Program-made: the position numbers and the translations under genes
IMG/VR virus record: IMGVR_UViG_3300045988_061891
DNA: 64,000 nt
Source: a virus
Reading direction: 5' to 3' (one strand)
In this document: positions 1 to 64,000 of the stretch, in pieces
How positions within the stretch are numbered: the first letter of the stretch is position 1
How the letters are laid out: each line of letters begins with the position of its first letter
The notes under the pieces: generated by a model
Databases searched by the model: none
Told to the model about the DNA's origin: nothing
What the model saw: the letters and a program-made list of their open reading frames with translations, nothing else

Positions 1-947
1 ATCTGACCTGTCCATTTCACAGGGTCAATCTTGCTTGCATCTGCAATTGCTATTGAGCCTGTGATGAGTTGAAGAGTAATGGACTTGACTACAGAAGCAT
101 CTATAGCAAGTTCATTTGGGTCTGTAATTCCTTCTACCCTTCTTGGAGGTTCACTCTCCATAAAATCCTCATCAAATAGGGAACCTTGCCTTGCAATCCT
201 ACTCACTTCTTTGCTGTTGCCTTGATAGACAGGAGGTGTGAAAGGCAGTCCGTCATAATAAGGAATAGTTGAGAAGGGAGCCTTTGTAGCAGCCACTTTA
301 GTTTTGTTTTTCTTGATAACTTCAAGCCTTTCATTAATCTCAAGAAAGGGTTCAGTTACCTCTCCCTCCTTAACAATGTTGAGCATATTATATACAATAG
401 CTTCCTCCTCTACCTCTACAGTTCTTGTGCCTGTCTTCTCAATGTCATCAAAGGTTCTGTATATAAAGGTAGAGCTGATTACTTTCTTCTCTGTAATCTT
501 TCTTGTGATGGCAGCAGTATAAGTGCCTGCATTGTTTACAATAAGACTTACAAAGTGATTTCTATCATTACCTTCCTCTCTTAGAGTAGCAGTATCTGTA
601 CCACTGAAGAAAGTAGCCATGTTGTTATGGCTGTGTATTAAGCCCATCTGACAGTTAAGAAGCTCTGGATGGTCAGTCATATAGGCTACCACATCAGGAG
701 ACATATCAAACTCTGTATAGGTTTGGAAACCAATATCCATAGGGAATATGTCTACACATCTTATCTCAAGAGTTCCTTCCTCAAATGAGCCACTGTATGT
801 GTAAAACAGTGTACCAGACCACTCTACCTGTGATATTTTATTGCAGAGGTATCTTATCTTATTCTCTACATCAGCAGGAATAACTAATTTATATATATCT
901 GAGTGCTTCACCAGAGAAGGTATTTTCTTCTGTACTTGATTGTCCAT
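1..947 (-). CDS. JAB/MPN (JAMM) metallopeptidase-domain protein, partial (C-terminal part runs past the window start)
   Basis: Absent from the ORF track because no stop lies in the window. Hand translation from ATG 947..945 stays open to position 1: MDNQVQKK...VENKIRYLCNKISQVEWSGTLFY...GLIHSHNNMATFFSGTD. This is a canonical E...HxH-x7-S-xx-D JAMM signature. Overlaps the upstream ORF by 59 nt. Confidence 0.6.
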   Translation of the reverse strand, partial: MDNQVQKKIPSLVKHSDIYKLVIPADVENKIRYLCNKISQVEWSGTLFYTYSGSFEEGTLEIRCVDIFPMDIGFQTYTEFDMSPDVVAYMTDHPELLNCQMGLIHSHNNMATFFSGTDTATLREEGNDRNHFVSLIVNNAGTYTAAITRKITEKKVISSTFIYRTFDDIEKTGTRTVEVEEEAIVYNMLNIVKEGEVTEPFLEINERLEVIKKNKTKVAATKAPFSTIPYYDGLPFTPPVYQGNSKEVSRIARQGSLFDEDFMESEPPRRVEGITDPNELAIDASVVKSITLQLITGSIAIADASKIDPVKWTGQ

Positions 948-1971
948 ACTTGTTATTTATTGTTCTTAATATTCTATCAACTATAACCGCAACCATAGTT
1001 CTGGAAAGGAAGATGGACGCATTGGGGTCATCATCTACAGTCTTTACTATGTTGGTTATATTGAATGTTATAGTTCTATTCTTGAATCTGAAGAGGCTCC
1101 TTCCTATGAGCCTATTATAGTTAGCTTCTGTACTATAATTGGAGTCACGGGTATAATACAGTTTATTACCTATACATTTACCTCTAAAAAGTATCTCTCC
1201 TAAAAAGAGTTCTTCTCTTGGAGTTTGCCGTTCAGCTGGGAGGGAGTTATACCACTCAATAAAGAGGTTACTCAATGTTATGAACAGGTCTCTGTCAGAC
1301 ATAGCAATACCATAACTATCATTAAAGAAGTTGAACCCAAATGGTCTCTTTTTCAATATAAAAGGAATGAAAGCTACTATGTATGGTTCGAAACTAGAAG
1401 GGTACCTAACAATATGACTTAAGGGGAACTGAATCAACTGTGTAGTCCTATTGTTTCTTACACCTATTCTTTCAAGATACATATAAGGAACCCCAACGAG
1501 GGATTCTACAGTTACATATTTGGATAATTCAAGGCAGAATAGACTCCACATCTCCTCGGAGAATTGAGTAGCCAGAGATGCAATAGTATTTCTTATAGGA
1601 CCTCTGCCAAGACAGGGGTCAGACCAGCTATTGAAGTTATCTGCACTTATAGGATGAATATGAGAGTGACTGTAACCACTTATAAACTGTTCAAGTGTAA
1701 GCTCAGACCTCATCATCTGGAAATATCCATTTATAGTTCCATCAAGTAAGAGTTCTACCTTTACCCATAAGTGAGTTATATCCACACTTCGGTCATGTTC
1801 ATTGGTTACTTTCACCTTAGGGAAATGAATCAGTATAGTCTGCCCTTGTAAATCCACATTCTCTTCTCCAAAGAACTCATTGAAGATATTATGAATTATT
1901 GATATACGGTTTTGTTCTTCCATATAAATAAAAAAAATTGGGGAAGAGAGGTTTACACTTCTCTTCCCCAT
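889..1971 (-). CDS. hypothetical protein (contains YSHSHIHPISADNFNSWSD, a JAMM-like HxH...SxxD pattern with one extra spacer residue)
   Basis: 360-aa ORF. A more likely start is MEEQNR at 1923. Lies between the beta-grasp-like ORF and the JAB ORF. Confidence 0.55.
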   Translation of the reverse strand: MGKRSVNLSSPIFFIYMEEQNRISIIHNIFNEFFGEENVDLQGQTILIHFPKVKVTNEHDRSVDITHLWVKVELLLDGTINGYFQMMRSELTLEQFISGYSHSHIHPISADNFNSWSDPCLGRGPIRNTIASLATQFSEEMWSLFCLELSKYVTVESLVGVPYMYLERIGVRNNRTTQLIQFPLSHIVRYPSSFEPYIVAFIPFILKKRPFGFNFFNDSYGIAMSDRDLFITLSNLFIEWYNSLPAERQTPREELFLGEILFRGKCIGNKLYYTRDSNYSTEANYNRLIGRSLFRFKNRTITFNITNIVKTVDDDPNASIFLSRTMVAVIVDRILRTINNKYGQSSTEENTFSGEALRYI

Positions 1972-1998
1972 AGGTTATTGACTACAGATTAGTGTCTG

Positions 1999-2658
1999 TT
2001 AGCACATGCCACTAAACATGTCATCAATCTCATTGTCATCATAGGGAGAGTCAGATTCTGACTTACAATCATCAGACACTGTAGGAGTCGCTGCGGCACT
2101 ATTGAGGATGCCGAAGATTTTCCCTCTTACTTCACCTTCAATTACATAGTCTTCATTGAGGACATCTACAAGCATAGTAAGAGCAGCCCTTGCCTGAACA
2201 TCTACACAACCTGTCTTTACTTCTTCCTGCTGTGGCAGGTTGATGGTACTCTCTATAAGAGATACAAGGTCAGAGGTCTTGCACATAGTGAAATTCCTAC
2301 CGAATCTCTTCTGACATTCAGCCTGAAGACCCTTTGCTTTGATAGCATCATAGGCCTCAGTTCTTGTCATAGCACCAGACTTGATTTTCTTGTTGGTGTT
2401 GGTAAGCATAAATACCAATTCATTGGTGTTCTTAGTCTCACCTGTAGTTCTGTTGGTATAGGGTACATCCTTGGGAAGTACAGACTCATCTGTCTTGAGT
2501 TCAGTCTTTGAGGTACCTTCATAGAAAGTCATACCCTCATAGTCAATGCCTGCTTCTCTAAAGTCTTTCTTCAGTTCGCCAAGTGTCTCAGCACCTGACA
2601 TAATTACACTCTTTTTCTGAGTTTTCGTAGAGACAACTGTAATTTTTCTCGCTTCCAT
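1999..2658 (-). CDS. hypothetical protein; the N-terminal ~95 aa have a ubiquitin-like (beta-grasp) pattern ending KKIKSG (tentative)
   Basis: 219-aa ORF. KITVVSTKTQKKSVIMSGAETLGELKKDFREAGIDYEGMTFYEG...ELVFMLTNTNKKIKSG resembles the ubiquitin secondary-structure order. Acidic C-terminus. Confidence 0.5.
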   Translation of the reverse strand: MEARKITVVSTKTQKKSVIMSGAETLGELKKDFREAGIDYEGMTFYEGTSKTELKTDESVLPKDVPYTNRTTGETKNTNELVFMLTNTNKKIKSGAMTRTEAYDAIKAKGLQAECQKRFGRNFTMCKTSDLVSLIESTINLPQQEEVKTGCVDVQARAALTMLVDVLNEDYVIEGEVRGKIFGILNSAAATPTVSDDCKSESDSPYDDNEIDDMFSGMC

Positions 2659-2682
2659 GTTTTCATTCTTTTTTATTAGTTA

Positions 2683-3675
2683 TTACTTAAATAGACCTAT
2701 CATAATCTTTTGGAATTTTTCTTTATCCTGGAGGGAAAGATAGAGGTCTGACACATCTTTCGCACCATTGATATTAGGTAGTACTATATTAGTGAATCCA
2801 GTTTTTGAGGCTAATATTTTCGCATCTTTTAACCCTGCCTCATCATTGTCAAGCAATATATAGATATTCTTGAATCTACGTTTCAATTCACTAACAGCAG
2901 TATCACTGATAGTATATCCTTCACCTTGTATTGCCAAAGCAGGAATTCCTGTGTTAGACCATAGACATAGTGCATCCTTTAGGGAAGAGCATATACATAC
3001 TCTATCTCCTGTAGGAGGTACTTTAGTCCATAGACTTATCACAGACCTATCATGTTTATTGCTCCATTTGAATCCCTGCTTGTTGTATGGCTGATAAATT
3101 TTCAAAGTAGTCTTTCCATTCTTGAACTCTGCATAAGCATAGGCATACTTATCAGCTCCAAAGACATATCTTTGACCCTTCTTGGTTATTATCTTATGGG
3201 ATATAGGATGTACATTGGCATACTTCAGCCACTCTAATGAGATACCGTAGGATTCCCAGTATTCAATGTCATGCTTCTTCCACTCTCTTACCTTACACTC
3301 CATTGTCACATCATTGTTTCCTATATTGATGCGTGGTGCTATGGGCACATGCCCTGTGGATTCTATCTTAGCTGTTCCATTGAACTTACTGAAATCCTTA
3401 TATATTCTTGCAAGAGTTTCCTTAAAATTAGTGTTCCACATCTTACCAAGCAGGTCAAATATACCTCCCCTCTCTCCAGAAGAGAAGTCTATCCATGTTA
3501 CCCTGCTGCCATTAGGAGAAAACAACCCAAAGGAAGGACTTCTGTCCAACCTTAATGGGCTATTTATCTTGCATGGAATACTTGAGATACCCAAGTAGTA
3601 GTGAGCTATTTCAGCCTCGGTGGTCACCTTATATATATCTTCCAAAGATACAGAGGATTCACCTGAGCTTATCAT
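2683..3675 (-). CDS. DNA primase (Toprim domain, DnaG-like)
   Basis: 330-aa ORF. The C-terminal CICSSLKDALCLW...ALAIQGEG...IYILLDNDEAGLKDA...GAKDVSDLY matches Toprim E / DxD motifs. Confidence 0.75.
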   Translation of the reverse strand: MISSGESSVSLEDIYKVTTEAEIAHYYLGISSIPCKINSPLRLDRSPSFGLFSPNGSRVTWIDFSSGERGGIFDLLGKMWNTNFKETLARIYKDFSKFNGTAKIESTGHVPIAPRINIGNNDVTMECKVREWKKHDIEYWESYGISLEWLKYANVHPISHKIITKKGQRYVFGADKYAYAYAEFKNGKTTLKIYQPYNKQGFKWSNKHDRSVISLWTKVPPTGDRVCICSSLKDALCLWSNTGIPALAIQGEGYTISDTAVSELKRRFKNIYILLDNDEAGLKDAKILASKTGFTNIVLPNINGAKDVSDLYLSLQDKEKFQKIMIGLFK

Positions 3676-3678
3676 ACT

Positions 3679-4605
3679 TTACTTAATGTCCCAAGGACTT
3701 GAAGGAGCTGCAAATGGGTCAGCATCTGCATTGTCAGTGATAGTGGAACTCTTTACAGAATACTCATGGAATTCTACTGTTTCAAACTCAGTAGTGGCAT
3801 AAGCACCTGCATTTTTCCTCTCTTGTACATTGGCATCCAGCTTACTGTAATCAGATATACTGTTCTTCAAGAACATCTGAGTGAAAGCAGCTTGATACTG
3901 TCTGCCCTCATTGTCAGTTCTGATACCGAACAATATCTTAACCTTGTTGGTAGGTTGGAGGGAAAGAGCTCCTCTCAACTCAGAGAAGTCACCCTTGAAA
4001 TAGTCTTCAATGTGGTCAAGTCTACACTCTGAATCCTCTGGGTGGTCAACCATATACCACTTCTTCTCAGTGTTATTGTACCTCATCACAGAAGGAATGT
4101 TGAGGTAGGCAATCAGTAAGTTGGTAAGGTCCTCTTCACCTACATAGGCAGGTCTGTAGTCCTTGTCAAGATTGGCAGGACCATTGGCATACATAGGAAT
4201 CTCATGATTCTTGCATTCCTCGATAGTCACCCATGCAGTTCTACCATACTTGTCAATGACCTGTACTTTGGTTTTGTCTTTATTATACCTGTACCTCTTC
4301 TGAAGGAAGAGAGTCATACTGATAGGTTTGAGTTCAATACCTACCTTCTCAGGGTCAGGGAGTGCAAGGAAACTAAGCCTTACATTAGGATATTTCACCT
4401 TATTATCACCTTCAGTGACCTCTACAGTACCCACATATTCAGGTTCCTTGTCAAGAGGATTACCATAAATCTTCTCAAGCTGAGCCTTGTCAGGGTTGAG
4501 GCCTTTGATGAAGCAAGGAGCTACACCAATATACCTTTTGAAATCACCTTCTGTGGATTCTTTACCTTTGGCAATTGCCATGAATAAATAACCTTTGTTG
4601 TTCAT
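3679..4605 (-). CDS. putative ssDNA-binding protein (function tentative)
   Basis: ORF trimmed to MNNKGYLF (ATG 4605; alternative ATG 4581) because the listed start overlaps the upstream gene. Sits in the replication module and has an acidic/aromatic C-terminal tail ...DADPFAAPSSPWDIK. Confidence 0.45.
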   Translation of the reverse strand: MNNKGYLFMAIAKGKESTEGDFKRYIGVAPCFIKGLNPDKAQLEKIYGNPLDKEPEYVGTVEVTEGDNKVKYPNVRLSFLALPDPEKVGIELKPISMTLFLQKRYRYNKDKTKVQVIDKYGRTAWVTIEECKNHEIPMYANGPANLDKDYRPAYVGEEDLTNLLIAYLNIPSVMRYNNTEKKWYMVDHPEDSECRLDHIEDYFKGDFSELRGALSLQPTNKVKILFGIRTDNEGRQYQAAFTQMFLKNSISDYSKLDANVQERKNAGAYATTEFETVEFHEYSVKSSTITDNADADPFAAPSSPWDIK

Positions 4606-4639
4606 TTTGTAGTCTGTTGTTAGTTTATTGTTTATATTC

Positions 4640-5068
4640 TTATTCAAGTCCATTAAGAGGGTTGAAGGCTGCATCAGTAGCTGTAGTCTCCACTTCACCT
4701 ACCTTAGCCTCAGAGTCTATATCAAAGTCAGCTCCTGCACTATCTTCAGTAGGAGGAACCTCTACAGGTGCATGGAAAGTCAGTACCTGATTCTTGACTT
4801 GATACTTGCCTTCCTTATCCATCTTGGGAGTACCATCCTCATTAAACTGAGGCTCATATGTGCAAGTGATGAGGTCAATAGACCTGAAACCACCAGTCAT
4901 AGCCATAATACCAGCTTCACCACCATCAAGGATAGCTTGCTGGATAGTTCTTTCTTCTTGAAGTTTAGCAATCTTCTGGTCAATAGACTCAATCTTCTTC
5001 ATTGCGGGAAGTGAGTTCTTGAACTGCCTTTTGACAGCAGCAATTTCTCTAGTTGTTAATTCTTTCAT
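4640..5068 (-). CDS. hypothetical protein (N-terminal coiled coil)
   Basis: 142-aa ORF, tightly packed in the minus-strand operon. Confidence 0.6.
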   Translation of the reverse strand: MKELTTREIAAVKRQFKNSLPAMKKIESIDQKIAKLQEERTIQQAILDGGEAGIMAMTGGFRSIDLITCTYEPQFNEDGTPKMDKEGKYQVKNQVLTFHAPVEVPPTEDSAGADFDIDSEAKVGEVETTATDAAFNPLNGLE

Positions 5069-5085
5069 GTTTTCTTTTCTTTTTG

Positions 5086-5766
5086 TTAGTTATAATATTC
5101 ATCCATTGCCTTTACAACAAGACCTAAGTCATTAGGGATGAAGTCTTGTTCAAACATATCAGCAGGAGATTTGGCAGGAATCTCCGCTCCACCTTCCATA
5201 CATCTATGAGTATAGAATCCATAGCTAGCCTCTCCTTTGTCATTGTACTTGACAGAAGAGAAGAGAGTCATAGGAACTACCTCGGCAGGATTATAGCTAT
5301 TGTCAATAAGCTTACCTACTGTAGAGGTCTTATATCCTACGATAGTATTGTCAGAGTAGATTTCCTCACAGTGCATAATAATGAACACATTGAGATTATC
5401 CCTCAGGTTCTCAGCAGTGCTGACAATACTTTGGAAGTGGGCTGCAATATCAACAAACTTATTAAAGCCAGATACTTTAGCAGTCTTGAAATACTCTTTT
5501 CTCATAATGTAGGTGGCATCCTCTATAATGATGTTTCTAATATGAGGGGCAGACTTATCTACACCTTGCATATAATTCATTATAGTGGCATAGTCATCTA
5601 CATTGAAAAGATTCTTATTCTCTTCATTATAGAGAGACTTACTTCCCTTAAAAGGAAGCCTCTTCTTCAATACATTGAAGATAACTGTTTCTTTGGGGTC
5701 AAGACCTTTGATACTTGAAGATTTACCAGTACCAGTCTTGCCCAGAATGAGACAAATGTTAGCCAT
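5086..5766 (-). CDS. P-loop NTPase (RecA/Sak4-like AAA ATPase)
   Basis: Walker A LILGKTGTGKSS at the N-terminus; Walker B-like NIIIEDATY. Confidence 0.7.
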   Translation of the reverse strand: MANICLILGKTGTGKSSSIKGLDPKETVIFNVLKKRLPFKGSKSLYNEENKNLFNVDDYATIMNYMQGVDKSAPHIRNIIIEDATYIMRKEYFKTAKVSGFNKFVDIAAHFQSIVSTAENLRDNLNVFIIMHCEEIYSDNTIVGYKTSTVGKLIDNSYNPAEVVPMTLFSSVKYNDKGEASYGFYTHRCMEGGAEIPAKSPADMFEQDFIPNDLGLVVKAMDEYYN

Positions 5767-6782
5767 TTTTCTTGTTAAGTAAAGATTTTATTGATTTAAT
5801 AAAGAAGGAAACACCCTTCTTCTTTGGTTGTTTTAGTGTCTGAATATAGGTATAGACTCTTTCAAGTCCTTCCTTATCATCAGCTCTTGGAAGTTCTGCA
5901 AATGTACTTGCAGCACCATCAAAGAACAGAGGGCATATGTTGTTACTTGCACCATAGTCTCTATCCTCAATAACCTCCATAAACCTGATAAAGTTACCAA
6001 ACTTTGTAATGTCATATCCCTCATATTCTCTCAGTCCATATTTATAAGGACTATAAAGACCAAGGACAAAGTTGGCATCCCTTGTTGTAGTCTTACAGTC
6101 TGCAAGACCATCAGAAGATGGCTTAATCTTATTGAGCTTCTGATTTTCTATACCTTCTTGAGCCTGTGCCTGATGTTGAATGAGAACAAAGATGTACTTG
6201 AGCTGATTTCTCAAAATTATACCATACTTGGCAAGTTTATCAATGTTCTCCATTTTCTTCATACCACTTTCAAGTGCAAGGTTTGAAGCATTGTCAACTA
6301 TAACAATCCTATATTCCTCAGGGTCATCTGGGGTATAAGGATTGTCAGAGTCAACTACTCTTCTCTTGGTAATTTTGCTATCATCAAGAGGGTCTACAAC
6401 ATCAACCTCCTTGAAGTTGAGATGTCCATGAGATAAGGCATAATCTCTGCACCTTTTATTAATACCAGTAGGATTCTTATCCTCATCAATGAACTCAACC
6501 ATCTCATTGAACTTATCAATGTATGGTTTATATCTCTCAGATTCAAGTAGTTCAAGAACCTTCTCATCAACAGGCCTCTCTTGGTCAGTGCTTCTTAAGT
6601 CAGTAGGAGATATTCTTATGTTGTCAAGCCTATATAGCAAATGACAATAGAACTCATCCCTCTTTGCAGAGGGGCTCATCTCCAATGTGAAATAAAGAAT
6701 CTTTACCTTGAGTTCGGGATGTTCCATAGAAAAGAATAAAGGTTCATAGACCAGCATATAGTCAGTGAATTTACTTTTTCCT
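5759..6782 (-). CDS. DnaB-like replicative DNA helicase, exon 2
   Basis: ORF 5759..6802 contains the DnaB-family motifs GKSKFT (second half of the P-loop), YFTLEMS, IVIVDNASNL and LIQHQAQAQ. It lacks an N-terminus and a proper start (GTG). The proposed exon boundary lies after intron-terminal G 6783. Confidence 0.75.
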
Positions 6783-7692
6783 CGTACTACTATAGTTTTC
6801 ACTACCAGATTACTCTGTTTGTAGTCTGGACTATGTCTTCACCCTTAGCTTTACCTATTAGGGTGCACCTGCATCTAGTCTCTGGGGCTGTAGCATTACC
6901 TACTATGCCTCCTCAAGTCAGTCAGTATTGTTTCCAATAAAGCCTTCGAGGATATTCAGGTGTAATAATATATTAGATTACTCTAATGCACGACATTGCA
7001 TATAATTCTTGTATTTAGTATTCTGCTTATTAGAGTTAATAGTTAAAGGAGGTAAATTTTCTAATCTGTATGAAAATCTATATCCCTTACATTGCTGATA
7101 TGTCCCATTAGTAACTCTACAAATACTAGACTCACTGATACCTAGTCTTCTAGCAGTATCTTTAAGCCCTAATGGATTCTCAAACAGCAATTTTCCCTCT
7201 AAATTATATACATATACTGTAACAGGATTAAAGTTCCATTCTAGTTTTCCTTCATTATGAAGTCTTCTTCTAGTGTCTCCTTGTTTTATCCTTGATTCTT
7301 TGGATAGAATATTTCTCTTAACTATTCTAGTTATGTTGTATTCTGCTCCAAATAAATCTATACAATATTGCTCTTTTTCTGTAAGATTGTCACAATCACA
7401 AAGTTCTAAGACAAACCATCTAAAATTACTCTCACCATACTTATCCCAAGCACTTTGCAAGTGAGGGTTCTGATGTTTATTATGCCTAAGTAAGGCAAAA
7501 TGTTTTAACAACCTTTGATATATGTTCTTTGAACTTCCTATATAGGTTTTGTGATTGATGATGTTCTCAATGCAGTATATACCAGATACTTTTAATTCCT
7601 TTGTAATCTTATTCATAATGTTTTATATTTTACTGCAAATATAAAACAAAATTTCCAAATATACAATAGAATAAATGAATTACTTAGCTTTT
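6783..7692 (-). mobile_element. group I self-splicing intron carrying a GIY-YIG homing endonuclease ORF
   Basis: Interrupts the helicase P-loop. The 3' 195 nt are GC-richer and contain R-like CAGAGACUAGAUGCAGG (6868-6886) and S-like GAAGACAUAGUCC (6828-6840) elements, giving P7 GACUA/UAGUC. The 5' exon ends in U and the intron ends in G. Confidence 0.7.
6978..7616 (-). CDS. GIY-YIG homing endonuclease (intron-encoded)
   Basis: SGIYCIENIINHKTYIGSSKNIYQRLLKH...SAWDKYGESNF...EKEQYCIDL matches the GIY-YIG, R and E/N motifs. The C-terminal region looks like an HTH DNA-binding domain. Confidence 0.8.
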   Translation of the reverse strand: MNKITKELKVSGIYCIENIINHKTYIGSSKNIYQRLLKHFALLRHNKHQNPHLQSAWDKYGESNFRWFVLELCDCDNLTEKEQYCIDLFGAEYNITRIVKRNILSKESRIKQGDTRRRLHNEGKLEWNFNPVTVYVYNLEGKLLFENPLGLKDTARRLGISESSICRVTNGTYQQCKGYRFSYRLENLPPLTINSNKQNTKYKNYMQCRALE

Positions 7693-7853
7693 ATCTTCTG
7701 ATTGGCAGTAATAACCAAGAACTTCTCCTGTTCTATTCCAGGAAACAACCTTCTAAACCTTTGGAAAGGGAATGGAATACAGTTATATTTACCATCAAGG
7801 ACCCTTTGTCTCCTAACTCGGAGCCTTTGGATGTCACTCTTTAACTTTCCCAT
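7693..7853 (-). CDS. DnaB-like replicative DNA helicase, exon 1
   Basis: Unlisted 57-codon ORF: MGKLKSDIQRLRVRRQRVLDGKYNCIPFPFQRFRRLFPGIEQEKFLVITANQKIKAK*. The ATG lies 2 nt after the upstream stop. Joining ...ANQK-AT to A-GGA-AAA-AGT gives VITANQKIGKSKFT, a perfect AxxxxGKS Walker A. Confidence 0.7.
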
Positions 7854-7855
7854 AG

Positions 7856-8446
7856 TTAGATAGTTGTTGATGTCCAGTCATCCCTCAACACTTCTTCCTG
7901 ACCTTCATTTTCAATGTATGTGAGAAGTTCCGAGGTGTTTTCTATGTTACCTTCAAGCCCTCTTGCATCTTTGAATATAAAGTATTTCAGAGTCCTCATA
8001 AACTGATAGTTACCATTGAAACTTTCTACATATTTTCGGGCTGCTGTAAGAATTTGGTCATTAGTGAAGTCTCCATATTTCTTGAAGAATAACTTGAGTC
8101 TTCTCACTATGATAGTGGCTCCGTCACTCCAATAATTATTGGTACCGTCCTTCTTTCCTTTGGGAAATACTTCTCTAAGTTCCTGGGCAAGACTTATCAG
8201 TCTTGCGTCAGTGTCTTTCGGGGTAGAATCGGCTATTATGCCAGTAATGACCTCTTTACCTTTAGTAGTAAGTCGTAGTGGCAATGATAGTAGAGTATTA
8301 CTCGGTTTCTTCACATACCCTTTGGCTCTCATTGACTTTTCAGCCTCTTCCAGGTCTAGACCACTACCTATAGCTAAGAGATACAATGCTTCACCTACTG
8401 ATACACCGAGGGCTTTACAAGCATCTTCCGTAAGTGTGATAGTCAT
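7856..8446 (-). CDS. hypothetical protein (replication-module, directly upstream of the helicase)
   Basis: ORF trimmed to MTITLTEDACK (ATG 8446) to avoid overlap with the SF2 helicase. Confidence 0.6.
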   Translation of the reverse strand: MTITLTEDACKALGVSVGEALYLLAIGSGLDLEEAEKSMRAKGYVKKPSNTLLSLPLRLTTKGKEVITGIIADSTPKDTDARLISLAQELREVFPKGKKDGTNNYWSDGATIIVRRLKLFFKKYGDFTNDQILTAARKYVESFNGNYQFMRTLKYFIFKDARGLEGNIENTSELLTYIENEGQEEVLRDDWTSTTI

Positions 8447-8468
8447 ATCTGTTTTTCTTAAAAATTTA

Positions 8469-9644
8469 TTAAATTCTGAGTTCTTCCACAGAAGATACAG
8501 TCTTGACAAGTTCTGGGTTATAGTCTTCAAGCATCTTATTTACAAGTTCCTCTTCCCTTGTTCCCTTATAATAGGGAATTATAATGATAGGGTTTGGGTG
8601 TCTCAACAATCTACCTGTTCTCTGCTTGATAATAGTATCTGAACTGTTTAGATTGGCATAGATACCAACTCTGCAATCAACAAGGTTCATTCCCTCATTG
8701 AGCATATTACAGGCAGTAATATGGTGAACTACCCCCTTGTTGAAGAGTCTAAGTACATCATTTGATTCAGCATTCTGACTGTTAATACAGTATTCACCAA
8801 GTTTCTTGGTCTGTTCTATGCTGTTACAGAAGGTCAGAGTTCTCTGATGCTCGCAATGCTGCAATATCTTCAGTACTATAGGTACTTTACAATCACTAAG
8901 GTACTTGAGCCTGTCTCCACAAAGTTTAAGCCACCTGTTCTTACATACTATGTTGCCTCTTCTGTTCTTGAACCACTCTATTTGACCATTAAGGTCATCA
9001 AGATACTGAGTCTGTGTACAGAAGATATGGACAGGATTACTCTTCTGTCTCATGTAGGACCATCTTTCAGCCCAAGAAGCATAAATAACCCTGCCTTTAG
9101 CTTTGGGGTTCTTTATAATTCTTTCATTAGGCAACTTGTTGTCAAGAGTAAGAGGAAGAAGATAGACTGTTGGGTCAGGAAGCACACCATTATCAATTGC
9201 CTCTCTGAGGGTAGCATTATAATAGTAGAGGTCATCAAATACCTCTTTAAGTTCCTCTCTCAAGTCTTTCTTCACTGTAGCTGAAAGTAGAATAGTATAC
9301 TCTACCTCAAAATCACAGAGAGCCTCTCTGCACCTTTCTGACAAATGATGAGCCTCATCAAAGATAATGAAGTCCCACTTTCCTTTATGTTTAGGAAAAG
9401 AAACATATGTTGAGAAAGTGATATTCAGCTTGCAGTCAGGCCACCATTTGGCAATCTCATCTGCCCAGTTTACTTTAAGGACATTCTTTGGCACCACAAT
9501 AAGTAGATTCTTGTATTTTTTCTTTGCCAGATGCTTCACCCTTTCTATTGCATTCTTACTCTTTCCAAACCCAGTTGGTAAGGTCAGTAAGACATTCCTG
9601 TTAGGAATTGCCTTTACTTCCTTCAAGACTTCTTCTCTTGTCAT
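8469..9644 (-). CDS. superfamily 2 DEAD/DEAH-box (SNF2/UvsW-like) helicase
   Basis: Motif I LPTGFGKS, motif II IIFDEAHH, motif III LLSATV, motif VI QRTGRLLR. Confidence 0.8.
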   Translation of the reverse strand: MTREEVLKEVKAIPNRNVLLTLPTGFGKSKNAIERVKHLAKKKYKNLLIVVPKNVLKVNWADEIAKWWPDCKLNITFSTYVSFPKHKGKWDFIIFDEAHHLSERCREALCDFEVEYTILLSATVKKDLREELKEVFDDLYYYNATLREAIDNGVLPDPTVYLLPLTLDNKLPNERIIKNPKAKGRVIYASWAERWSYMRQKSNPVHIFCTQTQYLDDLNGQIEWFKNRRGNIVCKNRWLKLCGDRLKYLSDCKVPIVLKILQHCEHQRTLTFCNSIEQTKKLGEYCINSQNAESNDVLRLFNKGVVHHITACNMLNEGMNLVDCRVGIYANLNSSDTIIKQRTGRLLRHPNPIIIIPYYKGTREEELVNKMLEDYNPELVKTVSSVEELRI

Positions 9645-10128
9645 TACTGTTTACAATCCGTTTAAGTTTATGAATATATTTAGGGTCTTCTGCATATCCT
9701 ACCCTCTGAAGAAAACTATAGTAGTCTTCAGGAGGTTTATATCTCTTTTGCACCCACTCCTTATATGCTATAACACTCTTTGTCCAGTGGTCAAATCTAT
9801 GGTACCTATTAGTCCTACTATTGTATAGACCAAACAGATTATTATGTCTCAAACATCCTACTGATGTAAAGTGTCCTGTCTCAAGCAGTGCCTGAGCATA
9901 CACTATATCAGGGTGAGTGACATCATAATATTTAAGGGCATCTGCTAAGCCCTCTTTCATAGGTTTGTCCATAAATACTGGGACAGGGGTTATAGTGTCA
10001 GGAGGTGAAGTAACATCATGATTGGGTGGTCCAGCTTTATCTTCAAATTGGTGTATGAAGATAATACCAGCTGTACATATCCCAATCATCAATGCTACTT
10101 TGATGAAGTTTTTGATTCTTTCTGTCAT
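9601..10128 (-). CDS. membrane-anchored N-acetylglucosaminidase (FlgJ/LytD-type glucosaminidase domain)
   Basis: N-terminal TM segment ALMIGICTAGIIFI, then AQALLETGHFTS...NNLFGL, characteristic of the glucosaminidase family. Confidence 0.6.
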   Translation of the reverse strand: MTERIKNFIKVALMIGICTAGIIFIHQFEDKAGPPNHDVTSPPDTITPVPVFMDKPMKEGLADALKYYDVTHPDIVYAQALLETGHFTSVGCLRHNNLFGLYNSRTNRYHRFDHWTKSVIAYKEWVQKRYKPPEDYYSFLQRVGYAEDPKYIHKLKRIVNSNDKRRSLEGSKGNS

Positions 10129-11282
10129 CTTAGTTGTTTGATGTTTGATTCAATACTATCATTGTAGTAGACATGGTCTGGTACATAGTGTAGATTATCC
10201 ACAAGAGTATCAAGAATTTTCTCTTTCCCATGGATATTGTAATGAGGGGAGCCTGAGTTGTCAAGGTAATCCCAGCTATATATGCTATACTCCTCATTAT
10301 CTATGATATGAGTCATATCCATATGTGTAACAACTAAGTTAAGAGATATATTGTACTTCTTCACATAGTTGTCTATACAGTGCCTTTCATAGGCTCTGTT
10401 AAGGAGACCCATCTCAAGGATACCTGTCTTGAAGTTTCCCTGAAACTCATTGTCTATGTTAGACTCATATTTATCAGTCAGTTTATTAGGCTCTCTGAGC
10501 CTGTGTTTAGGTTCATAGCCATTACCATGTCTGGTAGTGTAAGTCCTAGTGACAAGGTACACCTCTGCATCCTTAAGGACAGAACTTCTGAGACCATTAA
10601 GTCCCACTCTTGAAGGAGTTACATTGGGGTATAGTCCACAGTCCATGTCAAGAAGCAACCCCTGTGTTCCCTCAAATATAAGAACATTATAGTCCTTTAT
10701 TGAGGGCTTATCGGAATATACTTCTGTAAGAATCTCAAGACAGGATTTCTTAAACATATCATCATATTTAGGAATCCTCTCTATCTTGTGATAGTTTGAC
10801 GCGCACTTAAGGATATACTCAGGCTTGTCCAGACTGAAAGAGACTCTTGTCCACTGACCATGTTTATACCTCTCAAATGTAGGATATATACCCTTGCCAC
10901 AAGTTCCATCTGATATTACCTTGCTGTTGTTTCTTCCAGCAAGAACATCATAGGGTGTGATAATTCTATGTACACCACGGAATAGCTTTGGAGACACTCC
11001 TTTACACTGTAGAGTTCTGAACTCATTCATAAGACATATGGGGTCCATATATACCTCTTCTGTATACATAGTAGGTACACCAAGTAATACACCACTTCCA
11101 AAAGAGGAACAGATATGCTCTGTTCCCCCATTGAAAATAGTATGTGCTGCTTGGGGACCACCTGAGAATCTTACCACAAGTGGTTTCTTCCCTTCTTCAA
11201 TAGCCTTTTTGCAAAGCCACTGAACAGTCACCCCTTTTCCTTCATCGCCAAAGGTGTGACCCAACACTATTTTAACTTCCAT
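10125..11282 (-). CDS. adenylosuccinate synthetase family protein (PurA-like; PurZ-like cannot be excluded)
   Basis: N-terminal GHTFGDEGKGVTVQWL P-loop, GGPQAAHTI (GHT-type His) and TRHGNGY. At 385 aa it is shorter than typical bacterial PurA. Confidence 0.65.
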   Translation of the reverse strand: MEVKIVLGHTFGDEGKGVTVQWLCKKAIEEGKKPLVVRFSGGPQAAHTIFNGGTEHICSSFGSGVLLGVPTMYTEEVYMDPICLMNEFRTLQCKGVSPKLFRGVHRIITPYDVLAGRNNSKVISDGTCGKGIYPTFERYKHGQWTRVSFSLDKPEYILKCASNYHKIERIPKYDDMFKKSCLEILTEVYSDKPSIKDYNVLIFEGTQGLLLDMDCGLYPNVTPSRVGLNGLRSSVLKDAEVYLVTRTYTTRHGNGYEPKHRLREPNKLTDKYESNIDNEFQGNFKTGILEMGLLNRAYERHCIDNYVKKYNISLNLVVTHMDMTHIIDNEEYSIYSWDYLDNSGSPHYNIHGKEKILDTLVDNLHYVPDHVYYNDSIESNIKQLR

Positions 11283-11355
11283 TTATTATATCTTGAGTTC
11301 TTGAGGAGCCAAATCCCCAAGCAACTCAAGATAACACCTATAAACCAAACTATAA

Positions 11356-12144
11356 TCATTTTGTAATATTCTTAAACAGTGTAGGTACCTGACCATAGAC
11401 TGGAAGCTTACCATCCCACTTCTCAATCCACATTTTCTCAAGAATCTGAGGAGTAAGAGCCTGTTGTTTCAGTCTGTTAGCTTCTGCTTCTGCCTGTGCT
11501 GCCACAATAAGAGACTTGGCTTTTGCCTCTGCAACTTTTACTTCATTCTCAGCTGCTTGAGCCTGTTGAATCTTCTCATTTTTAGCATTTACAGCCTTTA
11601 CAATAGTCGCAGGGTATTTGAGACCAGAAGTAAGTTGTTCAAGCTGGAAGTTTTCTCTTAACAAAGCTGTAGTTAGATACTTCTCAATAGCATTCTCAAT
11701 AGAGTCCCTATTACTTACAATGTAGTCAGTAGTAAAGTTGTTGAGCTGGATTCTGAAGGCATCTTTCACATAGTTATAGAGGGTTCCATGGACTATTTCA
11801 TCCAGTTTCTTCCTGTACTTCTTGAATACAAGAGGAGACTTACCGTCTATAATCTTCAGTGATACGGTAGGGTCAACAGTGAACTCAGAACCATCTTTTG
11901 CATTAATGGTGAAGGGTTCGTAGTCAACAGTCTGCACAAAGGTAGGATACTCGTACACTGACTGGGTGAATGGGTTGTACCATACCATGCCAGTACACAT
12001 AGATACATCACCTACACCCTTGTCATCACCATAGAGATTAACAAGAATACCTTCGTGTCCTGCATCTATTTTCTCGCAAGAACTCATACCTACTATAGCC
12101 ATACAGGCTACAAACATTACAAGAATTTTTTTAATTGTTCTCAT
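11356..12144 (-). CDS. SPFH/band-7 (prohibitin/stomatin-like) lipoprotein
   Basis: Signal peptide with lipobox VGMSSC. SPFH-like core followed by an Ala/Glu-rich coiled coil AQAAENEVKVAEAKAKSLIVAAQAEAEANRLK. Confidence 0.55.
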   Translation of the reverse strand: MRTIKKILVMFVACMAIVGMSSCEKIDAGHEGILVNLYGDDKGVGDVSMCTGMVWYNPFTQSVYEYPTFVQTVDYEPFTINAKDGSEFTVDPTVSLKIIDGKSPLVFKKYRKKLDEIVHGTLYNYVKDAFRIQLNNFTTDYIVSNRDSIENAIEKYLTTALLRENFQLEQLTSGLKYPATIVKAVNAKNEKIQQAQAAENEVKVAEAKAKSLIVAAQAEAEANRLKQQALTPQILEKMWIEKWDGKLPVYGQVPTLFKNITK

Positions 12145-12334
12145 TTGATTTTTTATTAGTTAAACTTATTGATGTGAAACATTTCGTTTTGATGGACAGC
12201 AGAGAGTATAGAACCACTGCGATAATACCAACTATATTGGCGATTGTACTTGGTTTGGTCAACATACTACAAGCCCATGTAAATAGGATTATAGTGACTA
12301 TAAACCATACTGTGATAATTATTATTCTTTTCAT
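12131..12334 (-). CDS. small membrane protein
   Basis: 67 aa with two hydrophobic segments. Confidence 0.5.
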   Translation of the reverse strand: MKRIIIITVWFIVTIILFTWACSMLTKPSTIANIVGIIAVVLYSLLSIKTKCFTSISLTNKKSNENN

Positions 12335-12337
12335 AGC

Positions 12338-12520
12338 TTATATTTCAAATAAGTATTTGTATACTCTTCCTTCATAGTTTGCACCATTCCACTTGTTGTA
12401 CCATAGATACACTCTGTAGTGGTCAATAAGTACTACAACTTCTATCTCCGGTTGGTACCATCTCCACAATGGAAATACAACACAAAAGAAGAGTATAAGT
12501 ATTGAAAGTATTATATTCAT
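12338..12520 (-). CDS. small membrane protein
   Basis: 60 aa with an N-terminal TM segment. Confidence 0.45.
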   Translation of the reverse strand: MNIILSILILFFCVVFPLWRWYQPEIEVVVLIDHYRVYLWYNKWNGANYEGRVYKYLFEI

Positions 12521-12579
12521 AACTATGTATGTTAAGAAGAGGGGTTAAGCAGAAATTCTCTCACTTGACCCATCATAGC

Positions 12580-12993
12580 TTAATCATCAAGGATTTCATA
12601 GCTGTAAGATACAGCATGAAAGTCATGTGCTAATAGGTCAAAGTGCTTCTTCAACCTCTCATGTACTGACATAGTGTCCCAAACTCTCTCTATCACATCT
12701 CCATCCTTGTTTCTTTTTGTAGGCCTAGAGAGTTTGACAGAGGTAGGAGTTGAAAGCATATACTCATATGCTTCTTCACAGATGTTGAGTTTCTGAATGG
12801 CCAACTTCTGCTTTCTGGTACGGATAACCAGAGATTTCTCTCTCTCCTTCTGATGTTTACCTTTTCCTTTGGTGAATCTGATAAGCATCTTGTCCTCATT
12901 GTAGTTCTCTTTGGGTTTTTTATCACACTCCTGCGAGCTGAGCATATTTGCACCTGGTACAAAAAAGCTCAGACTTACTTTTAATTCTGTCAT
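12580..12993 (-). CDS. hypothetical basic protein
   Basis: 137-aa ORF immediately downstream of the RNA cluster. Confidence 0.55.
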   Translation of the reverse strand: MTELKVSLSFFVPGANMLSSQECDKKPKENYNEDKMLIRFTKGKGKHQKEREKSLVIRTRKQKLAIQKLNICEEAYEYMLSTPTSVKLSRPTKRNKDGDVIERVWDTMSVHERLKKHFDLLAHDFHAVSYSYEILDD

Positions 12994-13030
12994 AAAATTA
13001 ATATAAGGTGAATAAATGTTTTCTAAAAAT

Positions 13031-13139
13031 AGCTACTTAAGTGATACATTGACAGTGTATTGCATTAACCACTATGCTAATCATTCATGGCGAATAATAT
13101 AGGATTCGAACCTATGAAGTAATAGTATTGTAAGTAGCT
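13031..13139 (-). tRNA. circularly permuted tRNA-Asp(GUC)-like gene: the 3' half precedes the 5' half, bracketed by a 9-bp helix
   Basis: Minus strand reads AGCTACTTA-CAATACTATTACTTC-[ATAGG TTCGAAT CCTAT]-ATTATTC-G-CCA-T-[GAATGAT TA GCAT AGTGGTTA ATGC A ATACA CTGTCAA TGTAT]-CACT-TAAGTAGCT. The acceptor strands pair 7/7 (one G-U). The outer 9-mers are perfect complements. Confidence 0.6.
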
Positions 13140-13143
13140 GAAG

Positions 13144-13267
13144 TAAGGCAGAGAAGAATCGAACTTCTGTTATAGGGACCCATTTTATTAATATAATATA
13201 GTGTTGTAAGTATCTTTAGATACTATATATTTATTAACCTATGTCCTAACCACTAGACGACTGCCTT
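13144..13267 (-). ncRNA. tRNA-shaped RNA with the anticodon loop replaced by a 61-nt AU-rich hairpin
   Basis: Perfect acceptor AAGGCAG/CTGCCTT, D-arm GTCT AGTGGTTA GGAC, T-arm AGAAG TTCGATT CTTCT and stem ATAGG/CCTAT enclose 13177-13237. That insert contains the ACTTACAA box. Confidence 0.5.
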
Positions 13268-13287
13268 ATGAAATTGGCACTACTTTT

Positions 13288-13362
13288 TATGCACTGATGG
13301 AATTGAACCATCTCTAATTGTACCCAAATTACAATTGTCCTAACCAAGTAGACGAAACGCAG
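13288..13362 (-). tRNA. tRNA-Gln(UUG)
   Basis: Hand-folded cloverleaf: CTGCGTT TC GTCT ACTTGGTTA GGAC .. loop ATTTGGG .. GATGG TTCAATT CCATC AGTGCAT A. Confidence 0.7.
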
Positions 13363-13387
13363 AATTATTATTGTAAGTGCCAAAAAG

Positions 13388-13495
13388 TGGGGAAGGTAGG
13401 AGTCGAACCTACATTGAATAATTTAAAAGATTATTGCTTATTTATATGATATTGTAAGTACCATTAGATACTATGTCCGTTTTAGCTACTTCCCC
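13388..13495 (-). tRNA. tRNA-Lys(UUU)-like gene interrupted by a 34-nt insert between the D-arm and the anticodon arm
   Basis: GGGGAAG TA GCTA AAACGGACA TAGT A [insert 13435-13468] ATAAT CTTTTAA ATTAT TCAAT GTAGG TTCGACT CCTAC CTTCCCC A. The insert folds as ATGGTA-CTTACAA-TATCAT. Confidence 0.55.
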
Positions 13496-13512
13496 TTGTG
13501 TAGTCACTATTT

Positions 13513-13586
13513 ATGTACATGTTAGAATCGAACTAACTACCCTTGAATTACCAGTTCAATGCTCTAACCAAATGAGCTAATGTTAT
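13513..13586 (-). tRNA. tRNA-Thr(GGU), acceptor stem unpaired at 1-3:70-72
   Basis: TA GCTC ATTTGGTTA GAGC A TTGAA CTGGTAA TTCAA GGGTA GTTAG TTCGATT CTAAC. The acceptor ATAACAT/ATGTACA pairs only at positions 4-7. Confidence 0.55.
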
Positions 13587-13650
13587 TAGTATTGTAAGTG
13601 ACTTCATTCCAATTCTTCAATTGGACAATAATTTAACAAGCTTAAATTGC

Positions 13651-13774
13651 GCCTATCATAGGGATTCGAACCCACTTTTTACTGACCTCTTCATCTCATA
13701 CCTACCTAGGTCAGTATGAGATTGCACAGCTTTTGGAATTCTTAATATGTGCACTAATAAGAATTCATGATAGG
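13651..13774 (-). ncRNA. 124-nt tRNA-like RNA (acceptor-type terminal helix plus T-loop, expanded body)
   Basis: CCTATCA...TGATAGG is a perfect 7-bp terminal helix. T-loop GGGTTCGAATCCC. 9-bp hairpin GAATTCTTA/TAAGAATTC. Interleaved complements ATCTCATAC/GTATGAGAT and CTGACCT/AGGTCAG. Confidence 0.4.
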
Positions 13775-13783
13775 CCTTAGTAA

Positions 13784-13810
13784 GTATAGGAGGCATCACT
13801 CCTCCTATAC
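13784..13810 (-). other. 10-bp stem-loop (GTATAGGAGG / CCTCCTATAC) running into a TACTTACTAAGG box
   Basis: Perfect inverted repeat with a 7-nt loop and no U-tract. It lies between the vWA gene and the 124-nt RNA. Confidence 0.5.
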
Positions 13811-13816
13811 CTTTAT

Positions 13817-13876
13817 TGATACTTAATAGCATTGATATTAACTTTTAAATGAGCTATAAAAATGTTGTAAGTATCA
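13817..13876 (-). other. ACTTACAA-box unit: 9-bp bracket helix TGATACTTA / TAAGTATCA enclosing a 42-nt segment
   Basis: Same architecture as the brackets around the tRNAs, but the enclosed sequence has only an ATAGC/GCTAT hairpin. Confidence 0.4.
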
Positions 13877-13891
13877 TTGGCTTTTGAACTA

Positions 13892-15715
13892 TTAAAGCAC
13901 GTTTTCTCTTACTATATCATATCTATTACTCCTAAATAATGATTGTAAAGGAGTATAGACATCCATAATATCCATATCTTTGAAGTTAGTTAAGAACTGT
14001 TCAATCTGCGCTACATTAGCAGGGATATAAATCATGTTCTCAATACCTTCAAATCTGTCGATAGAAGCACTATTGAAACCCCAACCACCATCTACATCAA
14101 TAGCTACAATATATGGCTTAAATCCAAAGTATCTTTGACACTTCATCATAAAGGCATTCATTGAAGCCTCAGGAGACTTTAATGAGTTCCACTCACCATC
14201 GCTGATGATAGTCCATACAGGATAGTTCTTTAGAGCATCAAGTATCTGAGGATTATTCTGACATTCTTTGTGCAAATCATCAGGTATGTTACTGATGTAA
14301 GTACAACCACCTTGGAATACTGCCTTACAGAAGCTCTTGATAGATTGATAGTTCTCATAGAAACTCTTCTTAGGGTCAACAAAAGGAGTTTGCTTGGTTT
14401 TTACTGTTTCACTTCTGATGAAAGAGTTTACAGAGTTATTCTTTCTGTCTATACAAGTATGCCAGTGACTTCTACTATTGAAGAAACCAAGTAAGTTTCT
14501 ACCATCATCATCTGGATTCTTACATAGACATACAGAAGCTAAGAATGTAGCAAAGTTAAAGGGACTACCGCCCATAGAGCCCGAATCATCTATAATCACA
14601 AGACTATTATAAGGAAGATTAACCTTAGTCATGAATGTTTCAAGCTTTAATTTATCTACATTATCACAACAGATGTCATTATATAGCTCTTTGAAGTTAG
14701 TTGCTCCTACAGTAACTTTAGCCTGCTTTGCAACTTTCTTCAACTTGATTTTATCTTCCTCTGTAGCCTGTCCCTGTCTAACCTTTTCTTCTAGAACTCT
14801 TTGTTCAGCTTGCTTAGATTCCTTGTATTTCTCCCATTCAGCAAGCCAAGGCTGGAACTTAGAATATTTAGCTTCTTCAGTATCTTTAATTTTACTGTAA
14901 AGAATTCTGTTCTTAACTCTAAATCTTGCTTGTGAAGGAAGCTTGTCAAACCAATCAATAAATGATTGTTCGTCAAACTCATTGATTTTACCTGTAGAGA
15001 ACAGTACTGACTCGAGGTCACCATTATAATCCTTTCTCCATTTCCTGTAGCCTTTGAAGTTTGCATAGTTTTCGCTTACTTCATACTCCCAACCCATAAG
15101 CTCTGAGAGCATTATGAGTAACTTGACCTTATCTTCCATTACCTTTTTAGTTTCAGGAAGCATCTTTTTATGATTGCTTCTTTTACTTACTCTAGGAAGT
15201 GTCAAGAATTTAGCAACAAGAGTTTTATTGAAAGGATTATTACTGTTGATAACCTTATAGAGGTAGTTTACAATAACCTCTCTGTATTTTGCTTCAGCAA
15301 AGAGATTGTGTATTCTGGTAACTCTAGAACCCTTTGTCTGTACTCTATTTCTAAACAGTAAGTCAAAGCAAGTATATTCATTGAACAAACCTGCTTCAAG
15401 GAACTTCACAAATTGAGTTTGACGTTTCTTCCACATCCACTCAAGGACTACTTGAAAACCTTCTCTATTGGCATTACCACCACTATCCTTCTTAATACCC
15501 TTAAAGATATTATGTTGTCTAGCTGTAATATCACCAATTGAGAAAAGTAAACTAAAGAACATTTGCTTATGCTCCTTATTCCATCGAACTTCTGACCAAC
15601 AAGCATCAAGTAATGCTGTGTCAATCGTGTTGCCTACACTCTGAAAGAGTTTAAGGCAATTCTTTAACCCATAAAAAGGATTATCGTTACTTTTATTTAA
15701 CTTTACCTGTACCAT
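13892..15715 (-). CDS. DUF2828-like helical domain plus von Willebrand factor A (vWA) domain protein
   Basis: 607 aa. MIDAS motif in VIIDDSGSMGG. The N-terminal ~370 aa are helical (NPFYGL...LLDACW...FSIGDITARQ...LEWMW), resembling DUF2828-type proteins (family name recalled, not searched). Confidence 0.65.
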   Translation of the reverse strand: MVQVKLNKSNDNPFYGLKNCLKLFQSVGNTIDTALLDACWSEVRWNKEHKQMFFSLLFSIGDITARQHNIFKGIKKDSGGNANREGFQVVLEWMWKKRQTQFVKFLEAGLFNEYTCFDLLFRNRVQTKGSRVTRIHNLFAEAKYREVIVNYLYKVINSNNPFNKTLVAKFLTLPRVSKRSNHKKMLPETKKVMEDKVKLLIMLSELMGWEYEVSENYANFKGYRKWRKDYNGDLESVLFSTGKINEFDEQSFIDWFDKLPSQARFRVKNRILYSKIKDTEEAKYSKFQPWLAEWEKYKESKQAEQRVLEEKVRQGQATEEDKIKLKKVAKQAKVTVGATNFKELYNDICCDNVDKLKLETFMTKVNLPYNSLVIIDDSGSMGGSPFNFATFLASVCLCKNPDDDGRNLLGFFNSRSHWHTCIDRKNNSVNSFIRSETVKTKQTPFVDPKKSFYENYQSIKSFCKAVFQGGCTYISNIPDDLHKECQNNPQILDALKNYPVWTIISDGEWNSLKSPEASMNAFMMKCQRYFGFKPYIVAIDVDGGWGFNSASIDRFEGIENMIYIPANVAQIEQFLTNFKDMDIMDVYTPLQSLFRSNRYDIVRENVL

Positions 15716-15737
15716 TTGCTAATGTTTTATTTTATTT

Positions 15738-15745
15738 TTGTAAGT
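15738..15745 (-). promoter_or_regulatory. ACTTACAA box about 20 nt upstream of the vWA gene start (candidate promoter element)
   Basis: Minus strand reads CGTTACTTACAAAAATAAAATAAAACATTAGCAAATG. The same 8-mer occurs 6 more times in 13128-13872. Confidence 0.35.
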
Positions 15746-15800
15746 AACGTAGTTAGGATATTCTTTTTATCTTTGAACTATATATGTCTTCCTTATACTA

Positions 15801-16241
15801 CTAGAAAGTTTCAGTTTCACTCATTGCTGAAAGCTCTGCTTCAAGTTCCTTAATCTTATCCTCAGGAGTTTTCTGAGACTCTTTAAGTTCTTTAAGTTTG
15901 GCTATAAGTTCAGCTTTCTTTTGAGCGTTTTCTGCAACTTCCATTTTGTATCTCTTATAACCTATTACTAGGTTTACGAGTTCTTTATACTCTTTAGCAG
16001 TATCTAACTGCTTTGCAGTAGAGCTACTTGCAACCCACTCATCTTGACTTTCAAGTTGTTTAATCCTGTTAGACAAAGCAAGCCTGATACTATTAAGAGA
16101 GTTTATTGTAGTACCATGAAGTAACTCAACTACATTGATAGGTGTGCCAAGCTTAGTATGTACTGTATTGTTATCAAGTAACATAATAAGCAGCAATGAA
16201 CACATCTTATCAAAGTGTTCTTTTGTGAAATTAATTGTCAT
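15801..16241 (-). CDS. hypothetical protein (C-terminal coiled coil)
   Basis: 146-aa ORF. Confidence 0.6.
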   Translation of the reverse strand: MTINFTKEHFDKMCSLLLIMLLDNNTVHTKLGTPINVVELLHGTTINSLNSIRLALSNRIKQLESQDEWVASSSTAKQLDTAKEYKELVNLVIGYKRYKMEVAENAQKKAELIAKLKELKESQKTPEDKIKELEAELSAMSETETF

Positions 16242-16252
16242 AGTTCTTTAAT

Positions 16253-16879
16253 TTAATAAGTTATAATTGCAAAATCTTCTAGGTCACCATATTTAGCTTC
16301 AGTAATGAGCATACCGAAGCATCTTCCGAAGTGTTCCGCAATTTCCCTAGATGCGCAGCCTAAGAATCCAACATGGCTAGTAGCACAGCCTACTCCATCC
16401 CTAGAATCAAAGTCACCTACGCCATCAAAAATACTAAAAGAAATAGAACCACCAAAAACGTTATATAGAATTCCTTTATTCTTGATTTTACCTATTATCT
16501 CCATTCTATTTGCTTTAATCATATTACTATAATAAGTACAATCTTCAATTGCAAATTGATTGTCAGGATACCACATGGAAGAACCTTTTGTAAGATATAA
16601 ACCTTGTCCCAAATTAAGTGCTTTTCTGATGATGTTCAACTTAAACATAGCAGCAGATGCTCTACTAAATGTGGCTATATTTCTGGCGGTAATGTTTGCA
16701 GCAATATAATCGTAATTAAGAGCAACACAAGCATCTTTGAATGTTTTAATGTTCTTAAAGTTGTATACTAACTCATCTTTGTTGAAGGCTTGAAGTGCAA
16801 TCTCTTTAAGAGATTCATTTCCACTGTTATACCACTCTTTAGCCTTATCAAGAGTGACAGTTACATTTCTTTTTTCCAT
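16253..16879 (-). CDS. hypothetical protein, paralog of 20272..20943
   Basis: MEKRNVTVTLDKAKEWYNSGNESLKEIALQAF... aligns along its length with MEKRSITITIKKAREWYNSGNEALKEAALQAF... Confidence 0.7.
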   Translation of the reverse strand: MEKRNVTVTLDKAKEWYNSGNESLKEIALQAFNKDELVYNFKNIKTFKDACVALNYDYIAANITARNIATFSRASAAMFKLNIIRKALNLGQGLYLTKGSSMWYPDNQFAIEDCTYYSNMIKANRMEIIGKIKNKGILYNVFGGSISFSIFDGVGDFDSRDGVGCATSHVGFLGCASREIAEHFGRCFGMLITEAKYGDLEDFAIITY

Positions 16880-17014
16880 ATATTTCTATTTTAATTATGT
16901 AATGTATTAGTAGCTTCTCCTTTGATATAGTTACCTCTTTTTTCACAGAGTTTAGCTACACAATATTTACATTCTCTAGTACAATCAAAGTATTCCATAT
17001 ACAAGTTTCATATT

Positions 17015-17200
17015 TTATTCCCAAATATATGCTTCAAACTCGCATTTAAGTTCCATCTCAGTCTGTTTAGCCTCTTCAAGATATATACTTAAAAAGAGTG
17101 AACAATCATTGAAGTTATTAATGTCTCCATCAAACTCAATATATAACCATAGTTCACAGTACTTTACTGCGGACCGTTGCTTTTCAGTTGACTTTCTCAT
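17015..17200 (-). CDS. hypothetical small protein
   Basis: 61-aa ORF overlapping the upstream gene's stop (ATGA-type junction). Confidence 0.45.
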   Translation of the reverse strand: MRKSTEKQRSAVKYCELWLYIEFDGDINNFNDCSLFLSIYLEEAKQTEMELKCEFEAYIWE

Positions 17201-17493
17201 ATATTTAGGAATTTTTTAATTTTATACCAAATACTAACTCTCTTTTTCTCTATTATACCTTTATTTTTTCTGTTTCTAACAATGCCTTTGGGACCTACTG
17301 TTAAAAAGCTTGCACCTGCATTGTTATCAGTAGAAGTTAGTATATAATACCAGTGGTATAGACATGCCCCTATAGTTCTGTTGATTTTAGATGAGGCTTG
17401 TCTACAGGCTTCCTTGATATTAAGAGGATTAGCTTGAATAGCCTGGACTAGAATTGTTTCTTCCTCTTTAGTCCATCTTCTTCTTGTTGTCAT
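17197..17493 (-). CDS. Myb/SANT-like DNA-binding protein
   Basis: RRRWTKEEETILVQAIQANP...CLYHWYYIL fits the SANT/Myb W-x-EE...W pattern. Confidence 0.5.
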   Translation of the reverse strand: MTTRRRWTKEEETILVQAIQANPLNIKEACRQASSKINRTIGACLYHWYYILTSTDNNAGASFLTVGPKGIVRNRKNKGIIEKKRVSIWYKIKKFLNI

Positions 17494-17523
17494 TTCATTA
17501 TTATTTTTAGTTTAAATGATTAG

Positions 17524-17608
17524 TACCTCCAGTGGGATTTGAACCCACACAGCTACAATAGCCAAGGGAGTTTAAGTCCCTCATGTCTACCAATTCCATC
17601 ATAGAGGC
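17524..17608 (-). tRNA. tRNA-Leu(UAA), type II
   Basis: GCCTCTA TG ATGGAATTGGTAGACAT .. loop CTTAAAC .. long variable arm .. GTGGG TTCAAAT CCCAC TGGAGGT A. Confidence 0.75.
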
Positions 17609-17695
17609 AAATAATACTACTAAACGCAAAAAGGCTTATTATATCCTTTCATTGCTTTTACAGAATACGTCTGTACCTATATAGTAGTATTGTAG

Positions 17696-17768
17696 TGCAT
17701 CCAGTGAGATTCGAACTCACAACTTACAGTTTAGAAGACTGTTACTCTGTCCATTGAGTTATGGATGC
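17696..17768 (-). tRNA. tRNA-Arg(UCU)
   Basis: GCATCCA TA ACTC AATGGA.. ACAGT CTTCTAA ACTGT .. GTGAG TTCGAAT CTCAC TGGATGC A. Confidence 0.75.
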
Positions 17769-17794
17769 CCTTAGTTATGTATATATCTCATAAC

Positions 17795-18004
17795 TTAAAC
17801 AGATTGAAAATCTTTGGTTATATCTTCATCACTTTGTGAAATATACTCATAATAAGTTTTTTTATTAAAGAGAGGGTCGTTTAGAGCTTCTTTAAAAGAC
17901 TCCCATTCATCAACATAATGACATGCTAAAGCTGTTGCAAAAGCTCTATCTCTAAGTAGGTTAGCTAATTTTTCTTCTGATATAAGTTTCATTTTCTTAC
18001 TCAT
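17795..18004 (-). CDS. hypothetical small protein
   Basis: 69-aa ORF. Confidence 0.5.
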   Translation of the reverse strand: MSKKMKLISEEKLANLLRDRAFATALACHYVDEWESFKEALNDPLFNKKTYYEYISQSDEDITKDFQSV

Positions 18005-18010
18005 TTTAGA

Positions 18011-18601
18011 TTACAAGAAAGCCTCGTTATAAAGATTTACAAATTGCTTGCCAAATTGCTCTGCACGCTCAGGTGTCTTAAAACAAAGTCGAGAACCGAA
18101 ATTATACGCATTTGTGGGTGTGTTAAAAGTATTCATAAACACGAACCCCGCAGTATTCTTGTCATAATCGAACCAAGGAATCCATTTGTCTTGACGCCGA
18201 TTCGAGAAATCTGGAACAAAATTATCTTCCTTGTTCCACGCTTCTGCGATGGTAAACAGTTTGTTCAAGGCAATCAACGCTTCAATGTGCTTAGGGTTGA
18301 TGTCGGTCACAAGTCTTTTGACAACTCCAGACCTGGGAATGTATCCTACATTGGGTTTCATTCCAAGTGCTTCTCTTGCACTCTCAAAATCCGTAATGAC
18401 TTCATTTACATCTTTAACATCTACTTCTTCAAGAGTGAAATCAAACAACAATAAATAGTTATTATCTCCAATATGCAAAAATTCATTATGGATGCGAATA
18501 TACCACATCAAGAAGTCTCCAGCTTCTTCACGTGAATTAAACTCACCTTTAATATCAGGACACGTACTTCCATTTGCATACTTAATTATATACTTTTTCA
18601 T
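18011..18601 (-). CDS. hypothetical protein
   Basis: 196-aa ORF. Confidence 0.6.
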   Translation of the reverse strand: MKKYIIKYANGSTCPDIKGEFNSREEAGDFLMWYIRIHNEFLHIGDNNYLLLFDFTLEEVDVKDVNEVITDFESAREALGMKPNVGYIPRSGVVKRLVTDINPKHIEALIALNKLFTIAEAWNKEDNFVPDFSNRRQDKWIPWFDYDKNTAGFVFMNTFNTPTNAYNFGSRLCFKTPERAEQFGKQFVNLYNEAFL

Positions 18602-18804
18602 TACTTATCGATTTCTGATTTAATAGATTCTACATATTTAACTATTCTCGCATATTCACGGCCGCTTCTACTATTGTCAGCATAAGCTCTTCTAATAAGC
18701 TCTTCTCCAGTACCAAGAAAACAACCAACTTTCCACATATTCCAGAGTTTCCTCTGAAAACTTGTATTTCTTTTCCATATTTTACTCTGTTTATACAAAA
18801 TCAA
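18601..18804 (-). CDS. hypothetical small protein
   Basis: 67-aa ORF; its stop overlaps the next start. Confidence 0.45.
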   Translation of the reverse strand: MILYKQSKIWKRNTSFQRKLWNMWKVGCFLGTGEELIRRAYADNSRSGREYARIVKYVESIKSEIDK

Positions 18805-19381
18805 ATAAGTTAAGTTTCTCTTTCATTCTAAGCTTGTTCTTCTTATTCATCCTAAGTGCATATAAGAATGGCATTATCTTCTCATACCATCTTGCGTCTT
18901 TTGCCATAGAACTTACCCATTGGTTATTTAGATTATCTGGAACATCAGTTTTGAATGTATAGAGTTTCTTCCAGTCCCCTTTACGGTTGCCACCAATGAA
19001 TTTGAGTTTTGGATAACACATTTCAAAAGTTTTACACATTTTAGCGAATTGTCTACATTCTGATTCAGAGTTCCATTTTTCAAGTATAATTCTTACATAC
19101 ATATCATCTTTGGTAAAGTCTGTAAAATCGCGTATATTGCGAACTATTTTATGTATATCAACACATGACTTAAAATTAATCAATCCATGGGCAAATTCCC
19201 ACTGTTTTGATTTGACGTTGAAATAAATGCGCAAATCAAATACTCTTGCTCCATTCTTGAATTGCTCTTCAATATTATGGTTTTGACATCTTGCGGAAAG
19301 CAAGCCTGGAAACAACCACCAATTTTTAATCGGCAAATATGTCATTGTATTATGACTGCCATATACTATTTGTTCATTCAT
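18791..19381 (-). CDS. PI-PLC X-domain-like phosphodiesterase (tentative)
   Basis: YGSHNTMTY...ARCQNHNIEEQFKNGARVFDLRIYF...WEFAHGL resembles the catalytic His/Arg pattern of PLC-like TIM-barrel phosphodiesterases. Confidence 0.45.
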   Translation of the reverse strand: MNEQIVYGSHNTMTYLPIKNWWLFPGLLSARCQNHNIEEQFKNGARVFDLRIYFNVKSKQWEFAHGLINFKSCVDIHKIVRNIRDFTDFTKDDMYVRIILEKWNSESECRQFAKMCKTFEMCYPKLKFIGGNRKGDWKKLYTFKTDVPDNLNNQWVSSMAKDARWYEKIMPFLYALRMNKKNKLRMKEKLNLFDFV

Positions 19382-19401
19382 AATATTTATTATTGATTAA
19401 G

Positions 19402-19475
19402 TGGGCCTATAGAGATTTGAACTCTAAACCTTCACATTATGAGTGTGCTGCTCTAACCACTTGAGCTATAGGCCC
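19402..19475 (-). tRNA. tRNA-Met or Ile2 (anticodon CAU)
   Basis: GGGCCTA TA GCTC AAGTGGTTA GAGC A GCACA CTCATAA TGTGA .. TAGAG TTCAAAT CTCTA TAGGCCC A. Confidence 0.75.
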
Positions 19476-19487
19476 TAAAAGATTCTT

Positions 19488-19718
19488 TTACTTTAGTTTA
19501 TCAATTATCCACTTTGTTCCTGTAATAATAGGAAGGTCATCTGCTGTTATGTGTATTCTACATAGTGTGATTAATCCTATGTTTACAATAAATGCAACAA
19601 TAAGATACCCGAAGCCTCCCTCTACAATACTATCTATACTAGCTATTGTTAGCATAAATATCGTTGCTGTATACCAAAACAAAATGGCTTTTAATGTTAA
19701 TTTAAGTCTAGTTTTCAT
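19488..19718 (-). CDS. small membrane protein
   Basis: 76 aa with two TM segments. Confidence 0.5.
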   Translation of the reverse strand: MKTRLKLTLKAILFWYTATIFMLTIASIDSIVEGGFGYLIVAFIVNIGLITLCRIHITADDLPIITGTKWIIDKLK

Positions 19719-19748
19719 TGTTAATTGTTTTAAGTTTTAAATTGTTTG

Positions 19749-19820
19749 TACCCTCAGATGGACTCGAACCATCATTTAGAGTTTAGGAAACTCTTGTTCT
19801 ATCCCTTGAACTATGAGGGC
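19749..19820 (-). tRNA. tRNA-Arg(CCU)
   Basis: GCCCTCA TA GTTC AAGGGATA GAAC A AGAGT TTCCTAA ACTCT .. GATGG TTCGAGT CCATC TGAGGGT A. Confidence 0.75.
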
Positions 19821-19912
19821 GGTTAAAAACTTCACATTATCTTCACAGACTATGTGAAGTGTCTAAACTAAAATTAAATGCTTATAACTTTTATATTTCT
19901 TACCTTTAAAAA

Positions 19913-20275
19913 CTATAAGTCTCTTTCAGGTTTTTCTGTTGTTAAAACACCTCCAATCATATAAAAGGTTGTGCCTTTTAATGATTCCTTTCTCTGTTGT
20001 GCCTGTCTTCTTGCTTTAGCCTTATTATAAGACTTTTTGACATATTCTCTATTTGTAGTTAAGTACTCATCAAGAATAATGGCATAACTATGAATATCCA
20101 TGTCAATAAGAGTATATACTCTTTGATGCTTAACAAGGTTATTCTTAAGTGCAGTCCAAAAGTGGGCTGATTTAGGGCAGCCACATCCTTTTAGGACTAT
20201 TTCCCATTGCTTCTTTGTGAAGCTCATATTGTTGAACTGGGAAAGTCTTTCAACAACAGCTAGTTGGTTTATCAT
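19913..20275 (-). CDS. hypothetical protein
   Basis: 120-aa ORF with a basic C-terminus. Confidence 0.55.
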   Translation of the reverse strand: MINQLAVVERLSQFNNMSFTKKQWEIVLKGCGCPKSAHFWTALKNNLVKHQRVYTLIDMDIHSYAIILDEYLTTNREYVKKSYNKAKARRQAQQRKESLKGTTFYMIGGVLTTEKPERDL

Positions 20276-20943
20276 CGTTGGTTGTTAACTTTGTGTCTAT
20301 TTTGTGTATAATCTTCAATAACTTCAAAGTCTGTTATATCACCAAATTTAGCTTTGGTAATGAGCATTCCGAAATATCTTCCAAAATGCTGGGCAATTTC
20401 TTCGGATGCACAGCCAAGAAATCCGACATTAGCAGCAGTACTACATATATCAAAGTTAATGAGAAACCTACCTAAGCCCTCACCACTATTAACAGTGTTA
20501 TCTCCACCAAGAACATAATATACCTTTCCCTCGCTCTTAATTTTACCTATTATTTCCACTTTACCTAATTCAAGTTTATCCTTAAAATAGGTAGAAGTTT
20601 CACTTATAACAGGAATGTAAGGGCAACAGATGTAAGAGCCCTTTGGGTCTCTTGCGAAGTGTAAATCTTGTCCTAAATTGAGTGCCTTTCTGACAATGTT
20701 CAGTCTGAACATAGCAGCAGAGGCTTCACTAATTCTAGCTATATTGTCGGCATTAATGAGGCACAACATGTAATCAAGATTAAGAGCTTTACAAGCCTTC
20801 TTGAAGGTTGTAATGACTCTATAGTCGAAGATTAATTCCTTCTCTTCAAATGCTTGAAGTGCGGCTTCTTTGAGTGCTTCATTGCCGCTATTATACCATT
20901 CTCTTGCTTTTTTAATAGTAATTGTTATGCTTCTTTTTTCCAT
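20272..20943 (-). CDS. hypothetical protein, paralog of 16253..16879
   Basis: See 16253..16879. Shared blocks include NIARISEASAAMFRLNIVRKALNLGQ and GFLGCASEEIAQHFGRYFGMLIT. Confidence 0.7.
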   Translation of the reverse strand: MEKRSITITIKKAREWYNSGNEALKEAALQAFEEKELIFDYRVITTFKKACKALNLDYMLCLINADNIARISEASAAMFRLNIVRKALNLGQDLHFARDPKGSYICCPYIPVISETSTYFKDKLELGKVEIIGKIKSEGKVYYVLGGDNTVNSGEGLGRFLINFDICSTAANVGFLGCASEEIAQHFGRYFGMLITKAKFGDITDFEVIEDYTQNRHKVNNQR

Positions 20944-20985
20944 TTTAATAAATTTTTATATTGTTAAAGAAAAGAACTATAAGAA

Positions 20986-21015
20986 AGGGCAAGAAGACTA
21001 ATGTCTCCTCACCCT
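20986..21015 (-). terminator. stem-loop terminator candidate
   Basis: Minus strand AGGGTGAGGAGAC-ATTA-GTCTTCTTGCCCT: 13 bp including 3 G-U pairs, followed by a T-rich run. Confidence 0.45.
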
Positions 21016-21028
21016 AAGCTTTATATCA

Positions 21029-21358
21029 TTAAATATCTGATGGAATAGATGGTATTTCACACTCTTCTACTATCATTCCTTCGTACCTTAATGGAGAATA
21101 ATAGTTAACCTCTACTTGTTCTTGTGGACTACCATCCTCAACATCATAACTATATTCTATAGACCAGTTATGTTCAAATGAAGCCTTAAAAAGTCTCTTT
21201 TGTGCATACATTATACACTCATAGTGAGCACTATTATCATCTGTAGAATATCCTATTACGTCAAGTACTACAGCTTTTATAGGATGCTCTACACTAGGTA
21301 CAAACATTTCTACTATCTGTCCTTTCTCAATAGATTGTCCATATATTATCTCTTCCAT
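21029..21358 (-). CDS. hypothetical protein
   Basis: 109-aa ORF. Confidence 0.55.
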   Translation of the reverse strand: MEEIIYGQSIEKGQIVEMFVPSVEHPIKAVVLDVIGYSTDDNSAHYECIMYAQKRLFKASFEHNWSIEYSYDVEDGSPQEQVEVNYYSPLRYEGMIVEECEIPSIPSDI

Positions 21359-21442
21359 AGTTTTTTTTTATTTAGAAGTAGTGTGGGATTTTACACCACA
21401 CTACTAGTTATACCTATTTTATTTCAAACTCTAGATGTTCCA

Positions 21443-21769
21443 TTACCACTCACCTTTTAAAGTAGCAATGAGTTCTCTTCTTGCATAGGCAGGAAGTTCT
21501 ACACCATAGGCCTCGTCGGTAGACTTGCCTAATGTGAGTACAAAAGTGTTGGTTACTTCGTTAATAGTGCCTACTGTGAAGTTTACGTCATGACCATCTA
21601 CAGGGATAGCTTCTCCTTCTTTAGGTACAGCATAACCAGTAAGTTCTACCGTATCACCCTGAAAGTTAGTTGTACCATTCAATGGATTATCAAAATGTTG
21701 TACCACAAAGTCTCTCAATTCATCACAGCCATTAAGAGGCTTAAGTGTTGGAATGTTATTTTCAAACAT
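21443..21769 (-). CDS. hypothetical protein
   Basis: 108-aa ORF. Confidence 0.55.
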   Translation of the reverse strand: MFENNIPTLKPLNGCDELRDFVVQHFDNPLNGTTNFQGDTVELTGYAVPKEGEAIPVDGHDVNFTVGTINEVTNTFVLTLGKSTDEAYGVELPAYARRELIATLKGEW

Positions 21770-22193
21770 AATATTTTTGTTTTAAGTTTTTTTGCTGGTT
21801 GTTATATATTGTGTTTTACACCTAAAACTTATCAAACACCTCTGTGTATTGAATATACTGTAATCGAGAGATAACATAATAAATAGGCTCTGTTATCCTA
21901 CCACCTCCTTGCCTAAGCGGACTTCACTTCTATACAGTATTTTATAAGAAACTGGTGCCCTCAACAACTTGGGAAGTTATTAAGTTTTTTATTAGGCTGT
22001 ATTGCTGTTAGGACCTGCATTTAACTAACCTGGCTGATGGTTAGCACCTGTTAATGTTAGTTTATAGTCCAACTATAGTTGCCTCTTGCAAACTTGTATT
22101 CAGATGCAGCTTGGTAGGTTGGAAAGACTCCCATGATATAACCAAGGGAGTCTTTTACTACGTATTTCTTAGAGCGGCTCATATAAGATTGAT

Positions 22194-22355
22194 TTATAGT
22201 TCCATCCACATATTTGCTCTGAAGACAAAAGTTGTCTCTGCGTAATTAAAATAATAACCTAGTTCAGGGTCATATTTCTGACGTGTTAACACATCTTCGT
22301 GTGATAGAGTTGATATATGCCCATCTGCCCAAAGTAGTTTTTCTGAGGTTCTCAT
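22194..22355 (-). CDS. possible small ORF (53 aa), first ORF after the repeat boxes
   Basis: Hand translation: MRTSEKLLWADGHISTLSHEDVLTRQKYDPELGYYFNYAETTFVFRANMWMEL*. Below the ORF-track cutoff. Confidence 0.3.
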   Translation of the reverse strand: MRTSEKLLWADGHISTLSHEDVLTRQKYDPELGYYFNYAETTFVFRANMWMEL

Positions 22356-22360
22356 AATTC

Positions 22361-22399
22361 TAATCTTGTTTGTTTTTAATCTTGTTAAATAATCTTGTT
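22361..22399 (-). repeat. three direct repeats of AACAAGATTA (plus strand TAATCTTGTT) at 22361, 22377 and 22390
   Basis: Exact 10-mers at 16- and 13-nt spacing, ending 5 nt upstream of ATG 22355. Confidence 0.7.
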
Positions 22400-22671
22400 A
22401 AACTTATGAACCCATCTGCATTTATAGAGGCTTTGGACTCTTACACCGTAGTGTAGCTGCATTAATCCAGGAGTAGTAAAAATAGTTATATATTTATGAT
22501 GTTGTGGTAAATACCGAAGAATGAAATCTTGGGATATTGAGAGGGAGATGTTTAGAACTACATCTCAAAAACTACACTCACTCTCTCTATTCTCTTGATT
22601 TACAAGGACATAATTAATTATAAACTGTCCTTTTACTCTCATTGTAATTTCGGTTCCCACATAGAAACCTT

Positions 22672-22707
22672 AAAAACAAAAGCCCAACACCCTTTCGGGT
22701 ATTGAGC
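22672..22707 (-). terminator. rho-independent terminator
   Basis: Minus strand GCTCAATACCC-GAAA-GGGTGTTGGGC followed by TTTTGTTTTT. Confidence 0.75.
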
Positions 22708-22723
22708 TTTGTACGAGAGTGGT

Positions 22724-23011
22724 TTACCACTCGAAGTCAAGGTCTGACTTCTCGGTTGTGTCGGGCATTTGTGCCTTCCAACCAAAGTCAGGGTCATAGA
22801 CAACTTCTGCCTTTGCTAAGGCAGATTTGTCTTTCTTTGTTGCCTCAACAATATTCTTGCTGAGAGTTACGAAGTTAAAGCCTTCGACGGAATTGCTCAG
22901 TCTGGCATACTGGATGTGTTCCTCGCTATTTTCATAGCAGGAAGCTGATTTGCGAAGGTCAGGTTTACCTGTTTCCTTCGCTACTTCTGAAAACCATTGT
23001 TTGAATGTCAT
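22724..23011 (-). CDS. hypothetical protein (GC-richer cassette at the divergence point)
   Basis: 95-aa ORF. Visibly higher GC than its neighbours, a GC-rich structured leader (23041-23100) and its own strong terminator. Confidence 0.6.
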   Translation of the reverse strand: MTFKQWFSEVAKETGKPDLRKSASCYENSEEHIQYARLSNSVEGFNFVTLSKNIVEATKKDKSALAKAEVVYDPDFGWKAQMPDTTEKSDLDFEW

Positions 23012-23169
23012 AGTTTCTCGGGTTTTGAGTTTAACAATATGTGACTTTGGTCACCACAGGGGGTAACACCCCCCATGGGCCACGCCCAGGGGGAGGTATT
23101 GGCTTCCTATCCTCACCTCATACCAATATACAAAATTTTCAAAAAAAATTAAAAATTTTCCTTAGCCTC

Positions 23170-23200
23170 TTGCATATATCAAATATTTTTATTACCTTTG
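23170..23200 (+). promoter_or_regulatory. Bacteroidetes-type promoter (TTG -33 / TACCTTTG -7)
   Basis: cTTGCatatatcaaatatttttatTACCTTTGca, with 20-nt spacing. Confidence 0.55.
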
Positions 23201-23485
23201 CATCCACTAGGACATAACAAGTACTAGCAGACATAACCAACCTATTAGAGTTGAAGAGGTTAAGATAGTTGAGAAGTCTCCAAGCCAACATGGGAAAGTA
23301 AAGGATACCATAAGTAGGGCAGAGGTAATTGGAGCTCGAGATAACTAAGAGAAGAACTAATAATATATAAACGCCTTCAATGCTATCTTAATACTATACC
23401 GGAGAGCTTAATTGGTGAATTGCTCTAGGTCTCTTTATATTCTTACTTAAACAGGTTGTTATGTTAGCTAGGAATCAAGATAACT

Positions 23486-23833
23486 ATGAAGTACAAAAAC
23501 AGAACAATAAAGATATTCAATTCTTCCTATAGAATACTTTATGTCAATGACATTAAGTCAGAGAACCCTGATAGAACTACTATGGGAGAAACTAACTTCA
23601 CTAGTAGAACAATAAAGATTAGAGTATTGGATGAGAAAGGACATCCTATACCAAGACAGGAATTGGAAATATGTCTATTACATGAACTGTTTCATGCAAT
23701 ATTGACAGAGGGTCAGTACCTATCAAGTACAGATGATGAACCACTTGTAGAATGGTTGGCAAGATGTACTAAACACTTACTGGACCAAAAAGTACTTAAT
23801 ATAGAACAAGCTAAAGATACTAAGGAAAAATAA
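23486..23833 (+). CDS. small HExxH zinc-metallopeptidase-like protein
   Basis: CLLHELFHAIL motif in a 115-aa ORF. Confidence 0.5.
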   Translation: MKYKNRTIKIFNSSYRILYVNDIKSENPDRTTMGETNFTSRTIKIRVLDEKGHPIPRQELEICLLHELFHAILTEGQYLSSTDDEPLVEWLARCTKHLLDQKVLNIEQAKDTKEK

Positions 23834-23844
23834 TTCAGTAAAGA

Positions 23845-23876
23845 TTTGCATATGTCAAAAATTTTACTTACCTTTG
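23845..23876 (+). promoter_or_regulatory. Bacteroidetes-type promoter driving the tRNA array
   Basis: aTTTGcatatgtcaaaaattttactTACCTTTGca, with 20-nt spacing. Confidence 0.6.
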
Positions 23877-23896
23877 CACCATAATTCAAATATCAC

Positions 23897-23967
23897 TGCC
23901 ACTTGGTGTAATGGTAACACATCAGTTTTTGGCACTGAGTTTAGAGGTTCAACCCCTCTAGTGGCAA
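23897..23967 (+). tRNA. tRNA-Gln(UUG)
   Basis: TGCCACT TG GTGT AATGGTA ACAC A TCAGT TTTTGGC ACTGA GTTT AGAGG TTCAACC CCTCT AGTGGCA A. Confidence 0.75.
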
Positions 23968-23972
23968 CAAAT

Positions 23973-24044
23973 GCTCCCTTAGTATAAAGGATAATGCAAT
24001 AGTCTTCTAAACTATGAATAAAGGTTCGATTCCTTTAGGGAGTA
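23973..24044 (+). tRNA. tRNA-Arg(UCU)
   Basis: GCTCCCT TA GTAT AAAGGATA ATGC A ATAGT CTTCTAA ACTAT GAAT AAAGG TTCGATT CCTTT AGGGAGT A. Confidence 0.75.
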
Positions 24045-24134
24045 CAAAGTTGTTTGTAATAGACTAAATTTTGTGCAAAGATAACGAAGAATTCATTAAC
24101 CTGCCCAGCCTGAGAAGGTGCAAGTAGGGTGCAT

Positions 24135-24208
24135 GATGCCTTAGAGTAATTGGTCAACTCGTCACTCTTTCAAGGTGAAGATTATGGGTTCAAGTCCCAT
24201 AGGCATTA
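24135..24208 (+). tRNA. tRNA-Glu(UUC)
   Basis: GATGCCT TA GAGT AATTGGTCA ACTC G TCACT CTTTCAA GGTGA AGATT ATGGG TTCAAGT CCCAT AGGCATT A. Confidence 0.75.
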
Positions 24209-24215
24209 CATATAT

Positions 24216-24289
24216 AGCTCATGAAGTGTAATGGTTTTGCATATCACACTGTCAATGTGAGGGAAGGGGTTCAATTCCCCCATGGGCTG
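24216..24289 (+). tRNA. tRNA-Asp(GUC)
   Basis: Anticodon arm TCACA CTGTCAA TGTGA and T-loop GGGG TTCAATT CCCC. The acceptor register is ambiguous by 1 nt. Confidence 0.65.
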
Positions 24290-24323
24290 CTGGTTATGTG
24301 ATAAAGGCTCAGAGGAGCCGACT

Positions 24324-24415
24324 GGAAGTTTAATCAGTAGGAGCTGAAAGATTCTCTTGGAAAAGAGAGGATTGACCTATGGAAAGGTATAGGGGTTCGA
24401 GTCCCCAAACTTCCT
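24324..24415 (+). tRNA. type II tRNA-Ser(GGA)-like with an 8-nt anticodon loop
   Basis: GGAAGTT/AACTTCC acceptor, D-arm TCAG TAGGAG CTGA, stem TTCTC/GAGAG enclosing TTGGAAAA, variable arm ACCT ATGGAA AGGT, T-loop GGGG TTCGAGT CCCC. Confidence 0.5.
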
Positions 24416-24417
24416 CT

Positions 24418-24615
24418 ATGATTCAAATTTTTAGAAAAGAAGGGTGGGTACTCAACCCTAATGATAAAGTAGTCAACTCAATACTTAAGAGAGTTGAACA
24501 GAACAATGGATTATGTCCCTGTCAGAATGACTCTGAGGATAAGCACTGCCCTTGTTCTAATTACAGAGTACTAGACCACTGTTGCTGTGGTCTATATAAG
24601 AAACTTGGAGAGTAA
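24418..24615 (+). CDS. ferredoxin-thioredoxin reductase catalytic-subunit-like small protein
   Basis: ORF trimmed to MIQIFRKEGW because the upstream part is a tRNA. Cys pattern LCPCQ...HCPC...HCCCGLY resembles the FTR-beta CPC..CPC..CHC signature. Confidence 0.5.
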   Translation: MIQIFRKEGWVLNPNDKVVNSILKRVEQNNGLCPCQNDSEDKHCPCSNYRVLDHCCCGLYKKLGE

Positions 24616-24694
24616 ATCTACTAGGAGTAGGACTGTCCTGCTAAGACAAGTGGTCATGTAAAAAGTGGCTTTGGTTCGAGTCCAATACTCTCCT
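24607..24694 (+). tRNA. tRNA-Ser(GCU), type II; its 5' end overlaps the last codons of the FTR-like ORF
   Basis: GGAGAGT/ACTCTCC perfect acceptor, anticodon arm TGTC CTGCTAA GACA, long variable arm, T-loop TTGG TTCGAGT CCAA. Confidence 0.65.
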
Positions 24695-24700
24695 CTATAT

Positions 24701-24773
24701 ATAGTAGTAGCTCAATTGGCAGAGTCCTAGGTTTGGGACCTAGATGTTGAAGGTTCGAGTCCTTTCTACTATA
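24701..24773 (+). tRNA. tRNA-Pro(UGG)
   Basis: ATAGTAG TA GCTC AATTGGCA GAGT C CTAGG TTTGGGA CCTAG ATGTT GAAGG TTCGAGT CCTTT CTACTAT A. Confidence 0.75.
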
Positions 24774-24780
24774 CTAAAAT

Positions 24781-24853
24781 GGGCTCTTAGTTAAGCTGGC
24801 TATAACACCTGCCTTGCAAGCAGGAGTCCTGGGTTCAAGTCCCAGTTAGTCCA
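24781..24853 (+). tRNA. tRNA-Ala(UGC)
   Basis: G3:U70 present. CCTGC CTTGCAA GCAGG; CTGGG TTCAAGT CCCAG. Acceptor pairs 6:67 and 7:66 are mismatched. Confidence 0.65.
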
Positions 24854-24937
24854 CTTTGTTTTCTTGTTTTCATAAAATTATATGACCATTGTTAGTCCCT
24901 CTTTTTGGTAGTTAGAGGCTAAAGAAACTGCCCATTT

Positions 24938-25008
24938 TGGGATATAGCTCGAAGGTCGGGCGTGAGACTGTTAATCTCTTGGTGAGAGTTCGATTCTCTC
25001 TATCCCAG
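24938..25008 (+). tRNA. tRNA-Asn(GUU)
   Basis: TGGGATA TA GCTC GAAGGTC GGGC G TGAGA CTGTTAA TCTCT TGGT GAGAG TTCGATT CTCTC TATCCCA G. Confidence 0.75.
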
Positions 25009-25142
25009 CATATAATAAAGAGAATAGTACTAGTGTAAGACTCAACGTAACTTAAAGGCTTTGTAAAATATAATGTAAGTTTAGCCCTTTTGAATGTCGT
25101 ATTATTCATCCTAGCTACAGGGAATGGTTAAAGGTAGCATAC

Positions 25143-25217
25143 ATTGGTGTAGCTCAATGGTAGAGCAGTAGTCTCCAAAACTACAGGTTGTAGGTTCAAG
25201 TCCTGCCACCTTTGCCA
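25143..25217 (+). tRNA. tRNA-Trp(CCA) with encoded CCA; acceptor positions 2:71 and 3:70 are U-U
   Basis: ATTGGTG TA GCTC AATGGTA GAGC A GTAGT CTCCAAA ACTAC AGGTT GTAGG TTCAAGT CCTGC CACCTTT G CCA. Confidence 0.65.
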
Positions 25218-25220
25218 TAC

Positions 25221-25294
25221 TGGGATATAGCTTAGATGGTCAAAGCATCTGACTGATATTCAGAGGACCGTAGGTTCAAGTCCTACTATCCCAA
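25221..25294 (+). tRNA. tRNA-Ile(GAU)
   Basis: TGGGATA TA GCTT AGATGGTCA AAGC A TCTGA CTGATAT TCAGA GGACC GTAGG TTCAAGT CCTAC TATCCCA A. Confidence 0.75.
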
Positions 25295-25296
25295 CT

Positions 25297-25366
25297 GTGT
25301 TGTTAGCTTATAGGTAAAGTGTCTCACTGTGGATGAGAAGAAGAGGGTTCGAGTCCCCACAACACC
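25297..25366 (+). tRNA. tRNA-His(GUG); no encoded G-1, T-arm one nt short
   Basis: GTGTTGT TA GCTT ATAGGTA AAGT G TCTCA CTGTGGA TGAGA .. GGG TTCGAGT CCCC ACAACAC C. Confidence 0.6.
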
Positions 25367-25476
25367 CCTGCTCATGAGTGGCATGGTAGTTCCTGGGGTG
25401 GTTTCAAACTGCTATGTCTAATTAACCCCCTTACAAGTTCTTTGTAAGGCACAGCCTGCTTAATAGCAGGCTTTAT

Positions 25477-25548
25477 GTCTCCTTAGCCAAGTTGGTAAGG
25501 CAAGGGTCTGCAAAACCCTCATCATTGGTTCAAGTCCAATAGGAGACT
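25477..25548 (+). tRNA. tRNA-Cys(GCA)
   Basis: GTCTCCT TA GCCA AGTTGGTAA GGCA AGGGT CTGCAAA ACCCT CATC ATTGG TTCAAGT CCAAT AGGAGAC T (U73). Confidence 0.75.
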
Positions 25549-25643
25549 CTAATAGAGGAGGCGGTGTAAATCCTTTCCTAGGGTGAAGTAGTCTAACTTA
25601 GGTATGACTACTGGGAGACAACCTCTATAAAAACACCGCGCCA

Positions 25644-25715
25644 CTTCCTATAGCTTAATGGTAGAGCTCCTGACTTTTAATCAGAAGGTTCTAGGTTCGA
25701 GTCCTAGTAGGAAGA
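25644..25715 (+). tRNA. tRNA-Lys(UUU)
   Basis: CTTCCTA TA GCTT AATGGTA GAGC T CCTGA CTTTTAA TCAGA AGGTT CTAGG TTCGAGT CCTAG TAGGAAG A. Confidence 0.75.
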
Positions 25716-25898
25716 CATAACATTTTTAACTCCAAATTAATAAAGTGTTATGAGAGTACTTAGTTTTATTAAGAAAGCAGCTAAAGCTTATTTCAGAGTG
25801 GCTGCTAAGAACTATTCCATAAGGTGTACAGGAGATGTATTCATTCCTGCTCCTTAAGGATAGTTCCTCTTCTTTTACCTTATTAGATTAAATGATAT

Positions 25899-25980
25899 GG
25901 GAGCATCGCATAGTGGCAATTGCAGCTGACTGTAAATCAGCCCTCATTAGAGTTCATAGGTTCGAGTCCTCTTGCTCCCA
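25899..25980 (+). tRNA. tRNA-Tyr(GUA), type II
   Basis: GGGAGCA TC GCAT AGTGGCAA TTGC A GCTGA CTGTAAA TCAGC, variable arm CCTCATTAGAG.., T-loop AGG TTCGAGT CCT, TGCTCCC A. Confidence 0.7.
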
Positions 25981-25992
25981 CTATTAAAATAT

Positions 25993-26066
25993 GGAAACTT
26001 GGTGTAGTTGGTTTGTCACGTAAGATTGAAGCTCTTGAGGCTGAGGTTCGATTCCTTGAGTTTCCA
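25993..26066 (+). tRNA. tRNA-Phe(GAA)
   Basis: GGAAACT TG GTGT AGTTGGTTTG TCAC G TAAGA TTGAAGC TCTTG AGGC TGAGG TTCGATT CCTTG AGTTTCC A. Confidence 0.7.
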
Positions 26067-26080
26067 CTAAATTTTATGAT

Positions 26081-26680
26081 ATGACTACATTAAAATTAGG
26101 TAGTAGAGGTAATGAAGTAAAGACTCTACAGAGTAAGTTAAACCTTATAGCTGATGGCATCTTTGGTCCTATAACTGAAGAGGTAGTTAAGGATTTCCAG
26201 AAGAAGAATGGTCTTACTGCTGATGGAGTAGTTGGTCCTAGTACATGGGATAAACTAGGAGTTACTAATAGCAGGTATATCAATGAGATTATTGTACATT
26301 GTAGTGCTACTGCTGAAGGTAAAGACTTTACAGTGGCTGATATAAAGAAGTGGCACTTGGCAAGAGGATTCTCTGACATAGGTTACCATTATGTAATATA
26401 TAGAGATGGTTCCATAAATAAGGGTAGGGATGAATCAAAGATTGGTGCACATTGTACAGGTCATAACTCACACTCTATTGGAGTATGTTACATTGGAGGA
26501 TGTGCTTCTGATGGCAAGACTCCCAAAGACACAAGGACTGCTGCTCAAAAGAAAGCTCTGTTAGAGCTACTGAAAGAGCTCAAAAAGAAGTATCCAAAGG
26601 CATCTATACACTCTCACAGGGACTATGCCAATAAGGCTTGTCCATCCTTTGATGCTACAAAGGAATATTCTTCTATTTGA
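26081..26680 (+). CDS. endolysin: peptidoglycan-binding domain plus N-acetylmuramoyl-L-alanine amidase (Amidase_2/PGRP type)
   Basis: LKLGSRGNEVKTLQSKLN...DGIFGP...GLTADGVVGPSTW is a PG_binding_1 pattern. IIVHCSAT...WHLARGFSDIGYHYVIYRDG...GAHCTGHNSHSIGVCYIGG is the amidase core. Confidence 0.8.
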   Translation: MTTLKLGSRGNEVKTLQSKLNLIADGIFGPITEEVVKDFQKKNGLTADGVVGPSTWDKLGVTNSRYINEIIVHCSATAEGKDFTVADIKKWHLARGFSDIGYHYVIYRDGSINKGRDESKIGAHCTGHNSHSIGVCYIGGCASDGKTPKDTRTAAQKKALLELLKELKKKYPKASIHSHRDYANKACPSFDATKEYSSI

Positions 26681-26688
26681 AATAGAGT

Positions 26689-26771
26689 GCTTCTGTGGTG
26701 GAACTAGTATACATGACAAGCTTAAACCTTGTTGCCCATAGGGATTATGGGTTCAAGTCCCACCAGAAGTA
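26689..26771 (+). tRNA. tRNA-Leu(UAA), type II
   Basis: GCTTCTG/CAGAAGT acceptor, ACAAG CTTAAAC CTTGT, variable arm CCC ATA GGG, T-loop TGGG TTCAAGT CCCA. Confidence 0.7.
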
Positions 26772-26776
26772 CAAAT

Positions 26777-26864
26777 GCCCAAGTGATGGAACTGGTATAC
26801 ATAATAGTCTTAGAAACTATGCCGAAGTAATAGTAGGATGTGGGTTCGACTCCCACCTTGGGTA
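26777..26864 (+). tRNA. tRNA-Leu(UAG), type II
   Basis: GCCCAAG/CTTGGGT acceptor, ATAGT CTTAGAA ACTAT, long variable arm, GTGGG TTCGACT CCCAC. Confidence 0.7.
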
Positions 26865-26865
26865 C

Positions 26866-27303
26866 ATGATAAGAACAGATATATTAGAGAGAAAGGCTGA
26901 CATATTAAATTGGATAGCCAACAAGGAATCTAACACTGAAATTGCAAGAAGACTTAACTGTAAGTTAGACACTCTCAAGTCCTACTATAGGAAAATGGGT
27001 ATCACCTATGCAGGTAATCAGGGTATGAAGGGTAAGAAGTCAGACCCTAAAAGAAAGTCTGCACTGGAAATACTAGGAAGCCTAAGTTTCTCTAACTCAG
27101 CTAAGAGAATTAGGCTAATAGAAGATGGAATAAAAGAAGAGAGGTGTGAATGTTGTGGACTATTGGAATGGATGGGAAAACCTATTCCACTTGAACTCCA
27201 TCATAAAGATTTCAATCATTACAACAACTCCTTAGATAATTTACAAATATTATGTGCAAATTGTCACATGCAGGCTCATAACTATTGTAACACTATAAAG
27301 TAG
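26866..27303 (+). CDS. HNH homing endonuclease
   Basis: ORF trimmed to MIRTDILERK because the listed N-terminal 57 codons are two tRNA-Leu genes. C-terminal CECCG...ELHHKDFNHYNNSLDNLQILCANCH is a classic HNH motif. Confidence 0.75.
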   Translation: MIRTDILERKADILNWIANKESNTEIARRLNCKLDTLKSYYRKMGITYAGNQGMKGKKSDPKRKSALEILGSLSFSNSAKRIRLIEDGIKEERCECCGLLEWMGKPIPLELHHKDFNHYNNSLDNLQILCANCHMQAHNYCNTIK

Positions 27304-27324
27304 GTTCGAGTCCTACATGGGGTA
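27300..27324 (+). pseudogene. orphan tRNA 3' fragment (T-arm plus 3' acceptor strand) abutting the HNH stop codon
   Basis: GTAGG TTCGAGT CCTAC ATGGGGT A. No matching 5' acceptor strand (ACCCCAT or a wobble variant) was found upstream. Confidence 0.55.
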
Positions 27325-27402
27325 CTATGAAGAGGTATTATTAGTTATCTTTCCTTCTCTTCACTTTTATTTGCATTCATCTTAAAAATAATCATCAAAT
27401 TA

Positions 27403-27434
27403 TTTGGTAGTTTTAAATATTTTACTTAACTTTG
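27403..27434 (+). promoter_or_regulatory. Bacteroidetes-type promoter
   Basis: aTTTGgtagttttaaatattttactTAACTTTGca, with 20-nt spacing. Confidence 0.55.
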
Positions 27435-27454
27435 CATCATCAAAGCAAGACAAT

Positions 27455-27527
27455 GCTTCCTTAGTATAGATGGTCATTATACTAGACTTGTAATCTTGAG
27501 AGGTAAGTTCGACTCTTACAGGAAGCT
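27455..27527 (+). tRNA. tRNA-Thr(UGU)
   Basis: GCTTCCT/AGGAAGC acceptor, loop CTTGTAA, GTAAG TTCGACT CTTAC. The junction between the D-arm and the anticodon stem is irregular. Confidence 0.65.
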
Positions 27528-27533
27528 CAATAC

Positions 27534-27607
27534 GCAGATGTAACTCAATTGGTCAGAGTGTCAGTCTTCCAAACTGAAAGTTGAGGGTTCAAACCCCTTC
27601 ATCTGCT
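27534..27607 (+). tRNA. tRNA-Gly(UCC)
   Basis: GCAGATG TA ACTC AATTGGTCA GAGT G TCAGT CTTCCAA ACTGA AAGTT GAGGG TTCAAAC CCCTT CATCTGC T. Confidence 0.75.
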
Positions 27608-27622
27608 CTAGATTATATAAAT

Positions 27623-27692
27623 TGTGGGTAGAGACGGTTCTCCATCGGGTCTCATAAGCCTGACTCCACCAGTTCGACTCTGGTACCCGCAA
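27623..27692 (+). tRNA. tRNA-Met (anticodon CAU), short D-arm
   Basis: TGTGGGT .. CGGGT CTCATAA GCCTG ACTCC ACCAG TTCGACT CTGGT ACCCGCA A. Confidence 0.6.
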
Positions 27693-27709
27693 CTAAATTT
27701 AAAAATATA

Positions 27710-27874
27710 TGGGAGAAGTTATGGTTAATAATGGCAAGATAATGACTGCTGCTGAAGCACAGACTATCAGAGAGTTAGTCGACCTTGTTAATGACTGCAA
27801 GATACCTAGGGAGGATGTTGTCTCAATCCTTCCCTCGAAAGAAGGTTATATAATGGTTTACTACTATTGAACAA
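27710..27874 (+). CDS. possible small protein (54 aa)
   Basis: Hand translation: MGEVMVNNGKIMTAAEAQTIRELVDLVNDCKIPREDVVSILPSKEGYIMVYYY*. Below the ORF-track cutoff. Confidence 0.4.
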
Positions 27875-27875
27875 T

Positions 27876-28112
27876 ATGGGAGAGAATAAGGAAGAGAAAA
27901 TAAAAGAACTTATGCTGCTTAGATTCGAGGCAGTATCAAAGTTCAAATCAGTCAAGAGGGCTTGGAGAAGAGGTCATATCTCAAACTATGGGTTTATCTA
28001 CCCAAAGAGACCTTTCAACAATAGGACTTCAAAAAAGAATACAAGGCCCTTTAATGAACTTAGAAAGGTAATATATGGGCAACTCAGAAGTAAAAACAGA
28101 ATTGCACAATGA
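27876..28112 (+). CDS. hypothetical basic protein
   Basis: ORF trimmed to the first ATG (MGENKEEK). Confidence 0.5.
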   Translation: MGENKEEKIKELMLLRFEAVSKFKSVKRAWRRGHISNYGFIYPKRPFNNRTSKKNTRPFNELRKVIYGQLRSKNRIAQ

Positions 28113-28308
28113 CTATAATGAAGAACCAGTCTTCTACTGTAAGCATTGTCTGTCCCTCAAAATAAGGGATGCAGGTCTTCCTGACCTACTTTACTGTGAT
28201 GATTGTGGCTCAGCTGACATCTATTCAACAAGCATAGAAGAGTGGGAGAAGCTCTATATTGAGAGACATGGGTTTAGATTTTTAGATAAAAACTACAATA
28301 TAAAATAA
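28075..28308 (+). CDS. zinc-ribbon small protein
   Basis: CKHC...CDDC pair in 77 aa. Confidence 0.5.
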   Translation: MGNSEVKTELHNDYNEEPVFYCKHCLSLKIRDAGLPDLLYCDDCGSADIYSTSIEEWEKLYIERHGFRFLDKNYNIK

Positions 28309-28309
28309 A

Positions 28310-28615
28310 ATGGAAGAGGATAAAATGGAAGAGAAAAAGGACGCGGCTGAACAGCCAACGAGATTTACTTATGAACAGCTTGAACAGATTGCAGGCAATC
28401 TAAGCACTCAGGTACAGCAGTTGAGTGCTAGGCTTCAAGAAGCTAATATGTTCAACATGTTCAAGAGGCTTGACTATTGCTTTAAAGTAGTTGAAGTAGC
28501 TTCTACCCTTTCTGCTACTATGTTCAGTCCTGGCTTTGTTGAAAAATGTGCAAAGGAGATTGAGGAACTCATGACTCCTCCTGCACCTGTAGAAGAAGAG
28601 ACAAAAAAAGAGTAA
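28310..28615 (+). CDS. hypothetical protein
   Basis: 101-aa ORF. Confidence 0.55.
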   Translation: MEEDKMEEKKDAAEQPTRFTYEQLEQIAGNLSTQVQQLSARLQEANMFNMFKRLDYCFKVVEVASTLSATMFSPGFVEKCAKEIEELMTPPAPVEEETKKE

Positions 28616-28620
28616 GGGAT

Positions 28621-29004
28621 ATGATGGGGAAGATGAACAATGTGATTAGAATCCCCACTTCAATAAGCACAAGTTTCTTTAGGTTTTGGTTTGAGTTCCT
28701 TAGACCTTTTCATAACCTCACTGACAGAGAGATGCAGGTAGCCTCCTCATTACTCAAGAGGAGATATGAGCTTAGTAAAGTCATACAGGATGAAGTTATC
28801 CTCGATAAGGTTGTGATGAGTGAAGACACAAAGAAAGTGGTGAGAGAGGAATGTAATATCTCTCTCCCTCACTTTCAAGTAATAATGGGAAAACTCAGAA
28901 AGAACAAGGTCATCCTTGATGGCAGAATCAATCCAAGATTCATACCTAATCTTACAGAGGAACAGGGTTCTTTCAGATTACTTCTTAACTTTGAACTCAA
29001 CTGA
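28621..29004 (+). CDS. hypothetical protein (possible HTH: NLTDREMQVASSLLKRRY)
   Basis: 127-aa ORF. Confidence 0.55.
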   Translation: MMGKMNNVIRIPTSISTSFFRFWFEFLRPFHNLTDREMQVASSLLKRRYELSKVIQDEVILDKVVMSEDTKKVVREECNISLPHFQVIMGKLRKNKVILDGRINPRFIPNLTEEQGSFRLLLNFELN

Positions 29005-29276
29005 TGGATTATAACAGCCTTGTAACTCAAGTATCTAAAGAACTGAACTTGCCATTTAGAGTGGTGGATAAAGTGTATAAATCTTATTGGAGGTCAATAA
29101 GAAACACTATTCAGGCATTTCCTCTCAAAGATGATATATCAGAAGAGGAGTTCCAGAAACTAAGAACAAATTTCAATATACCTTCTCTTGGCAAGCTATC
29201 ATGTACTTATGATAGAGTTAAAAGGGTAAAGGAAAGATATAGATACATAAAAAATTTAAGGGAGAAACGTGATTAA
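29004..29276 (+). CDS. hypothetical protein (weak HU/IHF-like N-terminal pattern)
   Basis: 90-aa ORF with an ATGA-type overlap with the upstream gene. Confidence 0.5.
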   Translation: MDYNSLVTQVSKELNLPFRVVDKVYKSYWRSIRNTIQAFPLKDDISEEEFQKLRTNFNIPSLGKLSCTYDRVKRVKERYRYIKNLREKRD

Positions 29277-29688
29277 AGTAAAGAAAATAAAGCCAATGTT
29301 CACCGCCCTTATAACTACCATGGACCTCTATGAGGTGGATGGTGTTACCAAAGGAGGTTTGATTGATTCAACAAAGCAGAAAGGCACTGTAAAGGAATAT
29401 CAGAAGGTAGTTGCAGTAGGAGATTCAGTTAGAGGCATCAAGGTAGGTGACTTGGTATGTATAGATGCAACAAGATTTGCAGTAAGAAAACATAAGGACA
29501 ATTCAATAAAGACTGACATTGAGGGGGGCAACCCAATCCTTGAATACAGGTTTGACATTGTAGAGATGGATGGTAAGAACTATATGCTTCTTCAGGATAG
29601 GGACATTCAATTTATCATAGAGGAATATGAGGAAGTTGAGGGACCCAAGCAATCCAGTCTTGTACAACCTCCTTCAATCATTGTTTAA
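29269..29688 (+). CDS. putative GroES/gp31-like co-chaperonin
   Basis: IKPMFTALITTM...TKGGLIDST..KGTVKEYQKVVAVGDSV.GIKVGDLVCID...MLLQDRDIQFII follows the GroES beta-barrel pattern. Confidence 0.4.
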   Translation: MIKVKKIKPMFTALITTMDLYEVDGVTKGGLIDSTKQKGTVKEYQKVVAVGDSVRGIKVGDLVCIDATRFAVRKHKDNSIKTDIEGGNPILEYRFDIVEMDGKNYMLLQDRDIQFIIEEYEEVEGPKQSSLVQPPSIIV

Positions 29689-29695
29689 TAATATA

Positions 29696-29733
29696 AGCCT
29701 GTATGGATTAAGTTTCATACAGGCTATTTTTTT
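29696..29733 (+). terminator. rho-independent terminator
   Basis: AGCCTGTATG-10 nt loop-CATACAGGCT followed by ATTTTTTT. Confidence 0.75.
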
Positions 29734-29750
29734 ATCGAAACTATTTAGAT

Positions 29751-30293
29751 ATGAAACTATTCAGATACGAAGGATATAAAATAACTATTTCTGAGGAAGC
29801 ACTGGTACTTGCTCCTTTCAAGAAGATATGGACTAGAGATAAGAGTACCAGCAAGAACAGAGCTATATCAGAGTTAGGCTTCATCTACTTTATGGCTGAC
29901 CCAAGAAGTGACTACCAGTACATTATAGATGAGGAAAGTAGAAAGACTTCCATTAAGGAAGGAGAGGGTCTCCCTAATGACTGGGAACCTGATAATCTTG
30001 TACTTGAAGCAATGGAGTTTTATAAAACCTTCAAGCCTGCATCTGCACTACTTCTTGAGGATACAAGAGTAGCAGTAGATAAACTTAGGACTCTATTAAG
30101 AGAGATTGACCTTGGTGCAGTTGATGACAAGGGTAAACCTATATATACCCTCAATACCATCACAGCTACTATCAAGCAGATTCCCTCTCTTGTAAAAGAC
30201 CTTAATGAGGCTGAGGCAGCTATTGCCAAAGAGATTGCACAAAGCAACAAGGTAAGAGGTACACAGGAAAAGGCAATGTATGAAGACTTGTAA
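29751..30293 (+). CDS. hypothetical protein
   Basis: 180-aa ORF. Confidence 0.6.
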   Translation: MKLFRYEGYKITISEEALVLAPFKKIWTRDKSTSKNRAISELGFIYFMADPRSDYQYIIDEESRKTSIKEGEGLPNDWEPDNLVLEAMEFYKTFKPASALLLEDTRVAVDKLRTLLREIDLGAVDDKGKPIYTLNTITATIKQIPSLVKDLNEAEAAIAKEIAQSNKVRGTQEKAMYEDL

Positions 30294-30672
30294 TATGATA
30301 CTTGAAGACGTAATTGAATCATTAAATAAGTATGTGGAGAGCAGAAGATATAATGATGAGAAGTGTGCAAAGGCTATAGAACACTTTGTGCTTCATAAAT
30401 CTATAACTCCTGCCCCTACATTCAAGACATATAAGGTACTTGAATATACTCTGTGGGTAGTAAAGGGAAGCAACAAGTACAGATTTTTTACTAAGAAACT
30501 CACAGTTAAGATTCCTACTGACTGTGAAGAACTTGTCATAAAGGACTTTGAGATGGGCTTCCTTACAGACTTATTTAAGGCACTCTTTGATACTAAGTCC
30601 TTGAATAACAAAGATAGAATAATTCTTGAAGATGTAATCTATGGAGAATACCTCAGCTATTGTAATGAATGA
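30280..30672 (+). CDS. hypothetical protein
   Basis: 130-aa ORF. Confidence 0.55.
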   Translation: MKTCNMILEDVIESLNKYVESRRYNDEKCAKAIEHFVLHKSITPAPTFKTYKVLEYTLWVVKGSNKYRFFTKKLTVKIPTDCEELVIKDFEMGFLTDLFKALFDTKSLNNKDRIILEDVIYGEYLSYCNE

Positions 30673-32887
30673 GTACCAGACCCCCTTGACTGATGAACTC
30701 CTTGGGTCTTTACCTGAGGAGGTCAAGGAGGAGTTATTGGAAACTATAAATAGTGTACCCCTGATAAAGAAGCTCATATCTCCAAACAGACCTTATGCAA
30801 GAGACCTCCCTAAAGATAGCCAAGGGAAAATTATAGTAGATATAACTAACCCTCATATAATAGAGGATGCTGATTATTTTAGACAACCTGCATTGCACTT
30901 TATGAAGCATGGCTGTTATACATTTCTTAAACCAAACTCAAACCCTAATAGTGAATATAGGAAGTACTGGGATAAAGAACTGGACAGGTGTCTCAATGGC
31001 TATGTTAGAGAGAGTGATGGAGAGTGGGTGACAGGGTTGTTATATTGGTTTCTTAATTATAGCCCTATGATGGTTAATCTTATTAAAGAGGGTAGTAAGA
31101 AAGCTATAAGAACAGAGTCTTTCCCTTTCTTCTTTGAGGGTATTTATTGGAGATTCCACTATCTTGAAAAAGCCAGAAATAATGGACATCATGCTATAGA
31201 ATTAGCTAAAAGAGGGGCTGGAAAGAGTTACTCTTTAGCAGCTATAATGAGTAGGAATCTCATATTAGGAGAATCAGAAGAATCAAGAAAGAGGGTTATT
31301 ACTGTACTTACTGCATATCAAAAAGAGTATCTTAGTGATAGTAAAGACGGTACTTTATCTAAATTTAAACCTTGTATTAATTTCAGTTTTTCTCATACCC
31401 CATTTCCGAGATTAATGCTCAAGAACTCTCCTAATGAAATGGCATGGCAGATGGGATATAAGGATGAGTATGGAGTTGAGAGAGGGTCTTTAAATCAAGT
31501 ACTGGCAGTTTCTGCTAAGGATGACCCAGAAAAGCTTAGAGGTAAGAGAGGTTGGATATTATTTGAGGAAATGGGGTCCTTTAAGGGTCTTCTTCCTCTA
31601 TATGATATTACAAGAAAGTCTGTTGAAGATGGTGACTACACATTTGCTCTGATGTATTTAATAGGCACAGCTGCCGAAGATGAGTCTGACTTTAGTTCAG
31701 CAAAAACCTTACTTTATAACCCTGAGGGATATAATATACAGTCAGTTGAAAATGTATATGACAAACCTAAGCAGGGTAAACCTACATTTGGGTTCTTCTT
31801 TCCTTCATATATAAATAGAGCAGGATGTTATAATAAAGACGGAGTGTCTGATGTTATAAAGGCTCTTATAGAGATTCTTACTTTTAGGTATAAGGCTAAA
31901 TATTCTGCCGACCCTAAGTCAGTACTAAGACTTATAGCAGAAGACCCTATTACTCCAGCAGAGGCTATTATAAAAGTAAAAGCTGCATACTTTCCTACAG
32001 TTGCACTTACTGAAAGACTTGCACAACTTGATTCTGACCCTCATGCTTTTGATGATGTCTACATTGGAAACCTCACTTTGGCAAGTGGTAATAAGGTTGA
32101 ATTCAGGATAAGTAATGATATACCTATTAGAAAGTATGGGGTTGACAACTCTACAGTAGGTGCTCTTGAGATATTCGAGATGCCAGAGAAACAAGCTAAT
32201 GGAGAGGACTTTAATTTAAGGTATATCATGGGTCATGACCCTGTTGATAATGACCAGGCTGAGTCCTCCTCACTCTCTTCAACCTTTGTACTTGACCTGT
32301 TCACTGACAGAATTGTGGCAGAGTACACTGGCAGACAGGCATTTGCAGAAGATAACTATGAGATAGTGAGACTTCTTTGTCTGTTCTATAATGCAAAGTG
32401 TATGTATGAATCAAATAAAAAGGGCATTTATGCCTACTTTAGTAGGATGCAATGTACACACCTATTAGCAGATACTCCTGAATATCTTAGAGACAAGCAG
32501 ATGATTAAGTACTCTGCTTTTGGCTCAAATGCAAAGGGTATCAATGCAAGTGCAGCAATCAACAACTATGCCAATAATCTTATAAGAGACTGGTTACTTC
32601 AGCCAGTTCCAACTGTAATAAAGGAGGGTGGAGAAGAGAAGGAGACCAACATACCAAGGCTCTATTCTTTAAGGAATAGGGCACTTATCGAGGAGTTAAT
32701 CTCTTATACTCCCGAACTTAATGTGGATAGAATCAGAGCATTGGGTATGGTTATGCTATATAGACAGGAGAAGATTATTCTTTATAGAGACAATCTTAAT
32801 GCTAAGTCACAAGAAGAAGCCAGCAGCTCATACTTAGGCAATGACTCCTTCTTTCAAAGGAACTATACACAAGGTAATATACAGTAA
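30641..32887 (+). CDS. terminase large subunit
   Basis: Walker A LAKRGAGKSYS and Walker B GWILFEEMG, with a C-terminal nuclease-like acidic block GHDPVDND. An alternative start is MNEYQ at 30665. Confidence 0.8.
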   Translation: MENTSAIVMNEYQTPLTDELLGSLPEEVKEELLETINSVPLIKKLISPNRPYARDLPKDSQGKIIVDITNPHIIEDADYFRQPALHFMKHGCYTFLKPNSNPNSEYRKYWDKELDRCLNGYVRESDGEWVTGLLYWFLNYSPMMVNLIKEGSKKAIRTESFPFFFEGIYWRFHYLEKARNNGHHAIELAKRGAGKSYSLAAIMSRNLILGESEESRKRVITVLTAYQKEYLSDSKDGTLSKFKPCINFSFSHTPFPRLMLKNSPNEMAWQMGYKDEYGVERGSLNQVLAVSAKDDPEKLRGKRGWILFEEMGSFKGLLPLYDITRKSVEDGDYTFALMYLIGTAAEDESDFSSAKTLLYNPEGYNIQSVENVYDKPKQGKPTFGFFFPSYINRAGCYNKDGVSDVIKALIEILTFRYKAKYSADPKSVLRLIAEDPITPAEAIIKVKAAYFPTVALTERLAQLDSDPHAFDDVYIGNLTLASGNKVEFRISNDIPIRKYGVDNSTVGALEIFEMPEKQANGEDFNLRYIMGHDPVDNDQAESSSLSSTFVLDLFTDRIVAEYTGRQAFAEDNYEIVRLLCLFYNAKCMYESNKKGIYAYFSRMQCTHLLADTPEYLRDKQMIKYSAFGSNAKGINASAAINNYANNLIRDWLLQPVPTVIKEGGEEKETNIPRLYSLRNRALIEELISYTPELNVDRIRALGMVMLYRQEKIILYRDNLNAKSQEEASSSYLGNDSFFQRNYTQGNIQ

Positions 32888-32932
32888 ATTTAGCAAAATA
32901 GAGTATCAAGACTTAATATTTTACTTATGAAC

Positions 32933-32963
32933 TTGCACAAGTTAAATGTTTTATATATCTTTG
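32933..32963 (+). promoter_or_regulatory. Bacteroidetes-type promoter upstream of the portal gene
   Basis: cTTGCacaagttaaatgttttataTATCTTTGta, with 20-nt spacing. Confidence 0.5.
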
Positions 32964-32987
32964 TACCACATTTAAGTTGAAGAATAT

Positions 32988-35390
32988 ATGAGTGATTTCA
33001 CAAATTTACCCCCACAACAACTACCTTTCTCCAGGAAGAATAAGGCCTGGAGAAAGAAGCACCTCGACTGGGCTGACTCTAAGACATTTTTCAACTATTC
33101 TTTGGTAAGGAAAAGTGTGATACATAAGAAAATTAACTACGATTTGCTTAATGGTAAATTACACATGAGCGACCTTGCAATGATATTGAATCCTGATAAT
33201 ATAAAGGCAGGTTATGTACCTGAAAGGATTCAACATTACCCTATAATGAATAGTAAGCTGAATGTTCTTGGAGGAGAGGAGCTCAAGAGAGTATTTGACT
33301 ACAAGGTAGTTGTAACTAATCCTAATGCTATCTCCGAGATTGAGAACAACAAGAAGCAGGAACTTCTTACAAGAGTTCAGCAACTGCTGTCTGAAGAGAC
33401 TCAGACAGAGGAAGAGTTCAATGCAGAGCTGGAGAAACTTAATGACTTCTTTACATTTGAGTGGCAGGATATGAGAGAGGTTCGGGCTAATGCCCTCCTT
33501 AATCACTACTCCAAAGAGCTTAATTTCCCTATTCTCTTTAATAAGGGTTTTAATGATGCAATGGCAGTAGGTGAAGAGATTTACCAATGTGATATTGTAG
33601 GTGGAGAACCAATTATAGAGAGACTTAACCCTCTTAAGGTGAGAATTTTCAAGTCAGGTTACAGCAACAAGATTGAGGATGCTGATATGATTGTACTTGA
33701 GGATTACTGGAGTCCTGGAAAAATTATAGATACCTATTATGATGTCCTTACAAAGAAGGACATGGAATATATAGAGAAGATGCCTAACTATACAGACCAG
33801 GTTACTGACTCTATGGATAACATAGATGACAGAATGGGCTTTGTAAATGGGCATATGGTAGGAGAGGAATTTACCTCACAGGAAGGTTTCTTCTGGGACC
33901 CTATAGGGATGACAGATGGTGTGGGCACCTCGCTTCTTCCTTTTGATGTAGCAGGAAACATTAGGGTACTGAGAGTGTACTGGAAGTCAAGAAGAAGAAT
34001 TAAGAAGGTAAAGTCCTATGACCCACAAACAGGCGAGGAAGTATTCAACCTCTATCCTGAGACCTATGTCATAGATAAAGATAAAGGTGAAGAGGAAAAA
34101 ATACTTTACGTCAATGAGGCGTGGGAAGGAACTAAGATAGGAAATGATATTTATGTCAATATGAGACCAAGAGTTGTCCAATATAACAGACTATCTAACC
34201 CTTCAAGATGTCACTTCGGTATTATAGGTTCAATCTATAATCTCAATGATGACAAGCCTTTTTCTCTTGTTGACATGATGAAACCTTATAACTATCTCTA
34301 TGACACAATCCATGACAGGCTCAATAAGCTTATTTCAAGGAACTGGGGTATGCTTATTAATCTTGACCTTGCCAAGGTTCCTAAAGGATGGGAGATAGAC
34401 AAGTGGATGTACTTTGCCAAAACTAATGGTATTGTGGTTACAGACTCATTCAAGGAAGGTAACTTTGGTGCAGCTACAGGTAAACTTGCAGGTGCCCTCA
34501 ACAATGCAAGTTCAGGAGTTGTCAATGCTGAACTTGGCAATACCATACAACAATACACTAATCTTCTTGAGTTTATCAAGATGGAGATGTCCGATGTGTC
34601 AGGTATCTCAAAGCAGAGAGAGGGTCAGATAAGTAACAGAGAAACTGTTGGAGGTGTTGAAAGAGCCACACTACAATCCTCCTATATCACAGAATGGCTG
34701 TTTTTAACTCATGATGATGTCAAGAGGAGGGCTCTTGAGGCATTCCTTGAGACAGCAAAGATAGCTCTTAAGGGTAGAAGCAAGAAGTTTCAGTATATAC
34801 TTTCTGACAACTCAAGCAAAGTCATGATTATTGATGGGGATGAATTCTCTGAGAATGACTATGGTCTTGTAGTTGATAACAGTAATGGAACACAGGAACT
34901 TAAGCAGAAGCTAGATGGGCTTGCTCAGGCAGCATTGCAGAACCAGACCCTTACCTTCTCTACTATAATGAAACTTTACAATAGTTCTTCTCTTGCAGAG
35001 AAACAGAGAATGGTTGAGAAGAATGAGCAAGACTTGATTCAGAGACAACAGGAAGCTCAACAACAGCAGACACAGTTACAGCAACAGCAAATGCAAGCTG
35101 AAGCTCAAGCCAAGGAAGCTGACATGCAGCTTAAGGACCAGATGAACCAGAGAGATAATGAGACTAAAATTATTGTTGCTACAATATCTGCTCAGTCATC
35201 TAAGACTGATGATGGTATTCAGGAACCTGAGTTCTCTGAAGAAGCAAAGGCTAAACTTATGGAAAATATGAGACAATTTGATGCTAAAATGAAATTGGAA
35301 AGAGATAAATTGGCAGAGGAGAAGATTAAGAGGGAAGAGGAAATGAGTATTAAGAGACAAAGTTTACAACATAAAAATAAACAACAATGA
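32988..35390 (+). CDS. portal protein (candidate)
   Basis: 800-aa ORF directly after the large terminase. Q-rich coiled-coil C-terminus. Assigned by position and size only. Confidence 0.55.
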   Translation: MSDFTNLPPQQLPFSRKNKAWRKKHLDWADSKTFFNYSLVRKSVIHKKINYDLLNGKLHMSDLAMILNPDNIKAGYVPERIQHYPIMNSKLNVLGGEELKRVFDYKVVVTNPNAISEIENNKKQELLTRVQQLLSEETQTEEEFNAELEKLNDFFTFEWQDMREVRANALLNHYSKELNFPILFNKGFNDAMAVGEEIYQCDIVGGEPIIERLNPLKVRIFKSGYSNKIEDADMIVLEDYWSPGKIIDTYYDVLTKKDMEYIEKMPNYTDQVTDSMDNIDDRMGFVNGHMVGEEFTSQEGFFWDPIGMTDGVGTSLLPFDVAGNIRVLRVYWKSRRRIKKVKSYDPQTGEEVFNLYPETYVIDKDKGEEEKILYVNEAWEGTKIGNDIYVNMRPRVVQYNRLSNPSRCHFGIIGSIYNLNDDKPFSLVDMMKPYNYLYDTIHDRLNKLISRNWGMLINLDLAKVPKGWEIDKWMYFAKTNGIVVTDSFKEGNFGAATGKLAGALNNASSGVVNAELGNTIQQYTNLLEFIKMEMSDVSGISKQREGQISNRETVGGVERATLQSSYITEWLFLTHDDVKRRALEAFLETAKIALKGRSKKFQYILSDNSSKVMIIDGDEFSENDYGLVVDNSNGTQELKQKLDGLAQAALQNQTLTFSTIMKLYNSSSLAEKQRMVEKNEQDLIQRQQEAQQQQTQLQQQQMQAEAQAKEADMQLKDQMNQRDNETKIIVATISAQSSKTDDGIQEPEFSEEAKAKLMENMRQFDAKMKLERDKLAEEKIKREEEMSIKRQSLQHKNKQQ

Positions 35391-36922
35391 TAAAATATTC
35401 AGGTATTTATGAATCTTCCACTCCCCCTCCAAGTACTAAAGCATTGTGGGTAGATGGAGGTGTTCTTAAGATTTATAAAAATGGAAGTTGGAGACCAGTA
35501 GACGACCCTAAGTCTAAGCTTAATATAGATTCTATTTTAAAAGCAAGTTCAACAAACCCAGTAGAAAACAGAGCTATACATAGTAGATTTATTGGCGTTG
35601 ACAAAAATATTGAAGTAAATAAAAACAATATAGGTGTTCTTACAGGTAGAGTAAACGAAGTTGATGGAATAGCTAAAGGTGCTGAAGCATTAGCTAAAGT
35701 TAATGAGAAACGTATTAACTCTGTTGAAGCATTGGCTAATGCCAATGAAGCCAAGTCTCAGGATAATGCGTCTAAAATCTATACTTTAAGTTATGGTTTA
35801 GCAAATGTCAAAAATACAGCTGATGGTAATAAACATGATATAGAGTCTCTTACAAATAGGACAATCAAACCTATAGAATCAAAAGTCTCACAGCTTCAAG
35901 AACTTAATGTAGTATATCCTAATAATATAAGAAATCTTACAACAGAATCTGATTACACAGAAGTCTATACGGCTTTTATTCCTAAAATTGGAGGTACTGA
36001 GGGTATAGCAAATACTCCCCATGTAGGCTATTTAATTAAAGGAAATAAAAATGGTGACGACCAGGATGACCCAGATTCTACTATCATAAGTGTAGAAATT
36101 GTTAAAATTGATGATAAAGACTGTCATAAGTTTATGTATATAGACAATAATAGAGATTTAGTAACTATGACAGTTTATTTAACTACAGGTACGGTTATTG
36201 AACGTTCTGTTGTATCTAATATTGATACTATAATTGATAAAATTAGTATATTCGATAAGAAGTTGAGTAGTGGCACACTTCGTGACCTGTACATCTCTGC
36301 GGGTGCGGTGTACAACGAGACGACAGGCTTCTACGAACTGAACGGGCTGACGGACATCACCGAGGAGGAAATGAGGGCGATATACAAATACGCTGGGACG
36401 CCACAAGCTAAAGCTGCATTCGCTTACTCTAAGGCAAGGACAAATCTTCCGATGCCAGGGATGTACAATGGCTCTTTATATGATGCGATGTTTTATGCAA
36501 GCAAAATCGAGGTAGTTAATCTTGGCTATCGACAGGCCAATCAGCCGAATCTTTTAGAGCCTTTTGTTGAACTTGAAGGTCAAAACGTATTTTATATGTG
36601 CAAAAATTTGCGGATAATCTACGGACGAATAGAGGAGTATTACACAATAAAAGATTGGGGTTTGACTTTTGGCGAATGTGGCAAATTGGAAGAAGTGCGA
36701 ATCTATAAATTAGGAACCAGCATTAAGTTTAGCTGGTCGCCCAATCTAAGCAAGGAATCAGTGCTATATATGATAACTAACGCCAACCCACCGAGCGGAG
36801 CGGCAGCAGGCAGCATAGCAATCACACTCCATCCCACCGCCTATGCCCGTCTGAAAGACGATGCGGACATAGTGGCGGCGTTGGAGGCAAAAGGGGGAAT
36901 TGTAGTATTAATATCAGCATAA
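35387..36922 (+). CDS. fibre-like protein with a coiled-coil shaft and a GC-rich, LRR-like C-terminal domain
   Basis: N-terminal LW..GVLKIYKNGSWRPV module, repetitive coiled coil, and a C-terminal ~210 aa encoded by visibly GC-richer DNA (from about 36270). Confidence 0.55.
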   Translation: MIKYSGIYESSTPPPSTKALWVDGGVLKIYKNGSWRPVDDPKSKLNIDSILKASSTNPVENRAIHSRFIGVDKNIEVNKNNIGVLTGRVNEVDGIAKGAEALAKVNEKRINSVEALANANEAKSQDNASKIYTLSYGLANVKNTADGNKHDIESLTNRTIKPIESKVSQLQELNVVYPNNIRNLTTESDYTEVYTAFIPKIGGTEGIANTPHVGYLIKGNKNGDDQDDPDSTIISVEIVKIDDKDCHKFMYIDNNRDLVTMTVYLTTGTVIERSVVSNIDTIIDKISIFDKKLSSGTLRDLYISAGAVYNETTGFYELNGLTDITEEEMRAIYKYAGTPQAKAAFAYSKARTNLPMPGMYNGSLYDAMFYASKIEVVNLGYRQANQPNLLEPFVELEGQNVFYMCKNLRIIYGRIEEYYTIKDWGLTFGECGKLEEVRIYKLGTSIKFSWSPNLSKESVLYMITNANPPSGAAAGSIAITLHPTAYARLKDDADIVAALEAKGGIVVLISA

Positions 36923-36934
36923 AAAACAAGAATC

Positions 36935-37267
36935 ATGGTAACAAAACAGAACAACGAGATTTTCAGCACGGAAGAGAAGTACGTGCATATCATAGGTACA
37001 GACAACTATTTCAAACGTGGACTTGCTATTGGTCTGTCAGTAGAGCAGTGCGAGGAAGTGGAGACCATACCTAATATTATCAATGATACAGAGTATGGAA
37101 ACCAGGTTAATGAATTAATTAGAGCTAAGTACTCTCTAAGTGAAGAACTAAGTCTTTTAAGACAGAGGGACTCAAAACAGGAAGAGTATCAAAAATATAA
37201 TGCCTATTGTGAAGAATGTAAAAAAACTGTTAAAGATAAAATAAGCGAAGGAGAGCCCTCCAATTAG
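36935..37267 (+). CDS. hypothetical protein (possible fibre assembly factor)
   Basis: 110-aa ORF whose 5' half lies in the GC-richer island. Confidence 0.5.
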   Translation: MVTKQNNEIFSTEEKYVHIIGTDNYFKRGLAIGLSVEQCEEVETIPNIINDTEYGNQVNELIRAKYSLSEELSLLRQRDSKQEEYQKYNAYCEECKKTVKDKISEGEPSN

Positions 37268-37323
37268 ATTATAGGAGGGTTCTAACTTAGTAGATTTAAA
37301 TGAACAAGTAAGTACTATAAGAA

Positions 37324-38376
37324 ATGAGAAGATTTAGAGCAATAGTACAGACTAATAAAGAGCCCGAAGATATTAATATACTATGGTATAGTAAGGGAGT
37401 ACTTAAATACTTTGATGCAGGAGAGTGGAAACCACTTAATGTAGTACATCCAGAGGATATTAGTATTACAATTGAGGCTCTACCTAATATAAAAAATCTG
37501 AAAGAGGCTCTTGATTATCTGTTTGAAAAGACTAATAACTATAGAATAGTAGGTACATATAAAGAATTAGAATCCTTAAAAAATGGAAAAATAAACAATG
37601 GTACACATTGCTATGTTACTGATATAAAGAGAAGTTATATATACTCTACAGAACTTAATGAGTGGGTATTAGAGGATGTACCTCAACAATTCTACTTATT
37701 TACAGACCATTCCATTGTTACTGATTTTAATTCTAAAACAGGCTATATAGAATTTAAAGACACTATTCATGCTGATACTGTTGCATATATAGCTTTTGGA
37801 GATGCAGCTACTGTATCTGACTTAAGCATATGTAGACTGGAAAAAGAAGGAGAAGATTGGTATTTAAAAGATACTAATAAGAATACTCCCAAGAAAGGGG
37901 ATTTTATCTATATAGTAGCTATTGACAGAGAAAGTAAGGAGGTACTTGTATTAGAAATAGATTTTGATGGGGAAGTGTCTCAGTCCAAGGTGCTGTGTTA
38001 TAATAACACTATAGACTCAATATTTAAGGACTCTTTAAACATAATAGAGGCTATTGTTGTCAACGCTGATAATATAAACACTCTCTTCACTTGGAAAAGA
38101 ATAATTGACAGTGACCAATTAGTACAAGACACCAAAATAGAGGAAAATAAGAACTATGCTCGGGAGCTTAATGAGAAAATAGATGCCAAAGTAATAGAGG
38201 CAGGGGGTGTAGCATTTGACTTAGAGCCTACTAAAGATAGTAAAAACGCAGTATTCAGTGGTGGTGTGCATAAATACATAGAAGATAAGTTCGTTGTATT
38301 AACTCCCGAGGAGTATGAAAGTTTAGTTATTAAAAACTCAAATACTTTTTATTTTATACTTGATGATACGAATTAA
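37324..38376 (+). CDS. fibre/receptor-binding-like protein sharing the N-terminal LW..GVLKY..G.WKP module
   Basis: 350-aa ORF: MRRFRAIVQTNKEPEDINILWYSKGVLKYFDAGEWKPLN. Confidence 0.5.
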   Translation: MRRFRAIVQTNKEPEDINILWYSKGVLKYFDAGEWKPLNVVHPEDISITIEALPNIKNLKEALDYLFEKTNNYRIVGTYKELESLKNGKINNGTHCYVTDIKRSYIYSTELNEWVLEDVPQQFYLFTDHSIVTDFNSKTGYIEFKDTIHADTVAYIAFGDAATVSDLSICRLEKEGEDWYLKDTNKNTPKKGDFIYIVAIDRESKEVLVLEIDFDGEVSQSKVLCYNNTIDSIFKDSLNIIEAIVVNADNINTLFTWKRIIDSDQLVQDTKIEENKNYARELNEKIDAKVIEAGGVAFDLEPTKDSKNAVFSGGVHKYIEDKFVVLTPEEYESLVIKNSNTFYFILDDTN

Positions 38377-38539
38377 TTCCAAAATTATAGAAACTATATA
38401 TCAAGGCAAACTTCCTATACAAGAGATAAGAAAAGGAGCTCAATTAATATGGGAGGCTATCAAAGGATGCTTTGGTAATGGTTTCTGGAAGAATGGAAGA
38501 GGTTGGATAAACACTGAAGGGTGGAGAAATACTAAATAA
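38363..38539 (+). CDS. possible small W/G-rich protein (58 aa)
   Basis: Hand translation: MIRINSKIIETIYQGKLPIQEIRKGAQLIWEAIKGCFGNGFWKNGRGWINTEGWRNTK*. Fills the gap before the giant ORF. Confidence 0.4.
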   Translation: MIRINSKIIETIYQGKLPIQEIRKGAQLIWEAIKGCFGNGFWKNGRGWINTEGWRNTK

Positions 38540-38544
38540 ATACT

Positions 38545-41500
38545 ATGGCGAATAAAGTTTATGATAAAGAAATAAATAAGCACTCTGACTGGGGTGGTGA
38601 TGCTAGTACAGAAAATCTGCCTGTCAGTGGGTCTAGGGTTCAAGAGTTTATAAAAAAGACTCTTGACGGTAAAATGGGGGTGTTCTATTATGACACAACC
38701 AATAATAGGTATCTTGTATTTGCTGATATTGAAAATAGGGATTTATATCTAGAGGACCCAACCAAGAATGAGTTGGTGCTAGGAACTTTTGATGCTCCAT
38801 TTAATTATGAGGCAGAGATAAATCTAATATCAGGCTCGTATAAAGCTGTTCAATTAGGTTCTACAGGAAATTATGTAGAATTCATCTTTGACACAAAGAA
38901 TAAACAAGGGGCTTCAGTAGGTGGTCTTGCTACTGTTACTTACACAATAATAAGAAACTCTACAAAGAAAGTTATTACTGAAACTCGTAATAGCAGAAGT
39001 ACTGTAAAATTCAATTTAGATAAGTACTTAGGTGAGGGTACAAATACTATTATCATAGGTATAACAGATAAAAACACCCTTGCAGCTACCACAGTTTCTG
39101 TCACATATCAAGTAGTTAATCTTACCATTAAAGATGAGCTCAATATATCAAAGGTTTATGACCTTTCTTCTGCCACTTCCCTTAATATGGAAGTACTATT
39201 TAATATTTCTGGATATGGTACGAAGACAGTAGAATGGTATATAGATGGTGAACAACTTGAGTTTGTTAAAGAGGAAGATGAAGTAGTAGATGTAGAGGCG
39301 TCTAGAACTAAGTATATCACTCTGTCTAATTTACAACAAGGTAGGCACTCATTACAACTTAGAGCACACTCTATAGTGAATGGTGAGAAGTTCTATACAA
39401 ATACCTTGTATAGGGATTTTATAGTATATACTGGTGCATCTACAGATACTATACTTGGTATTGCTATTGAGGTACCTTCAGAGCATGGTATAATAGGCCC
39501 CTCAGATAATGTATCAATATATAATATGGAGCAATATGTTCCATATAGTTTGAGGTTTGCTTCTTATTCTCCTACTAATGAACAAAACATAGAGGTAGGT
39601 ATCTATCTTAATGATGAGTTAAATGGAGCTATAACCTCGAGTAATGATACTGAAAATAACTATACGTTAGTATCTTCTAAGTCTGGAAATAAAGTGTTGA
39701 AGCTTGTGTCTGGGAAAGTAGAATATACAATCCCTGTTGTAGTGACTCCTACATCTATGAATATAAGTGACATCACTAATAATCTTGAACTGGATTTCAC
39801 AGCTGTAGGAAAAAGTAATTCTTCTCCCAATAGAGATATATGGTCCTATAACGGATATACAGGAACATTCTACGGTTTTAAGTGGAATGATGTTTCAGGT
39901 TGGGTTAATAATAGATTGTTAATGCCATCAGGAACTTCATTCTCTATAGATTATGCTCCGTTGGATAATAACCCTACAGGAACAGGAAAGACTATTGAAT
40001 TAGAGTTCTCTACATTAAATGTGAGAGAGGATGATGCTATTATATGTGACCTAAGGAATGCTAGTGGTACTGGATTACTTATAACTGCAACTAAAGTATC
40101 ATTGACTTCTGAGAATGGTGTTACTGTAGAAACTGAATTTAGGAGTGGTGAGAATGTAAGAATAGCGTTTGTTATAAATAAGAGTAGTGGTACTCTTAAT
40201 AAGTGTCTTTCTTTTATTTATACTAATGGTATTATATCTAGAGGAGAGGCATGGTCAGCTACTGATAAATATGATTCTCCTAAAACCATTAAATTCACTG
40301 CATCTGATAAAGTAGAAGTATCTCTTAAGGCTATAAGAATATATAACACTGCATTAACTTCTGACCAAATTCTCAATAACTATATTCTCTATAGAGATAG
40401 TATAGAAGAGATGACCTCTGTATATGAGAAGAATGATGTGTACACAGAAGGAACTACATCTTTTGACCCTAATAAGATGATGAGTAGAGTACCAGTGATG
40501 ATAGTAACTGGTGACATCCCAGTACTTGAAAATATCTCGGATAAGAATACTCAGATAATAGTAGATATAGACTACTACAACATGCAGGACCCTACTAGGA
40601 ACTTTAGTATGGTTAGTGCAGCTATGAGACCACAGGGTACATCTTCCATGGGTTATCCTAAAAAGAATTTTAGAATTTATACACAGAAGGTTGATGATAC
40701 AATATTATACGATTCTAATGGAAAGGTTGTTCAAGACAAACTATACTCTTTTAGGGAGGGTTCACAACCTGTTAATTGTTGGTGTCTTAAAGCTGATTAC
40801 GCAGAGTCTTCTGGTACTCATAATACTGGTATTGCTAAATTATGGAACAAAGCTCTATACAATGTTCAAATAGGCGGAGAATATGTATGTAGAACTAATG
40901 CTCAAAAAGCAGCTATTGTTGCAGATTATGAGTATGATGTAAGAACTGCTATTGATGGATTTCCTATACTTTTATTCTATAGAAAGACTAAGAATGATGA
41001 CCTTATATTTATAGGTAAGTATAACTTTAATAATGATAAATCCACAGAGAGTGTATTTGGTTTTAAAGGAATTCCTGGTTTTGATAATTCCAGAATGCAA
41101 TGCTGGGAGGTACTCAACAATGGTAATTCTTTAGCTCTATTTACTACCTCCGAGAACTTTGACACTAAATGGGAAGATGCTTTTGAAAGTAGATACCCTG
41201 ATACAAGCAATCCAGACATATCAGACTTAAAGACCTTTGCAGAGTGGATGAGCACTGTTTCTCAAGAAAACTTTGCTACAGAGAAATGGGAACATATGGA
41301 CATCTATAAACTGGCTGCATATTATGTATATATTCTAAGACATGCGGCAGTTGACCAAACTGTAAAGAACGCAATGTTTACTTCAGAAGATGGGTCCCAC
41401 TTCTACTATATTCACTATGATAATGATACTGTTCATGGTCTTATAAATACTGGTAGACTAAGAGTAAAACCAACAGATGACAGACAGTCTACTGATGATT

Positions 41501-44500
41501 CTGGTGCTTACTTATTTGCAGGTCATGACTCTAGACTTTGGAATATGCTTGAAAAGGATAAAGAATTCATGGGCATAGTTCAAAAGATGGATAATGCTTT
41601 ATATTCTGCGGGTATATCATATATCAATATAATTGATATGCTTGATGGAGAGCAGGCAGATAAATGGGTAGAAAGGGTTTATAATCAAGATGCTCAATAC
41701 AAGTACATTGGACCATATGCAGAGAAAGGAATTGATAACCTATTCATGTTACAAGGTAAAAGAGACTTACATAGAAAATGGTGGTTAGCAAAGAGGTTCT
41801 CTATATATGATGCTAAGTTTATTACAGGTCCTTATAAATCGCAGTCTATTGAGTTTAAATGTATCAATGGTACTCCTGCTGGTCAACAGTTTACTATTGT
41901 GTCAGGCTACCCAATAAACTTTGGATATGGCATTAATGATGAACCAAGAGAAACAGGTATTTATCTCGACAAAGACGGCGAGCATACATTTACTACTACT
42001 GAAGTACTTAATGTTGGTGACCCTATTAGAATATATGGTGCTCCTAATATTAAGGTTTTAGATACTAGGAAGATGGCTGATAAGCTAGCTACTATATCAA
42101 TAGCAGCTGTTTATGATGATAACTTAGGTACTTGTCTTACTCACCTTCGGCTTGGTAGCTCTTCATTAATTAATAATGAGGTTACTGCAATATCGGGATT
42201 AAAGCAGGCTAAAAGGTTAGAGTTTATAGATATAAGAAGTTTCAAAAAGTTGACTTCATTAGACCTATCAGAACATCAATATATTAAATCAGTATGGGCC
42301 TCAAATTCAGGCATAGCTTCCCTACTACTAGCTAAAGGAAGCCCTGTTCAAGTTCTTAAGCTCCCTGCTACTATAACTAATTTAACATTAGAGCAGCTCT
42401 CACTCTTAGCTTATAGTGCCATAACCTTTGATGATATTAAAACTCTGAAGAATATAAGTATCAAAGATTGTCCTCTTGTAAGCAATAACTTTGGTTTTAT
42501 CTATAATTGGTTCAATACTAAAGCAACAGATTCAAGTGAGTGTTCACTAGTAATGGATAATATAAATTGGACTAATGTAGATACTGCACAGTTACTTAGT
42601 TTAAAGGCTCTTGGTACTCTTAAATTAAAGGGTAGGATTAAACTAGTTGAAGTGAGTGAATCTCAGTTATCTGAGCTTCAGGCAGTGTTTGGAAATAATA
42701 TATTTAATTCATCATCTGAGTTATATATTATAGCTCCTCCTGCTGTATACTTAGTTGGTCCTGAGTCTTTAACTGAAGGTGGTACTGGTAAATATTCATG
42801 TGTTGTATCTGGTGCTGAATTACAATCAGCCTCTTTCTCTATAACATCAGGTAGCAGCTCAGCAATAACTCTAGATTCTACTACTGGTGTATTAACTACT
42901 ACAGAAGGTGCAGGTGGTAGAGTAATTACTGTGCAATTAATAGCTAAAATACGAAAGGAGGGAGAGACTAAAGTCACAACCACAACAAAGACAATGACTA
43001 CTAGGATTCTTCCAAAGACATACCCCTCAAGTGAGGACACAACACTTGAAGGAGATAGTCAGTTAGGAGTAGAGACTACTTATACAATAAAACATTCCAA
43101 TACTTATACAGGAGATTTTAATGTAACTTGGTCTTTAACTGGTCTTGATGGTTATGCAGAAATTACAGAGTCTAATAAAACTTCTTGTACTATAAAAAGG
43201 CTTCAAGTCATTAATACTGTTATAAGTGGTACTCTAACAGCAAAGTTCACTAAAGTTTATAATGGTTCTGCATTATTTACTTTATCAAAGTCTGTTCAGT
43301 TAGTTAATGACGACATTGCTGTTGCTGATGCTAAAATAGCAAAAGTATTCTATGATGCTAAATTATGTGCCAATAGTACCTATGTTACCAAAGAAGAGGC
43401 TGCTTCAATTACTACGGCTGATATACAGCCTGGTATTAATTATTCTACCTCTATATTTAGGTCATTAGACTCAGATTATTCTGGTGATTTTAGCGGATTC
43501 AAGTATTTTACATCAGTCACCGCTTTAAAAGATTATATGTTTGCTAGTAGACACTTTGAGCATTTATGCCTCCCCAACACTATAACTCTTATAGAGAGAG
43601 GCTCGGGATTGCGGTATGTGAAGCGTTTAGAGATAAATGAGGGACTTTCAGAGATGCATCTACTCTTTGAAGGGCAATACCTTAGTCTTCCAAATATTAC
43701 TTCTCCATCGAAGGGGGACATAGCCCTCTACGTAAATAATTCTGGTATGACCGTCACAGGGGGTAATAGTATGCCCAATACACTTCGTTATTTTCTTACT
43801 TTTTATACTACTAAAAAAGAAGGGTTATCAATAGAGAGCACAAATATCAGAGCACTAGTTAGTAATCAACTCTTCCAAATAACTAAGCTTGTAGTAGGAG
43901 GAGATGCTGGATTACCTACTACTGTTACAGCACCCTCAGGAGGGTACTTCGAAGATATGAATACCACGCAAAAGATTATTCTTGAGAAGATTAATACTAA
44001 TGTATATAAGATAGCCAATGAGATATATTATGCCACAGTAGTTATAGACACCAATATGTCTGAGCAAAACCCTGACTTCTTTGTTACTTATACCAACCAT
44101 GATGGCGAAGAAGTTCAAACTACAGTTAAGGCAGGTACTCATGTACTACCTATAAAGTATGGTACTACAGTTAAAGTAGTAGGCTCAGAGATAGAAAATC
44201 TTATGGTTTCTGATGGTAGTTGGTCATTTAGTGGTACAAGGTGTAAGGGTAGTATTTCTATGAATTATGTTGAAGCCGCTGATGTATATATTCAACATAT
44301 AGATGGCACTCTTTATACTAAAGATGATTGGAAGTCAAAAGGCTTTGCTAACGAGAAGGCAAATGGTGTTGCAGTAGTTAGACCAATTAGTGGCAGTTTT
44401 GTTATTGCTAAAGAGCAGGGTCCCAGTTTGGCATGGGGAGGTTATGATACCACTATTACAGGTATAGTTACAAGCACTTCACTTTCTACAGCAGTTTTAG

Positions 44501-44859
44501 ATAATGATGGAGCTGGTAATACACCTAAAATTATTGAGCAACTAGATGGAGTTACTGATAGTAAAGGGATAACAGGAGCTCCTGCGGCAGAATATTGTAC
44601 AGGATATACATTTCCTGATGGAAAGACAGGCTATCTTTGTGCCTTAGGAGAGTGGAAAGGTGTTATAGATAACTTCGATAAAATTCAGATGATTCTTGAT
44701 AATTATATTGGCGGTGATACTATAATTTTCGGTAGTTATTGGACTAGCACTCAGGGGAGTGTTACCAATAGTTGGGGGGCATCCCTTGACAGGCCTCACC
44801 CTATTTCTTCAGGGAAGACTGCTCAGTACCTGGTTCGGGCTTTTTGCCCACTCTCTTAA
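38545..44859 (+). CDS. giant multidomain tail/host-interaction protein (2104 aa)
   Basis: LamG-type signature KAIRIYNTALTSDQI; CotH-like block RPQGTSSMGYPKKNFRIYT...CWCLKADYAESSG; LRR-like repeats (LTSLDLSEH...NLTLEQL); Ig-like (Big_2-type) segment GPESLTEGGTGKYSCVV...; DUF1566-like C-terminus AAEYCTGYTF.DGKTGYLCALGEW. Confidence 0.6.
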   Translation: MANKVYDKEINKHSDWGGDASTENLPVSGSRVQEFIKKTLDGKMGVFYYDTTNNRYLVFADIENRDLYLEDPTKNELVLGTFDAPFNYEAEINLISGSYKAVQLGSTGNYVEFIFDTKNKQGASVGGLATVTYTIIRNSTKKVITETRNSRSTVKFNLDKYLGEGTNTIIIGITDKNTLAATTVSVTYQVVNLTIKDELNISKVYDLSSATSLNMEVLFNISGYGTKTVEWYIDGEQLEFVKEEDEVVDVEASRTKYITLSNLQQGRHSLQLRAHSIVNGEKFYTNTLYRDFIVYTGASTDTILGIAIEVPSEHGIIGPSDNVSIYNMEQYVPYSLRFASYSPTNEQNIEVGIYLNDELNGAITSSNDTENNYTLVSSKSGNKVLKLVSGKVEYTIPVVVTPTSMNISDITNNLELDFTAVGKSNSSPNRDIWSYNGYTGTFYGFKWNDVSGWVNNRLLMPSGTSFSIDYAPLDNNPTGTGKTIELEFSTLNVREDDAIICDLRNASGTGLLITATKVSLTSENGVTVETEFRSGENVRIAFVINKSSGTLNKCLSFIYTNGIISRGEAWSATDKYDSPKTIKFTASDKVEVSLKAIRIYNTALTSDQILNNYILYRDSIEEMTSVYEKNDVYTEGTTSFDPNKMMSRVPVMIVTGDIPVLENISDKNTQIIVDIDYYNMQDPTRNFSMVSAAMRPQGTSSMGYPKKNFRIYTQKVDDTILYDSNGKVVQDKLYSFREGSQPVNCWCLKADYAESSGTHNTGIAKLWNKALYNVQIGGEYVCRTNAQKAAIVADYEYDVRTAIDGFPILLFYRKTKNDDLIFIGKYNFNNDKSTESVFGFKGIPGFDNSRMQCWEVLNNGNSLALFTTSENFDTKWEDAFESRYPDTSNPDISDLKTFAEWMSTVSQENFATEKWEHMDIYKLAAYYVYILRHAAVDQTVKNAMFTSEDGSHFYYIHYDNDTVHGLINTGRLRVKPTDDRQSTDDSGAYLFAGHDSRLWNMLEKDKEFMGIVQKMDNALYSAGISYINIIDMLDGEQADKWVERVYNQDAQYKYIGPYAEKGIDNLFMLQGKRDLHRKWWLAKRFSIYDAKFITGPYKSQSIEFKCINGTPAGQQFTIVSGYPINFGYGINDEPRETGIYLDKDGEHTFTTTEVLNVGDPIRIYGAPNIKVLDTRKMADKLATISIAAVYDDNLGTCLTHLRLGSSSLINNEVTAISGLKQAKRLEFIDIRSFKKLTSLDLSEHQYIKSVWASNSGIASLLLAKGSPVQVLKLPATITNLTLEQLSLLAYSAITFDDIKTLKNISIKDCPLVSNNFGFIYNWFNTKATDSSECSLVMDNINWTNVDTAQLLSLKALGTLKLKGRIKLVEVSESQLSELQAVFGNNIFNSSSELYIIAPPAVYLVGPESLTEGGTGKYSCVVSGAELQSASFSITSGSSSAITLDSTTGVLTTTEGAGGRVITVQLIAKIRKEGETKVTTTTKTMTTRILPKTYPSSEDTTLEGDSQLGVETTYTIKHSNTYTGDFNVTWSLTGLDGYAEITESNKTSCTIKRLQVINTVISGTLTAKFTKVYNGSALFTLSKSVQLVNDDIAVADAKIAKVFYDAKLCANSTYVTKEEAASITTADIQPGINYSTSIFRSLDSDYSGDFSGFKYFTSVTALKDYMFASRHFEHLCLPNTITLIERGSGLRYVKRLEINEGLSEMHLLFEGQYLSLPNITSPSKGDIALYVNNSGMTVTGGNSMPNTLRYFLTFYTTKKEGLSIESTNIRALVSNQLFQITKLVVGGDAGLPTTVTAPSGGYFEDMNTTQKIILEKINTNVYKIANEIYYATVVIDTNMSEQNPDFFVTYTNHDGEEVQTTVKAGTHVLPIKYGTTVKVVGSEIENLMVSDGSWSFSGTRCKGSISMNYVEAADVYIQHIDGTLYTKDDWKSKGFANEKANGVAVVRPISGSFVIAKEQGPSLAWGGYDTTITGIVTSTSLSTAVLDNDGAGNTPKIIEQLDGVTDSKGITGAPAAEYCTGYTFPDGKTGYLCALGEWKGVIDNFDKIQMILDNYIGGDTIIFGSYWTSTQGSVTNSWGASLDRPHPISSGKTAQYLVRAFCPLS

Positions 44860-44939
44860 TTATAGTACAACTTTTCCCAAGGTATTTAAATATACCTTGG
44901 GTCAAAAGTTGCAAGAAGTAGCTTTAAAAATTAACCACA

Positions 44940-45452
44940 ATGATAAGAGTAACTAATTTAAAAGACTATTACACACCAATATCAGTTAGCGGTAATATAG
45001 TTAAAATAGCTTTTGATTATAAACCTTTTTATGACACTGATGAAGATGGTAATAAAGTAGAATCCAATGTAGGAACATGGGCTGAACATGTATTCAGGAA
45101 TAAGCCCTCTTTAAGTCAAATAAAAGATTTTATTCTTACAGAGATAAATAAAAGAACTGATGAACTTATATTGTCAGGCTTTGTATGGAAGGACATTCCT
45201 GTATGGCTCTCTATGGAGAATCAACTCAATTATAAGACAGCCTATGACTTAGCTGTACAAACAAATGGTCAGGTACTTCCTACCTTCAAGTTTGGCACTA
45301 CAGAGTCTCCTGTATATTATAAGTTTGAAAGTCTGGAGGATTTAAAGGATTTCTATATCAGTGCTATGTCCTATGTTACTGATACTTTAGCCACTGGGTG
45401 GCAGGAGAAAGACAAAATTGATTGGACGGTATATGAAGACTTGTTAAAGTAA
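44940..45452 (+). CDS. hypothetical protein
   Basis: 170-aa ORF. Confidence 0.6.
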   Translation: MIRVTNLKDYYTPISVSGNIVKIAFDYKPFYDTDEDGNKVESNVGTWAEHVFRNKPSLSQIKDFILTEINKRTDELILSGFVWKDIPVWLSMENQLNYKTAYDLAVQTNGQVLPTFKFGTTESPVYYKFESLEDLKDFYISAMSYVTDTLATGWQEKDKIDWTVYEDLLK

Positions 45453-45458
45453 AAAGTT

Positions 45459-45863
45459 ATGAGGAGTTTATTGATAGCAATCTTAATCTTCATAGTGGTC
45501 TCTTGTACTACCACAAAGTACGTAGATAGACCAGTTCTAGTGGAGACTGTAAGAACTGAGTATGTGAATCAGCTGTATAAAGACAGTATCTTTGTTCATG
45601 ACAGCATTGACAGATTTATAAGTGGAGACACAGTACATCAGTATAAGTACAAGTACATTTACAAATACTTTAACAGGACTGACACTGTTGTCAAAACAGA
45701 TAGTATTGAAGTACCAGTTGAGATTAAGACCACTGAAGTAAAAGAAGTCAACAGAATTAAAGGCTATCAATCATTCCTTATGTACTTTGGGTTTGTATTT
45801 ATTCTTATCCTGGTTTATAAGGTTATTAAGTTTATAAAAACCATCCTTAACAAGGGTACCTAA
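45459..45863 (+). CDS. lipoprotein with a C-terminal TM segment (unimolecular spanin candidate)
   Basis: Lipobox FIVVSCTT at the N-terminus; C-terminal TM FLMYFGFVFILILVY. Confidence 0.4.
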   Translation: MRSLLIAILIFIVVSCTTTKYVDRPVLVETVRTEYVNQLYKDSIFVHDSIDRFISGDTVHQYKYKYIYKYFNRTDTVVKTDSIEVPVEIKTTEVKEVNRIKGYQSFLMYFGFVFILILVYKVIKFIKTILNKGT

Positions 45864-45901
45864 CAAGTAAGATTGCTTGAAATAACAGAACTCAAATTAA
45901 A

Positions 45902-46255
45902 ATGATTGAAATGGAAACACTCCTTACTGGAGGTATAGGGTTACTTACTACTGTGGTTAGTGCTTGGGCTTCTTGGATATTTGCCAGAAAGAAGTATAAC
46001 AGCGAAGTAGACAATAATCTGATACAAAACATGCAAGAATCTCTTGACTTTTACAAGAAGTTGTCTGATGATAATAGGACAAGGCTGGAAGAGGTTCTAA
46101 AGAGAAATGAAGATTTGGAAGAGGAAGTTAGAGAATTAAGAACTCAACTGTTTAGTCTTATGAATTCTATTTGTACTGACCTCTCTTGCCAAATTAGGAG
46201 AAGAGAATTTACTAACTTAACTACATTCAAAAATGAAGAAAGTAAACCTGAATAA
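45902..46255 (+). CDS. N-terminal TM plus coiled-coil protein (holin or i-spanin-like candidate)
   Basis: GGIGLLTTVVSAWASWIFA TM segment followed by a coiled coil. Confidence 0.4.
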   Translation: MIEMETLLTGGIGLLTTVVSAWASWIFARKKYNSEVDNNLIQNMQESLDFYKKLSDDNRTRLEEVLKRNEDLEEEVRELRTQLFSLMNSICTDLSCQIRRREFTNLTTFKNEESKPE

Positions 46256-46430
46256 CCTGTATGAGTCTCCCTATCCCCCAACAGATATTAATGTTCTATG
46301 GGTGGACAAAGATGAATCAACTGGAGACATTAGAGCAATTCACAGATATGACCGTGCTGCTAAGGCATGGACTCCTTATCTAGTAGCAGTTGACTACTTA
46401 AAGCCTGATGAAGAAGGGCAAGAAGCTTAA
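46233..46430 (+). CDS. small protein carrying the shared N-terminal LWVD...W.P module
   Basis: MKKVNLNNLYESPYPPTDINVLWVDKDESTGDIRAIHRYDRAAKAWTPYL. Confidence 0.5.
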   Translation: MKKVNLNNLYESPYPPTDINVLWVDKDESTGDIRAIHRYDRAAKAWTPYLVAVDYLKPDEEGQEA

Positions 46431-46468
46431 TGACTCAATTATTAAATAACAATTAAAATCTAAAAATT

Positions 46469-46561
46469 ATGGGAAGAGCAAAACCTATGGTTGCTAAAGC
46501 AGGAGTGGCCAAACAAAGAGAGAGAAGATATGACTGTGAAGGTAAATTATTTAAAAGTTGA
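46469..46561 (+). CDS. small basic peptide (30 aa), paralog 1
   Basis: Hand translation: MGRAKPMVAKAGVAKQRERRYDCEGKLFKS*. Confidence 0.35.
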   Translation: MGRAKPMVAKAGVAKQRERRYDCEGKLFKS

Positions 46562-46566
46562 TTGTT

Positions 46567-46665
46567 ATGGCAAGGAGAGTAAAAAGACCCAGACCTATGA
46601 GTCCTAAAGCTGGTGTAAAGGCAGGCAAAAGATACGGCTGTGGAGGGAAACTTACTAAAAAATAA
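46567..46665 (+). CDS. small basic peptide (32 aa), paralog 2
   Basis: Hand translation: MARRVKRPRPMSPKAGVKAGKRYGCGGKLTKK*. Confidence 0.35.
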   Translation: MARRVKRPRPMSPKAGVKAGKRYGCGGKLTKK

Positions 46666-47095
46666 GTGGTGTGTTTATAGACACACCTCACCCTCTGGAA
46701 AGGTATATAAAAGTAAATCTTTATATAAAGTATTCTTGATTGCCTTAAAGTACATTCCAATACTAGTTACACTGTCATATATAGTCAATACTACACTATG
46801 TTGGTTTGGTATAGATGCACCAGTCTTAAGTAATGTATCAGGAATGTCACTATTAACTTGGCTATTCATGTATATAGCAACTTATGTATTTAAATTTTGT
46901 AACTATCATAGGCTGCTTCTGTACTTTATATTAATAGATGACAGCATTAACATATATGATTACTATTTCACTATACCATTGGAAGACTATATAATGCTTG
47001 AATTGCATACTGCAATAATTGGTATATTAGTGATAACACTATTGATAAATCATGTTAAAAGTCATAAGAAACCTACTGGTGAAAATAGTGAATGA
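46640..47095 (+). CDS. multi-pass membrane protein (start uncertain); its 5' end carries a GIY-YIG N-terminal remnant
   Basis: KWCVYRHTSPSGKVY resembles the first GIY-YIG strand pair and is followed by 3-4 hydrophobic helices. Confidence 0.45.
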   Translation: MEGNLLKNKWCVYRHTSPSGKVYKSKSLYKVFLIALKYIPILVTLSYIVNTTLCWFGIDAPVLSNVSGMSLLTWLFMYIATYVFKFCNYHRLLLYFILIDDSINIYDYYFTIPLEDYIMLELHTAIIGILVITLLINHVKSHKKPTGENSE

Positions 47096-47315
47096 TATTG
47101 ATGTAGGTAACAGCAATATCACGGAGAAGGAGGCAATGGAGCTAACCAAGGTTCTACAATCCTATACAGACAAGACTGTAAAGATGAGCCTCAAAATCAA
47201 CACTTTGGGGGTGCTATTTTTGTTTAATAGCATTATTAGGATTGCTAGATTGTTTAGTTTAACTTTAGGCCATGTAAGCTTACAACACAACAAGTTAATT
47301 AATCAAACAATCTAA
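47052..47315 (+). CDS. hypothetical protein (weak)
   Basis: 87-aa ORF overlapping the previous gene by 44 nt. Confidence 0.35.
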   Translation: MLKVIRNLLVKIVNDIDVGNSNITEKEAMELTKVLQSYTDKTVKMSLKINTLGVLFLFNSIIRIARLFSLTLGHVSLQHNKLINQTI

Positions 47316-47320
47316 CAATC

Positions 47321-48238
47321 ATGGAAAAAACTTATGTTTTTGACACTGCCGACAGAGGTGGGTTTGATTCTACTGCACTCATTGCAAGTCTAATGGGTAA
47401 CAGAGGTGTAGACCCTAACCTTATGGCTCTTATACAGAATGCCTCAAAGAACCAGGATGCCTGGGGTGGAGGTGGAATGTGGTGGATTTGGGTAATCATC
47501 ATGTTCTGGCTATGGGGTGGAAATGGTAATATGTTTGGTAGAAATGGTATGGCTGATGGTATCCCTAATCAGCTTAACAATGACTTTGGTAGAGAAGTTC
47601 TGCTTCAAGCTATCAATGGTAATGGTACTGCTCTATCACAACTTGCTACCACTCTTAACTGTGATGTAAATGCTCTCCAGACTGCTATTGGTCAGGTACA
47701 GTCTTCTATACAGTCTATAGCTAACCAAGTAGGTATGACAGGTCAGCAAATCATCAACTCCATTCAGCAAGGTAACTGTCAGCTTGGTAATCAACTAGCT
47801 CAATGCTGCTGCAACATCCAAGACTCTATTACAAGAACTAATTATGAGAACCAAATCTCCAATCTGAACCAGACCAATACTCTTCAGAACTCTATCAACT
47901 TTGTAAATAGCTCTGTTGAAAGAGGGTTTGCTGCTACAGCATATGCAACTGCAAATCAAACTTGTGAACTGAAGAATGCAATTGCTGCTCAGACTCAAGT
48001 AATCAATGACAAGTTCTGTGCTCTTGAAATGAGAGAGATGGCAAGAGAGAACAGAGACCTAAGAGACCAAGTTCAGGCTTATCAACTATCTGCTTCACAA
48101 CAAGCTCAGACAGCCAACATTGTTAATCAGATTAGGCCTTGCCCAACTCCTGCCTATGTTGTTCCCAATCCTTATGGATGTGGATGCAACAACTATGGTT
48201 ACCCATTCAGCAATAGCTGTGGATGTGGGAGTTGCTAA
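47321..48238 (+). CDS. hypothetical structural protein with a W/G-rich hydrophobic segment, Q/N-rich middle and Cys-rich tail
   Basis: GGGGMWWIWVIIMFWLWGGNGNMFG; C-terminus PYGCGCNNYGYPFSNSCGCGSC. Confidence 0.6.
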   Translation: MEKTYVFDTADRGGFDSTALIASLMGNRGVDPNLMALIQNASKNQDAWGGGGMWWIWVIIMFWLWGGNGNMFGRNGMADGIPNQLNNDFGREVLLQAINGNGTALSQLATTLNCDVNALQTAIGQVQSSIQSIANQVGMTGQQIINSIQQGNCQLGNQLAQCCCNIQDSITRTNYENQISNLNQTNTLQNSINFVNSSVERGFAATAYATANQTCELKNAIAAQTQVINDKFCALEMREMARENRDLRDQVQAYQLSASQQAQTANIVNQIRPCPTPAYVVPNPYGCGCNNYGYPFSNSCGCGSC

Positions 48239-48257
48239 CCATTAAATCTAAAGAACT

Positions 48258-48677
48258 ATGGCAGTAACAATTTCACCAGTAGGATTAGCTGCTGCTCCAG
48301 TAGCTAATACATTAGCCTTCATGGCTACTTACAAGGAAAAGCTATGCCGCCCGTTCTGTGTAGATTCAACTATACAACCTCAGGTATCTGTAGTTTATAC
48401 TACAGGTACCCCAAGGTTGGTTGAGACAACTGTCTTTATCCCTGTTAAGGCAGTGATAACAGTTGTAACTCAGAATAGTCAGTGTGGATGTAATGCTCAT
48501 ACTCAATTGTTTACTGAAAACTTTGTAGTTGCATTCCAAGGTCAGACTGCTCTACCTACAGCAGTAACACTTACCAATGTGGGAAGAGACCAGTTCGGGT
48601 CTAATATAAATTGTGGATGTGCTTTCTCATACACAATAAATGACTCTCTGACTCTTGCTATAACACCAGCGGCATAA
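48258..48677 (+). CDS. hypothetical protein with CGC motifs
   Basis: QCGCNAH and NCGCAF in 139 aa. Confidence 0.55.
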   Translation: MAVTISPVGLAAAPVANTLAFMATYKEKLCRPFCVDSTIQPQVSVVYTTGTPRLVETTVFIPVKAVITVVTQNSQCGCNAHTQLFTENFVVAFQGQTALPTAVTLTNVGRDQFGSNINCGCAFSYTINDSLTLAITPAA

Positions 48678-48702
48678 ATTAACCAACTAAACTATTAACA
48701 AT

Positions 48703-49215
48703 ATGTTTTCCAACTTAAGAACTAACAGTCAATTATACATACTTCACAAAGAATCTACCCCATATATTGAAGTGGGTCAGGTACTGAGTGTCTCTCAGCC
48801 TCAACCTAGATTCCCAGTAGCTAACTTTATGAATCCTCAGGAACTCGTAGTAGATGTTGTAGTGAGGATAAATGGCAATGATATTACATTGCAGAAACTC
48901 CCTGCAAACCTTGATATTGCAGACCAAGGAACTGCCAATGGTGCTTTGGTCATAACTACATCAAGAGAAGCTATGAACTCAGAGGTGGATTCCCTCAGAC
49001 AGAAGAGTCTTGGCATTCTTAATAGCGTTGATTACCATAAGAAAATAGTTCAAGATTGCGAAGTATTACTACAAAGACTAAACCCAGAGTTTGCTGAACA
49101 AAAGCAACAGAAGCAAGAGATAGATATGCTCAAGTCTCAGATGTCAGAGATGATGAGTGGTATGAAGGAACTGATGGCTCAATTTAAGTCTAAGGAAGAC
49201 ACAACTAAATCATAG
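48703..49215 (+). CDS. hypothetical protein
   Basis: 170-aa ORF with a C-terminal coiled coil. Confidence 0.6.
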   Translation: MFSNLRTNSQLYILHKESTPYIEVGQVLSVSQPQPRFPVANFMNPQELVVDVVVRINGNDITLQKLPANLDIADQGTANGALVITTSREAMNSEVDSLRQKSLGILNSVDYHKKIVQDCEVLLQRLNPEFAEQKQQKQEIDMLKSQMSEMMSGMKELMAQFKSKEDTTKS

Positions 49216-49218
49216 GAT

Positions 49219-49443
49219 ATGGGAAAGATTTTTCAAATAACTGAAGACTACGAAGAAAGAGGTAGAGGTATGAGAAGGGAAGATGAGGACTATATGCTTG
49301 AAAAGGCTTTCAAAGAAGGTTGCGAACATGGCTATAGAAAGGCTATGAGAGAAGCAGGCTTCGATGAAAGAGGCGGCTATAGAAAAAACTATAGGGAAGG
49401 CTTTGAGGAAAAGATTGAAAAACTCAAAGAAAAGTATAGATAA
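49219..49443 (+). CDS. hypothetical charged small protein
   Basis: 74-aa ORF rich in E/R/K. Confidence 0.5.
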   Translation: MGKIFQITEDYEERGRGMRREDEDYMLEKAFKEGCEHGYRKAMREAGFDERGGYRKNYREGFEEKIEKLKEKYR

Positions 49444-49445
49444 CT

Positions 49446-49847
49446 ATGGGTCTCAGGCAGCAGTTCAAGATAAGGAAGTATGACTGGGATGTGGTTATAT
49501 ACTACACTGTAGATGAGAAACAGAAGACTGAGATAGTTACTGAACTTAAAGAGCTTCAGCCTGACAAAGAAACCTTTGAGAAATTGGAAAGGAACTTGAT
49601 GAACTCAGAACTGGATACAGGTTTCATTTACTCAAGCTTCTACAAGAAGTTCTCACTTATAGTCATACACAAGGCTTCGAGTATAGGAGAATTTGTTAAC
49701 ACCTTTGAGCATGAAAAGAACCATCTTGAAATGCACATATGTGAGGCTCTTGACATCAATCCTTACTCTGAGGAAGCTGCAATACTTAGTGGTGAGACAG
49801 CTATGCAAATACTCAATGAGGCATTGTACAACATAGCTGAGCTATAA
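49446..49847 (+). CDS. hypothetical protein with an HExxH motif (FEHEKNHLEMH)
   Basis: 133-aa ORF. Confidence 0.5.
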   Translation: MGLRQQFKIRKYDWDVVIYYTVDEKQKTEIVTELKELQPDKETFEKLERNLMNSELDTGFIYSSFYKKFSLIVIHKASSIGEFVNTFEHEKNHLEMHICEALDINPYSEEAAILSGETAMQILNEALYNIAEL

Positions 49848-49851
49848 ACAT

Positions 49852-49882
49852 AAAGGGAGACATAATGTCTCCCTTTATTTTT
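49852..49882 (+). terminator. rho-independent terminator
   Basis: AAAGGGAGAC-ATAAT-GTCTCCCTTT followed by ATTTTT. Confidence 0.8.
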
Positions 49883-49922
49883 ACATTTTTATTTACATTC
49901 TATTAATATTTCATTTAGTCTG

Positions 49923-49953
49923 TTGTGCAGTATTAAAACTTTTTCTACCTTTG
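49923..49953 (+). promoter_or_regulatory. Bacteroidetes-type promoter
   Basis: gTTGtgcagtattaaaactttttcTACCTTTGca, with 20-nt spacing. Confidence 0.55.
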
Positions 49954-49968
49954 CAGTGAAGTTTAATA

Positions 49969-51129
49969 ATGAGAAGTTATATGGAAGAACTATCACTAGA
50001 CAACATCCTCACAGGTTCTGAAATAGAGAACTTGTTTGTAGATGAGGAAACACAGGAACCTGTGCCTGAAGATACAGGTAAAGAAAAAGAAGATAAGCCC
50101 GAAGAGGGCAAAGAAAAGAAAGAAAAAGAAACTACTGAGGTTAATGTAAACTCTTTATTTACAGAACCAGAGAGCGTAGGTAGTGAAGATGTAGAGGAAA
50201 AGGAAGATACTAGCCCTGACAAAGACAGTACTTCTCCCAAATTTTACTCTTCCATTGCCAAAGCCTTTGCAGAGGAGGGTATCTTCCCAGACCTTGATGA
50301 AGACACTATTTCCAAAGTAGAAACCCCTGAAGACCTTAGAAAACTAGTAGATGAGCAGATTAAGGCTAGTCTTGATGAGAAGCAGAAGAGAGTTGATGAG
50401 GCCCTCAATGCAGGAGTGGAACCTGATACTATAAGACAGTATGAAGGTGCCCTCAACTATCTTGACAGTCTTACTGATGATACTATTACAGCTGAGACTG
50501 AGGAGGGAGAGAAGCTGAGGAAACAACTTATATATCAAGACTTCATCAACAGAGGTTACAGTAAAGAAAGAGCCTCAAGAGAAGTTCAGAAATCTCTTAA
50601 TGGAGGCACTGATGTAGACGATGCAAAAGAGGCTTTGAAAAGCAATAAGGAATACTTTAAGTCCAAGTATGATGAAGTAGTTGAAGATGCCAAGAAAGAA
50701 GAAGAAGCAGAAGTAGCAAAGAGGAAGGAGCTGGCTACTCAGCTCAAGAACTCAATCCTCACTGACAAGAAAGTCTTTGGTGAGATAGAGGTTGACAAGG
50801 CAACAAGGCAAAGAATCTATGACAACATTGCCAAGCCTGTCTATAAAGACCCTGATACTGGGGAAATGCTCACTGCTATTCAGAGGTATGAGATTGAACA
50901 TAGGACAGAGTTTCTCAAGAACCTTGGTCTTATATTCACACTCACAGATGGCTTCAAAACACTTGATGGCCTTGTAAAAGGTAAAGTAAGAAAAGAAGTA
51001 AAAAAAGGGTTCAGAGAACTGGAAAATACTCTAAATAACACTGCTAGAACCTCAGATGGTAATCTCAACTATGCAAGTGGAGTTGATTCAGAATCCTTTA
51101 TAGGTAAGGGCTGGACCATTGATGCTTAA
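49969..51129 (+). CDS. acidic protein upstream of the capsid gene (scaffold-like candidate)
   Basis: 386 aa with a highly acidic, E/K-rich N-terminal half. Assigned by position only. Confidence 0.45.
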   Translation: MRSYMEELSLDNILTGSEIENLFVDEETQEPVPEDTGKEKEDKPEEGKEKKEKETTEVNVNSLFTEPESVGSEDVEEKEDTSPDKDSTSPKFYSSIAKAFAEEGIFPDLDEDTISKVETPEDLRKLVDEQIKASLDEKQKRVDEALNAGVEPDTIRQYEGALNYLDSLTDDTITAETEEGEKLRKQLIYQDFINRGYSKERASREVQKSLNGGTDVDDAKEALKSNKEYFKSKYDEVVEDAKKEEEAEVAKRKELATQLKNSILTDKKVFGEIEVDKATRQRIYDNIAKPVYKDPDTGEMLTAIQRYEIEHRTEFLKNLGLIFTLTDGFKTLDGLVKGKVRKEVKKGFRELENTLNNTARTSDGNLNYASGVDSESFIGKGWTIDA

Positions 51130-51158
51130 CAAAATATAACCAATAATCAATTCTATTT

Positions 51159-52673
51159 ATGGCTGGAAAACTGAATAAGTTCCAAATGATTAGCTTTTCT
51201 CACTGGAAAGGTCTGACTAAGGACAACCACCTTGGTCAAATCTTCCAGCTTGCTCCACAGAAGGCTACTAACCTAATGGTACAGCTGCTAGCTTGGTACA
51301 GAGGTAAAACTCTTGATACCTTCCTAAGTCAGTTCCCTACAAAAGAGTTTGAAGATGACTCAGAATATTACTGGGATGTGATTGGCTCTACTAGAAGGAA
51401 TATTCCTCTGCTTGAGGCAAGAGATGAGAATGGCAATGTAGTAACCGCAGCAACTACTGCCAATGTAGGTGTTGGCACAGCTGTGTTTGAACTTGTCTTC
51501 CCTGAAGACTGGTTTGCTGATGGCGAAGTTATTGTAGGTAATCTGAATGAGGTATATCCTATGAGGATTCTTGGTAATCCAAGAATGGAAGGTACTAATG
51601 CAGTTTACAAGGTAGAACTCATGGGTGGTATCACTCAGGGTATTCCTGCTGAAAGACTGCTTCCAGGAGAGAGATTCAGTTATGAATATGCTCCTGTTGA
51701 AAAGGCACTTTCGAGGAAAGTTGGTGATGTTAGATTCACTTCTCCTGTATCAATGAGAAATGAGTGGTCTACTATCAGAATTCAACACAAGGTACCTGGT
51801 AATATGCTTAATAAGAAGCTTGCCTGTGGTATCCCTGTAGCGAAGGAAACTCCTACAGGCTATACTAAATCTGTAGTTAACATGTGGATGCACTATGTTG
51901 ACTGGGAAGTTGAGCAGACATTCTCTGAATACAAGAACAACATCCTTGCTTTTGGTAGAAGCAACAGAAACAACAATGGTGAATACATGAACTTCGGTAA
52001 GTCAGGCGAAGTTATCAAGATGGGTGCTGGTCTGTTTGAACAGATGGAAGTAGCAAATACTCAGTACTACAATAGATTCAGTCTGAAACTTCTTGAAGAT
52101 GCTCTGTATGAACTATCTGCATCCAAGCTTGATTTTGGTGACAGATACTTTGTCATCAAGACAGGTGAAAGAGGTGCTATCCAGTTCCACAAGGCTGTAC
52201 TTCAGACTGTAAGTGGATGGACTCAATTCACACTGAATGGTGATGCACTTAACATTGTTGAAAAGACTCAGAGCAATCTGCACACTAATGCTCTTGCAGC
52301 TGGCTTCCAGTTTGTAGAGTATAGAGCACCGAATGGTGTAAGAGTAAAACTTGATGTTGACCCATATTATGATGACCCAATAAGAAACAAGGTACAGCAC
52401 CCTGATGGTGGTCCTGCCTTCTCTTATAGGTATGACATCATGTACATTGGTACTATGGACCAACCCAATATCTTCAAGTGTAAGATTAAGGGACAAGATG
52501 AGTTCAGAGGCTATCAATGGGGATTGAGGAATCCATTCACAGGTCAGCTTGGTAATCAATTCATGTCATATGATGAAGATTCAGCTACCTTCCATAGAAT
52601 GGCTACTCTTGGTGTCTGTGTTCTTGACCCAACTAGAACAATGTCACTTATCCCTGCTATTCTACAGGGCTAA
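51159..52673 (+). CDS. major capsid protein (candidate)
   Basis: 504-aa ORF following its own promoter and a scaffold-like gene, and followed by a strong terminator. Size and position fit crAss-like major capsid proteins. No fold evidence is available here. Confidence 0.55.
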   Translation: MAGKLNKFQMISFSHWKGLTKDNHLGQIFQLAPQKATNLMVQLLAWYRGKTLDTFLSQFPTKEFEDDSEYYWDVIGSTRRNIPLLEARDENGNVVTAATTANVGVGTAVFELVFPEDWFADGEVIVGNLNEVYPMRILGNPRMEGTNAVYKVELMGGITQGIPAERLLPGERFSYEYAPVEKALSRKVGDVRFTSPVSMRNEWSTIRIQHKVPGNMLNKKLACGIPVAKETPTGYTKSVVNMWMHYVDWEVEQTFSEYKNNILAFGRSNRNNNGEYMNFGKSGEVIKMGAGLFEQMEVANTQYYNRFSLKLLEDALYELSASKLDFGDRYFVIKTGERGAIQFHKAVLQTVSGWTQFTLNGDALNIVEKTQSNLHTNALAAGFQFVEYRAPNGVRVKLDVDPYYDDPIRNKVQHPDGGPAFSYRYDIMYIGTMDQPNIFKCKIKGQDEFRGYQWGLRNPFTGQLGNQFMSYDEDSATFHRMATLGVCVLDPTRTMSLIPAILQG

Positions 52674-52683
52674 AAATCAAAAT

Positions 52684-52719
52684 AAGGGGGAGAGGGCAAT
52701 TCTCTCTTCCCCTTTCTTT
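52684..52719 (+). terminator. rho-independent terminator
   Basis: AAGGGGGAGAG..CTCTCTTCCCCTT stem followed by TCTTTAACTTTTT. Confidence 0.65.
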
Positions 52720-52738
52720 AACTTTTTAAGGAGAAGAT

Positions 52739-53731
52739 ATGGCAAAGAAAAATAGGGAAGAAATAAACGTAGCTCAGATTGATTTATCTGATGAACTACC
52801 TCTAAAGGAGGTGCCTACGGCTGCACCTGTAGTTGAGGAACAGCCTATGAGAAAGGCACCAAGACAGTTGATTAACTGTCTTAGAAATGAGAGAATAATT
52901 GTAAGGCATATACCCAAGCTTGGTGGTATGATTACTAATCCTAAGCATATCCTCTATGGAGGTATGGCTGAAAATGCTACCAAGATATTTACAGTACCTA
53001 GACTAAGCTCAGGTATGTATGTAAATGTACTGACAGATGATGAGAAGGCTTTCCTTGAGCACATCATGAGACTTGAGGTAAATGCTCTTTCTATCTACAG
53101 AAAAACAGATAACTTCTGGGATGATACAAATGATAAAGGTATTTCAAGGGTAAGACTTACCAAACAGGATAACTACCTCAATCTATCAGACCCTGAAGAT
53201 TATATAAGATATAAGATTCTTCTAGCCAACAAGAACTATATTGCCCCATCACTTGAAGCATTGCAGGATGCTCCTAAGGCAAGTTATCAGTTTGTAATCA
53301 TTTCTGAGGGAGATGAAACAAAGAGTGCCAAGGTTAATATGAGTACCACGATGAAGTGCTACAAGGAGTTTGGCAAGATAGAGGAGGATGCAGACACTTT
53401 AAGAGTAGTTATTGAAACTATTGACGGAAGACCTCTTGCATCTACATCTAAACTTGAGTTCTTACAGACTAGGGCTAATGACCTCATTCAGGCAGATAGT
53501 AAAATCTTCCTTAGAGTTATCAGTGACCCAATGCTTCCTACAAAGGTTCTTATCAAGAAGTCCATTGAAGCAGGTCTTATCTCTAATAGAGGAAACTATC
53601 TATATCTGAGAAGTGATAATACTCCACTATGTGAAGCTAATGAAGAACCTACACTCAACATAGCAGCTAAGTATCTTAACAACCCTAAACATCAGGAAGT
53701 AAAGTTCAGCTTGGAGGCTAAATTAAAATAA
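52739..53731 (+). CDS. hypothetical virion-module protein
   Basis: 330-aa ORF. Confidence 0.6.
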   Translation: MAKKNREEINVAQIDLSDELPLKEVPTAAPVVEEQPMRKAPRQLINCLRNERIIVRHIPKLGGMITNPKHILYGGMAENATKIFTVPRLSSGMYVNVLTDDEKAFLEHIMRLEVNALSIYRKTDNFWDDTNDKGISRVRLTKQDNYLNLSDPEDYIRYKILLANKNYIAPSLEALQDAPKASYQFVIISEGDETKSAKVNMSTTMKCYKEFGKIEEDADTLRVVIETIDGRPLASTSKLEFLQTRANDLIQADSKIFLRVISDPMLPTKVLIKKSIEAGLISNRGNYLYLRSDNTPLCEANEEPTLNIAAKYLNNPKHQEVKFSLEAKLK

Positions 53732-53765
53732 CCTGCTCTATACTTATAGAGTAAAAAAGAACATT

Positions 53766-54581
53766 ATGACTAATTTAGAGTTTAGTAATGAGTTTGATGT
53801 GCTCTATAATAATATCACAAGTAATCAGGCTCCAGGTCTTGATGAGTATGAAAAGTCTGTGTTTTTAACAAAGGCTCAAGATGAAATCATCAAAGCTTAC
53901 TTCAATCCAAGGACAAATAAAACGCAGGAGGGCTTTGATGGTAATGAGAAGAGACAGATTGACTTCTCTATGATTATGAGGAGTCATATCTATACTTACT
54001 CCAAAGGAGCACCAGACCCATTTACTACTTCTTTCTTTGACCTTAGGGACAACACTAAAGCAGTTGCTCTTAACCCTGACATTTTAATGTTTGTCAATGA
54101 ATATGTTGAAGTTACAAGAAATGATAAAACTGTCAGGCTTACAGTAGTTCCAATAAACTATATGGAATACTCAAGGCTTATGAGTAAGCCATTCAAGAGA
54201 CCCATCAAGAACCAAGCATGGAGACTACTTGATAATAGTGATGGAATCAAGAAAGCAGAGCTTATTGTAGGACCTATAGATACTATAACAAAGTATGTAA
54301 CAAGGTATGTAAAAAGACCTAGAGCTATCATCCTTGATGTTTTATCTGATGGCACATCTCTTGATGGTTATGTAGGAGCTGATAAGGAGGGTAATCCAAC
54401 AACTGATGTAAGTAAAGCTACACAAGGAATTACTTGTGAGCTTGACCCAATTCTCCACCCTGAAATTCTACAGAGGGCGGTTGAACTTGCAAAAGCAGCA
54501 TATACTGGTGACCTTGCTTCACAGCTTGCTCTTGGTCAGAATTCACAAACCAATATGGGTATTGTAACTCAAAGTAAATAA
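53766..54581 (+). CDS. hypothetical virion-module protein, tandem paralog A
   Basis: MTNLEFSNEFDVLYNN...LDEYEKSVFLTKAQDEII parallels the next ORF. Confidence 0.65.
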   Translation: MTNLEFSNEFDVLYNNITSNQAPGLDEYEKSVFLTKAQDEIIKAYFNPRTNKTQEGFDGNEKRQIDFSMIMRSHIYTYSKGAPDPFTTSFFDLRDNTKAVALNPDILMFVNEYVEVTRNDKTVRLTVVPINYMEYSRLMSKPFKRPIKNQAWRLLDNSDGIKKAELIVGPIDTITKYVTRYVKRPRAIILDVLSDGTSLDGYVGADKEGNPTTDVSKATQGITCELDPILHPEILQRAVELAKAAYTGDLASQLALGQNSQTNMGIVTQSK

Positions 54582-54583
54582 TT

Positions 54584-55270
54584 ATGACAAATGAAGAGTT
54601 CTCAAATGAATTTGATACTTTAGTTAATAGTAATTCTACTTTTAGTTCCACTCTCACTCCATTGGAGTTTGATGAATATGAGAAGTCTGTATTTCTTACA
54701 AAAGCACAAGAGAGTGTAGTAATAGCTCTCTATAAGGGAACTCTTACAGGAGATTCATTTGAAAAGACAGAAGAACTGAGAAGATATTTGGATAGTCTTG
54801 TGAAGACCTACTCTACTAGTGAACAAGTAGTAGGAAAGGTACTTACAAGTAATTCATATCTCTTTAACCTTCCTAAAGACACTTGGTTTATAACCTATGA
54901 GGCTGTTGAATCAAAAGATAAAAGGCTGGGCTGTACCAAAGGTTCTATTATGGAAGTAGTTCCTGTTACTCAGGATGAACTTCACAAAACCCTTAGGAAT
55001 CCATTTAGAATGCCCAACGAGAGGAGGGTACTAAGGCTCGATACAGAAGGAAATACTGTTGAACTTATCTCAGTCTACAGCATAGATAAGTATTGGATTA
55101 GATACCTTTCTAAGCCTGACCCTATCATCCTAATTGATTTACCCGAGGGTATTACTATTAATGAGGAGAGAGTAGCAACTAAATGTAAATTAAATCCTGC
55201 AATACATAGAGTGATACTAGAAATGGCAGTTAGCCTTGCCTTGAAGAGTAGAGCCAATGCAGGTAAGTAA
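54584..55270 (+). CDS. hypothetical virion-module protein, tandem paralog B
   Basis: MTNEEFSNEFDTLVNS...FDEYEKSVFLTKAQESVV. Confidence 0.65.
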   Translation: MTNEEFSNEFDTLVNSNSTFSSTLTPLEFDEYEKSVFLTKAQESVVIALYKGTLTGDSFEKTEELRRYLDSLVKTYSTSEQVVGKVLTSNSYLFNLPKDTWFITYEAVESKDKRLGCTKGSIMEVVPVTQDELHKTLRNPFRMPNERRVLRLDTEGNTVELISVYSIDKYWIRYLSKPDPIILIDLPEGITINEERVATKCKLNPAIHRVILEMAVSLALKSRANAGK

Positions 55271-55290
55271 AAACTTAATAAAATAAATTT

Positions 55291-56331
55291 ATGGTATTTT
55301 CAACTAACCAAGTAAGACAACTTTATGTAGTCACAGCAGTACAAGGTACTGCACAAAAGACAGATGGTAAAGTGAGTGAGTCAGATGCTGCTGGTACCAT
55401 TGCTCTCAAGGCTGATGCTGAAAGTAAGAACCTGTATTTCCAGTACAAGGGAGCTGACAACCTTATGAGGAGTGACCTTATCAATAAAGATAATATCCTC
55501 TACGTAAAGGCTGTAAGTGCAGAAGCTGATGCTCAGAAACATGCACTTAAGAAAGCTGTGGTTAAACTTGATTCGAATGTAAATGGAGGTGAGCCTATTG
55601 GAGGACAGGATTACATTCTTAGAATCTGTATCAACCCTTATGTAGGAATGTCAGATGAAGAACCATACTTCAAGTATGGTGCTGTTCATGCTATGAAGGG
55701 TATGAAGCCTTCTGAGTTTTATACTAAACTTGCAGCTTCTCTCTATAAGAACTTCAGCAGAGAGCTAGGCAAAATGCTTGAGTTTACTATTGCTGACAAG
55801 GTTGTAGGAAGAGTCAAAACTACTGCTGATGGCACTGAATCTCTCATAGATACTACTGGTGCAGCTATCACTGTTCCTGAAGAGTATGTCGATGGTATAA
55901 CTATCACTGAAGTAGAGCAGGAATGGACTCTTGGTATCAAGGAACAGACTAATGTTAACTTCACAGTTACTCCTACTACTGTCATCTCTGATGGAGATGA
56001 AGTTAAGTGGGGCACTGTCACTTATGATAAGAGTGATACTGTAAGGAATAATGGTAGAAAGATAGCAGACCTTGAGTATTTCTGCATGGGTGAAAGAGGT
56101 GACCAGTACAGAAATGTTGGATGGCCTAACAGCATTCCAACCAAATATCTTGTTGACCCTAGCACTGCATACAATGTTCTTGAAATCCATTATGCTTATG
56201 TAGGTGCTAATGAAGGACCACAAAGGTCAGAGAAGGACATCACTATTGTATGTGATAACAAGACAAATCTAAACAAGCTCATTGGTCAGTTTGCAGCTGC
56301 CTCTGGGGTAGATATTGCAGAACTAGCCTAA
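55291..56331 (+). CDS. abundant structural protein candidate (function unknown)
   Basis: 346-aa ORF followed by a strong terminator. Confidence 0.55.
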   Translation: MVFSTNQVRQLYVVTAVQGTAQKTDGKVSESDAAGTIALKADAESKNLYFQYKGADNLMRSDLINKDNILYVKAVSAEADAQKHALKKAVVKLDSNVNGGEPIGGQDYILRICINPYVGMSDEEPYFKYGAVHAMKGMKPSEFYTKLAASLYKNFSRELGKMLEFTIADKVVGRVKTTADGTESLIDTTGAAITVPEEYVDGITITEVEQEWTLGIKEQTNVNFTVTPTTVISDGDEVKWGTVTYDKSDTVRNNGRKIADLEYFCMGERGDQYRNVGWPNSIPTKYLVDPSTAYNVLEIHYAYVGANEGPQRSEKDITIVCDNKTNLNKLIGQFAAASGVDIAELA

Positions 56332-56335
56332 TCAT

Positions 56336-56362
56336 AAGGGAGGTCACAAGCCTCCCTTTTTT
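56336..56362 (+). terminator. rho-independent terminator
   Basis: AAGGGAGG-TCACAAG-CCTCCCTT followed by TTTT. Confidence 0.8.
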
Positions 56363-56373
56363 ATTATACTCCC

Positions 56374-56898
56374 ATGATAAAGTACAATACACTAAAGATA
56401 GAAGGCAGCAATCTTATAATAGACATTGAGGTTGAGGACAAGTCATACTATAGCAATATCAGTATAGAAGGTGTGAGGGTTGATACTCCTCTTACCTATG
56501 GAACTGATACTCCATATTATCCTAATTTTACCCAAAATGAAGATAATGTAACAAGATACAAGGCTGAAATCCCTATTTCTGATGTCAAGAAGGAGCTTCT
56601 TATTATTACTCCACAGGTGCATGTTGAACTTCCCCCTGATACTCCTTGTGGAGCTGATGTAATTGATATGGCTGCTGTCTATGACAGAAATGTTCTGCTT
56701 GATAAAGGACTTGGATACCTTAAGGAACTGGGGGATACCTGTGAAATACCAAAAGGCTTTGTAGATTTCATACTTAAGAGATATGCTCTTGACATGGTTA
56801 TAGATACCTGTAACTATAGTATGGCTATCAAGTATTGGAAGATGCTTACAAGGATAAAGGGGACTACTATAAAAGGATGTGGATGCAATGGAAAATAA
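56374..56898 (+). CDS. hypothetical virion-module protein
   Basis: 174-aa ORF. Confidence 0.6.
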   Translation: MIKYNTLKIEGSNLIIDIEVEDKSYYSNISIEGVRVDTPLTYGTDTPYYPNFTQNEDNVTRYKAEIPISDVKKELLIITPQVHVELPPDTPCGADVIDMAAVYDRNVLLDKGLGYLKELGDTCEIPKGFVDFILKRYALDMVIDTCNYSMAIKYWKMLTRIKGTTIKGCGCNGK

Positions 56899-57124
56899 TA
56901 GACTTTATGACACTCTTAACAGGTACTTTAAGAGACTGTCTCAAGTAGGTTATATTCCTGACAATGACACATTCTCTGTTCTAGTACTGGCTTATATTAC
57001 AGAGCTGAAGGAAAAGACCTCTCTTACATCTGAACAGAACTTTATTATAGAGAAGGCTCTCTCATGTTTACAAGGAAGCTGTCTTATCCCTTATAACTCT
57101 TGTAAAGGAACTTGTTTACAGTAA
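56879..57124 (+). CDS. hypothetical small protein
   Basis: 81-aa ORF overlapping the previous gene by 20 nt. Confidence 0.5.
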   Translation: MDAMENNRLYDTLNRYFKRLSQVGYIPDNDTFSVLVLAYITELKEKTSLTSEQNFIIEKALSCLQGSCLIPYNSCKGTCLQ

Positions 57125-57144
57125 AAAATAAAAATTATTATGCT

Positions 57145-57175
57145 GTTGTGAAAGTCAAGAATTATTCTTACCTTT
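57145..57175 (+). promoter_or_regulatory. Bacteroidetes-type promoter
   Basis: gTTGtgaaagtcaagaattattctTACCTTTGca, with 20-nt spacing. Confidence 0.55.
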
Positions 57176-57202
57176 GCAACAGCATTTTAATTTTATAAGG
57201 AT

Positions 57203-57931
57203 ATGACATATAGAGAGATTACATATATGTGCCTTGATTCTCTTAAGGTAGCATCAGATGATTCATACATGACTTTGGAACATGTTCTCTTTCTTATATC
57301 AAAGATAAGAGCTTTAGTACTTAAGCAAAGATATTCTGATGTAAGAAAGGAGATACCTCAAAGTAACTATCAGACATTATGCTTAGACCTTATACAGGTA
57401 CCAGCTATTGCAGGGGAACCTTGTGAAGGAGGAACTTATCTAAGAAGTGAACAGAAAATTCCTTCAACTATGTCTATAGGAACCAATACTGTTTATCCTG
57501 TAGACTTCTACCAAGGAACTCATATTACTTATGTTAGTAGAGAAAGGATGAGATATGTAGGTGAGAACAGATGGCTTAAGAACATTATCTATGCGTCAAA
57601 AGGGCCTGATGACTACCTATACTTCAAGTCAAGTAATCCTCAGTTCCTTTATCTTGAAAAGGTAAGAATGACAGGCATCTTTGAAGACCCTGAAAAAGCA
57701 GCAGAGTTGGAGTGTGATTCCGATACTAAACCATGTGATGTACTGGACAGGGATTTCCCTCTTGAAGAAGGACTTGCATCTACAGTAATTGAACTCACAG
57801 TCAAGTATCTCTCAGGTGCAGTTTATAGACCTAAAGACCAAGATAACAATGCTAATGATGACCTATCTGACCTTGTTGCCTTTATGAGGAAAAACATGAA
57901 GTCAAACTTTCAAAAGCAGATTGAAGACTAA
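57203..57931 (+). CDS. hypothetical virion-module protein
   Basis: 242-aa ORF. Confidence 0.6.
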   Translation: MTYREITYMCLDSLKVASDDSYMTLEHVLFLISKIRALVLKQRYSDVRKEIPQSNYQTLCLDLIQVPAIAGEPCEGGTYLRSEQKIPSTMSIGTNTVYPVDFYQGTHITYVSRERMRYVGENRWLKNIIYASKGPDDYLYFKSSNPQFLYLEKVRMTGIFEDPEKAAELECDSDTKPCDVLDRDFPLEEGLASTVIELTVKYLSGAVYRPKDQDNNANDDLSDLVAFMRKNMKSNFQKQIED

Positions 57932-58467
57932 TGGATGAGTTCAGAAAACAAGTACTCAAGATTAATGGACCAAGAGTCCATAAGGTAAACAATTCATATG
58001 GAGTATATGATATATACAAGTATATCAGAAAGAACAAATGGTTTGATATAGGACAGCCTGTCACAGAACATCAGTTCTACTCCATAATAAGAAGAATGAA
58101 TAACCTTCTTGCTGATGCACTCATACATGGTCATGATATAGAGTTACCATGTAGGATGGGTGCCATAGAGGTGAGGAAATATGATGCAAGAATCTCAATT
58201 GAGAATGGTAAGATAAAGACTAACCTACCTGTAGATTGGGACAGAACACTTAAATTATGGTCAGAAGATGAGGAAGCCTATAAGGAAAGAACACTCATTA
58301 AAATGGAGGAGAAAGAGATATTTTCTATCTTTTATAACAGGACAGCGGCTAACTACAAGAATAAATCGTTCTATGAGTTTAGGCCCAATAGACAATTAAA
58401 GCTAATGATTAAAAGAAGAATCAAAGCTGGAAAATTAGATGCTTTTATGTTATGTGGAACGACTTAA
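57931..58467 (+). CDS. hypothetical virion-module protein
   Basis: 178-aa ORF with start/stop overlap. Confidence 0.6.
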   Translation: MDEFRKQVLKINGPRVHKVNNSYGVYDIYKYIRKNKWFDIGQPVTEHQFYSIIRRMNNLLADALIHGHDIELPCRMGAIEVRKYDARISIENGKIKTNLPVDWDRTLKLWSEDEEAYKERTLIKMEEKEIFSIFYNRTAANYKNKSFYEFRPNRQLKLMIKRRIKAGKLDAFMLCGTT

Positions 58468-59159
58468 GTATGAAAGAAAGAGCAGCTCTTATTAAGTTAG
58501 GTGTTGAGAGCGGAGTATATGATATAGATGAAATAAAAGATAGTTATAATCAATATAAAAATGGAGGTTATAAACCATCATATTCAATAAAAAAGAGAAT
58601 ATCTGATTGGGAAGGAAGTTCAATGAAAACTAATAGAGGTTTTGAGGATGAGGCTAGAAGTTTTAATATGGTGCTTCCTCAAGATGCAATATCAAGACTT
58701 ACTCAAGAACAACTTGATGGTTTATACAGTTATAGCTATAACGTAGGTGCTGGAACTTTTAAGAAGAGAGTTGCTCCTGTACTTGCAAACTATATAGCAG
58801 GAAGAGCCACTGCACAAGATGTGCAGAGTGCTATGTGGGCTAGTAAAGATAAGAAACTTAGAGGACTGGCAAAAAGAAGAAATGTTGAAAGAGCTATGTT
58901 TGGAAGTTACAATCCTACTTATGATGCTCCAAAAATTGATATTCCTACATTAGATGTTAATCCTATTTTTACAGAGAATGTTGTTGAACCCCCTCAATTA
59001 GAATTAGATGATACGCCTAATTTAGAAATACCAACTATTGATGACCCTGTACCCAGTTCTACAGAAGAAACAGATTATAATAGCTTTAATCCATTCAATA
59101 ATATTCTTAGTATATTAGGAACAATGGAAAGTCCAAGAAAAATAAATATCCATATATAA
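58452..59159 (+). CDS. lysozyme-like (GH24-type muramidase) protein in the virion module
   Basis: ISDWEGSS...QLDGLYSYSYNVGAGTFKKR...LRGLAKRRNVERAMF matches the phage-lysozyme E...YN.G.G...RR..E pattern. Confidence 0.55.
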   Translation: MWNDLSMKERAALIKLGVESGVYDIDEIKDSYNQYKNGGYKPSYSIKKRISDWEGSSMKTNRGFEDEARSFNMVLPQDAISRLTQEQLDGLYSYSYNVGAGTFKKRVAPVLANYIAGRATAQDVQSAMWASKDKKLRGLAKRRNVERAMFGSYNPTYDAPKIDIPTLDVNPIFTENVVEPPQLELDDTPNLEIPTIDDPVPSSTEETDYNSFNPFNNILSILGTMESPRKINIHI

Positions 59160-59857
59160 TGGAAAGGTACGTTTCAATTAAAGAAATTTTAGACAACCTA
59201 CTTGATAATCCTTTACTTCAAGATTTAACACTTGAAAGGGTAGTCAATTATGCTGTCAGATTCATACAGAAGGTAGGTATGCCATCAATCTTTCTTGAGA
59301 AGACAGAGGAGATTGAGATAGAGAACTATAGAGGCAAACTGCCTTGTGACTTCTATGAGATGATACAGGTGAGAGCAGTAGGACACAACTGTGATGGAGT
59401 GTTCCATGAGGTGTTCAGGTACTCCACTGACTCATTCCATATGAGTCCTAATAAGACAAAGGATAATGACCTTACATATAAACTACAAGGTAGTTGCATT
59501 TTTACTTCTATGAAAGAGGGAACTATCGAAATAGCATATAGGGCATTCAATACTGACGAGGAGGGCTTTCCCCTTATACCTGAGAATGGCTCTTTTGAAG
59601 AAGCTCTTGAACTCTTCATAAAGGTAAAGCATTTCACTGTACAGTTTGAACTTGGCAAGATTGCACCACAGGTTCTACAACATGCAGAACAGCAATATGC
59701 TTGGGCAGTAGGACAGGCTCAGTCAGACCTTGTAAGACCTTCTATTGACCAGTTACAATCTTTCACCAACTCTTGGAATACCTTGATACAAAGAACTACT
59801 GAGCATAGTCAGGGATTTAAGAACAATGGTACCCAAGAGAAAATAAAGCTTCAATAA
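59159..59857 (+). CDS. hypothetical virion-module protein
   Basis: 232-aa ORF. Confidence 0.6.
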   Translation: MERYVSIKEILDNLLDNPLLQDLTLERVVNYAVRFIQKVGMPSIFLEKTEEIEIENYRGKLPCDFYEMIQVRAVGHNCDGVFHEVFRYSTDSFHMSPNKTKDNDLTYKLQGSCIFTSMKEGTIEIAYRAFNTDEEGFPLIPENGSFEEALELFIKVKHFTVQFELGKIAPQVLQHAEQQYAWAVGQAQSDLVRPSIDQLQSFTNSWNTLIQRTTEHSQGFKNNGTQEKIKLQ

Positions 59858-59859
59858 TT

Positions 59860-62800
59860 ATGCAGCAAGATAACCATATATTTCAAGGGCTAAGAAGAGA
59901 TAATCATCCAATAAGACAGGATGCTAAATTTCTTTGGGATGCCCATAATATAAGATTTACAGCCAGGGATGATAATACTTTATTATCAATGACTAATGAA
60001 AGAGGTACAGAACCTATTGATACTGTTGATATTAAAGGTTTATATGTTGGACATTGTATTATAGGGGAATATATAATTGTTTTCACTGAATATAAAAGAG
60101 TAGTTAAAACTAATTATATTTATAGAATTTCTAAAGTAAATGACACTTGGAAAAGTGTACAAATATATGAGGGAGATTTAAAAATGAATTGCAAGAATCC
60201 CCTTCAAACTTTAGGAATATATGAAGGTGATTTAGTACAAAAAGTTTATTGGGTAGATGGCATTAATCAACCAAGAGTTATTAATGTAGTAGCTGATAAA
60301 CTAATATATGATAAAGATATTTCTGAATTAACAAGTACTGAAAAGTCTAAATTATATCCACAAGGATGCTTTGACTTTGTACAAGAGCTGGGTCTTAATG
60401 AAGAGATAACAGTTACTAGAGAAGAAGGTGGTGGAGCATTTCCACCAGGTACTATACAATACGCATTCTCTTATTATAATAAATATGGACAAGAAACTAA
60501 TTTGTTCTATACTACTGAATTATTTAGTACTTCTTTTATAACTAGAGGAGGTAGTCCAGAAGATGTAGTTAATAATACTTTTCATATTTCTATTGAAAAC
60601 CCAGAAACTAGATTTCAATATCTTAGAATCTATTCTATACATAGAACATCTATTGATGCTACACCTACTGTTAAGATAGTTACTGATGTAGAAATTACTA
60701 ATGATTCTACTAAAATAGTATATATTGATACGGGACTAACAGGTAGTAATATAGACCCAACAAAAATGCTTTATATTGGAGGAGAGTCTATTATAGCTGG
60801 AACTATTGCTGAAAAAGATAATACTTTATTTCTAGGTAATATAGAACTTGAAAGACAATCTATTTCAGATGAGATTAAGGATAATCTTAAATTTAAGAAA
60901 GAGAATAATAAAATTACAATAAGTGCATCTTCTAGAGACATAACATTAAATAGTATTAATAATTCAAACTCAGTATACGAATATAATAATCAATTGTCTA
61001 TAGGTAATACATCTACATTTAAAATAGGTGATGTTTATAGATTAGGTGTTCAGTTTCAACATAAGAGTGGAAAGTGGTCAGAACCTTGTTTTATAAAAGA
61101 TTATGTTATTCCTAGAACAAAAAAACCAGAAATAGAAAATGATGTATTAACAGTACCCAGTATTAAAGTAACTATTGATAATGAAACTATAAAATCATTA
61201 GAGGGTCTTGGTTACAAAAAAGCTAGACCTTTAGTAGTTCTTCCTACTGTCTATGATAGAATGGTTATTGCTCAAGGCATATTATGTCCTACTGTATTCA
61301 GTGTAAAAGATAGAGTGTCCAATACTCCATTTGCTCAGTCTTCTTGGTTCTTTAGACCAATGTCTGAAACAAATGATAATTCTATAGATATAGGAAAAGG
61401 AGCAACAGTCTCTTTTGCTCATCTAGAGTCTTTAAAAACAGGAAGTGATAGAGGAGCAGAAATACAGAACATGACTTATATTCCATTTGCGACAGTTAAT
61501 GATGCTGCTAAAAAAGATAGAAGTATAAATAATAGTGCATTCTTTATAGACCAATCTATTGTAACTATGCACTCACCAGATATAGAGTTTGATGATAGTA
61601 CCAAACAAGCTCTGGAGAATGGTGAATTTGAACTTAATATTGTAGGTCTAACAAATTTTAAATCCAATGCTAGTGATATAAGTATTCAGACTTCTTCAAG
61701 TGTTCCATCTCCCAATGATATTGGTTTTTTTCATAAAACATTTCTTACTACAGATTATGAAAATAAAGGTATGGTAGCAGGTATGTTTTATAAAAGTCAT
61801 TTAATTGATGATTCTAAAAATGCCGAGTCATTTGGTGGTTATAACGAAACTGAAAAGAATTGGGAATTAAATTGGCTTGTATATCCTTGGCATAGGTCTG
61901 GGTCATTAAATAATGATATAGTTAGACCAAGTGATAAAGGTACTAGAACTTCTGTATTAAAAAGAAAAGTAATATCTAATATTAGATTTTCTCCTGACAA
62001 TATTTGGTTAAACGATGTGTGGAGTTCTAAGAAGAAAGATAATACTACTGGTATTACACCAATATCTATTTTTAGCAGTAACGAAGTATCTCTTATTAAA
62101 ATTCCAATACCTAAAAACTCAGGTATAAAGGTTCTTAATTATTATGGTAATGTAGACACTTTAATTACAACAGATGATGAATATACATTTTATGTATCTC
62201 CAAACACAGGGGTTGATTTAAATGATTCTGGTGTTGTAGCTAATTCATTTACTAAATACCCGTTACAGAATATAAAAGTAAATTATACATTTTCTGGAGA
62301 TTACCATAAACAATTGCAAACTACTACAGACCCAGTAAGAATGAAATATAAATCTACTGACCATGCTGTATTTGCTTTTGATTATTTAGATAATGCTTCT
62401 CCAGTAATACTACCCAGTATAGAGTTTCTTAATTCTGGTACAGATACATTTATAAATAAGTATACAAATATTAATACTGTCCCATTTTGGTCAAATAAAA
62501 AGGACGATACTCCTTCATTTGTAGTTACAGGAAGAGCACAATATGAAGATATACAAGATATGTCTGGAGTAGCCAATATTGAAGCCCGTATATTAGCTGA
62601 ACTGAACATCACATACAATGATGCTACTACTGATACATATGCTATATGTACTTGTTCTAGTAGACCAGGTGACCCTAACTTCGCTGATTTATATCAAGGA
62701 ACTGGAAACACTACTTCTCCTTGGAAAAAAGTAGAATTAACAAGTGGTGATGTAGATAAAGTATATGAAAGTATGAGTACAGCAACCTATTGGCAAGTAA

Positions 62801-64000
62801 AAAATAATGGAAGTACATTTGTTCTTACCAGACTTAAGACTGAATTAGTGTATTCCGTAAAGCAAGATACTATAAAGGCTCCTGATGATAAACTTTATGC
62901 TTGTCTCTTTTTAGCAGAGTTAAGAAGAAAAGCTGAACCTGCTAACATATTTGGAGGAGACTCTGATGAAGCTTTAAGAAATAATTTGTGGATTCCAGCA
63001 GGAAAACCTGTTAGTTTGAATAAACCTATAGATTTTATATATGGAGATACTTATTATCAAAGATATGATTGTTTAAAGACTTATTCTTTTACAACAGAAG
63101 ATGAGAACAGTGTAGTTGAGATAGCTTCTTTTATGTGTGAATCTAGAGTTAATTTAGATGGTAGATATGATAGAAATAGAGGTCAAATAAGTAACTTAAA
63201 CATGTCTCCACAAAACTTCAATCTTATTAATTCAATATATTCACAGAGAGATAATTTCTTTAATTATAGAATATTAGATAAGAAATATTATAGAAATGTC
63301 AAATATCCTACACAAATATTATGGTCTATGGAAAAATCATATTTAGATGACATAGATATATGGTCTAATATCACCTTAGCCAATTCACTAGACCTTAGTG
63401 GAAGTGCAGGAGCTGTTACTTCTATTGAAGTTTTTAATGATTTGTTAATTGCATTTCAAGAAAAGTCTGTAAACCAAATTTTATTTAATAGTAGAGTACA
63501 AATTCCTACATCAGATGGGGTTCCTGTAGAAATTAGCAATAGTTATAAAGTTGATGGAGCTAGACCAATAAGTACAAATATAGGATGTCAAAGTAAATGG
63601 TCTATAGCTAAATCACCGATAGGTCTTTATTTTATTGACAATACTACAGATACTTTATATTTGTATAATAGTCAACTACAAGATATTAGTACACAATTAG
63701 GTGTAAAATATTGGTTAAGAGAAAACCATCCTACTGATGATTCTTTTATAAGATTAAGTTATGATACTAAGAACAGAGACTTATACTTAAGTCCAAAAAA
63801 CAATGAGTCTCTATGTTATTCAGAACAGCTTGGTCAATTTACATCTTTAATGAGCTATGTAGATGTAATTATGTTTCCAATGGATAATGATTTCTTATCA
63901 TTTAAATGTGATGAAGCATTAAATAAAGTTAGTTTATGGGAGAATTTTAAAGGTCCATATAATAGTTTCTATAATGAAATAAAGTTACCGAGTTTTACAT
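59860..64000 (+). CDS. very large tail/virion structural protein, partial (continues past the window end)
   Basis: Absent from the ORF track because no stop lies in the window. ATG 59860 opens MQQDNHIFQGLRRDNHPIRQDAKFLWDAHNIRF..., and no plus-strand stop-bounded ORF is reported after it. The three minus-strand ORFs inside it look antisense-spurious. Confidence 0.6.
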   Translation, partial: MQQDNHIFQGLRRDNHPIRQDAKFLWDAHNIRFTARDDNTLLSMTNERGTEPIDTVDIKGLYVGHCIIGEYIIVFTEYKRVVKTNYIYRISKVNDTWKSVQIYEGDLKMNCKNPLQTLGIYEGDLVQKVYWVDGINQPRVINVVADKLIYDKDISELTSTEKSKLYPQGCFDFVQELGLNEEITVTREEGGGAFPPGTIQYAFSYYNKYGQETNLFYTTELFSTSFITRGGSPEDVVNNTFHISIENPETRFQYLRIYSIHRTSIDATPTVKIVTDVEITNDSTKIVYIDTGLTGSNIDPTKMLYIGGESIIAGTIAEKDNTLFLGNIELERQSISDEIKDNLKFKKENNKITISASSRDITLNSINNSNSVYEYNNQLSIGNTSTFKIGDVYRLGVQFQHKSGKWSEPCFIKDYVIPRTKKPEIENDVLTVPSIKVTIDNETIKSLEGLGYKKARPLVVLPTVYDRMVIAQGILCPTVFSVKDRVSNTPFAQSSWFFRPMSETNDNSIDIGKGATVSFAHLESLKTGSDRGAEIQNMTYIPFATVNDAAKKDRSINNSAFFIDQSIVTMHSPDIEFDDSTKQALENGEFELNIVGLTNFKSNASDISIQTSSSVPSPNDIGFFHKTFLTTDYENKGMVAGMFYKSHLIDDSKNAESFGGYNETEKNWELNWLVYPWHRSGSLNNDIVRPSDKGTRTSVLKRKVISNIRFSPDNIWLNDVWSSKKKDNTTGITPISIFSSNEVSLIKIPIPKNSGIKVLNYYGNVDTLITTDDEYTFYVSPNTGVDLNDSGVVANSFTKYPLQNIKVNYTFSGDYHKQLQTTTDPVRMKYKSTDHAVFAFDYLDNASPVILPSIEFLNSGTDTFINKYTNINTVPFWSNKKDDTPSFVVTGRAQYEDIQDMSGVANIEARILAELNITYNDATTDTYAICTCSSRPGDPNFADLYQGTGNTTSPWKKVELTSGDVDKVYESMSTATYWQVKNNGSTFVLTRLKTELVYSVKQDTIKAPDDKLYACLFLAELRRKAEPANIFGGDSDEALRNNLWIPAGKPVSLNKPIDFIYGDTYYQRYDCLKTYSFTTEDENSVVEIASFMCESRVNLDGRYDRNRGQISNLNMSPQNFNLINSIYSQRDNFFNYRILDKKYYRNVKYPTQILWSMEKSYLDDIDIWSNITLANSLDLSGSAGAVTSIEVFNDLLIAFQEKSVNQILFNSRVQIPTSDGVPVEISNSYKVDGARPISTNIGCQSKWSIAKSPIGLYFIDNTTDTLYLYNSQLQDISTQLGVKYWLRENHPTDDSFIRLSYDTKNRDLYLSPKNNESLCYSEQLGQFTSLMSYVDVIMFPMDNDFLSFKCDEALNKVSLWENFKGPYNSFYNEIKLPSFT

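Follow-up and report, generated by a model that had tools for sequence, protein, structure and literature searches.

A probable mobile group I intron in the Walker A motif of the DnaB-type helicase gene of a crAss-like phage

The split helicase gene

The window analysed here is a stretch of 64,000 nucleotides of viral DNA (IMG/VR record IMGVR_UViG_3300045988_061891). On its minus strand it contains a DnaB-type replicative helicase gene in two separate reading frames. The upstream frame is an ORF of 57 codons (7853..7680), the product of which ends ..FLVITANQKIKAK*. It is followed by 63 non-coding bases, an ORF of 212 amino acids, 195 non-coding bases, and the body of an ORF of 347 amino acids (6802..5759). 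The last of these starts ..VVRGKSKFT, and its conserved part begins at ..GKSKFT. The features of the gene are as follows:

7693..7853, minus strand: helicase exon 1; 53 codons plus 2 nt, 3' end ..CAG AAG AU; placed by the ORF list, homologue N-termini and collinearity with the intron-less contig L001
6783..7692, minus strand: predicted group I intron; 910 nt, phase 2, in codon 54 (Ile) of the Walker A motif AxxxxGKS
5759..6782, minus strand: helicase exon 2; A + GGA AAA AGU .., 340 codons plus stop; placed by the ORF list, homologues and L001

A preliminary description, made from the sequence alone, had noted the 57-codon ORF and a second helicase frame (5759..6802) starting in mid P-loop, and all of its statements about the sequence hold. 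The range it gave, 6783-7853, comprises the intron (6783-7692) and exon 1 (7693-7853). It proposed that U7693 is joined to A6782. This junction gives ..VITANQK-I-GKSKFT.. and a product of 394 amino acids; the predicted spliced RNA reads CAGAAGAU-AGGAAAAAG across it. The split falls in the P-loop, after the second base of codon 54.

The proposed junction agrees with every comparison made. A search of 5.8 billion proteins with the spliced product found an uninterrupted protein of 394 amino acids (P0001) with 99% identity over 100% of the length, as well as hundreds of full-length homologues, several of which carry the DnaB_C domain (PF03796). Among the best 120 protein matches, 118 span the junction, and all of them (118/118) read ANQK-[I/V]-[G/C]K[S/T], where I or V is residue 54. 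Since this residue corresponds to the Ile formed by AU+A, alternative junctions giving Arg are excluded.

The contig that encodes P0001, L001, carries an intron-less allele of the gene. It is identical to the spliced window sequence at 1153 of 1185 nt; the alignment crosses the junction ungapped, with 30 identical nt on either side. There are 32 nucleotide substitutions between L001 and the window exons, of which 28 are silent and only four change an amino acid; the exons are under purifying selection relative to the intron-less allele. Over 9 kb the flanks of the two contigs are 96-98% identical, and a 910-nt block is found in the window only. Because A7692 and A6782 are the same base, DNA comparison places the boundary of this block to within 1 nt (7692..6783 or 7691..6782). 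Every related copy has the version in which U precedes the insert and G ends it, as the group I boundary rule invoked in the preliminary description demands. Judged from these alignments, 7692..6783 is a clean insertion in the DnaB-type helicase gene of a crAss-like phage.

The ribozyme core

The 195 nt after the 212-amino acid ORF, together with the last codons of that ORF, can be folded into the helices of a group I ribozyme (all on the minus strand):

6969..6990: P2 hairpin, UGCAUUAGA-GUAA-UCUAAUAUA; 6 of 9 pairs changed on both sides; RNAalifold
6828..6962: catalytic core; covariation counts, RNAalifold, RF00028 alignment and family model
6962-6957 / 6871-6866: P3 (core)
6952-6946 / 6916-6910: P4 (core)
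6943-6921: P5-P5a (core)
6909-6886: P6 (core)
6882, 6880-6876 / 6833-6828: P7 (core)
6865-6840: P8 (core)
6839-6834: J8/7 (core)
6786..6825: P9 domain; P9 (ACUAC/GUAGU) around P9a (CAGA-GUAA-UCUG) and P9b (GUAGU-GAAA-ACUAU)
6783..6783: terminal guanosine (omega G); last intron base, at which the family model ends

Two elements in the 195 nt, CAGAGACUAGAUGCAGG and GAAGACAUAGUCC, had been suggested as the two sides of P7; both align to the P7 and J8/7 columns of the Rfam group I model (RF00028) with high posterior probability. The window has a single copy of a 23-nt core motif, for which 100 shuffles give an expectation of 0.

The preliminary description had named a match to RF00028 as a check. 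The model does match at full length (7014..6803, E=0.015), and its P3, P4, P6, P7, J8/7 and P9 columns align, with high confidence for P7, J8/7 and P9; the score of 20.5 bits is below the gathering score of 50, which is a curated cutoff and not a biochemical property. The same model gives 39.3 bits on one relative (L035) and nothing at E<=0.01 on two clear family members (L023 and L004). Its low score in the window thus reflects the reach of the model and not the element. The endonuclease ORF also separates the P1 5' strand from the core. In L005 and L024 the above-threshold RF00028 matches are different introns elsewhere in those loci.

A family-specific covariance model was built from 15 relatives with the window sequence left out. 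It matches the window at 6995..6783 with 193.5 bits (E=6e-53) over its full length, ends on G6783, and finds one non-standard pair in 52. A second match at 2672-2753 (10 bits, E=0.25) is noise, and this model detects no other copy of the family ribozyme in the window.

The relatives comprise 34 further copies (three from GenBank and 31 from IMG/VR), which reduce to 23 unique cores, each with G as the aligned last base. Structure was assessed on 17 non-redundant cores, aligned from the internal guide sequence (IGS) to the last G. RNAalifold, given no structure as input, recovers P2, P3, P4, P5, P5a, P6, P9, P9a and P9b, and 24 of its 46 pairs are compensatory. In the full topology, which includes the P3/P7 pseudoknot and has 58 pairs, 95.1% of cells are paired, compared with 31.6-41.7% after a shift of the 3' partners by 1-3 columns; these cell counts are inflated, as many copies are closely related. 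Changes on both sides are seen in 26 of the 58 pairs. The covariation score is 0.358 against 0.150 in shuffles, and none of 500 shuffles equals the observed alignment on all five measures.

Compensatory changes are found in P7 (GACUA/UAGUC versus GGCCA/UGGUC), P3 (CACCUG/CAGGUG versus UCCCUG/CAGGGA) and P9 (ACUAC/GUAGU versus ACCAC/GUGGU, U-A to C-G). In P9a all four pairs are changed on both sides, and in P9b four of five are. P7, P6 and parts of P3 and P4 are nearly invariant, and these pairs contribute little covariation evidence. Four hairpins (P2, P5a, P9a and P9b) carry GNRA loops. The window copy has all four loops, J8/7, P7 and the omega G intact; its P2 contains a C.A mismatch, and its P5 a bulge. 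The GUAA loop of P2 contains the endonuclease stop codon (UAA, 6980-6978).

No P7.1 or P7.2 helices are found: P8 (6865-6840) directly follows P3' (6871-6866) in all copies. Subgroup IA2, to which the T4 td, nrdB and sunY introns belong, is excluded by their absence. By fold and covariation, the insert holds a full group I ribozyme, P2 to P9, including the P3/P7 pseudoknot.

P1 and the internal guide sequence

P1 and the IGS, which could not be assigned in the preliminary description, are now located (minus strand; ^ marks the 5' splice site):

7692..7695: P1 5' strand, G-A-U^A, across the 5' splice site; U7693 forms the U.G wobble; pairs with IGS UGUC
7677..7688: P1 extension, 5' strand; GC (7688-7687) and GUAAUUC (7683-7677); holds the in-frame stop UAA (7682-7680)
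6998..7008: P1 extension, 3' strand, GAAUUAU .. GC; MFE fold and pairing
6992..6995: IGS, U-G-U-C; G6994 opposite U7693; homologous to UGCC of ORF-less copies

The IGS (6995-6992) pairs with A7692, U7693 (the wobble), A7694 and G7695. In the extension, GC pairs with GC at 6999-6998 and GUAAUUC with GAAUUAU at 7008-7002; the stop codon in its 5' strand closes the exon 1 reading frame. The minimum free energy fold of an ORF-deleted construct recovers the P1 extension and the core helices. One relative, cr111_1, has an unrelated complementary pair, UUUAGAA/UUCUAAA, where the window has its P1 extension. The exon and the IGS covary at exon position -2: GAU^A occurs with UGUC in the window and L007, and GGU^A with UGCC in all other copies. 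This exchange has the form of a compensatory change across the splice site.

The ORF-less copies read CACUGCCGUGU, then a GUAA-capped hairpin directly 5' of P3; in two of them, L023 and L005, UGCC directly precedes P2. In the window the IGS-plus-P2 unit reads CAAUGUCGUGC-AUUAGA-GUAA-UCUAAU. The unit is common to the ORF-less 242-nt intron at the helicase site (L023), and in ORF-containing copies it forms the last codons of the endonuclease ORF. As the P1 extension moreover flanks the ORF, the ORF is placed in loop L1. The earlier suggestion of a 5' peripheral loop was thus correct, the loop being that of P1.

P1 is short, with three exon base pairs and one intron base pair (4 bp) besides the extension. 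Pairing of the P10 type amounts to at most 1-2 bp: the window has the single pair A6782-U6995, and copies with CACUGCC have two (AG/CU). With so few pairs on the exon side of P1 and in P10, splice-site selection must lean on the P1 extension, P9 and the omega G.

Two other assignments were rejected. The first IGS candidate, UUUUGUUUU (7651-7643), could form 9 bp with AAGAU^AAAA; it is absent from the ORF-less copies L023 and L005, and only the UGCC element 5' of P2 covaries with the exon. This conserved U-rich block more likely has a role in endonuclease expression. A P2 that spans the ORF (UAUAUUUGG with UCUAAUAUA) is contradicted by L006 and L023, which show P2 to be a local GUAA-capped hairpin.

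The endonuclease ORF

The ORF in L1 and the conserved sequence upstream of it are found at:

6978..7616, minus strand: GIY-YIG homing endonuclease ORF, 212 amino acids, in loop L1; its final codons are shared with the P1 extension, the IGS and the P2 5' strand
7634..7651, minus strand: conserved UUUUGUUUUAUAUUUGCA, upstream of the endonuclease start codon

The product matches PF01541 (GIY-YIG) with 42.9 bits (E=6.3e-11) against a cutoff of 22.6, in agreement with the preliminary assignment. Its sole PDB matches are to the I-TevI catalytic domain (1mk0/1ln0, E about 1e-7), with the GIY and YIG tyrosines and the Arg conserved and a Glu opposite the Ala of the 1mk0 chain. The PHROG families that it matches are homing endonucleases (E=1e-21). 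Matches to NUMOD1 (18.3 bits, cutoff 22.8) and I-HmuI_NUMOD-like (20.3, cutoff 27) are both sub-threshold. The ORF is full length, as in relatives, and no paralogues of the endonuclease were found in the window. GIY-YIG genes of the free-standing kind are also present in this group of phages, as in L001, where one lies next to the helicase on its downstream side.

UUUUGUUUUAUAUUUGCA is kept in four diverged ORF-containing copies. It may resemble the Bacteroidota -7 box TAnnTTTG, and is possibly a promoter of the ORF's own.

Related copies and mobility

Megablast of the region against the phage collection returned one record only, at 74% identity, so that protein-level searches were needed. By tblastn, residue 55 is the first helicase residue matched in three GenBank Crassvirales genomes: cr112_1 (Kehishuvirus), cr111_1 (Lahndsivirus) and the cultured phage PhiCrAssBcn18, all Steigviridae. 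Each has an insert of 900-950 nt at the same codon, with U before it and G as its last base. In all three, the GIY-YIG ORF and a truncated 'replicative DNA helicase' are annotated as separate CDSs. The predicted spliced junction in PhiCrAssBcn18, which has an insert of 950 nt and grows on Bacteroides intestinalis DSM 108646, is AAAAGGU-AGGUAAAUC.

An IMG/VR scan with the conserved P7/P3' motif found 31 more loci, most of them at the helicase P-loop site. Here L023 and L027 have an ORF-less version of 242 nt. The family ribozyme also occurs at a second helicase site (..NPTG^; L005, L015 and L024), right after the P-loop of an AAA_24 ATPase (L035), in motif VI of an SNF2-type Helicase_C domain (L018 and L028), and in one further gene (L014). 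There are thus at least five sites in the family, three of which are in conserved NTPase motifs (DnaB Walker A, AAA_24 Walker A and SNF2 motif VI).

There is a mobility footprint, in that the intron is present in the window and absent from L001. Four states are seen among relatives: empty (L001), intron with ORF (the window), ORF broken by a deletion of 268 nt (L034), and ORF-less (L023). Such a series is the expected life cycle of a mobile intron. A further stretch of 1.16 kb that the window has in excess of L001 (10129-11288) was considered as another intron; it holds an adenylosuccinate synthetase gene instead.

Proposed mechanism and alternative explanations

The insertion has exact boundaries, restores an ORF when removed, contains a covarying ribozyme fold, a covarying IGS and an intact endonuclease domain, and is polymorphic for presence and absence between near-identical genomes. 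We regard it as very probably a mobile group I intron that interrupts codon 54 in phase 2, and with it the Walker A motif (ANQK-I^GKS), in the DnaB-family helicase gene of a crAss-like phage; splicing is predicted. Catalysis, splicing in vivo and endonuclease activity would then follow the standard group I pathway. On folding of the pre-mRNA, the IGS U-G-U-C (6995-6992) would pair with G-A-U^A (7695-7692), placing a U.G wobble at the cleavage site. Exogenous guanosine bound in P7 of the P3-P9 core would attack after U7693. G6783 would next occupy the guanosine site and the exons would be ligated to AU-A GGA AAA AGU, giving the 394-amino acid helicase with its Walker A motif restored. The 212-amino acid I-TevI-like endonuclease, expressed from the loop closed by the extended P1, would cut intron-less alleles such as L001 in co-infection, and recombinational repair of the cut allele would copy the intron in (homing). 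An I-TevI-like enzyme would be expected to cut about 23-25 nt upstream of the insertion site; a CTTGG is present at -27..-23.

It could be argued instead that a free-standing endonuclease gene has split the helicase, and that fragments of 57 and about 340 amino acids are translated apart and reassemble with no RNA splicing. Both helicase fragments are indeed open, the second with a possible GTG start at 6802; free-standing GIY-YIG genes such as that of L001 are at hand in the phage group; and the homologous GenBank loci are annotated as separate CDSs. However, the split falls between the second and third base of a codon inside the P-loop, and the 195 nt plus the last codons of the ORF make up a covarying group I fold, the IGS of which covaries with the exon. 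The same RNA occurs without any ORF at the same site (L023), and the constant boundaries (U before, G last) are unexpected for a plain gene insertion. Translation in pieces is therefore very improbable.

Loss of splicing in this copy, which would leave the helicase inactive and the phage reliant on another helicase, is improbable as well, if not quite to that degree. In its favour, P1 and P10 are short, the window copy has the C.A mismatch in P2 and the bulge in P5, and splicing is so far predicted. These features have to be set against a single non-standard pair in 52 by the leave-one-out model, intact GNRA loops, J8/7, P7 and omega G, an endonuclease ORF of full length, and the 28 silent changes among 32 exon substitutions relative to the intron-less allele. 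Another kind of intervening element has a negligible probability. DnaB P-loop inteins are known (M. smegmatis DnaBi1; PMC6195587), but an intein is excluded here, since the exon 1 frame meets a stop at 7682-7680, four codons past the junction, and the reading frame is not kept along the whole insert. A group II intron is contradicted by the lack of a reverse transcriptase ORF and of any Rfam group II match at E<=10 in 6600-7950.

A bolder proposal can be added to the reading as a mobile group I intron. The family may form a distinct, compact group I lineage specific to Crassvirales (242 nt when ORF-less, and beyond the Rfam model), retargeted through small changes in its IGS to the five or more sites. 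Since the P1 extension, the IGS and the P2 5' strand are all part of the ORF, which stops in the GUAA loop of P2, translation of the endonuclease and formation of P1 and P2 would be mutually exclusive. If so, the intron would have a built-in switch between production of the homing enzyme and of the replicative helicase. We consider this proposal, taken as a whole, rather unlikely.

Comparison with known systems and implications for annotation

In phages, group I introns that encode GIY-YIG endonucleases are a classic theme, with the T4 td intron and its I-TevI as the type case. In td the ORF is in the P6 region, and the ribozyme is of subgroup IA2 with P7.1/P7.2. The window intron resembles td/I-TevI as a phage group I intron in a DNA-metabolism gene with a GIY-YIG endonuclease in a peripheral loop, an early in-frame stop after the 5' splice site, and P7/J8-7 of the GACUA / AUAGUC type. 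It differs in having its ORF in L1, overlapping the IGS and P2, in lacking P7.1/P7.2, and in having an ORF-less form of only 242 nt. The host gene encodes a DnaB-type helicase rather than thymidylate synthase, and the endonuclease has 212 amino acids and NUMOD matches that are sub-threshold only.

Yutin et al. 2021 (PMC7886860) have reported that group I introns are dense in crAss-like phages, a statement taken up again in a later review. Those introns were detected via their endonuclease domains, and the alpha-gamma genomes were stated to lack such insertions. The cases are alike in virus order and in the idea that core replication and structural genes are hosts to self-splicing introns encoding endonucleases; ATP_43b, which these authors name among the intron hosts, also carries a family member found here (L035). 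In that study DnaB helicase was not named as a host gene and no ribozyme structure was given; the carriers that we identified in GenBank belong to the Steigviridae. The searchable literature yielded no account of an intron in a DnaB helicase gene, or of the structure of this ribozyme family. The mycobacterial DnaB intein DnaBi1, in the P-loop (PMC6195587), is likewise a mobile element in a DnaB-family Walker A motif, and the ATPase cannot form until it is removed. It is removed at the protein level, before the P-loop Ser, whereas the window element lies two codons earlier and would be removed at the RNA level.

As group I introns with I-TevI-like endonucleases are already known in crAss-like phages, the window intron is a clean textbook case and not a surprise. 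It extends the documented Crassvirales introns to the DnaB helicase and to Steigviridae-type phages, and its practical value lies in annotation and intron detection. The family matches RF00028 over the full model length yet is effectively outside the reach of that model, so surveys that rely only on Rfam or on endonuclease domains will under-count it, above all the ORF-less 242-nt forms. If the intron is overlooked, the replicative helicase is misread as a truncated protein without half its P-loop; recognising it restores the 394 amino acids. At least three crAss-like genomes in GenBank share this misannotation, namely cr112_1, cr111_1 and that of the cultured PhiCrAssBcn18.

Endonuclease genes and candidate target

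Homing endonucleases of the GIY-YIG type can be compared between the window, where one is encoded in the group I intron of the DnaB-type helicase gene, and L001, a contig with an intron-less helicase allele. In L001 an 800-nt free-standing GIY-YIG/NUMOD1 gene (5276-5980) stands between the helicase gene and that of the AAA_24 ATPase, two genes which overlap in the window (5759/5766). The protein encoded by this free-standing gene has only 37% identity over 60 aa with the intron-encoded enzyme. The intron-less allele also carries a candidate cleavage motif, CTTGG, which is of the form CNNNG. It is found at L001 4134-4138 (window 7720-7716), that is, at -27 to -23 from the insertion site; I-TevI cuts its own target at this distance. 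The placement may be due to chance, since CNNNG occurs at about 1/16 of positions.

The intron-encoded gene is preceded by one sequence element of note:

7634-7651, minus strand: UUUUGUUUUAUAUUUGCA; its 3' end lies 17 nt before the start codon of the endonuclease gene, and it is kept in diverged ORF-containing copies

Part of this element, TATATTTG, is similar to TAnnTTTG, the Bacteroidota -7 promoter box. From the sequence, 7634-7651 (minus strand) may be the endonuclease's own promoter.

Insertion sites of the ribozyme family

Members of the ribozyme family, whose group I core is related to that of the window intron, are found at several other sites. In L005, L015 and L024 they occupy a second DnaB site (..NPTG/, the slash marking the insertion); in L018 and L028 they lie in an SNF2-type Helicase_C domain, within its motif VI, and in L014 they lie in a further gene. 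In L035 the family member is directly 3' of the AAA_24 ATPase P-loop; the tested fragment of the ORF 5' of this ribozyme core gave no match to the GIY-YIG family. L030 (IMGVR_UViG_3300045988_008409) has a more distant helicase (..SVTKG/GKSQF..). Here the intron appears to be shifted one base downstream with respect to the codon frame; exon 1 ends with a full codon, and GGU is found without a preceding A.

Different group I introns, above the Rfam gathering score, are present at L005 4046-4316 (plus strand, 69.8 bits) and L024 3168-3417 (minus strand, 64.8 bits). In these crAss-like contigs they are a few kb away from the ribozyme family members. The cultured phage PhiCrAssBcn18 (L004, OQ221553) has a second interruption of the helicase gene at approximately 3763-4997, which encodes a LAGLIDADG_2 protein (PF03161, E=4e-29); no Rfam intron was found in it at E<=0.01. 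The helicase of this phage is annotated as three separate CDSs.

Of the best 120 helicase homologues, 20 have cysteine at residue 55 (window codon 6781-6779), where the Walker A motif has an invariant glycine; their motif reads AxxxxCK[ST].

Accessory genes

10125-11282, minus strand: adenylosuccinate synthetase ORF, 385 aa (PF00709, E=3e-30)

This gene is missing from L001, which is 96-98% identical and has approximately 210 nt in its place; judged from this comparison, it looks like an accessory metabolic gene that was recently gained or lost. The window also has 24 tRNA genes at the Rfam gathering threshold (13009-19820, minus strand, and 23897-27607, plus strand), a large complement for a phage of roughly 100 kb. 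The majority form a dense array between 23.9 and 27.6 kb.

What the first reader, a model, noticed from the sequence alone, without database searches (positions are those of the whole stretch)
13031..13139. Circularly permuted tRNA-Asp(GUC): the 3' half is encoded upstream of the 5' half and closed by a perfect 9-bp helix
On the minus strand the order is bracket AGCUACUUA, 15 nt, T-arm (AUAGG UUCGAAU CCUAU), 3' acceptor AUUAUUC, G73, CCA and one U. These are followed by 5' acceptor GAAUGAU, D-arm (GCAU AGUGGUUA AUGC), anticodon arm (AUACA CUGUCAA UGUAU), CACU and bracket UAAGUAGCU. The acceptor strands pair 7/7. G73 fits what I recall as an Asp identity element. No T-arm follows the 5' half. 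The two outer 9-mers are exact complements that would join the RNA ends where the variable loop should be. Permuted tRNA genes are known from a red alga and a few other lineages; I know of no phage example (not searched). RNase P and 3' processing at the G-CCA-U-G junction would give either a two-piece tRNA held by 7+9 bp or a precursor for ligation.
Basis: seen in the sequence. Interest (0 to 1): 0.9.

Follow-up and report, generated by a model that had tools for sequence, protein, structure and literature searches.

The report
Permuted tRNA mimic in crAss-like phage
A gut (crAss-like) phage encodes a conserved small RNA built like a tRNA whose two halves are swapped. It is one of an array of tRNA-derived RNAs that share a conserved stem next to a Ro60-like protein gene, so it most likely belongs to the known "Y RNA" tRNA mimics, in a new and richer form.

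Summary
In detail: on the minus strand, 13139..13031 reads closing-stem arm, T arm, 3' acceptor, G-CCA-U, 5' acceptor, D arm, anticodon arm (GUC), closing-stem arm. It is not chance. Twenty-four homologous cassettes in related crAss-like contigs keep all five helices, with compensatory changes in 25 of 30 pairs. The tertiary 15:48 pair covaries in 24 of 24.

- The 9-bp bracket is not special to this gene. It is the generic stem of about 190 cassettes that carry the motif G-N-Y-ACUUACAA. Some of these enclose normal tRNAs, and one encloses the start of the neighbouring 607-aa gene.
- The anticodon differs between close orthologs (GUC, GAU, GUU, UCA, UUU, UGU, UCU, CGU), or the whole arm is deleted.
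- The 607-aa gene encodes a helical-repeat + vWA/MIDAS protein whose best solved structural match is bacterial Ro60. In phage crAss001 the syntenic gene is a true TROVE/Ro60 gene.

The topology is that of YrlA-type Y RNAs, which the literature already calls permuted tRNA mimics. New here are the canonical anticodon arm, the enriched encoded CCA, a new motif, a divergent protein partner, and arrays of permuted, interrupted and enclosed tRNAs. A real two-piece, chargeable tRNA is not excluded.

The parts
13131..13139 (-). 5' arm of the closing stem (AGCUACUUA); overlaps the conserved motif
   Evidence: Pairs with 13031-13039. In 24 homologs, 7 of the 9 pairs change on both sides and 92% of cells are paired.
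13123..13138 (-). Conserved cassette motif G-N-Y-ACUUACAA-Y-A-N-U-A (here G-C-U-ACUUACAA-U-A-C-U-A); candidate protein-binding 5' strand. It contains a -10-like TACAAT.
   Evidence: Logo from 164 distinct instances; G at -2 in 95%. Strictly on the sense strand in all 27 related loci. 92% of 190 instances are base-paired. TACAAT noted.
13116..13130 (-). Single-stranded tail or 'V' region, CAAUACUAUUACUUC. It ends in C48, the tertiary partner of G15.
   Evidence: The nucleotide just 5' of the T stem covaries with D-loop nt 15: G:C in 15 and A:U in 9 of 24, with no exception.
13099..13115 (-). T arm AUAGG UUCGAAU CCUAU
   Evidence: 100% paired; 4 of 5 pairs covary across 24 cassettes.
13092..13098 (-). 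3' acceptor strand AUUAUUC
   Evidence: Pairs 7/7 with 13080-13086. 6 of 7 pairs change on both sides in the 24 homologs.
13087..13091 (-). Junction loop G73-CCA-U that closes the acceptor helix; predicted RNase P / 3'-trimming site
   Evidence: Hypervariable in sequence and length (2-11 nt) among homologs. N73-CCA is enriched. Cleavage itself is inferred from the M. smegmatis YrlA precedent.
13080..13086 (-). 5' acceptor strand GAAUGAU
13062..13079 (-). U8-A9 linker and D arm GCAU AGUGGUUA AUGC (A14, G15, G18G19 present)
   Evidence: The UA linker is conserved as in YrlA.
13044..13060 (-). Anticodon arm AUACA CUGUCAA UGUAU; anticodon GUC at 13051-13053
   Evidence: The stem covaries at 5 of 5 pairs. 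The loop frame Y-U-NNN-A-A is kept but the triplet differs among orthologs, or the arm is deleted.
13040..13043 (-). CACU linker (positions 44-47 equivalent)
13031..13039 (-). 3' arm of the closing stem (UAAGUAGCU)
13892..15715 (-). 607-aa gene 753 nt upstream on the same strand: helical-repeat N-domain plus vWA/MIDAS C-domain (Ro60-like architecture); candidate protein partner of the motif stem
   Evidence: No Pfam or PHROG hit. AF2 model pLDDT 86, pTM 0.80. Top PDB fold hit is D. radiodurans Ro/Rsr 2nvo, E 6.8e-5 and the only full-length alignment, but TM is only 0.25-0.29. hhalign to the crAss001 Ro60 family gives 93.7%, E 1.9e-7, over the vWA start only. It occupies the syntenic slot of the crAss001 TROVE gene Gp96. 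Distant homologs (28-29% id) are also flanked by motif-bearing tRNA-like genes.
15685..15749 (-). The same motif and stem (CGUUACUU ... AAGUAACG) enclosing the 5' UTR and start codon of the 607-aa gene; possible autoregulatory site
   Evidence: Present in all 27 relatives with covarying arms: AGTTACT/AGTAACT, TGTTACT/AGTAACA, ATGTTACTT/AAGTAACAT, AGGACACTT/AAGTGTCCT.
13145..13267 (-). Sister cassette: tRNA-like gene with an open 7/7 acceptor (AAGGCAG/CUGCCUU). A 61-nt insert carrying a capped motif hairpin (AGUAUC-UAAA-GAUACU+UACAAC) replaces the anticodon loop.
   Evidence: Rfam tRNA 44.5 bits with 61-nt insertion.
13274..13383 (-). Sister cassette: motif stem UUGGCACU/AGUGCCAA enclosing an ordinary tRNA-Gln(UUG)
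13389..13495 (-). Sister cassette: tRNA-like gene with open acceptor GGGGAAG/CUUCCCC, a motif hairpin inserted in the D-loop region, and an anticodon-like arm AUAAU CUUUUAA AUUAU
   Evidence: (weak tmRNA-like hit). The anticodon arm was read by eye.
13502..13603 (-). Sister cassette: motif stem AGUCACU/AGUGACU enclosing a tRNA (anticodon GGU) with a weak acceptor top
13817..13876 (-). Sister cassette: motif stem UGAUACUUA/UAAGUAUCA enclosing 42 nt with no tRNA features

Best explanation
The locus encodes a roughly 110-nt structured RNA with circularly permuted tRNA topology, which is the topology of YrlA-type bacterial and phage Y RNAs. It is the last of seven cassettes that lie just downstream of, and on the same strand as, a Ro60-like (helical-repeat + vWA/MIDAS) gene in a crAss-like (Steigviridae-related) phage.

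Shown:
- The RNA folds as a tRNA L-shape, with acceptor, D, T and anticodon helices and the 15:48 tertiary pair.
- Its acceptor end is closed by a short loop.
- Its own 5' and 3' ends pair in a short stem whose 5' strand carries the motif G-N-Y-ACUUACAA-Y-A.
- The same stem and motif close nearly all other cassettes, and also the translation-start region of the protein gene.

Inferred:
- The stem and motif are the binding site of the neighbouring Ro60-like protein, which would also autoregulate its own mRNA.
- The 7-bp acceptor hairpin is cut by host RNase P 5' of G1. The upstream piece is trimmed to the encoded G73-CCA, as happens to M. smegmatis YrlA. The result is a nicked two-piece tRNA-like RNA held together by 7 + 9 bp.
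- The tRNA-like module, including an anticodon loop that changes quickly between strains, serves as the 'effector' end. It would bring the protein to, or decoy, a host tRNA-binding factor.

Whether the RNA is aminoacylated is open.
For: Topology and fold:
- Element order and coordinates.
- Covariation in all five helices.
- The Levitt pair covaries in 24 of 24 cassettes, with the UA linker, G18G19 and a pyrimidine at the end of the V region as in YrlA.

Generic nature of the stem:
- Motif logo and strand bias.
- 141 of 190 instances have a downstream partner of >=7 bp and 33 have a local hairpin partner.
- Stems enclose normal tRNAs and the ORF start.

Protein link:
- The motif lies about 30 nt upstream of the ATG of the 607-aa gene in all 27 relatives, with a covarying partner inside the ORF.
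- In the window, intergenic motif copies occur only at this gene and in its downstream cluster.
- The AF2 model's best PDB match is Ro/Rsr.
- Its vWA domain is homologous to the crAss001 Ro60 vWA. Weak profile hits to TROVE proteins.
- In crAss001 the syntenic gene is TROVE + vWA_Ro60. It is followed by unannotated tRNA-like genes and a related repeated motif, TTACTTCAA, found only there.
- Homologs of the 607-aa protein at only 28-29% identity are again adjacent to ACTTACAA-bearing interrupted or permuted tRNA-like genes, once next to a Thg1-like gene.

Precedent:
- YrlA RNAs are encoded within 4 kb of Ro60 on the same strand, several per locus, and the 5' strand is the main Ro60 contact.
- RNase P cleavage plus CCA addition is documented for a YrlA with a 7-bp acceptor stem: PMC4201824.
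- They are described as 'resembling circularly permuted tRNAs': 10.1101/312249.
- A phage Ro60 with Y-like RNAs has been characterised: PMC12135203.
Against: - The canonical Ro60-binding motif (GNCGAAN0-1G / CGAA) is absent.
- No Rfam family other than tRNA and a weak tmRNA hit matches the region.
- The N-terminal domain of the 607-aa protein shows no sequence-level TROVE signal.
- The Rsr fold match has low TM (0.25-0.29). The best viral fold matches are DUF7788/vWA proteins of unknown function.
- The motif contains a -10-like TACAAT and sits upstream of every unit, so a promoter role is possible.
- The crAss001 motif copies show no clear closing stems.
- Described YrlA RNAs lack an anticodon loop and a free CCA. 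This RNA has a canonical anticodon arm and an encoded CCA, and CCA is enriched in such cassettes. These features point toward real tRNA-type use.
- No expression or binding data are available.
Confidence: 0.6

Rival explanations
1. It is a genuine circularly permuted tRNA gene. The transcript is opened at the acceptor loop by RNase P and 3' trimming to G73-CCA. It then works in translation as an aminoacylated tRNA (Asp in this strain). It would be either a two-piece molecule clamped by the acceptor and closing stems, or a contiguous tRNA after excision of the closing stem and tail followed by ligation.
For: - The un-permuted sequence is a canonical 76-nt tRNA-Asp(gtc) for ARAGORN.
- It has a 7-bp acceptor, G73, and a canonical 7-nt anticodon loop with U33 and A37.
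- The anticodon stem covaries at 5 of 5 pairs.
- N73-CCA is enriched relative to ordinary phage tRNAs: 5/19 against 5/158, P=0.0015. It occurs in 7 of 15 orthologs that keep the anticodon arm and in 0 of 7 that lost it.
- Some interrupted sister genes would regain a perfect D arm if the motif insert were excised, for example L016 8799-8926.
Against: - The anticodon identity is not conserved among near-identical orthologs, and the acceptor and discriminator do not change in step with it.
- The arm is cleanly deleted in 7 of 22 orthologs while the rest stays conserved.
- CCA is absent in most cassettes, and junction loops can be as short as 2-4 nt.
- There is no bulge-helix-bulge. No splicing endonuclease, RtcB or RNA ligase was found among about 40 window ORFs scanned.
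- A 15-nt tail plus a 9-bp stem would remain in the variable region of a two-piece form.
- A normal tRNA-Asp(GUC) is already encoded.
- The closing stem is generic to all cassettes, not tRNA-specific.
Confidence: 0.22
2. The motif is a phage-specific promoter (-10-like TACAAT) placed in front of each small gene. The 'permuted tRNA' would then be a by-product of cassette shuffling among tandem tRNA genes, with the T arm and 3' acceptor from one tRNA and the 5' half from the next, and no function as a single RNA.
For: - The motif is sense-oriented and precedes every unit, including the protein gene at a suitable distance from the ATG.
- It contains TACAAT.
- Cassette order differs between relatives.
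- The covariance model also picks up true tandem-tRNA junctions at low score, e.g. window 23921-24034. Chen et al. warn of this type of false positive.
Against: - A promoter does not explain why 92% of motif copies are base-paired to a covarying partner.
- It does not explain why the two acceptor strands of the permuted cassettes stay complementary through 6 of 7 double-sided changes.
- It does not explain why nt 15 and 48, which lie on opposite sides of the junction, covary in 24 of 24 cassettes.
- No -35-like conservation is seen.
- The junction is hypervariable while the flanking arms are nearly invariant.
Confidence: 0.08
3. The RNA is a free-standing tRNA decoy, independent of the neighbouring protein. 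It would be a non-chargeable or nicked tRNA look-alike whose anticodon loop titrates host anticodon nucleases or other anticodon-reading defence or modification enzymes.
For: - The loop frame is kept but the anticodon triplet turns over rapidly among close relatives, consistent with an arms race.
- The first enclosed tRNA of the cluster shows the same turnover in orthologs: GGT, GAT, GGA, GCT, TCA, TTT.
- The closed acceptor end would keep the RNA out of translation.
Against: - No host nuclease is identified.
- It does not explain the conserved closing stem and motif, or the tight linkage to the 607-aa gene family across 28-98% identity.
- The arm is dispensable in many relatives.
Confidence: 0.1

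Closest known systems
YrlA-type bacterial/phage Y RNAs (tRNA-mimic partners of Ro60/Rsr; Chen et al. 2014 PMC4201824; Wang et al. 2018 preprint 10.1101/312249)
   Same: - Same order: conserved 5' strand, V region, T arm, closed acceptor-like stem-loop, D arm, 3' strand pairing with the 5' end.
- UA linker, T/D-loop signature, a pyrimidine ending the V region, and covariation of 15:48.
- Several RNAs per locus, on the same strand and within 1 kb of a vWA-containing, Ro60-like gene.
- A 7-bp acceptor stem like M. smegmatis YrlA, which is cut by RNase P and receives CCA.
- Already described as 'resembling circularly permuted tRNAs'.
   Different: - It has a complete anticodon arm with a canonical loop, so the closing stem sits at the variable-arm position rather than replacing the anticodon stem.
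- The CCA is encoded in the loop.
- The conserved 5'-strand motif is G-N-Y-ACUUACAA, not GNCGAAN0-1G.
- The protein partner lacks a recognisable TROVE signature.
- The same stem also wraps normal tRNAs, is inserted as a capped hairpin inside other tRNA-like genes, and flanks the start of the protein's own mRNA.
- There are arrays of 5-9 cassettes.
Circularly permuted tRNA genes of Cyanidioschyzon merolae, prasinophyte algae, nucleomorphs and Thermofilum pendens (Soma 2007; Maruyama 2010; Chan 2011; cited and own knowledge)
   Same: - The 3' half is encoded upstream of the 5' half with a short linker between the acceptor strands.
- The RNA termini pair near the anticodon/variable region.
- Un-permutation gives a canonical cloverleaf.
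   Different: - Those genes use a bulge-helix-bulge motif, the archaeal/eukaryal splicing endonuclease, a ligase and a circular intermediate. None of these is evident here.
- Their anticodon identity is conserved, whereas here it is not.
- This is a bacteriophage of Bacteroidota.
Split and multi-position-intron tRNA genes of Archaea (Nanoarchaeum split tRNAs; non-canonical BHB introns) - own knowledge
   Same: One shared helix module appears in three interconvertible gene layouts: enclosing, interrupting (D loop or anticodon region) and permuting tRNA bodies. This parallels the way intron-containing, split and permuted tRNAs share the BHB motif.
   Different: The helix here is a plain 7-9-bp stem with a conserved single-stranded tail. 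No splicing machinery is known in the host or seen in the window, and removal of the module has not been shown.
Thermus phage phiLo Ro60 with Yrl1/Yrl2 (PMC12135203)
   Same: A phage-encoded Ro60-type protein with two Y-like RNAs next to its gene. It is proposed to modulate host RNA turnover.
   Different: The phiLo RNAs carry the CGAA motif and a stem-bulge-stem, and the protein is a recognisable TROVE protein. No tRNA anticodon arm or CCA is reported there.
Two-piece (circularly permuted) tmRNA genes of alpha-proteobacteria and cyanobacteria - own knowledge
   Same: A permuted gene order yields a two-piece tRNA-like molecule whose acceptor/T-arm domain is assembled from separate strands.
   Different: There is no tag reading frame and there are no pseudoknots. 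ARAGORN finds no tmRNA, and Rfam tmRNA hits in the cluster are far below threshold.

Membership tests
YrlA-type Y RNA | Order 5' strand - V region - T arm - closed acceptor-like stem-loop - D arm - 3' strand that pairs with the 5' end | tested here: met
YrlA-type Y RNA | tRNA tertiary signature: UA linker between the acceptor-like stem and the D arm, conserved T and D loops, a pyrimidine at the end of the V region, and covarying 15:48 Levitt pair | tested here: met
   G15:C48 in 15 and A15:U48 in 9 of 24 cassettes. The 8-9 linker is UA in 16 of 24 and UN in 23 of 24; one cassette (L022) has AU. Criteria taken.
YrlA-type Y RNA | Encoded within about 4 kb of a Ro60/TROVE ortholog on the same strand | tested here: inconclusive
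   The neighbouring 607-aa gene is 753 nt away on the same strand. It has Ro60-like architecture: the top PDB fold hit is Rsr, its vWA domain is homologous to the crAss001 Ro60 vWA, and it is syntenic with the crAss001 TROVE gene. However, there is no TROVE hit by Pfam or by profile search.
YrlA-type Y RNA | Conserved GNCGAAN0-1G (CGAA) Ro60-binding motif near the 5' end | tested here: not met
   The 5' strand instead carries G-N-Y-ACUUACAA-Y-A.
YrlA-type Y RNA | Match to a curated Y RNA covariance model | tested here: not met
   An Rfam E-value scan of 12700-13900 returned only tRNA and weak tmRNA hits, plus chance hits to unrelated families far below their thresholds. I could not verify which Y RNA families are in the library.
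YrlA-type Y RNA | Bound by Ro60 in vivo | not testable with these tools
   Needs RIP/EMSA.
Circularly permuted tRNA gene (algal/archaeal type) | 3' half upstream of the 5' half; complementary acceptor strands separated by a short linker; canonical cloverleaf after un-permutation | tested here: met
Circularly permuted tRNA gene (algal/archaeal type) | Bulge-helix-bulge motif formed by the paired termini | tested here: not met
   The termini form a plain 9-bp helix flanked by 15 nt on one side and 4 nt on the other.
Circularly permuted tRNA gene (algal/archaeal type) | Anticodon/isoacceptor identity conserved among orthologs | tested here: not met
   Eight different anticodons, and arm loss, among 22 orthologs.
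Circularly permuted tRNA gene (algal/archaeal type) | Processing through a circular intermediate to a contiguous mature tRNA by splicing endonuclease and ligase | not testable with these tools
   No such enzymes were found among the scanned window ORFs. RNA data are needed.
Tandem (dimeric) tRNA junction or decayed tRNA pseudogene | The T arm and 3' acceptor belong to one tRNA and the 5' half to another, so the two acceptor strands need not pair or covary | tested here: not met
   The strands pair 7/7 and covary at 6 of 7 positions. There is no 5' half upstream and no T arm downstream.
Two-piece tmRNA | Tag reading frame, pseudoknots, detection by ARAGORN or Rfam tmRNA models | tested here: not met
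Sigma-70-type promoter (for the motif) | -35 and -10 hexamers at 16-18 nt spacing; transcription start about 7 nt after the -10 | tested here: inconclusive
   A -10-like TACAAT lies inside the motif, but there is no conserved -35. The start site cannot be tested here.

The most novel reading that the evidence does not exclude
crAss-like phages may carry a bacterial-virus counterpart of the archaeal intron/split/permuted tRNA system. One protein-recognised helix module (G-N-Y-ACUUACAA stem plus tail) marks tRNA genes that are enclosed, interrupted (D loop or anticodon loop) or circularly permuted. The Ro60-like protein would guide their processing, by RNase P opening and possibly by excision and ligation, into chargeable tRNAs that are two-piece or rejoined. 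Their anticodons would be reprogrammed rapidly between strains. This would make the locus the first true permuted tRNA gene outside archaea and eukaryotes.
Probability: 0.15. Interest if true: 0.95.

Novelty: new variant of a known kind. Interest (0 to 1): 0.72.

Why it matters
crAss-like phages are the most abundant viruses of the human gut, yet I found nothing in the searchable literature about Ro60-type proteins or Y-like RNAs in them.

If the reading is right, several things follow:
- These phages carry arrays of tRNA-derived RNAs tied to a divergent Ro60-like protein through a new, deeply conserved RNA motif. This would give a sequence handle (ACUUACAA stem) for finding such RNAs, and a testable partner for a large family of unannotated phage vWA proteins.
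- It would extend the Y RNA/tRNA-mimic concept to molecules that keep a canonical anticodon loop and an encoded CCA end. The question of whether Y-type tRNA mimics are ever charged or read by anticodon-recognising factors would become directly testable.
- The rapid anticodon turnover suggests an arms-race function, such as decoying or sensing host tRNA-targeting defences.
- It also warns annotators. Standard tRNA finders miss or mis-call these genes: ARAGORN misses the permuted one, and Rfam mis-assembles it.

Tried and rejected
1. Decayed ordinary tRNA at 13009-13086 (the Rfam 33.4-bit call). Rejected: its 'T arm' is unpaired, and the downstream pseudo-acceptor ATTTATTC is not kept in relatives.
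2. Remnant of tandem tRNA-Asp copies. Rejected by covariation, and because the upstream neighbour is an unrelated tRNA-like gene ending 5 nt before the 5' arm.
3. DNA similarity to GenBank phages (blastn distant) and tblastn of the 607-aa protein gave no match. Relatives had to come from IMG/VR and metagenomes.
4. A generic T-arm pattern scan of IMG/VR hit unrelated tRNAs and was useless.
5. Single-sequence AF2 of the 607-aa protein was uninformative, pLDDT 41.
6. Profile searches of the 607-aa family against PDB sequences gave no match with 17 sequences. With 61 sequences they gave only weak vWA-level hits.
7. Pfam on 10 distant homologs gave only weak vWA/DUF7788 hits.
8. A G-U versus A-C census in the closing stems, meant to decide RNA-level against DNA-level pairing, was inconclusive: 6 against 9, mostly at helix ends.
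9. Closing stems around the crAss001 motif copies were not found.
10. RNA ligase, RtcB, splicing endonuclease or a TROVE domain among about 40 window ORFs: none found.
11. The crAss001 paper PMC8375218 holds no phage promoter or ncRNA data. The phi14:2 paper reports no motif for early promoters and sigma-70-like middle promoters, without a sequence I could compare.
12. A literature search for the motif string found nothing relevant.
13. Group I intron, ribozyme, integron attC, MITE and N4-type hairpin-promoter readings of the motif were considered. They were set aside on size, on the lack of a conserved core beyond the stem and tail, and because the partner arm lies 36-120 nt away in most copies.
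Full report
**1. The observation**

- AGCUACUUA (13139-13131)
- 15 nt (13130-13116)
- T arm AUAGG UUCGAAU CCUAU (13115-13099)
- 3' acceptor AUUAUUC (13098-13092)
- G73, CCA, U (13091-13087)
- 5' acceptor GAAUGAU (13086-13080)
- UA and the D arm (13079-13062), then A26
- anticodon arm AUACA CUGUCAA UGUAU (13060-13044, anticodon GUC)
- CACU (13043-13040)
- UAAGUAGCU (13039-13031)

ARAGORN does not report the gene. Rfam's tRNA model scores 33.4 bits for 13009-13086 only by pairing the 5' half with a very poor downstream 'T arm' and the string ATTTATTC. That string is not conserved in relatives. If the two halves are joined in silico (13086..13040 + 13116..13091 + CCA), ARAGORN calls a canonical 76-nt tRNA-Asp(gtc).

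**2. It is conserved and structured**

The 607-aa ORF just upstream (13892-15715, minus strand) retrieved 27 related IMG/VR loci at 50-98% protein identity. Ten of them hold a close ortholog of the element. In these:
- The T arm, the D arm and both closing arms are almost invariant.
- The loop between the acceptor strands is hypervariable in sequence and length.
- The acceptor helix keeps pairing through compensatory changes.

A covariance model built from them finds 24 cassettes at E<1e-6. On that alignment:
- 96% of pair cells are standard pairs, against 73.7 +/- 1.1% in shuffles and 35-40% when partners are slid.
- 25 of 30 pairs change on both sides.
- There are 133 compensatory cells against 33.8 +/- 4.6 expected, and no shuffle reaches this.
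- All five helices covary: closing stem 7/9, T 4/5, acceptor 6/7, D 3/4, anticodon 5/5.

The alignment was fitted to the model, which favours the structure, but the margin is large. An independent test that does not depend on the model agrees. Of 57 distinct T arms lying <=50 nt after the motif, 24 have a 7/7 complement of their 3' acceptor strand 1-25 nt downstream, against 0/57 and 1/57 in two controls.

The tertiary Levitt pair also covaries without exception. The nucleotide just 5' of the T stem lies upstream of the junction in the permuted gene. The second D-loop nucleotide lies downstream of the junction. Together they are G15:C48 in 15 cassettes and A15:U48 in 9. The RNA therefore folds as a tRNA L-shape.

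**3. The bracket is generic**

The 5' arm overlaps a motif, (T/C)ACTTACAA, that recurs seven times on the minus strand between 13128 and 13873 and once 23 nt upstream of the ATG of the 607-aa ORF. Across the relatives:
- The motif is strictly on the sense strand.
- It is always present about 30 nt before that ORF's start, and 3-9 times in the cluster downstream.
- Its logo is G-N-Y-ACTTACAA-Y-A-N-T-A, with no conserved -35-like element.

Of 190 distinct copies, 141 have a perfect partner of >=7 bp lying 36-120 nt downstream. That partner includes the variable positions -1, -3 and -4, where chance would give about 6% by my rough estimate. A further 33 have only a local upstream hairpin partner, and 16 have neither.

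The stems enclose whatever lies between them:
- ordinary tRNAs (window tRNA-Gln 13274-13383; tRNA(GGU) 13502-13603)
- a 42-nt non-tRNA segment (13817-13876)
- the 5' UTR and first codons of the 607-aa ORF (15685-15749, with arms covarying among relatives even inside the coding sequence)
- permuted tRNA bodies

In a second layout the stem is capped by a small loop and sits inside a tRNA-like gene whose acceptor strands still pair 7/7 across the insert. This holds for 34 of 38 distinct cases. The window examples are 13145-13267 (insert replaces the anticodon loop) and 13389-13495 (insert in the D-loop region). The permuted and interrupted layouts are circular permutations of one another. So the 9-bp helix is a shared module, not an adaptation that joins this tRNA's halves.

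**4. What varies**

A metagenome scan plus IMG/VR gave 22 distinct orthologs with the same closing stem (GCTACTT/AGTAGC) and T arm.
- The anticodon stem and the loop frame (Y-U-NNN-A-A) are kept, but the triplet is GTC, GAT, GTT, TCA, TTT, TGT, TCT or CGT.
- In 7 orthologs the whole arm is absent, and the closing stem then follows the D arm directly, as in YrlA.
- The first enclosed tRNA of the cluster shows the same anticodon turnover.

N73-CCA placed exactly after the 3' acceptor strand occurs in 5 of 19 sequence clusters of permuted cassettes. Ordinary tRNAs of the same contigs have it in 5 of 158 (Fisher P=0.0015), and the background trinucleotide frequency is 0.8% (P=4e-7). Among the orthologs of this gene it is found in 7 of 15 with an anticodon arm and in 0 of 7 without. 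However, a distant armless cassette (L221) also has it.

**5. The neighbourhood**

PHROG hits identify a crAss-like phage. The capsid protein is 78% identical to that of Bacteroides phage crAss001, family Steigviridae.

In crAss001 the syntenic slot (peptidoglycan hydrolase, SPFH gene, small ORFs, then an unannotated gap of about 900 bp) is followed by Gp96, annotated 'RNA-binding protein'. Gp96 is a TROVE (E 5.5e-13) + vWA_Ro60 protein, that is, a Ro60 ortholog. The gap holds interrupted tRNA-like genes and four copies of a related motif, TTACTTCAA. On that strand the motif occurs nowhere else in the 50 kb examined.

The window's 607-aa protein is not detectably similar to Gp96 by tblastn, and it has no Pfam or PHROG hit. 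One database source names it after CobT, a vWA protein. The evidence on its fold is:
- With a 61-sequence alignment, AlphaFold gives a confident model (pLDDT 86.3, pTM 0.80): an all-helical N-domain (about 1-365) and an alpha/beta C-domain with an invariant DxSxS MIDAS motif.
- Its best match in the PDB is D. radiodurans Ro/Rsr (2nvo, E 6.8e-5), the only full-length alignment. TM is low (0.25-0.29), and all other hits are isolated vWA domains.
- Profile-profile comparison with the Gp96 family gives 93.7% probability (E 1.9e-7), but only over the end of the helical domain and the start of the vWA domain.
- Profile search against PDB sequences gives weak hits to TROVE proteins at the same position.
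- The best viral fold matches are DUF7788/vWA proteins of unknown function.

I therefore call the protein Ro60-like in architecture. Its membership of the TROVE family is unproven.

The link between this protein family and the RNA module is deep:
- A homolog at 28% identity (L216) has three interrupted tRNA-like genes in the 438-nt gap next to it, on the same strand. Each carries ACTTACAA after a small hairpin, and two end in N73-CCA. A Thg1-like gene lies beside them.
- A homolog at 29% identity (L221) is preceded by TACTTACAAAAC motifs, a permuted cassette with T-CCA in the junction, and an enclosed tRNA.
- Two further contexts have T loops within 1 kb on the same strand. One context (L217) has none.

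**6. Comparison with what is known**

Chen et al. 2014 (PMC4201824) describe YrlA Y RNAs as follows:
- a conserved motif near the 5' end, with Ro60 contacting mainly the 5' strand
- then a V region, a T arm, an acceptor-like stem-loop, a D arm, and a 3' strand pairing with the 5' end
- 15:48 covariation
- several RNAs per locus, within 4 kb of Ro60 on the same strand
- presence in phages as well as bacteria
- M. smegmatis YrlA, whose acceptor stem is 7 bp, is cleaved by RNase P and acquires CCA in vivo, and the two halves stay associated with Rsr

Wang et al. [quoted passage not shown] They also state that YrlA lacks an anticodon loop and a free CCA. A Thermus phage Ro60 with two Y-like RNAs was characterised in 2025 (PMC12135203).

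The present RNA shares the topology, the tertiary signature and the genomic logic. It differs in having a canonical anticodon arm, an encoded CCA, another 5'-strand motif, a divergent partner protein, and the use of the same stem around normal tRNAs, inside tRNA-like genes and on the partner's own mRNA. It does not meet the defining features of algal/archaeal permuted tRNA genes other than gene order: there is no bulge-helix-bulge, no conserved identity and no known enzymes. I found no paper on Ro60 or Y-like RNAs, or on split or permuted tRNAs, in crAss-like phages.

**7. Most likely mechanism**

Shown:
- A selected tRNA-shaped RNA with a closed acceptor end and paired termini.
- A shared, sequence-specific stem module.
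- Tight linkage to one protein family.

Inferred:
- The protein binds the stem and motif, including the copy on its own mRNA, which would give autoregulation.
- RNase P opens the acceptor loop 5' of G13086. The upstream piece is trimmed to ...G-CCA. An encoded RCCA would also help RNase P act on a tight loop (own knowledge of the RCCA-RNase P RNA interaction).
- The nicked molecule stays together through the 7-bp and 9-bp helices.
- The tRNA-like end, with a fast-evolving anticodon, engages a host tRNA-binding factor.

I put about 0.6 on this YrlA-like reading. The rivals are about 0.22 for a chargeable, decoding permuted tRNA, about 0.1 for a protein-independent decoy, and about 0.08 for promoter plus recombination debris.

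The main weaknesses are the unproven TROVE homology, the -10-like TACAAT inside the motif, the missing closing stems in crAss001, and the lack of any RNA or binding data.

**8. Verdict**

This is a new variant of a known kind (the Y RNA/YrlA tRNA mimic) rather than the first phage permuted tRNA. Its features keep the more radical reading open. The wider system it reveals, in the most abundant gut phages, is worth experimental follow-up.

Noticed in passing
window 13145-13267 and 13389-13495 (minus); also L016 8799-8926, L013 8392-8514, L216 2591-2939: 'Interrupted' tRNA-like genes: perfect 7-bp acceptor stems span a 30-60-nt insert carrying a capped motif hairpin, placed in the anticodon loop or the D loop. 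In some (L016, L013), removing the insert would restore a perfect D arm and leave a complete tRNA with an anticodon. This is intron-like, but no splicing mechanism is known for it.
   Followed up: partly
window 13650-13810 (minus): A 9-bp hairpin TATAGGAGG/CCTCCTATA runs into the motif variant TACTTACTA. It is followed by a roughly 125-nt tRNA-like element with an 8-bp acceptor (GCCTATCA/TGATAGGC), a long internal hairpin and a T-loop-like GGGTTCGAATCCC. Rfam gives only a sub-threshold tmRNA hit (10.7 bits).
   Followed up: no
window 13502-13603 (minus) and orthologs (L014 7937, L018 7878, L013 7348, L016 8427, L024 2730, L021 9133): The first enclosed tRNA of the cluster keeps its D arm but changes anticodon between relatives (GGT, GAT, GGA, GCT, TCA, TTT). 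In the window copy the top three acceptor pairs are mismatched; Rfam matches only model positions 4-67.
   Followed up: partly
window 23897-27693 (plus): A conventional array of 21 tRNA genes covers most amino acids and lacks the ACTTACAA motif. In the ARAGORN output nearly all of these tRNAs end in a C after the discriminator but do not continue to CCA. ARAGORN also reports an odd 'tRNA-???' with a 4-base anticodon (ggaa) at 24324-24416.
   Followed up: no
window 10125-11282 (minus): An adenylosuccinate-synthetase-like gene (Pfam E 3e-30, N-terminal two thirds of the profile). It lies between the peptidoglycan hydrolase and SPFH genes and is absent from the syntenic region of crAss001. It could be a PurZ-type enzyme (2-aminoadenine DNA); this was not examined.
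   Followed up: no
window 6978-7616 (minus): A GIY-YIG + NUMOD homing-endonuclease-like ORF among the replication genes.
   Followed up: no
L028 (crAss001, NC_049977.1) 43286-44190, i.e. record 95965-96869: This cultured phage has an unannotated gap downstream of its Ro60 ortholog Gp96. The gap contains at least two interrupted tRNA-like genes (GGAGGGA.../...TCCCTCC and GGGGATG.../...CATCCCC) and four TTACTTCAA motifs. It would be a ready experimental system for phage Y-like RNAs.
   Followed up: partly
L216 531-1346: A Thg1-like (tRNA 3'-5' polymerase/repair) gene sits next to the tRNA-like cluster and a distant homolog of the 607-aa protein. This hints at an RNA-repair context for the family.
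   Followed up: no
L011 8524-8644, L167: Orthologs of the permuted cassette carry anticodon UCA, which would read UGA. This is of interest because some crAss-like phages recode stop codons. The coding of those contigs was not checked.
   Followed up: no
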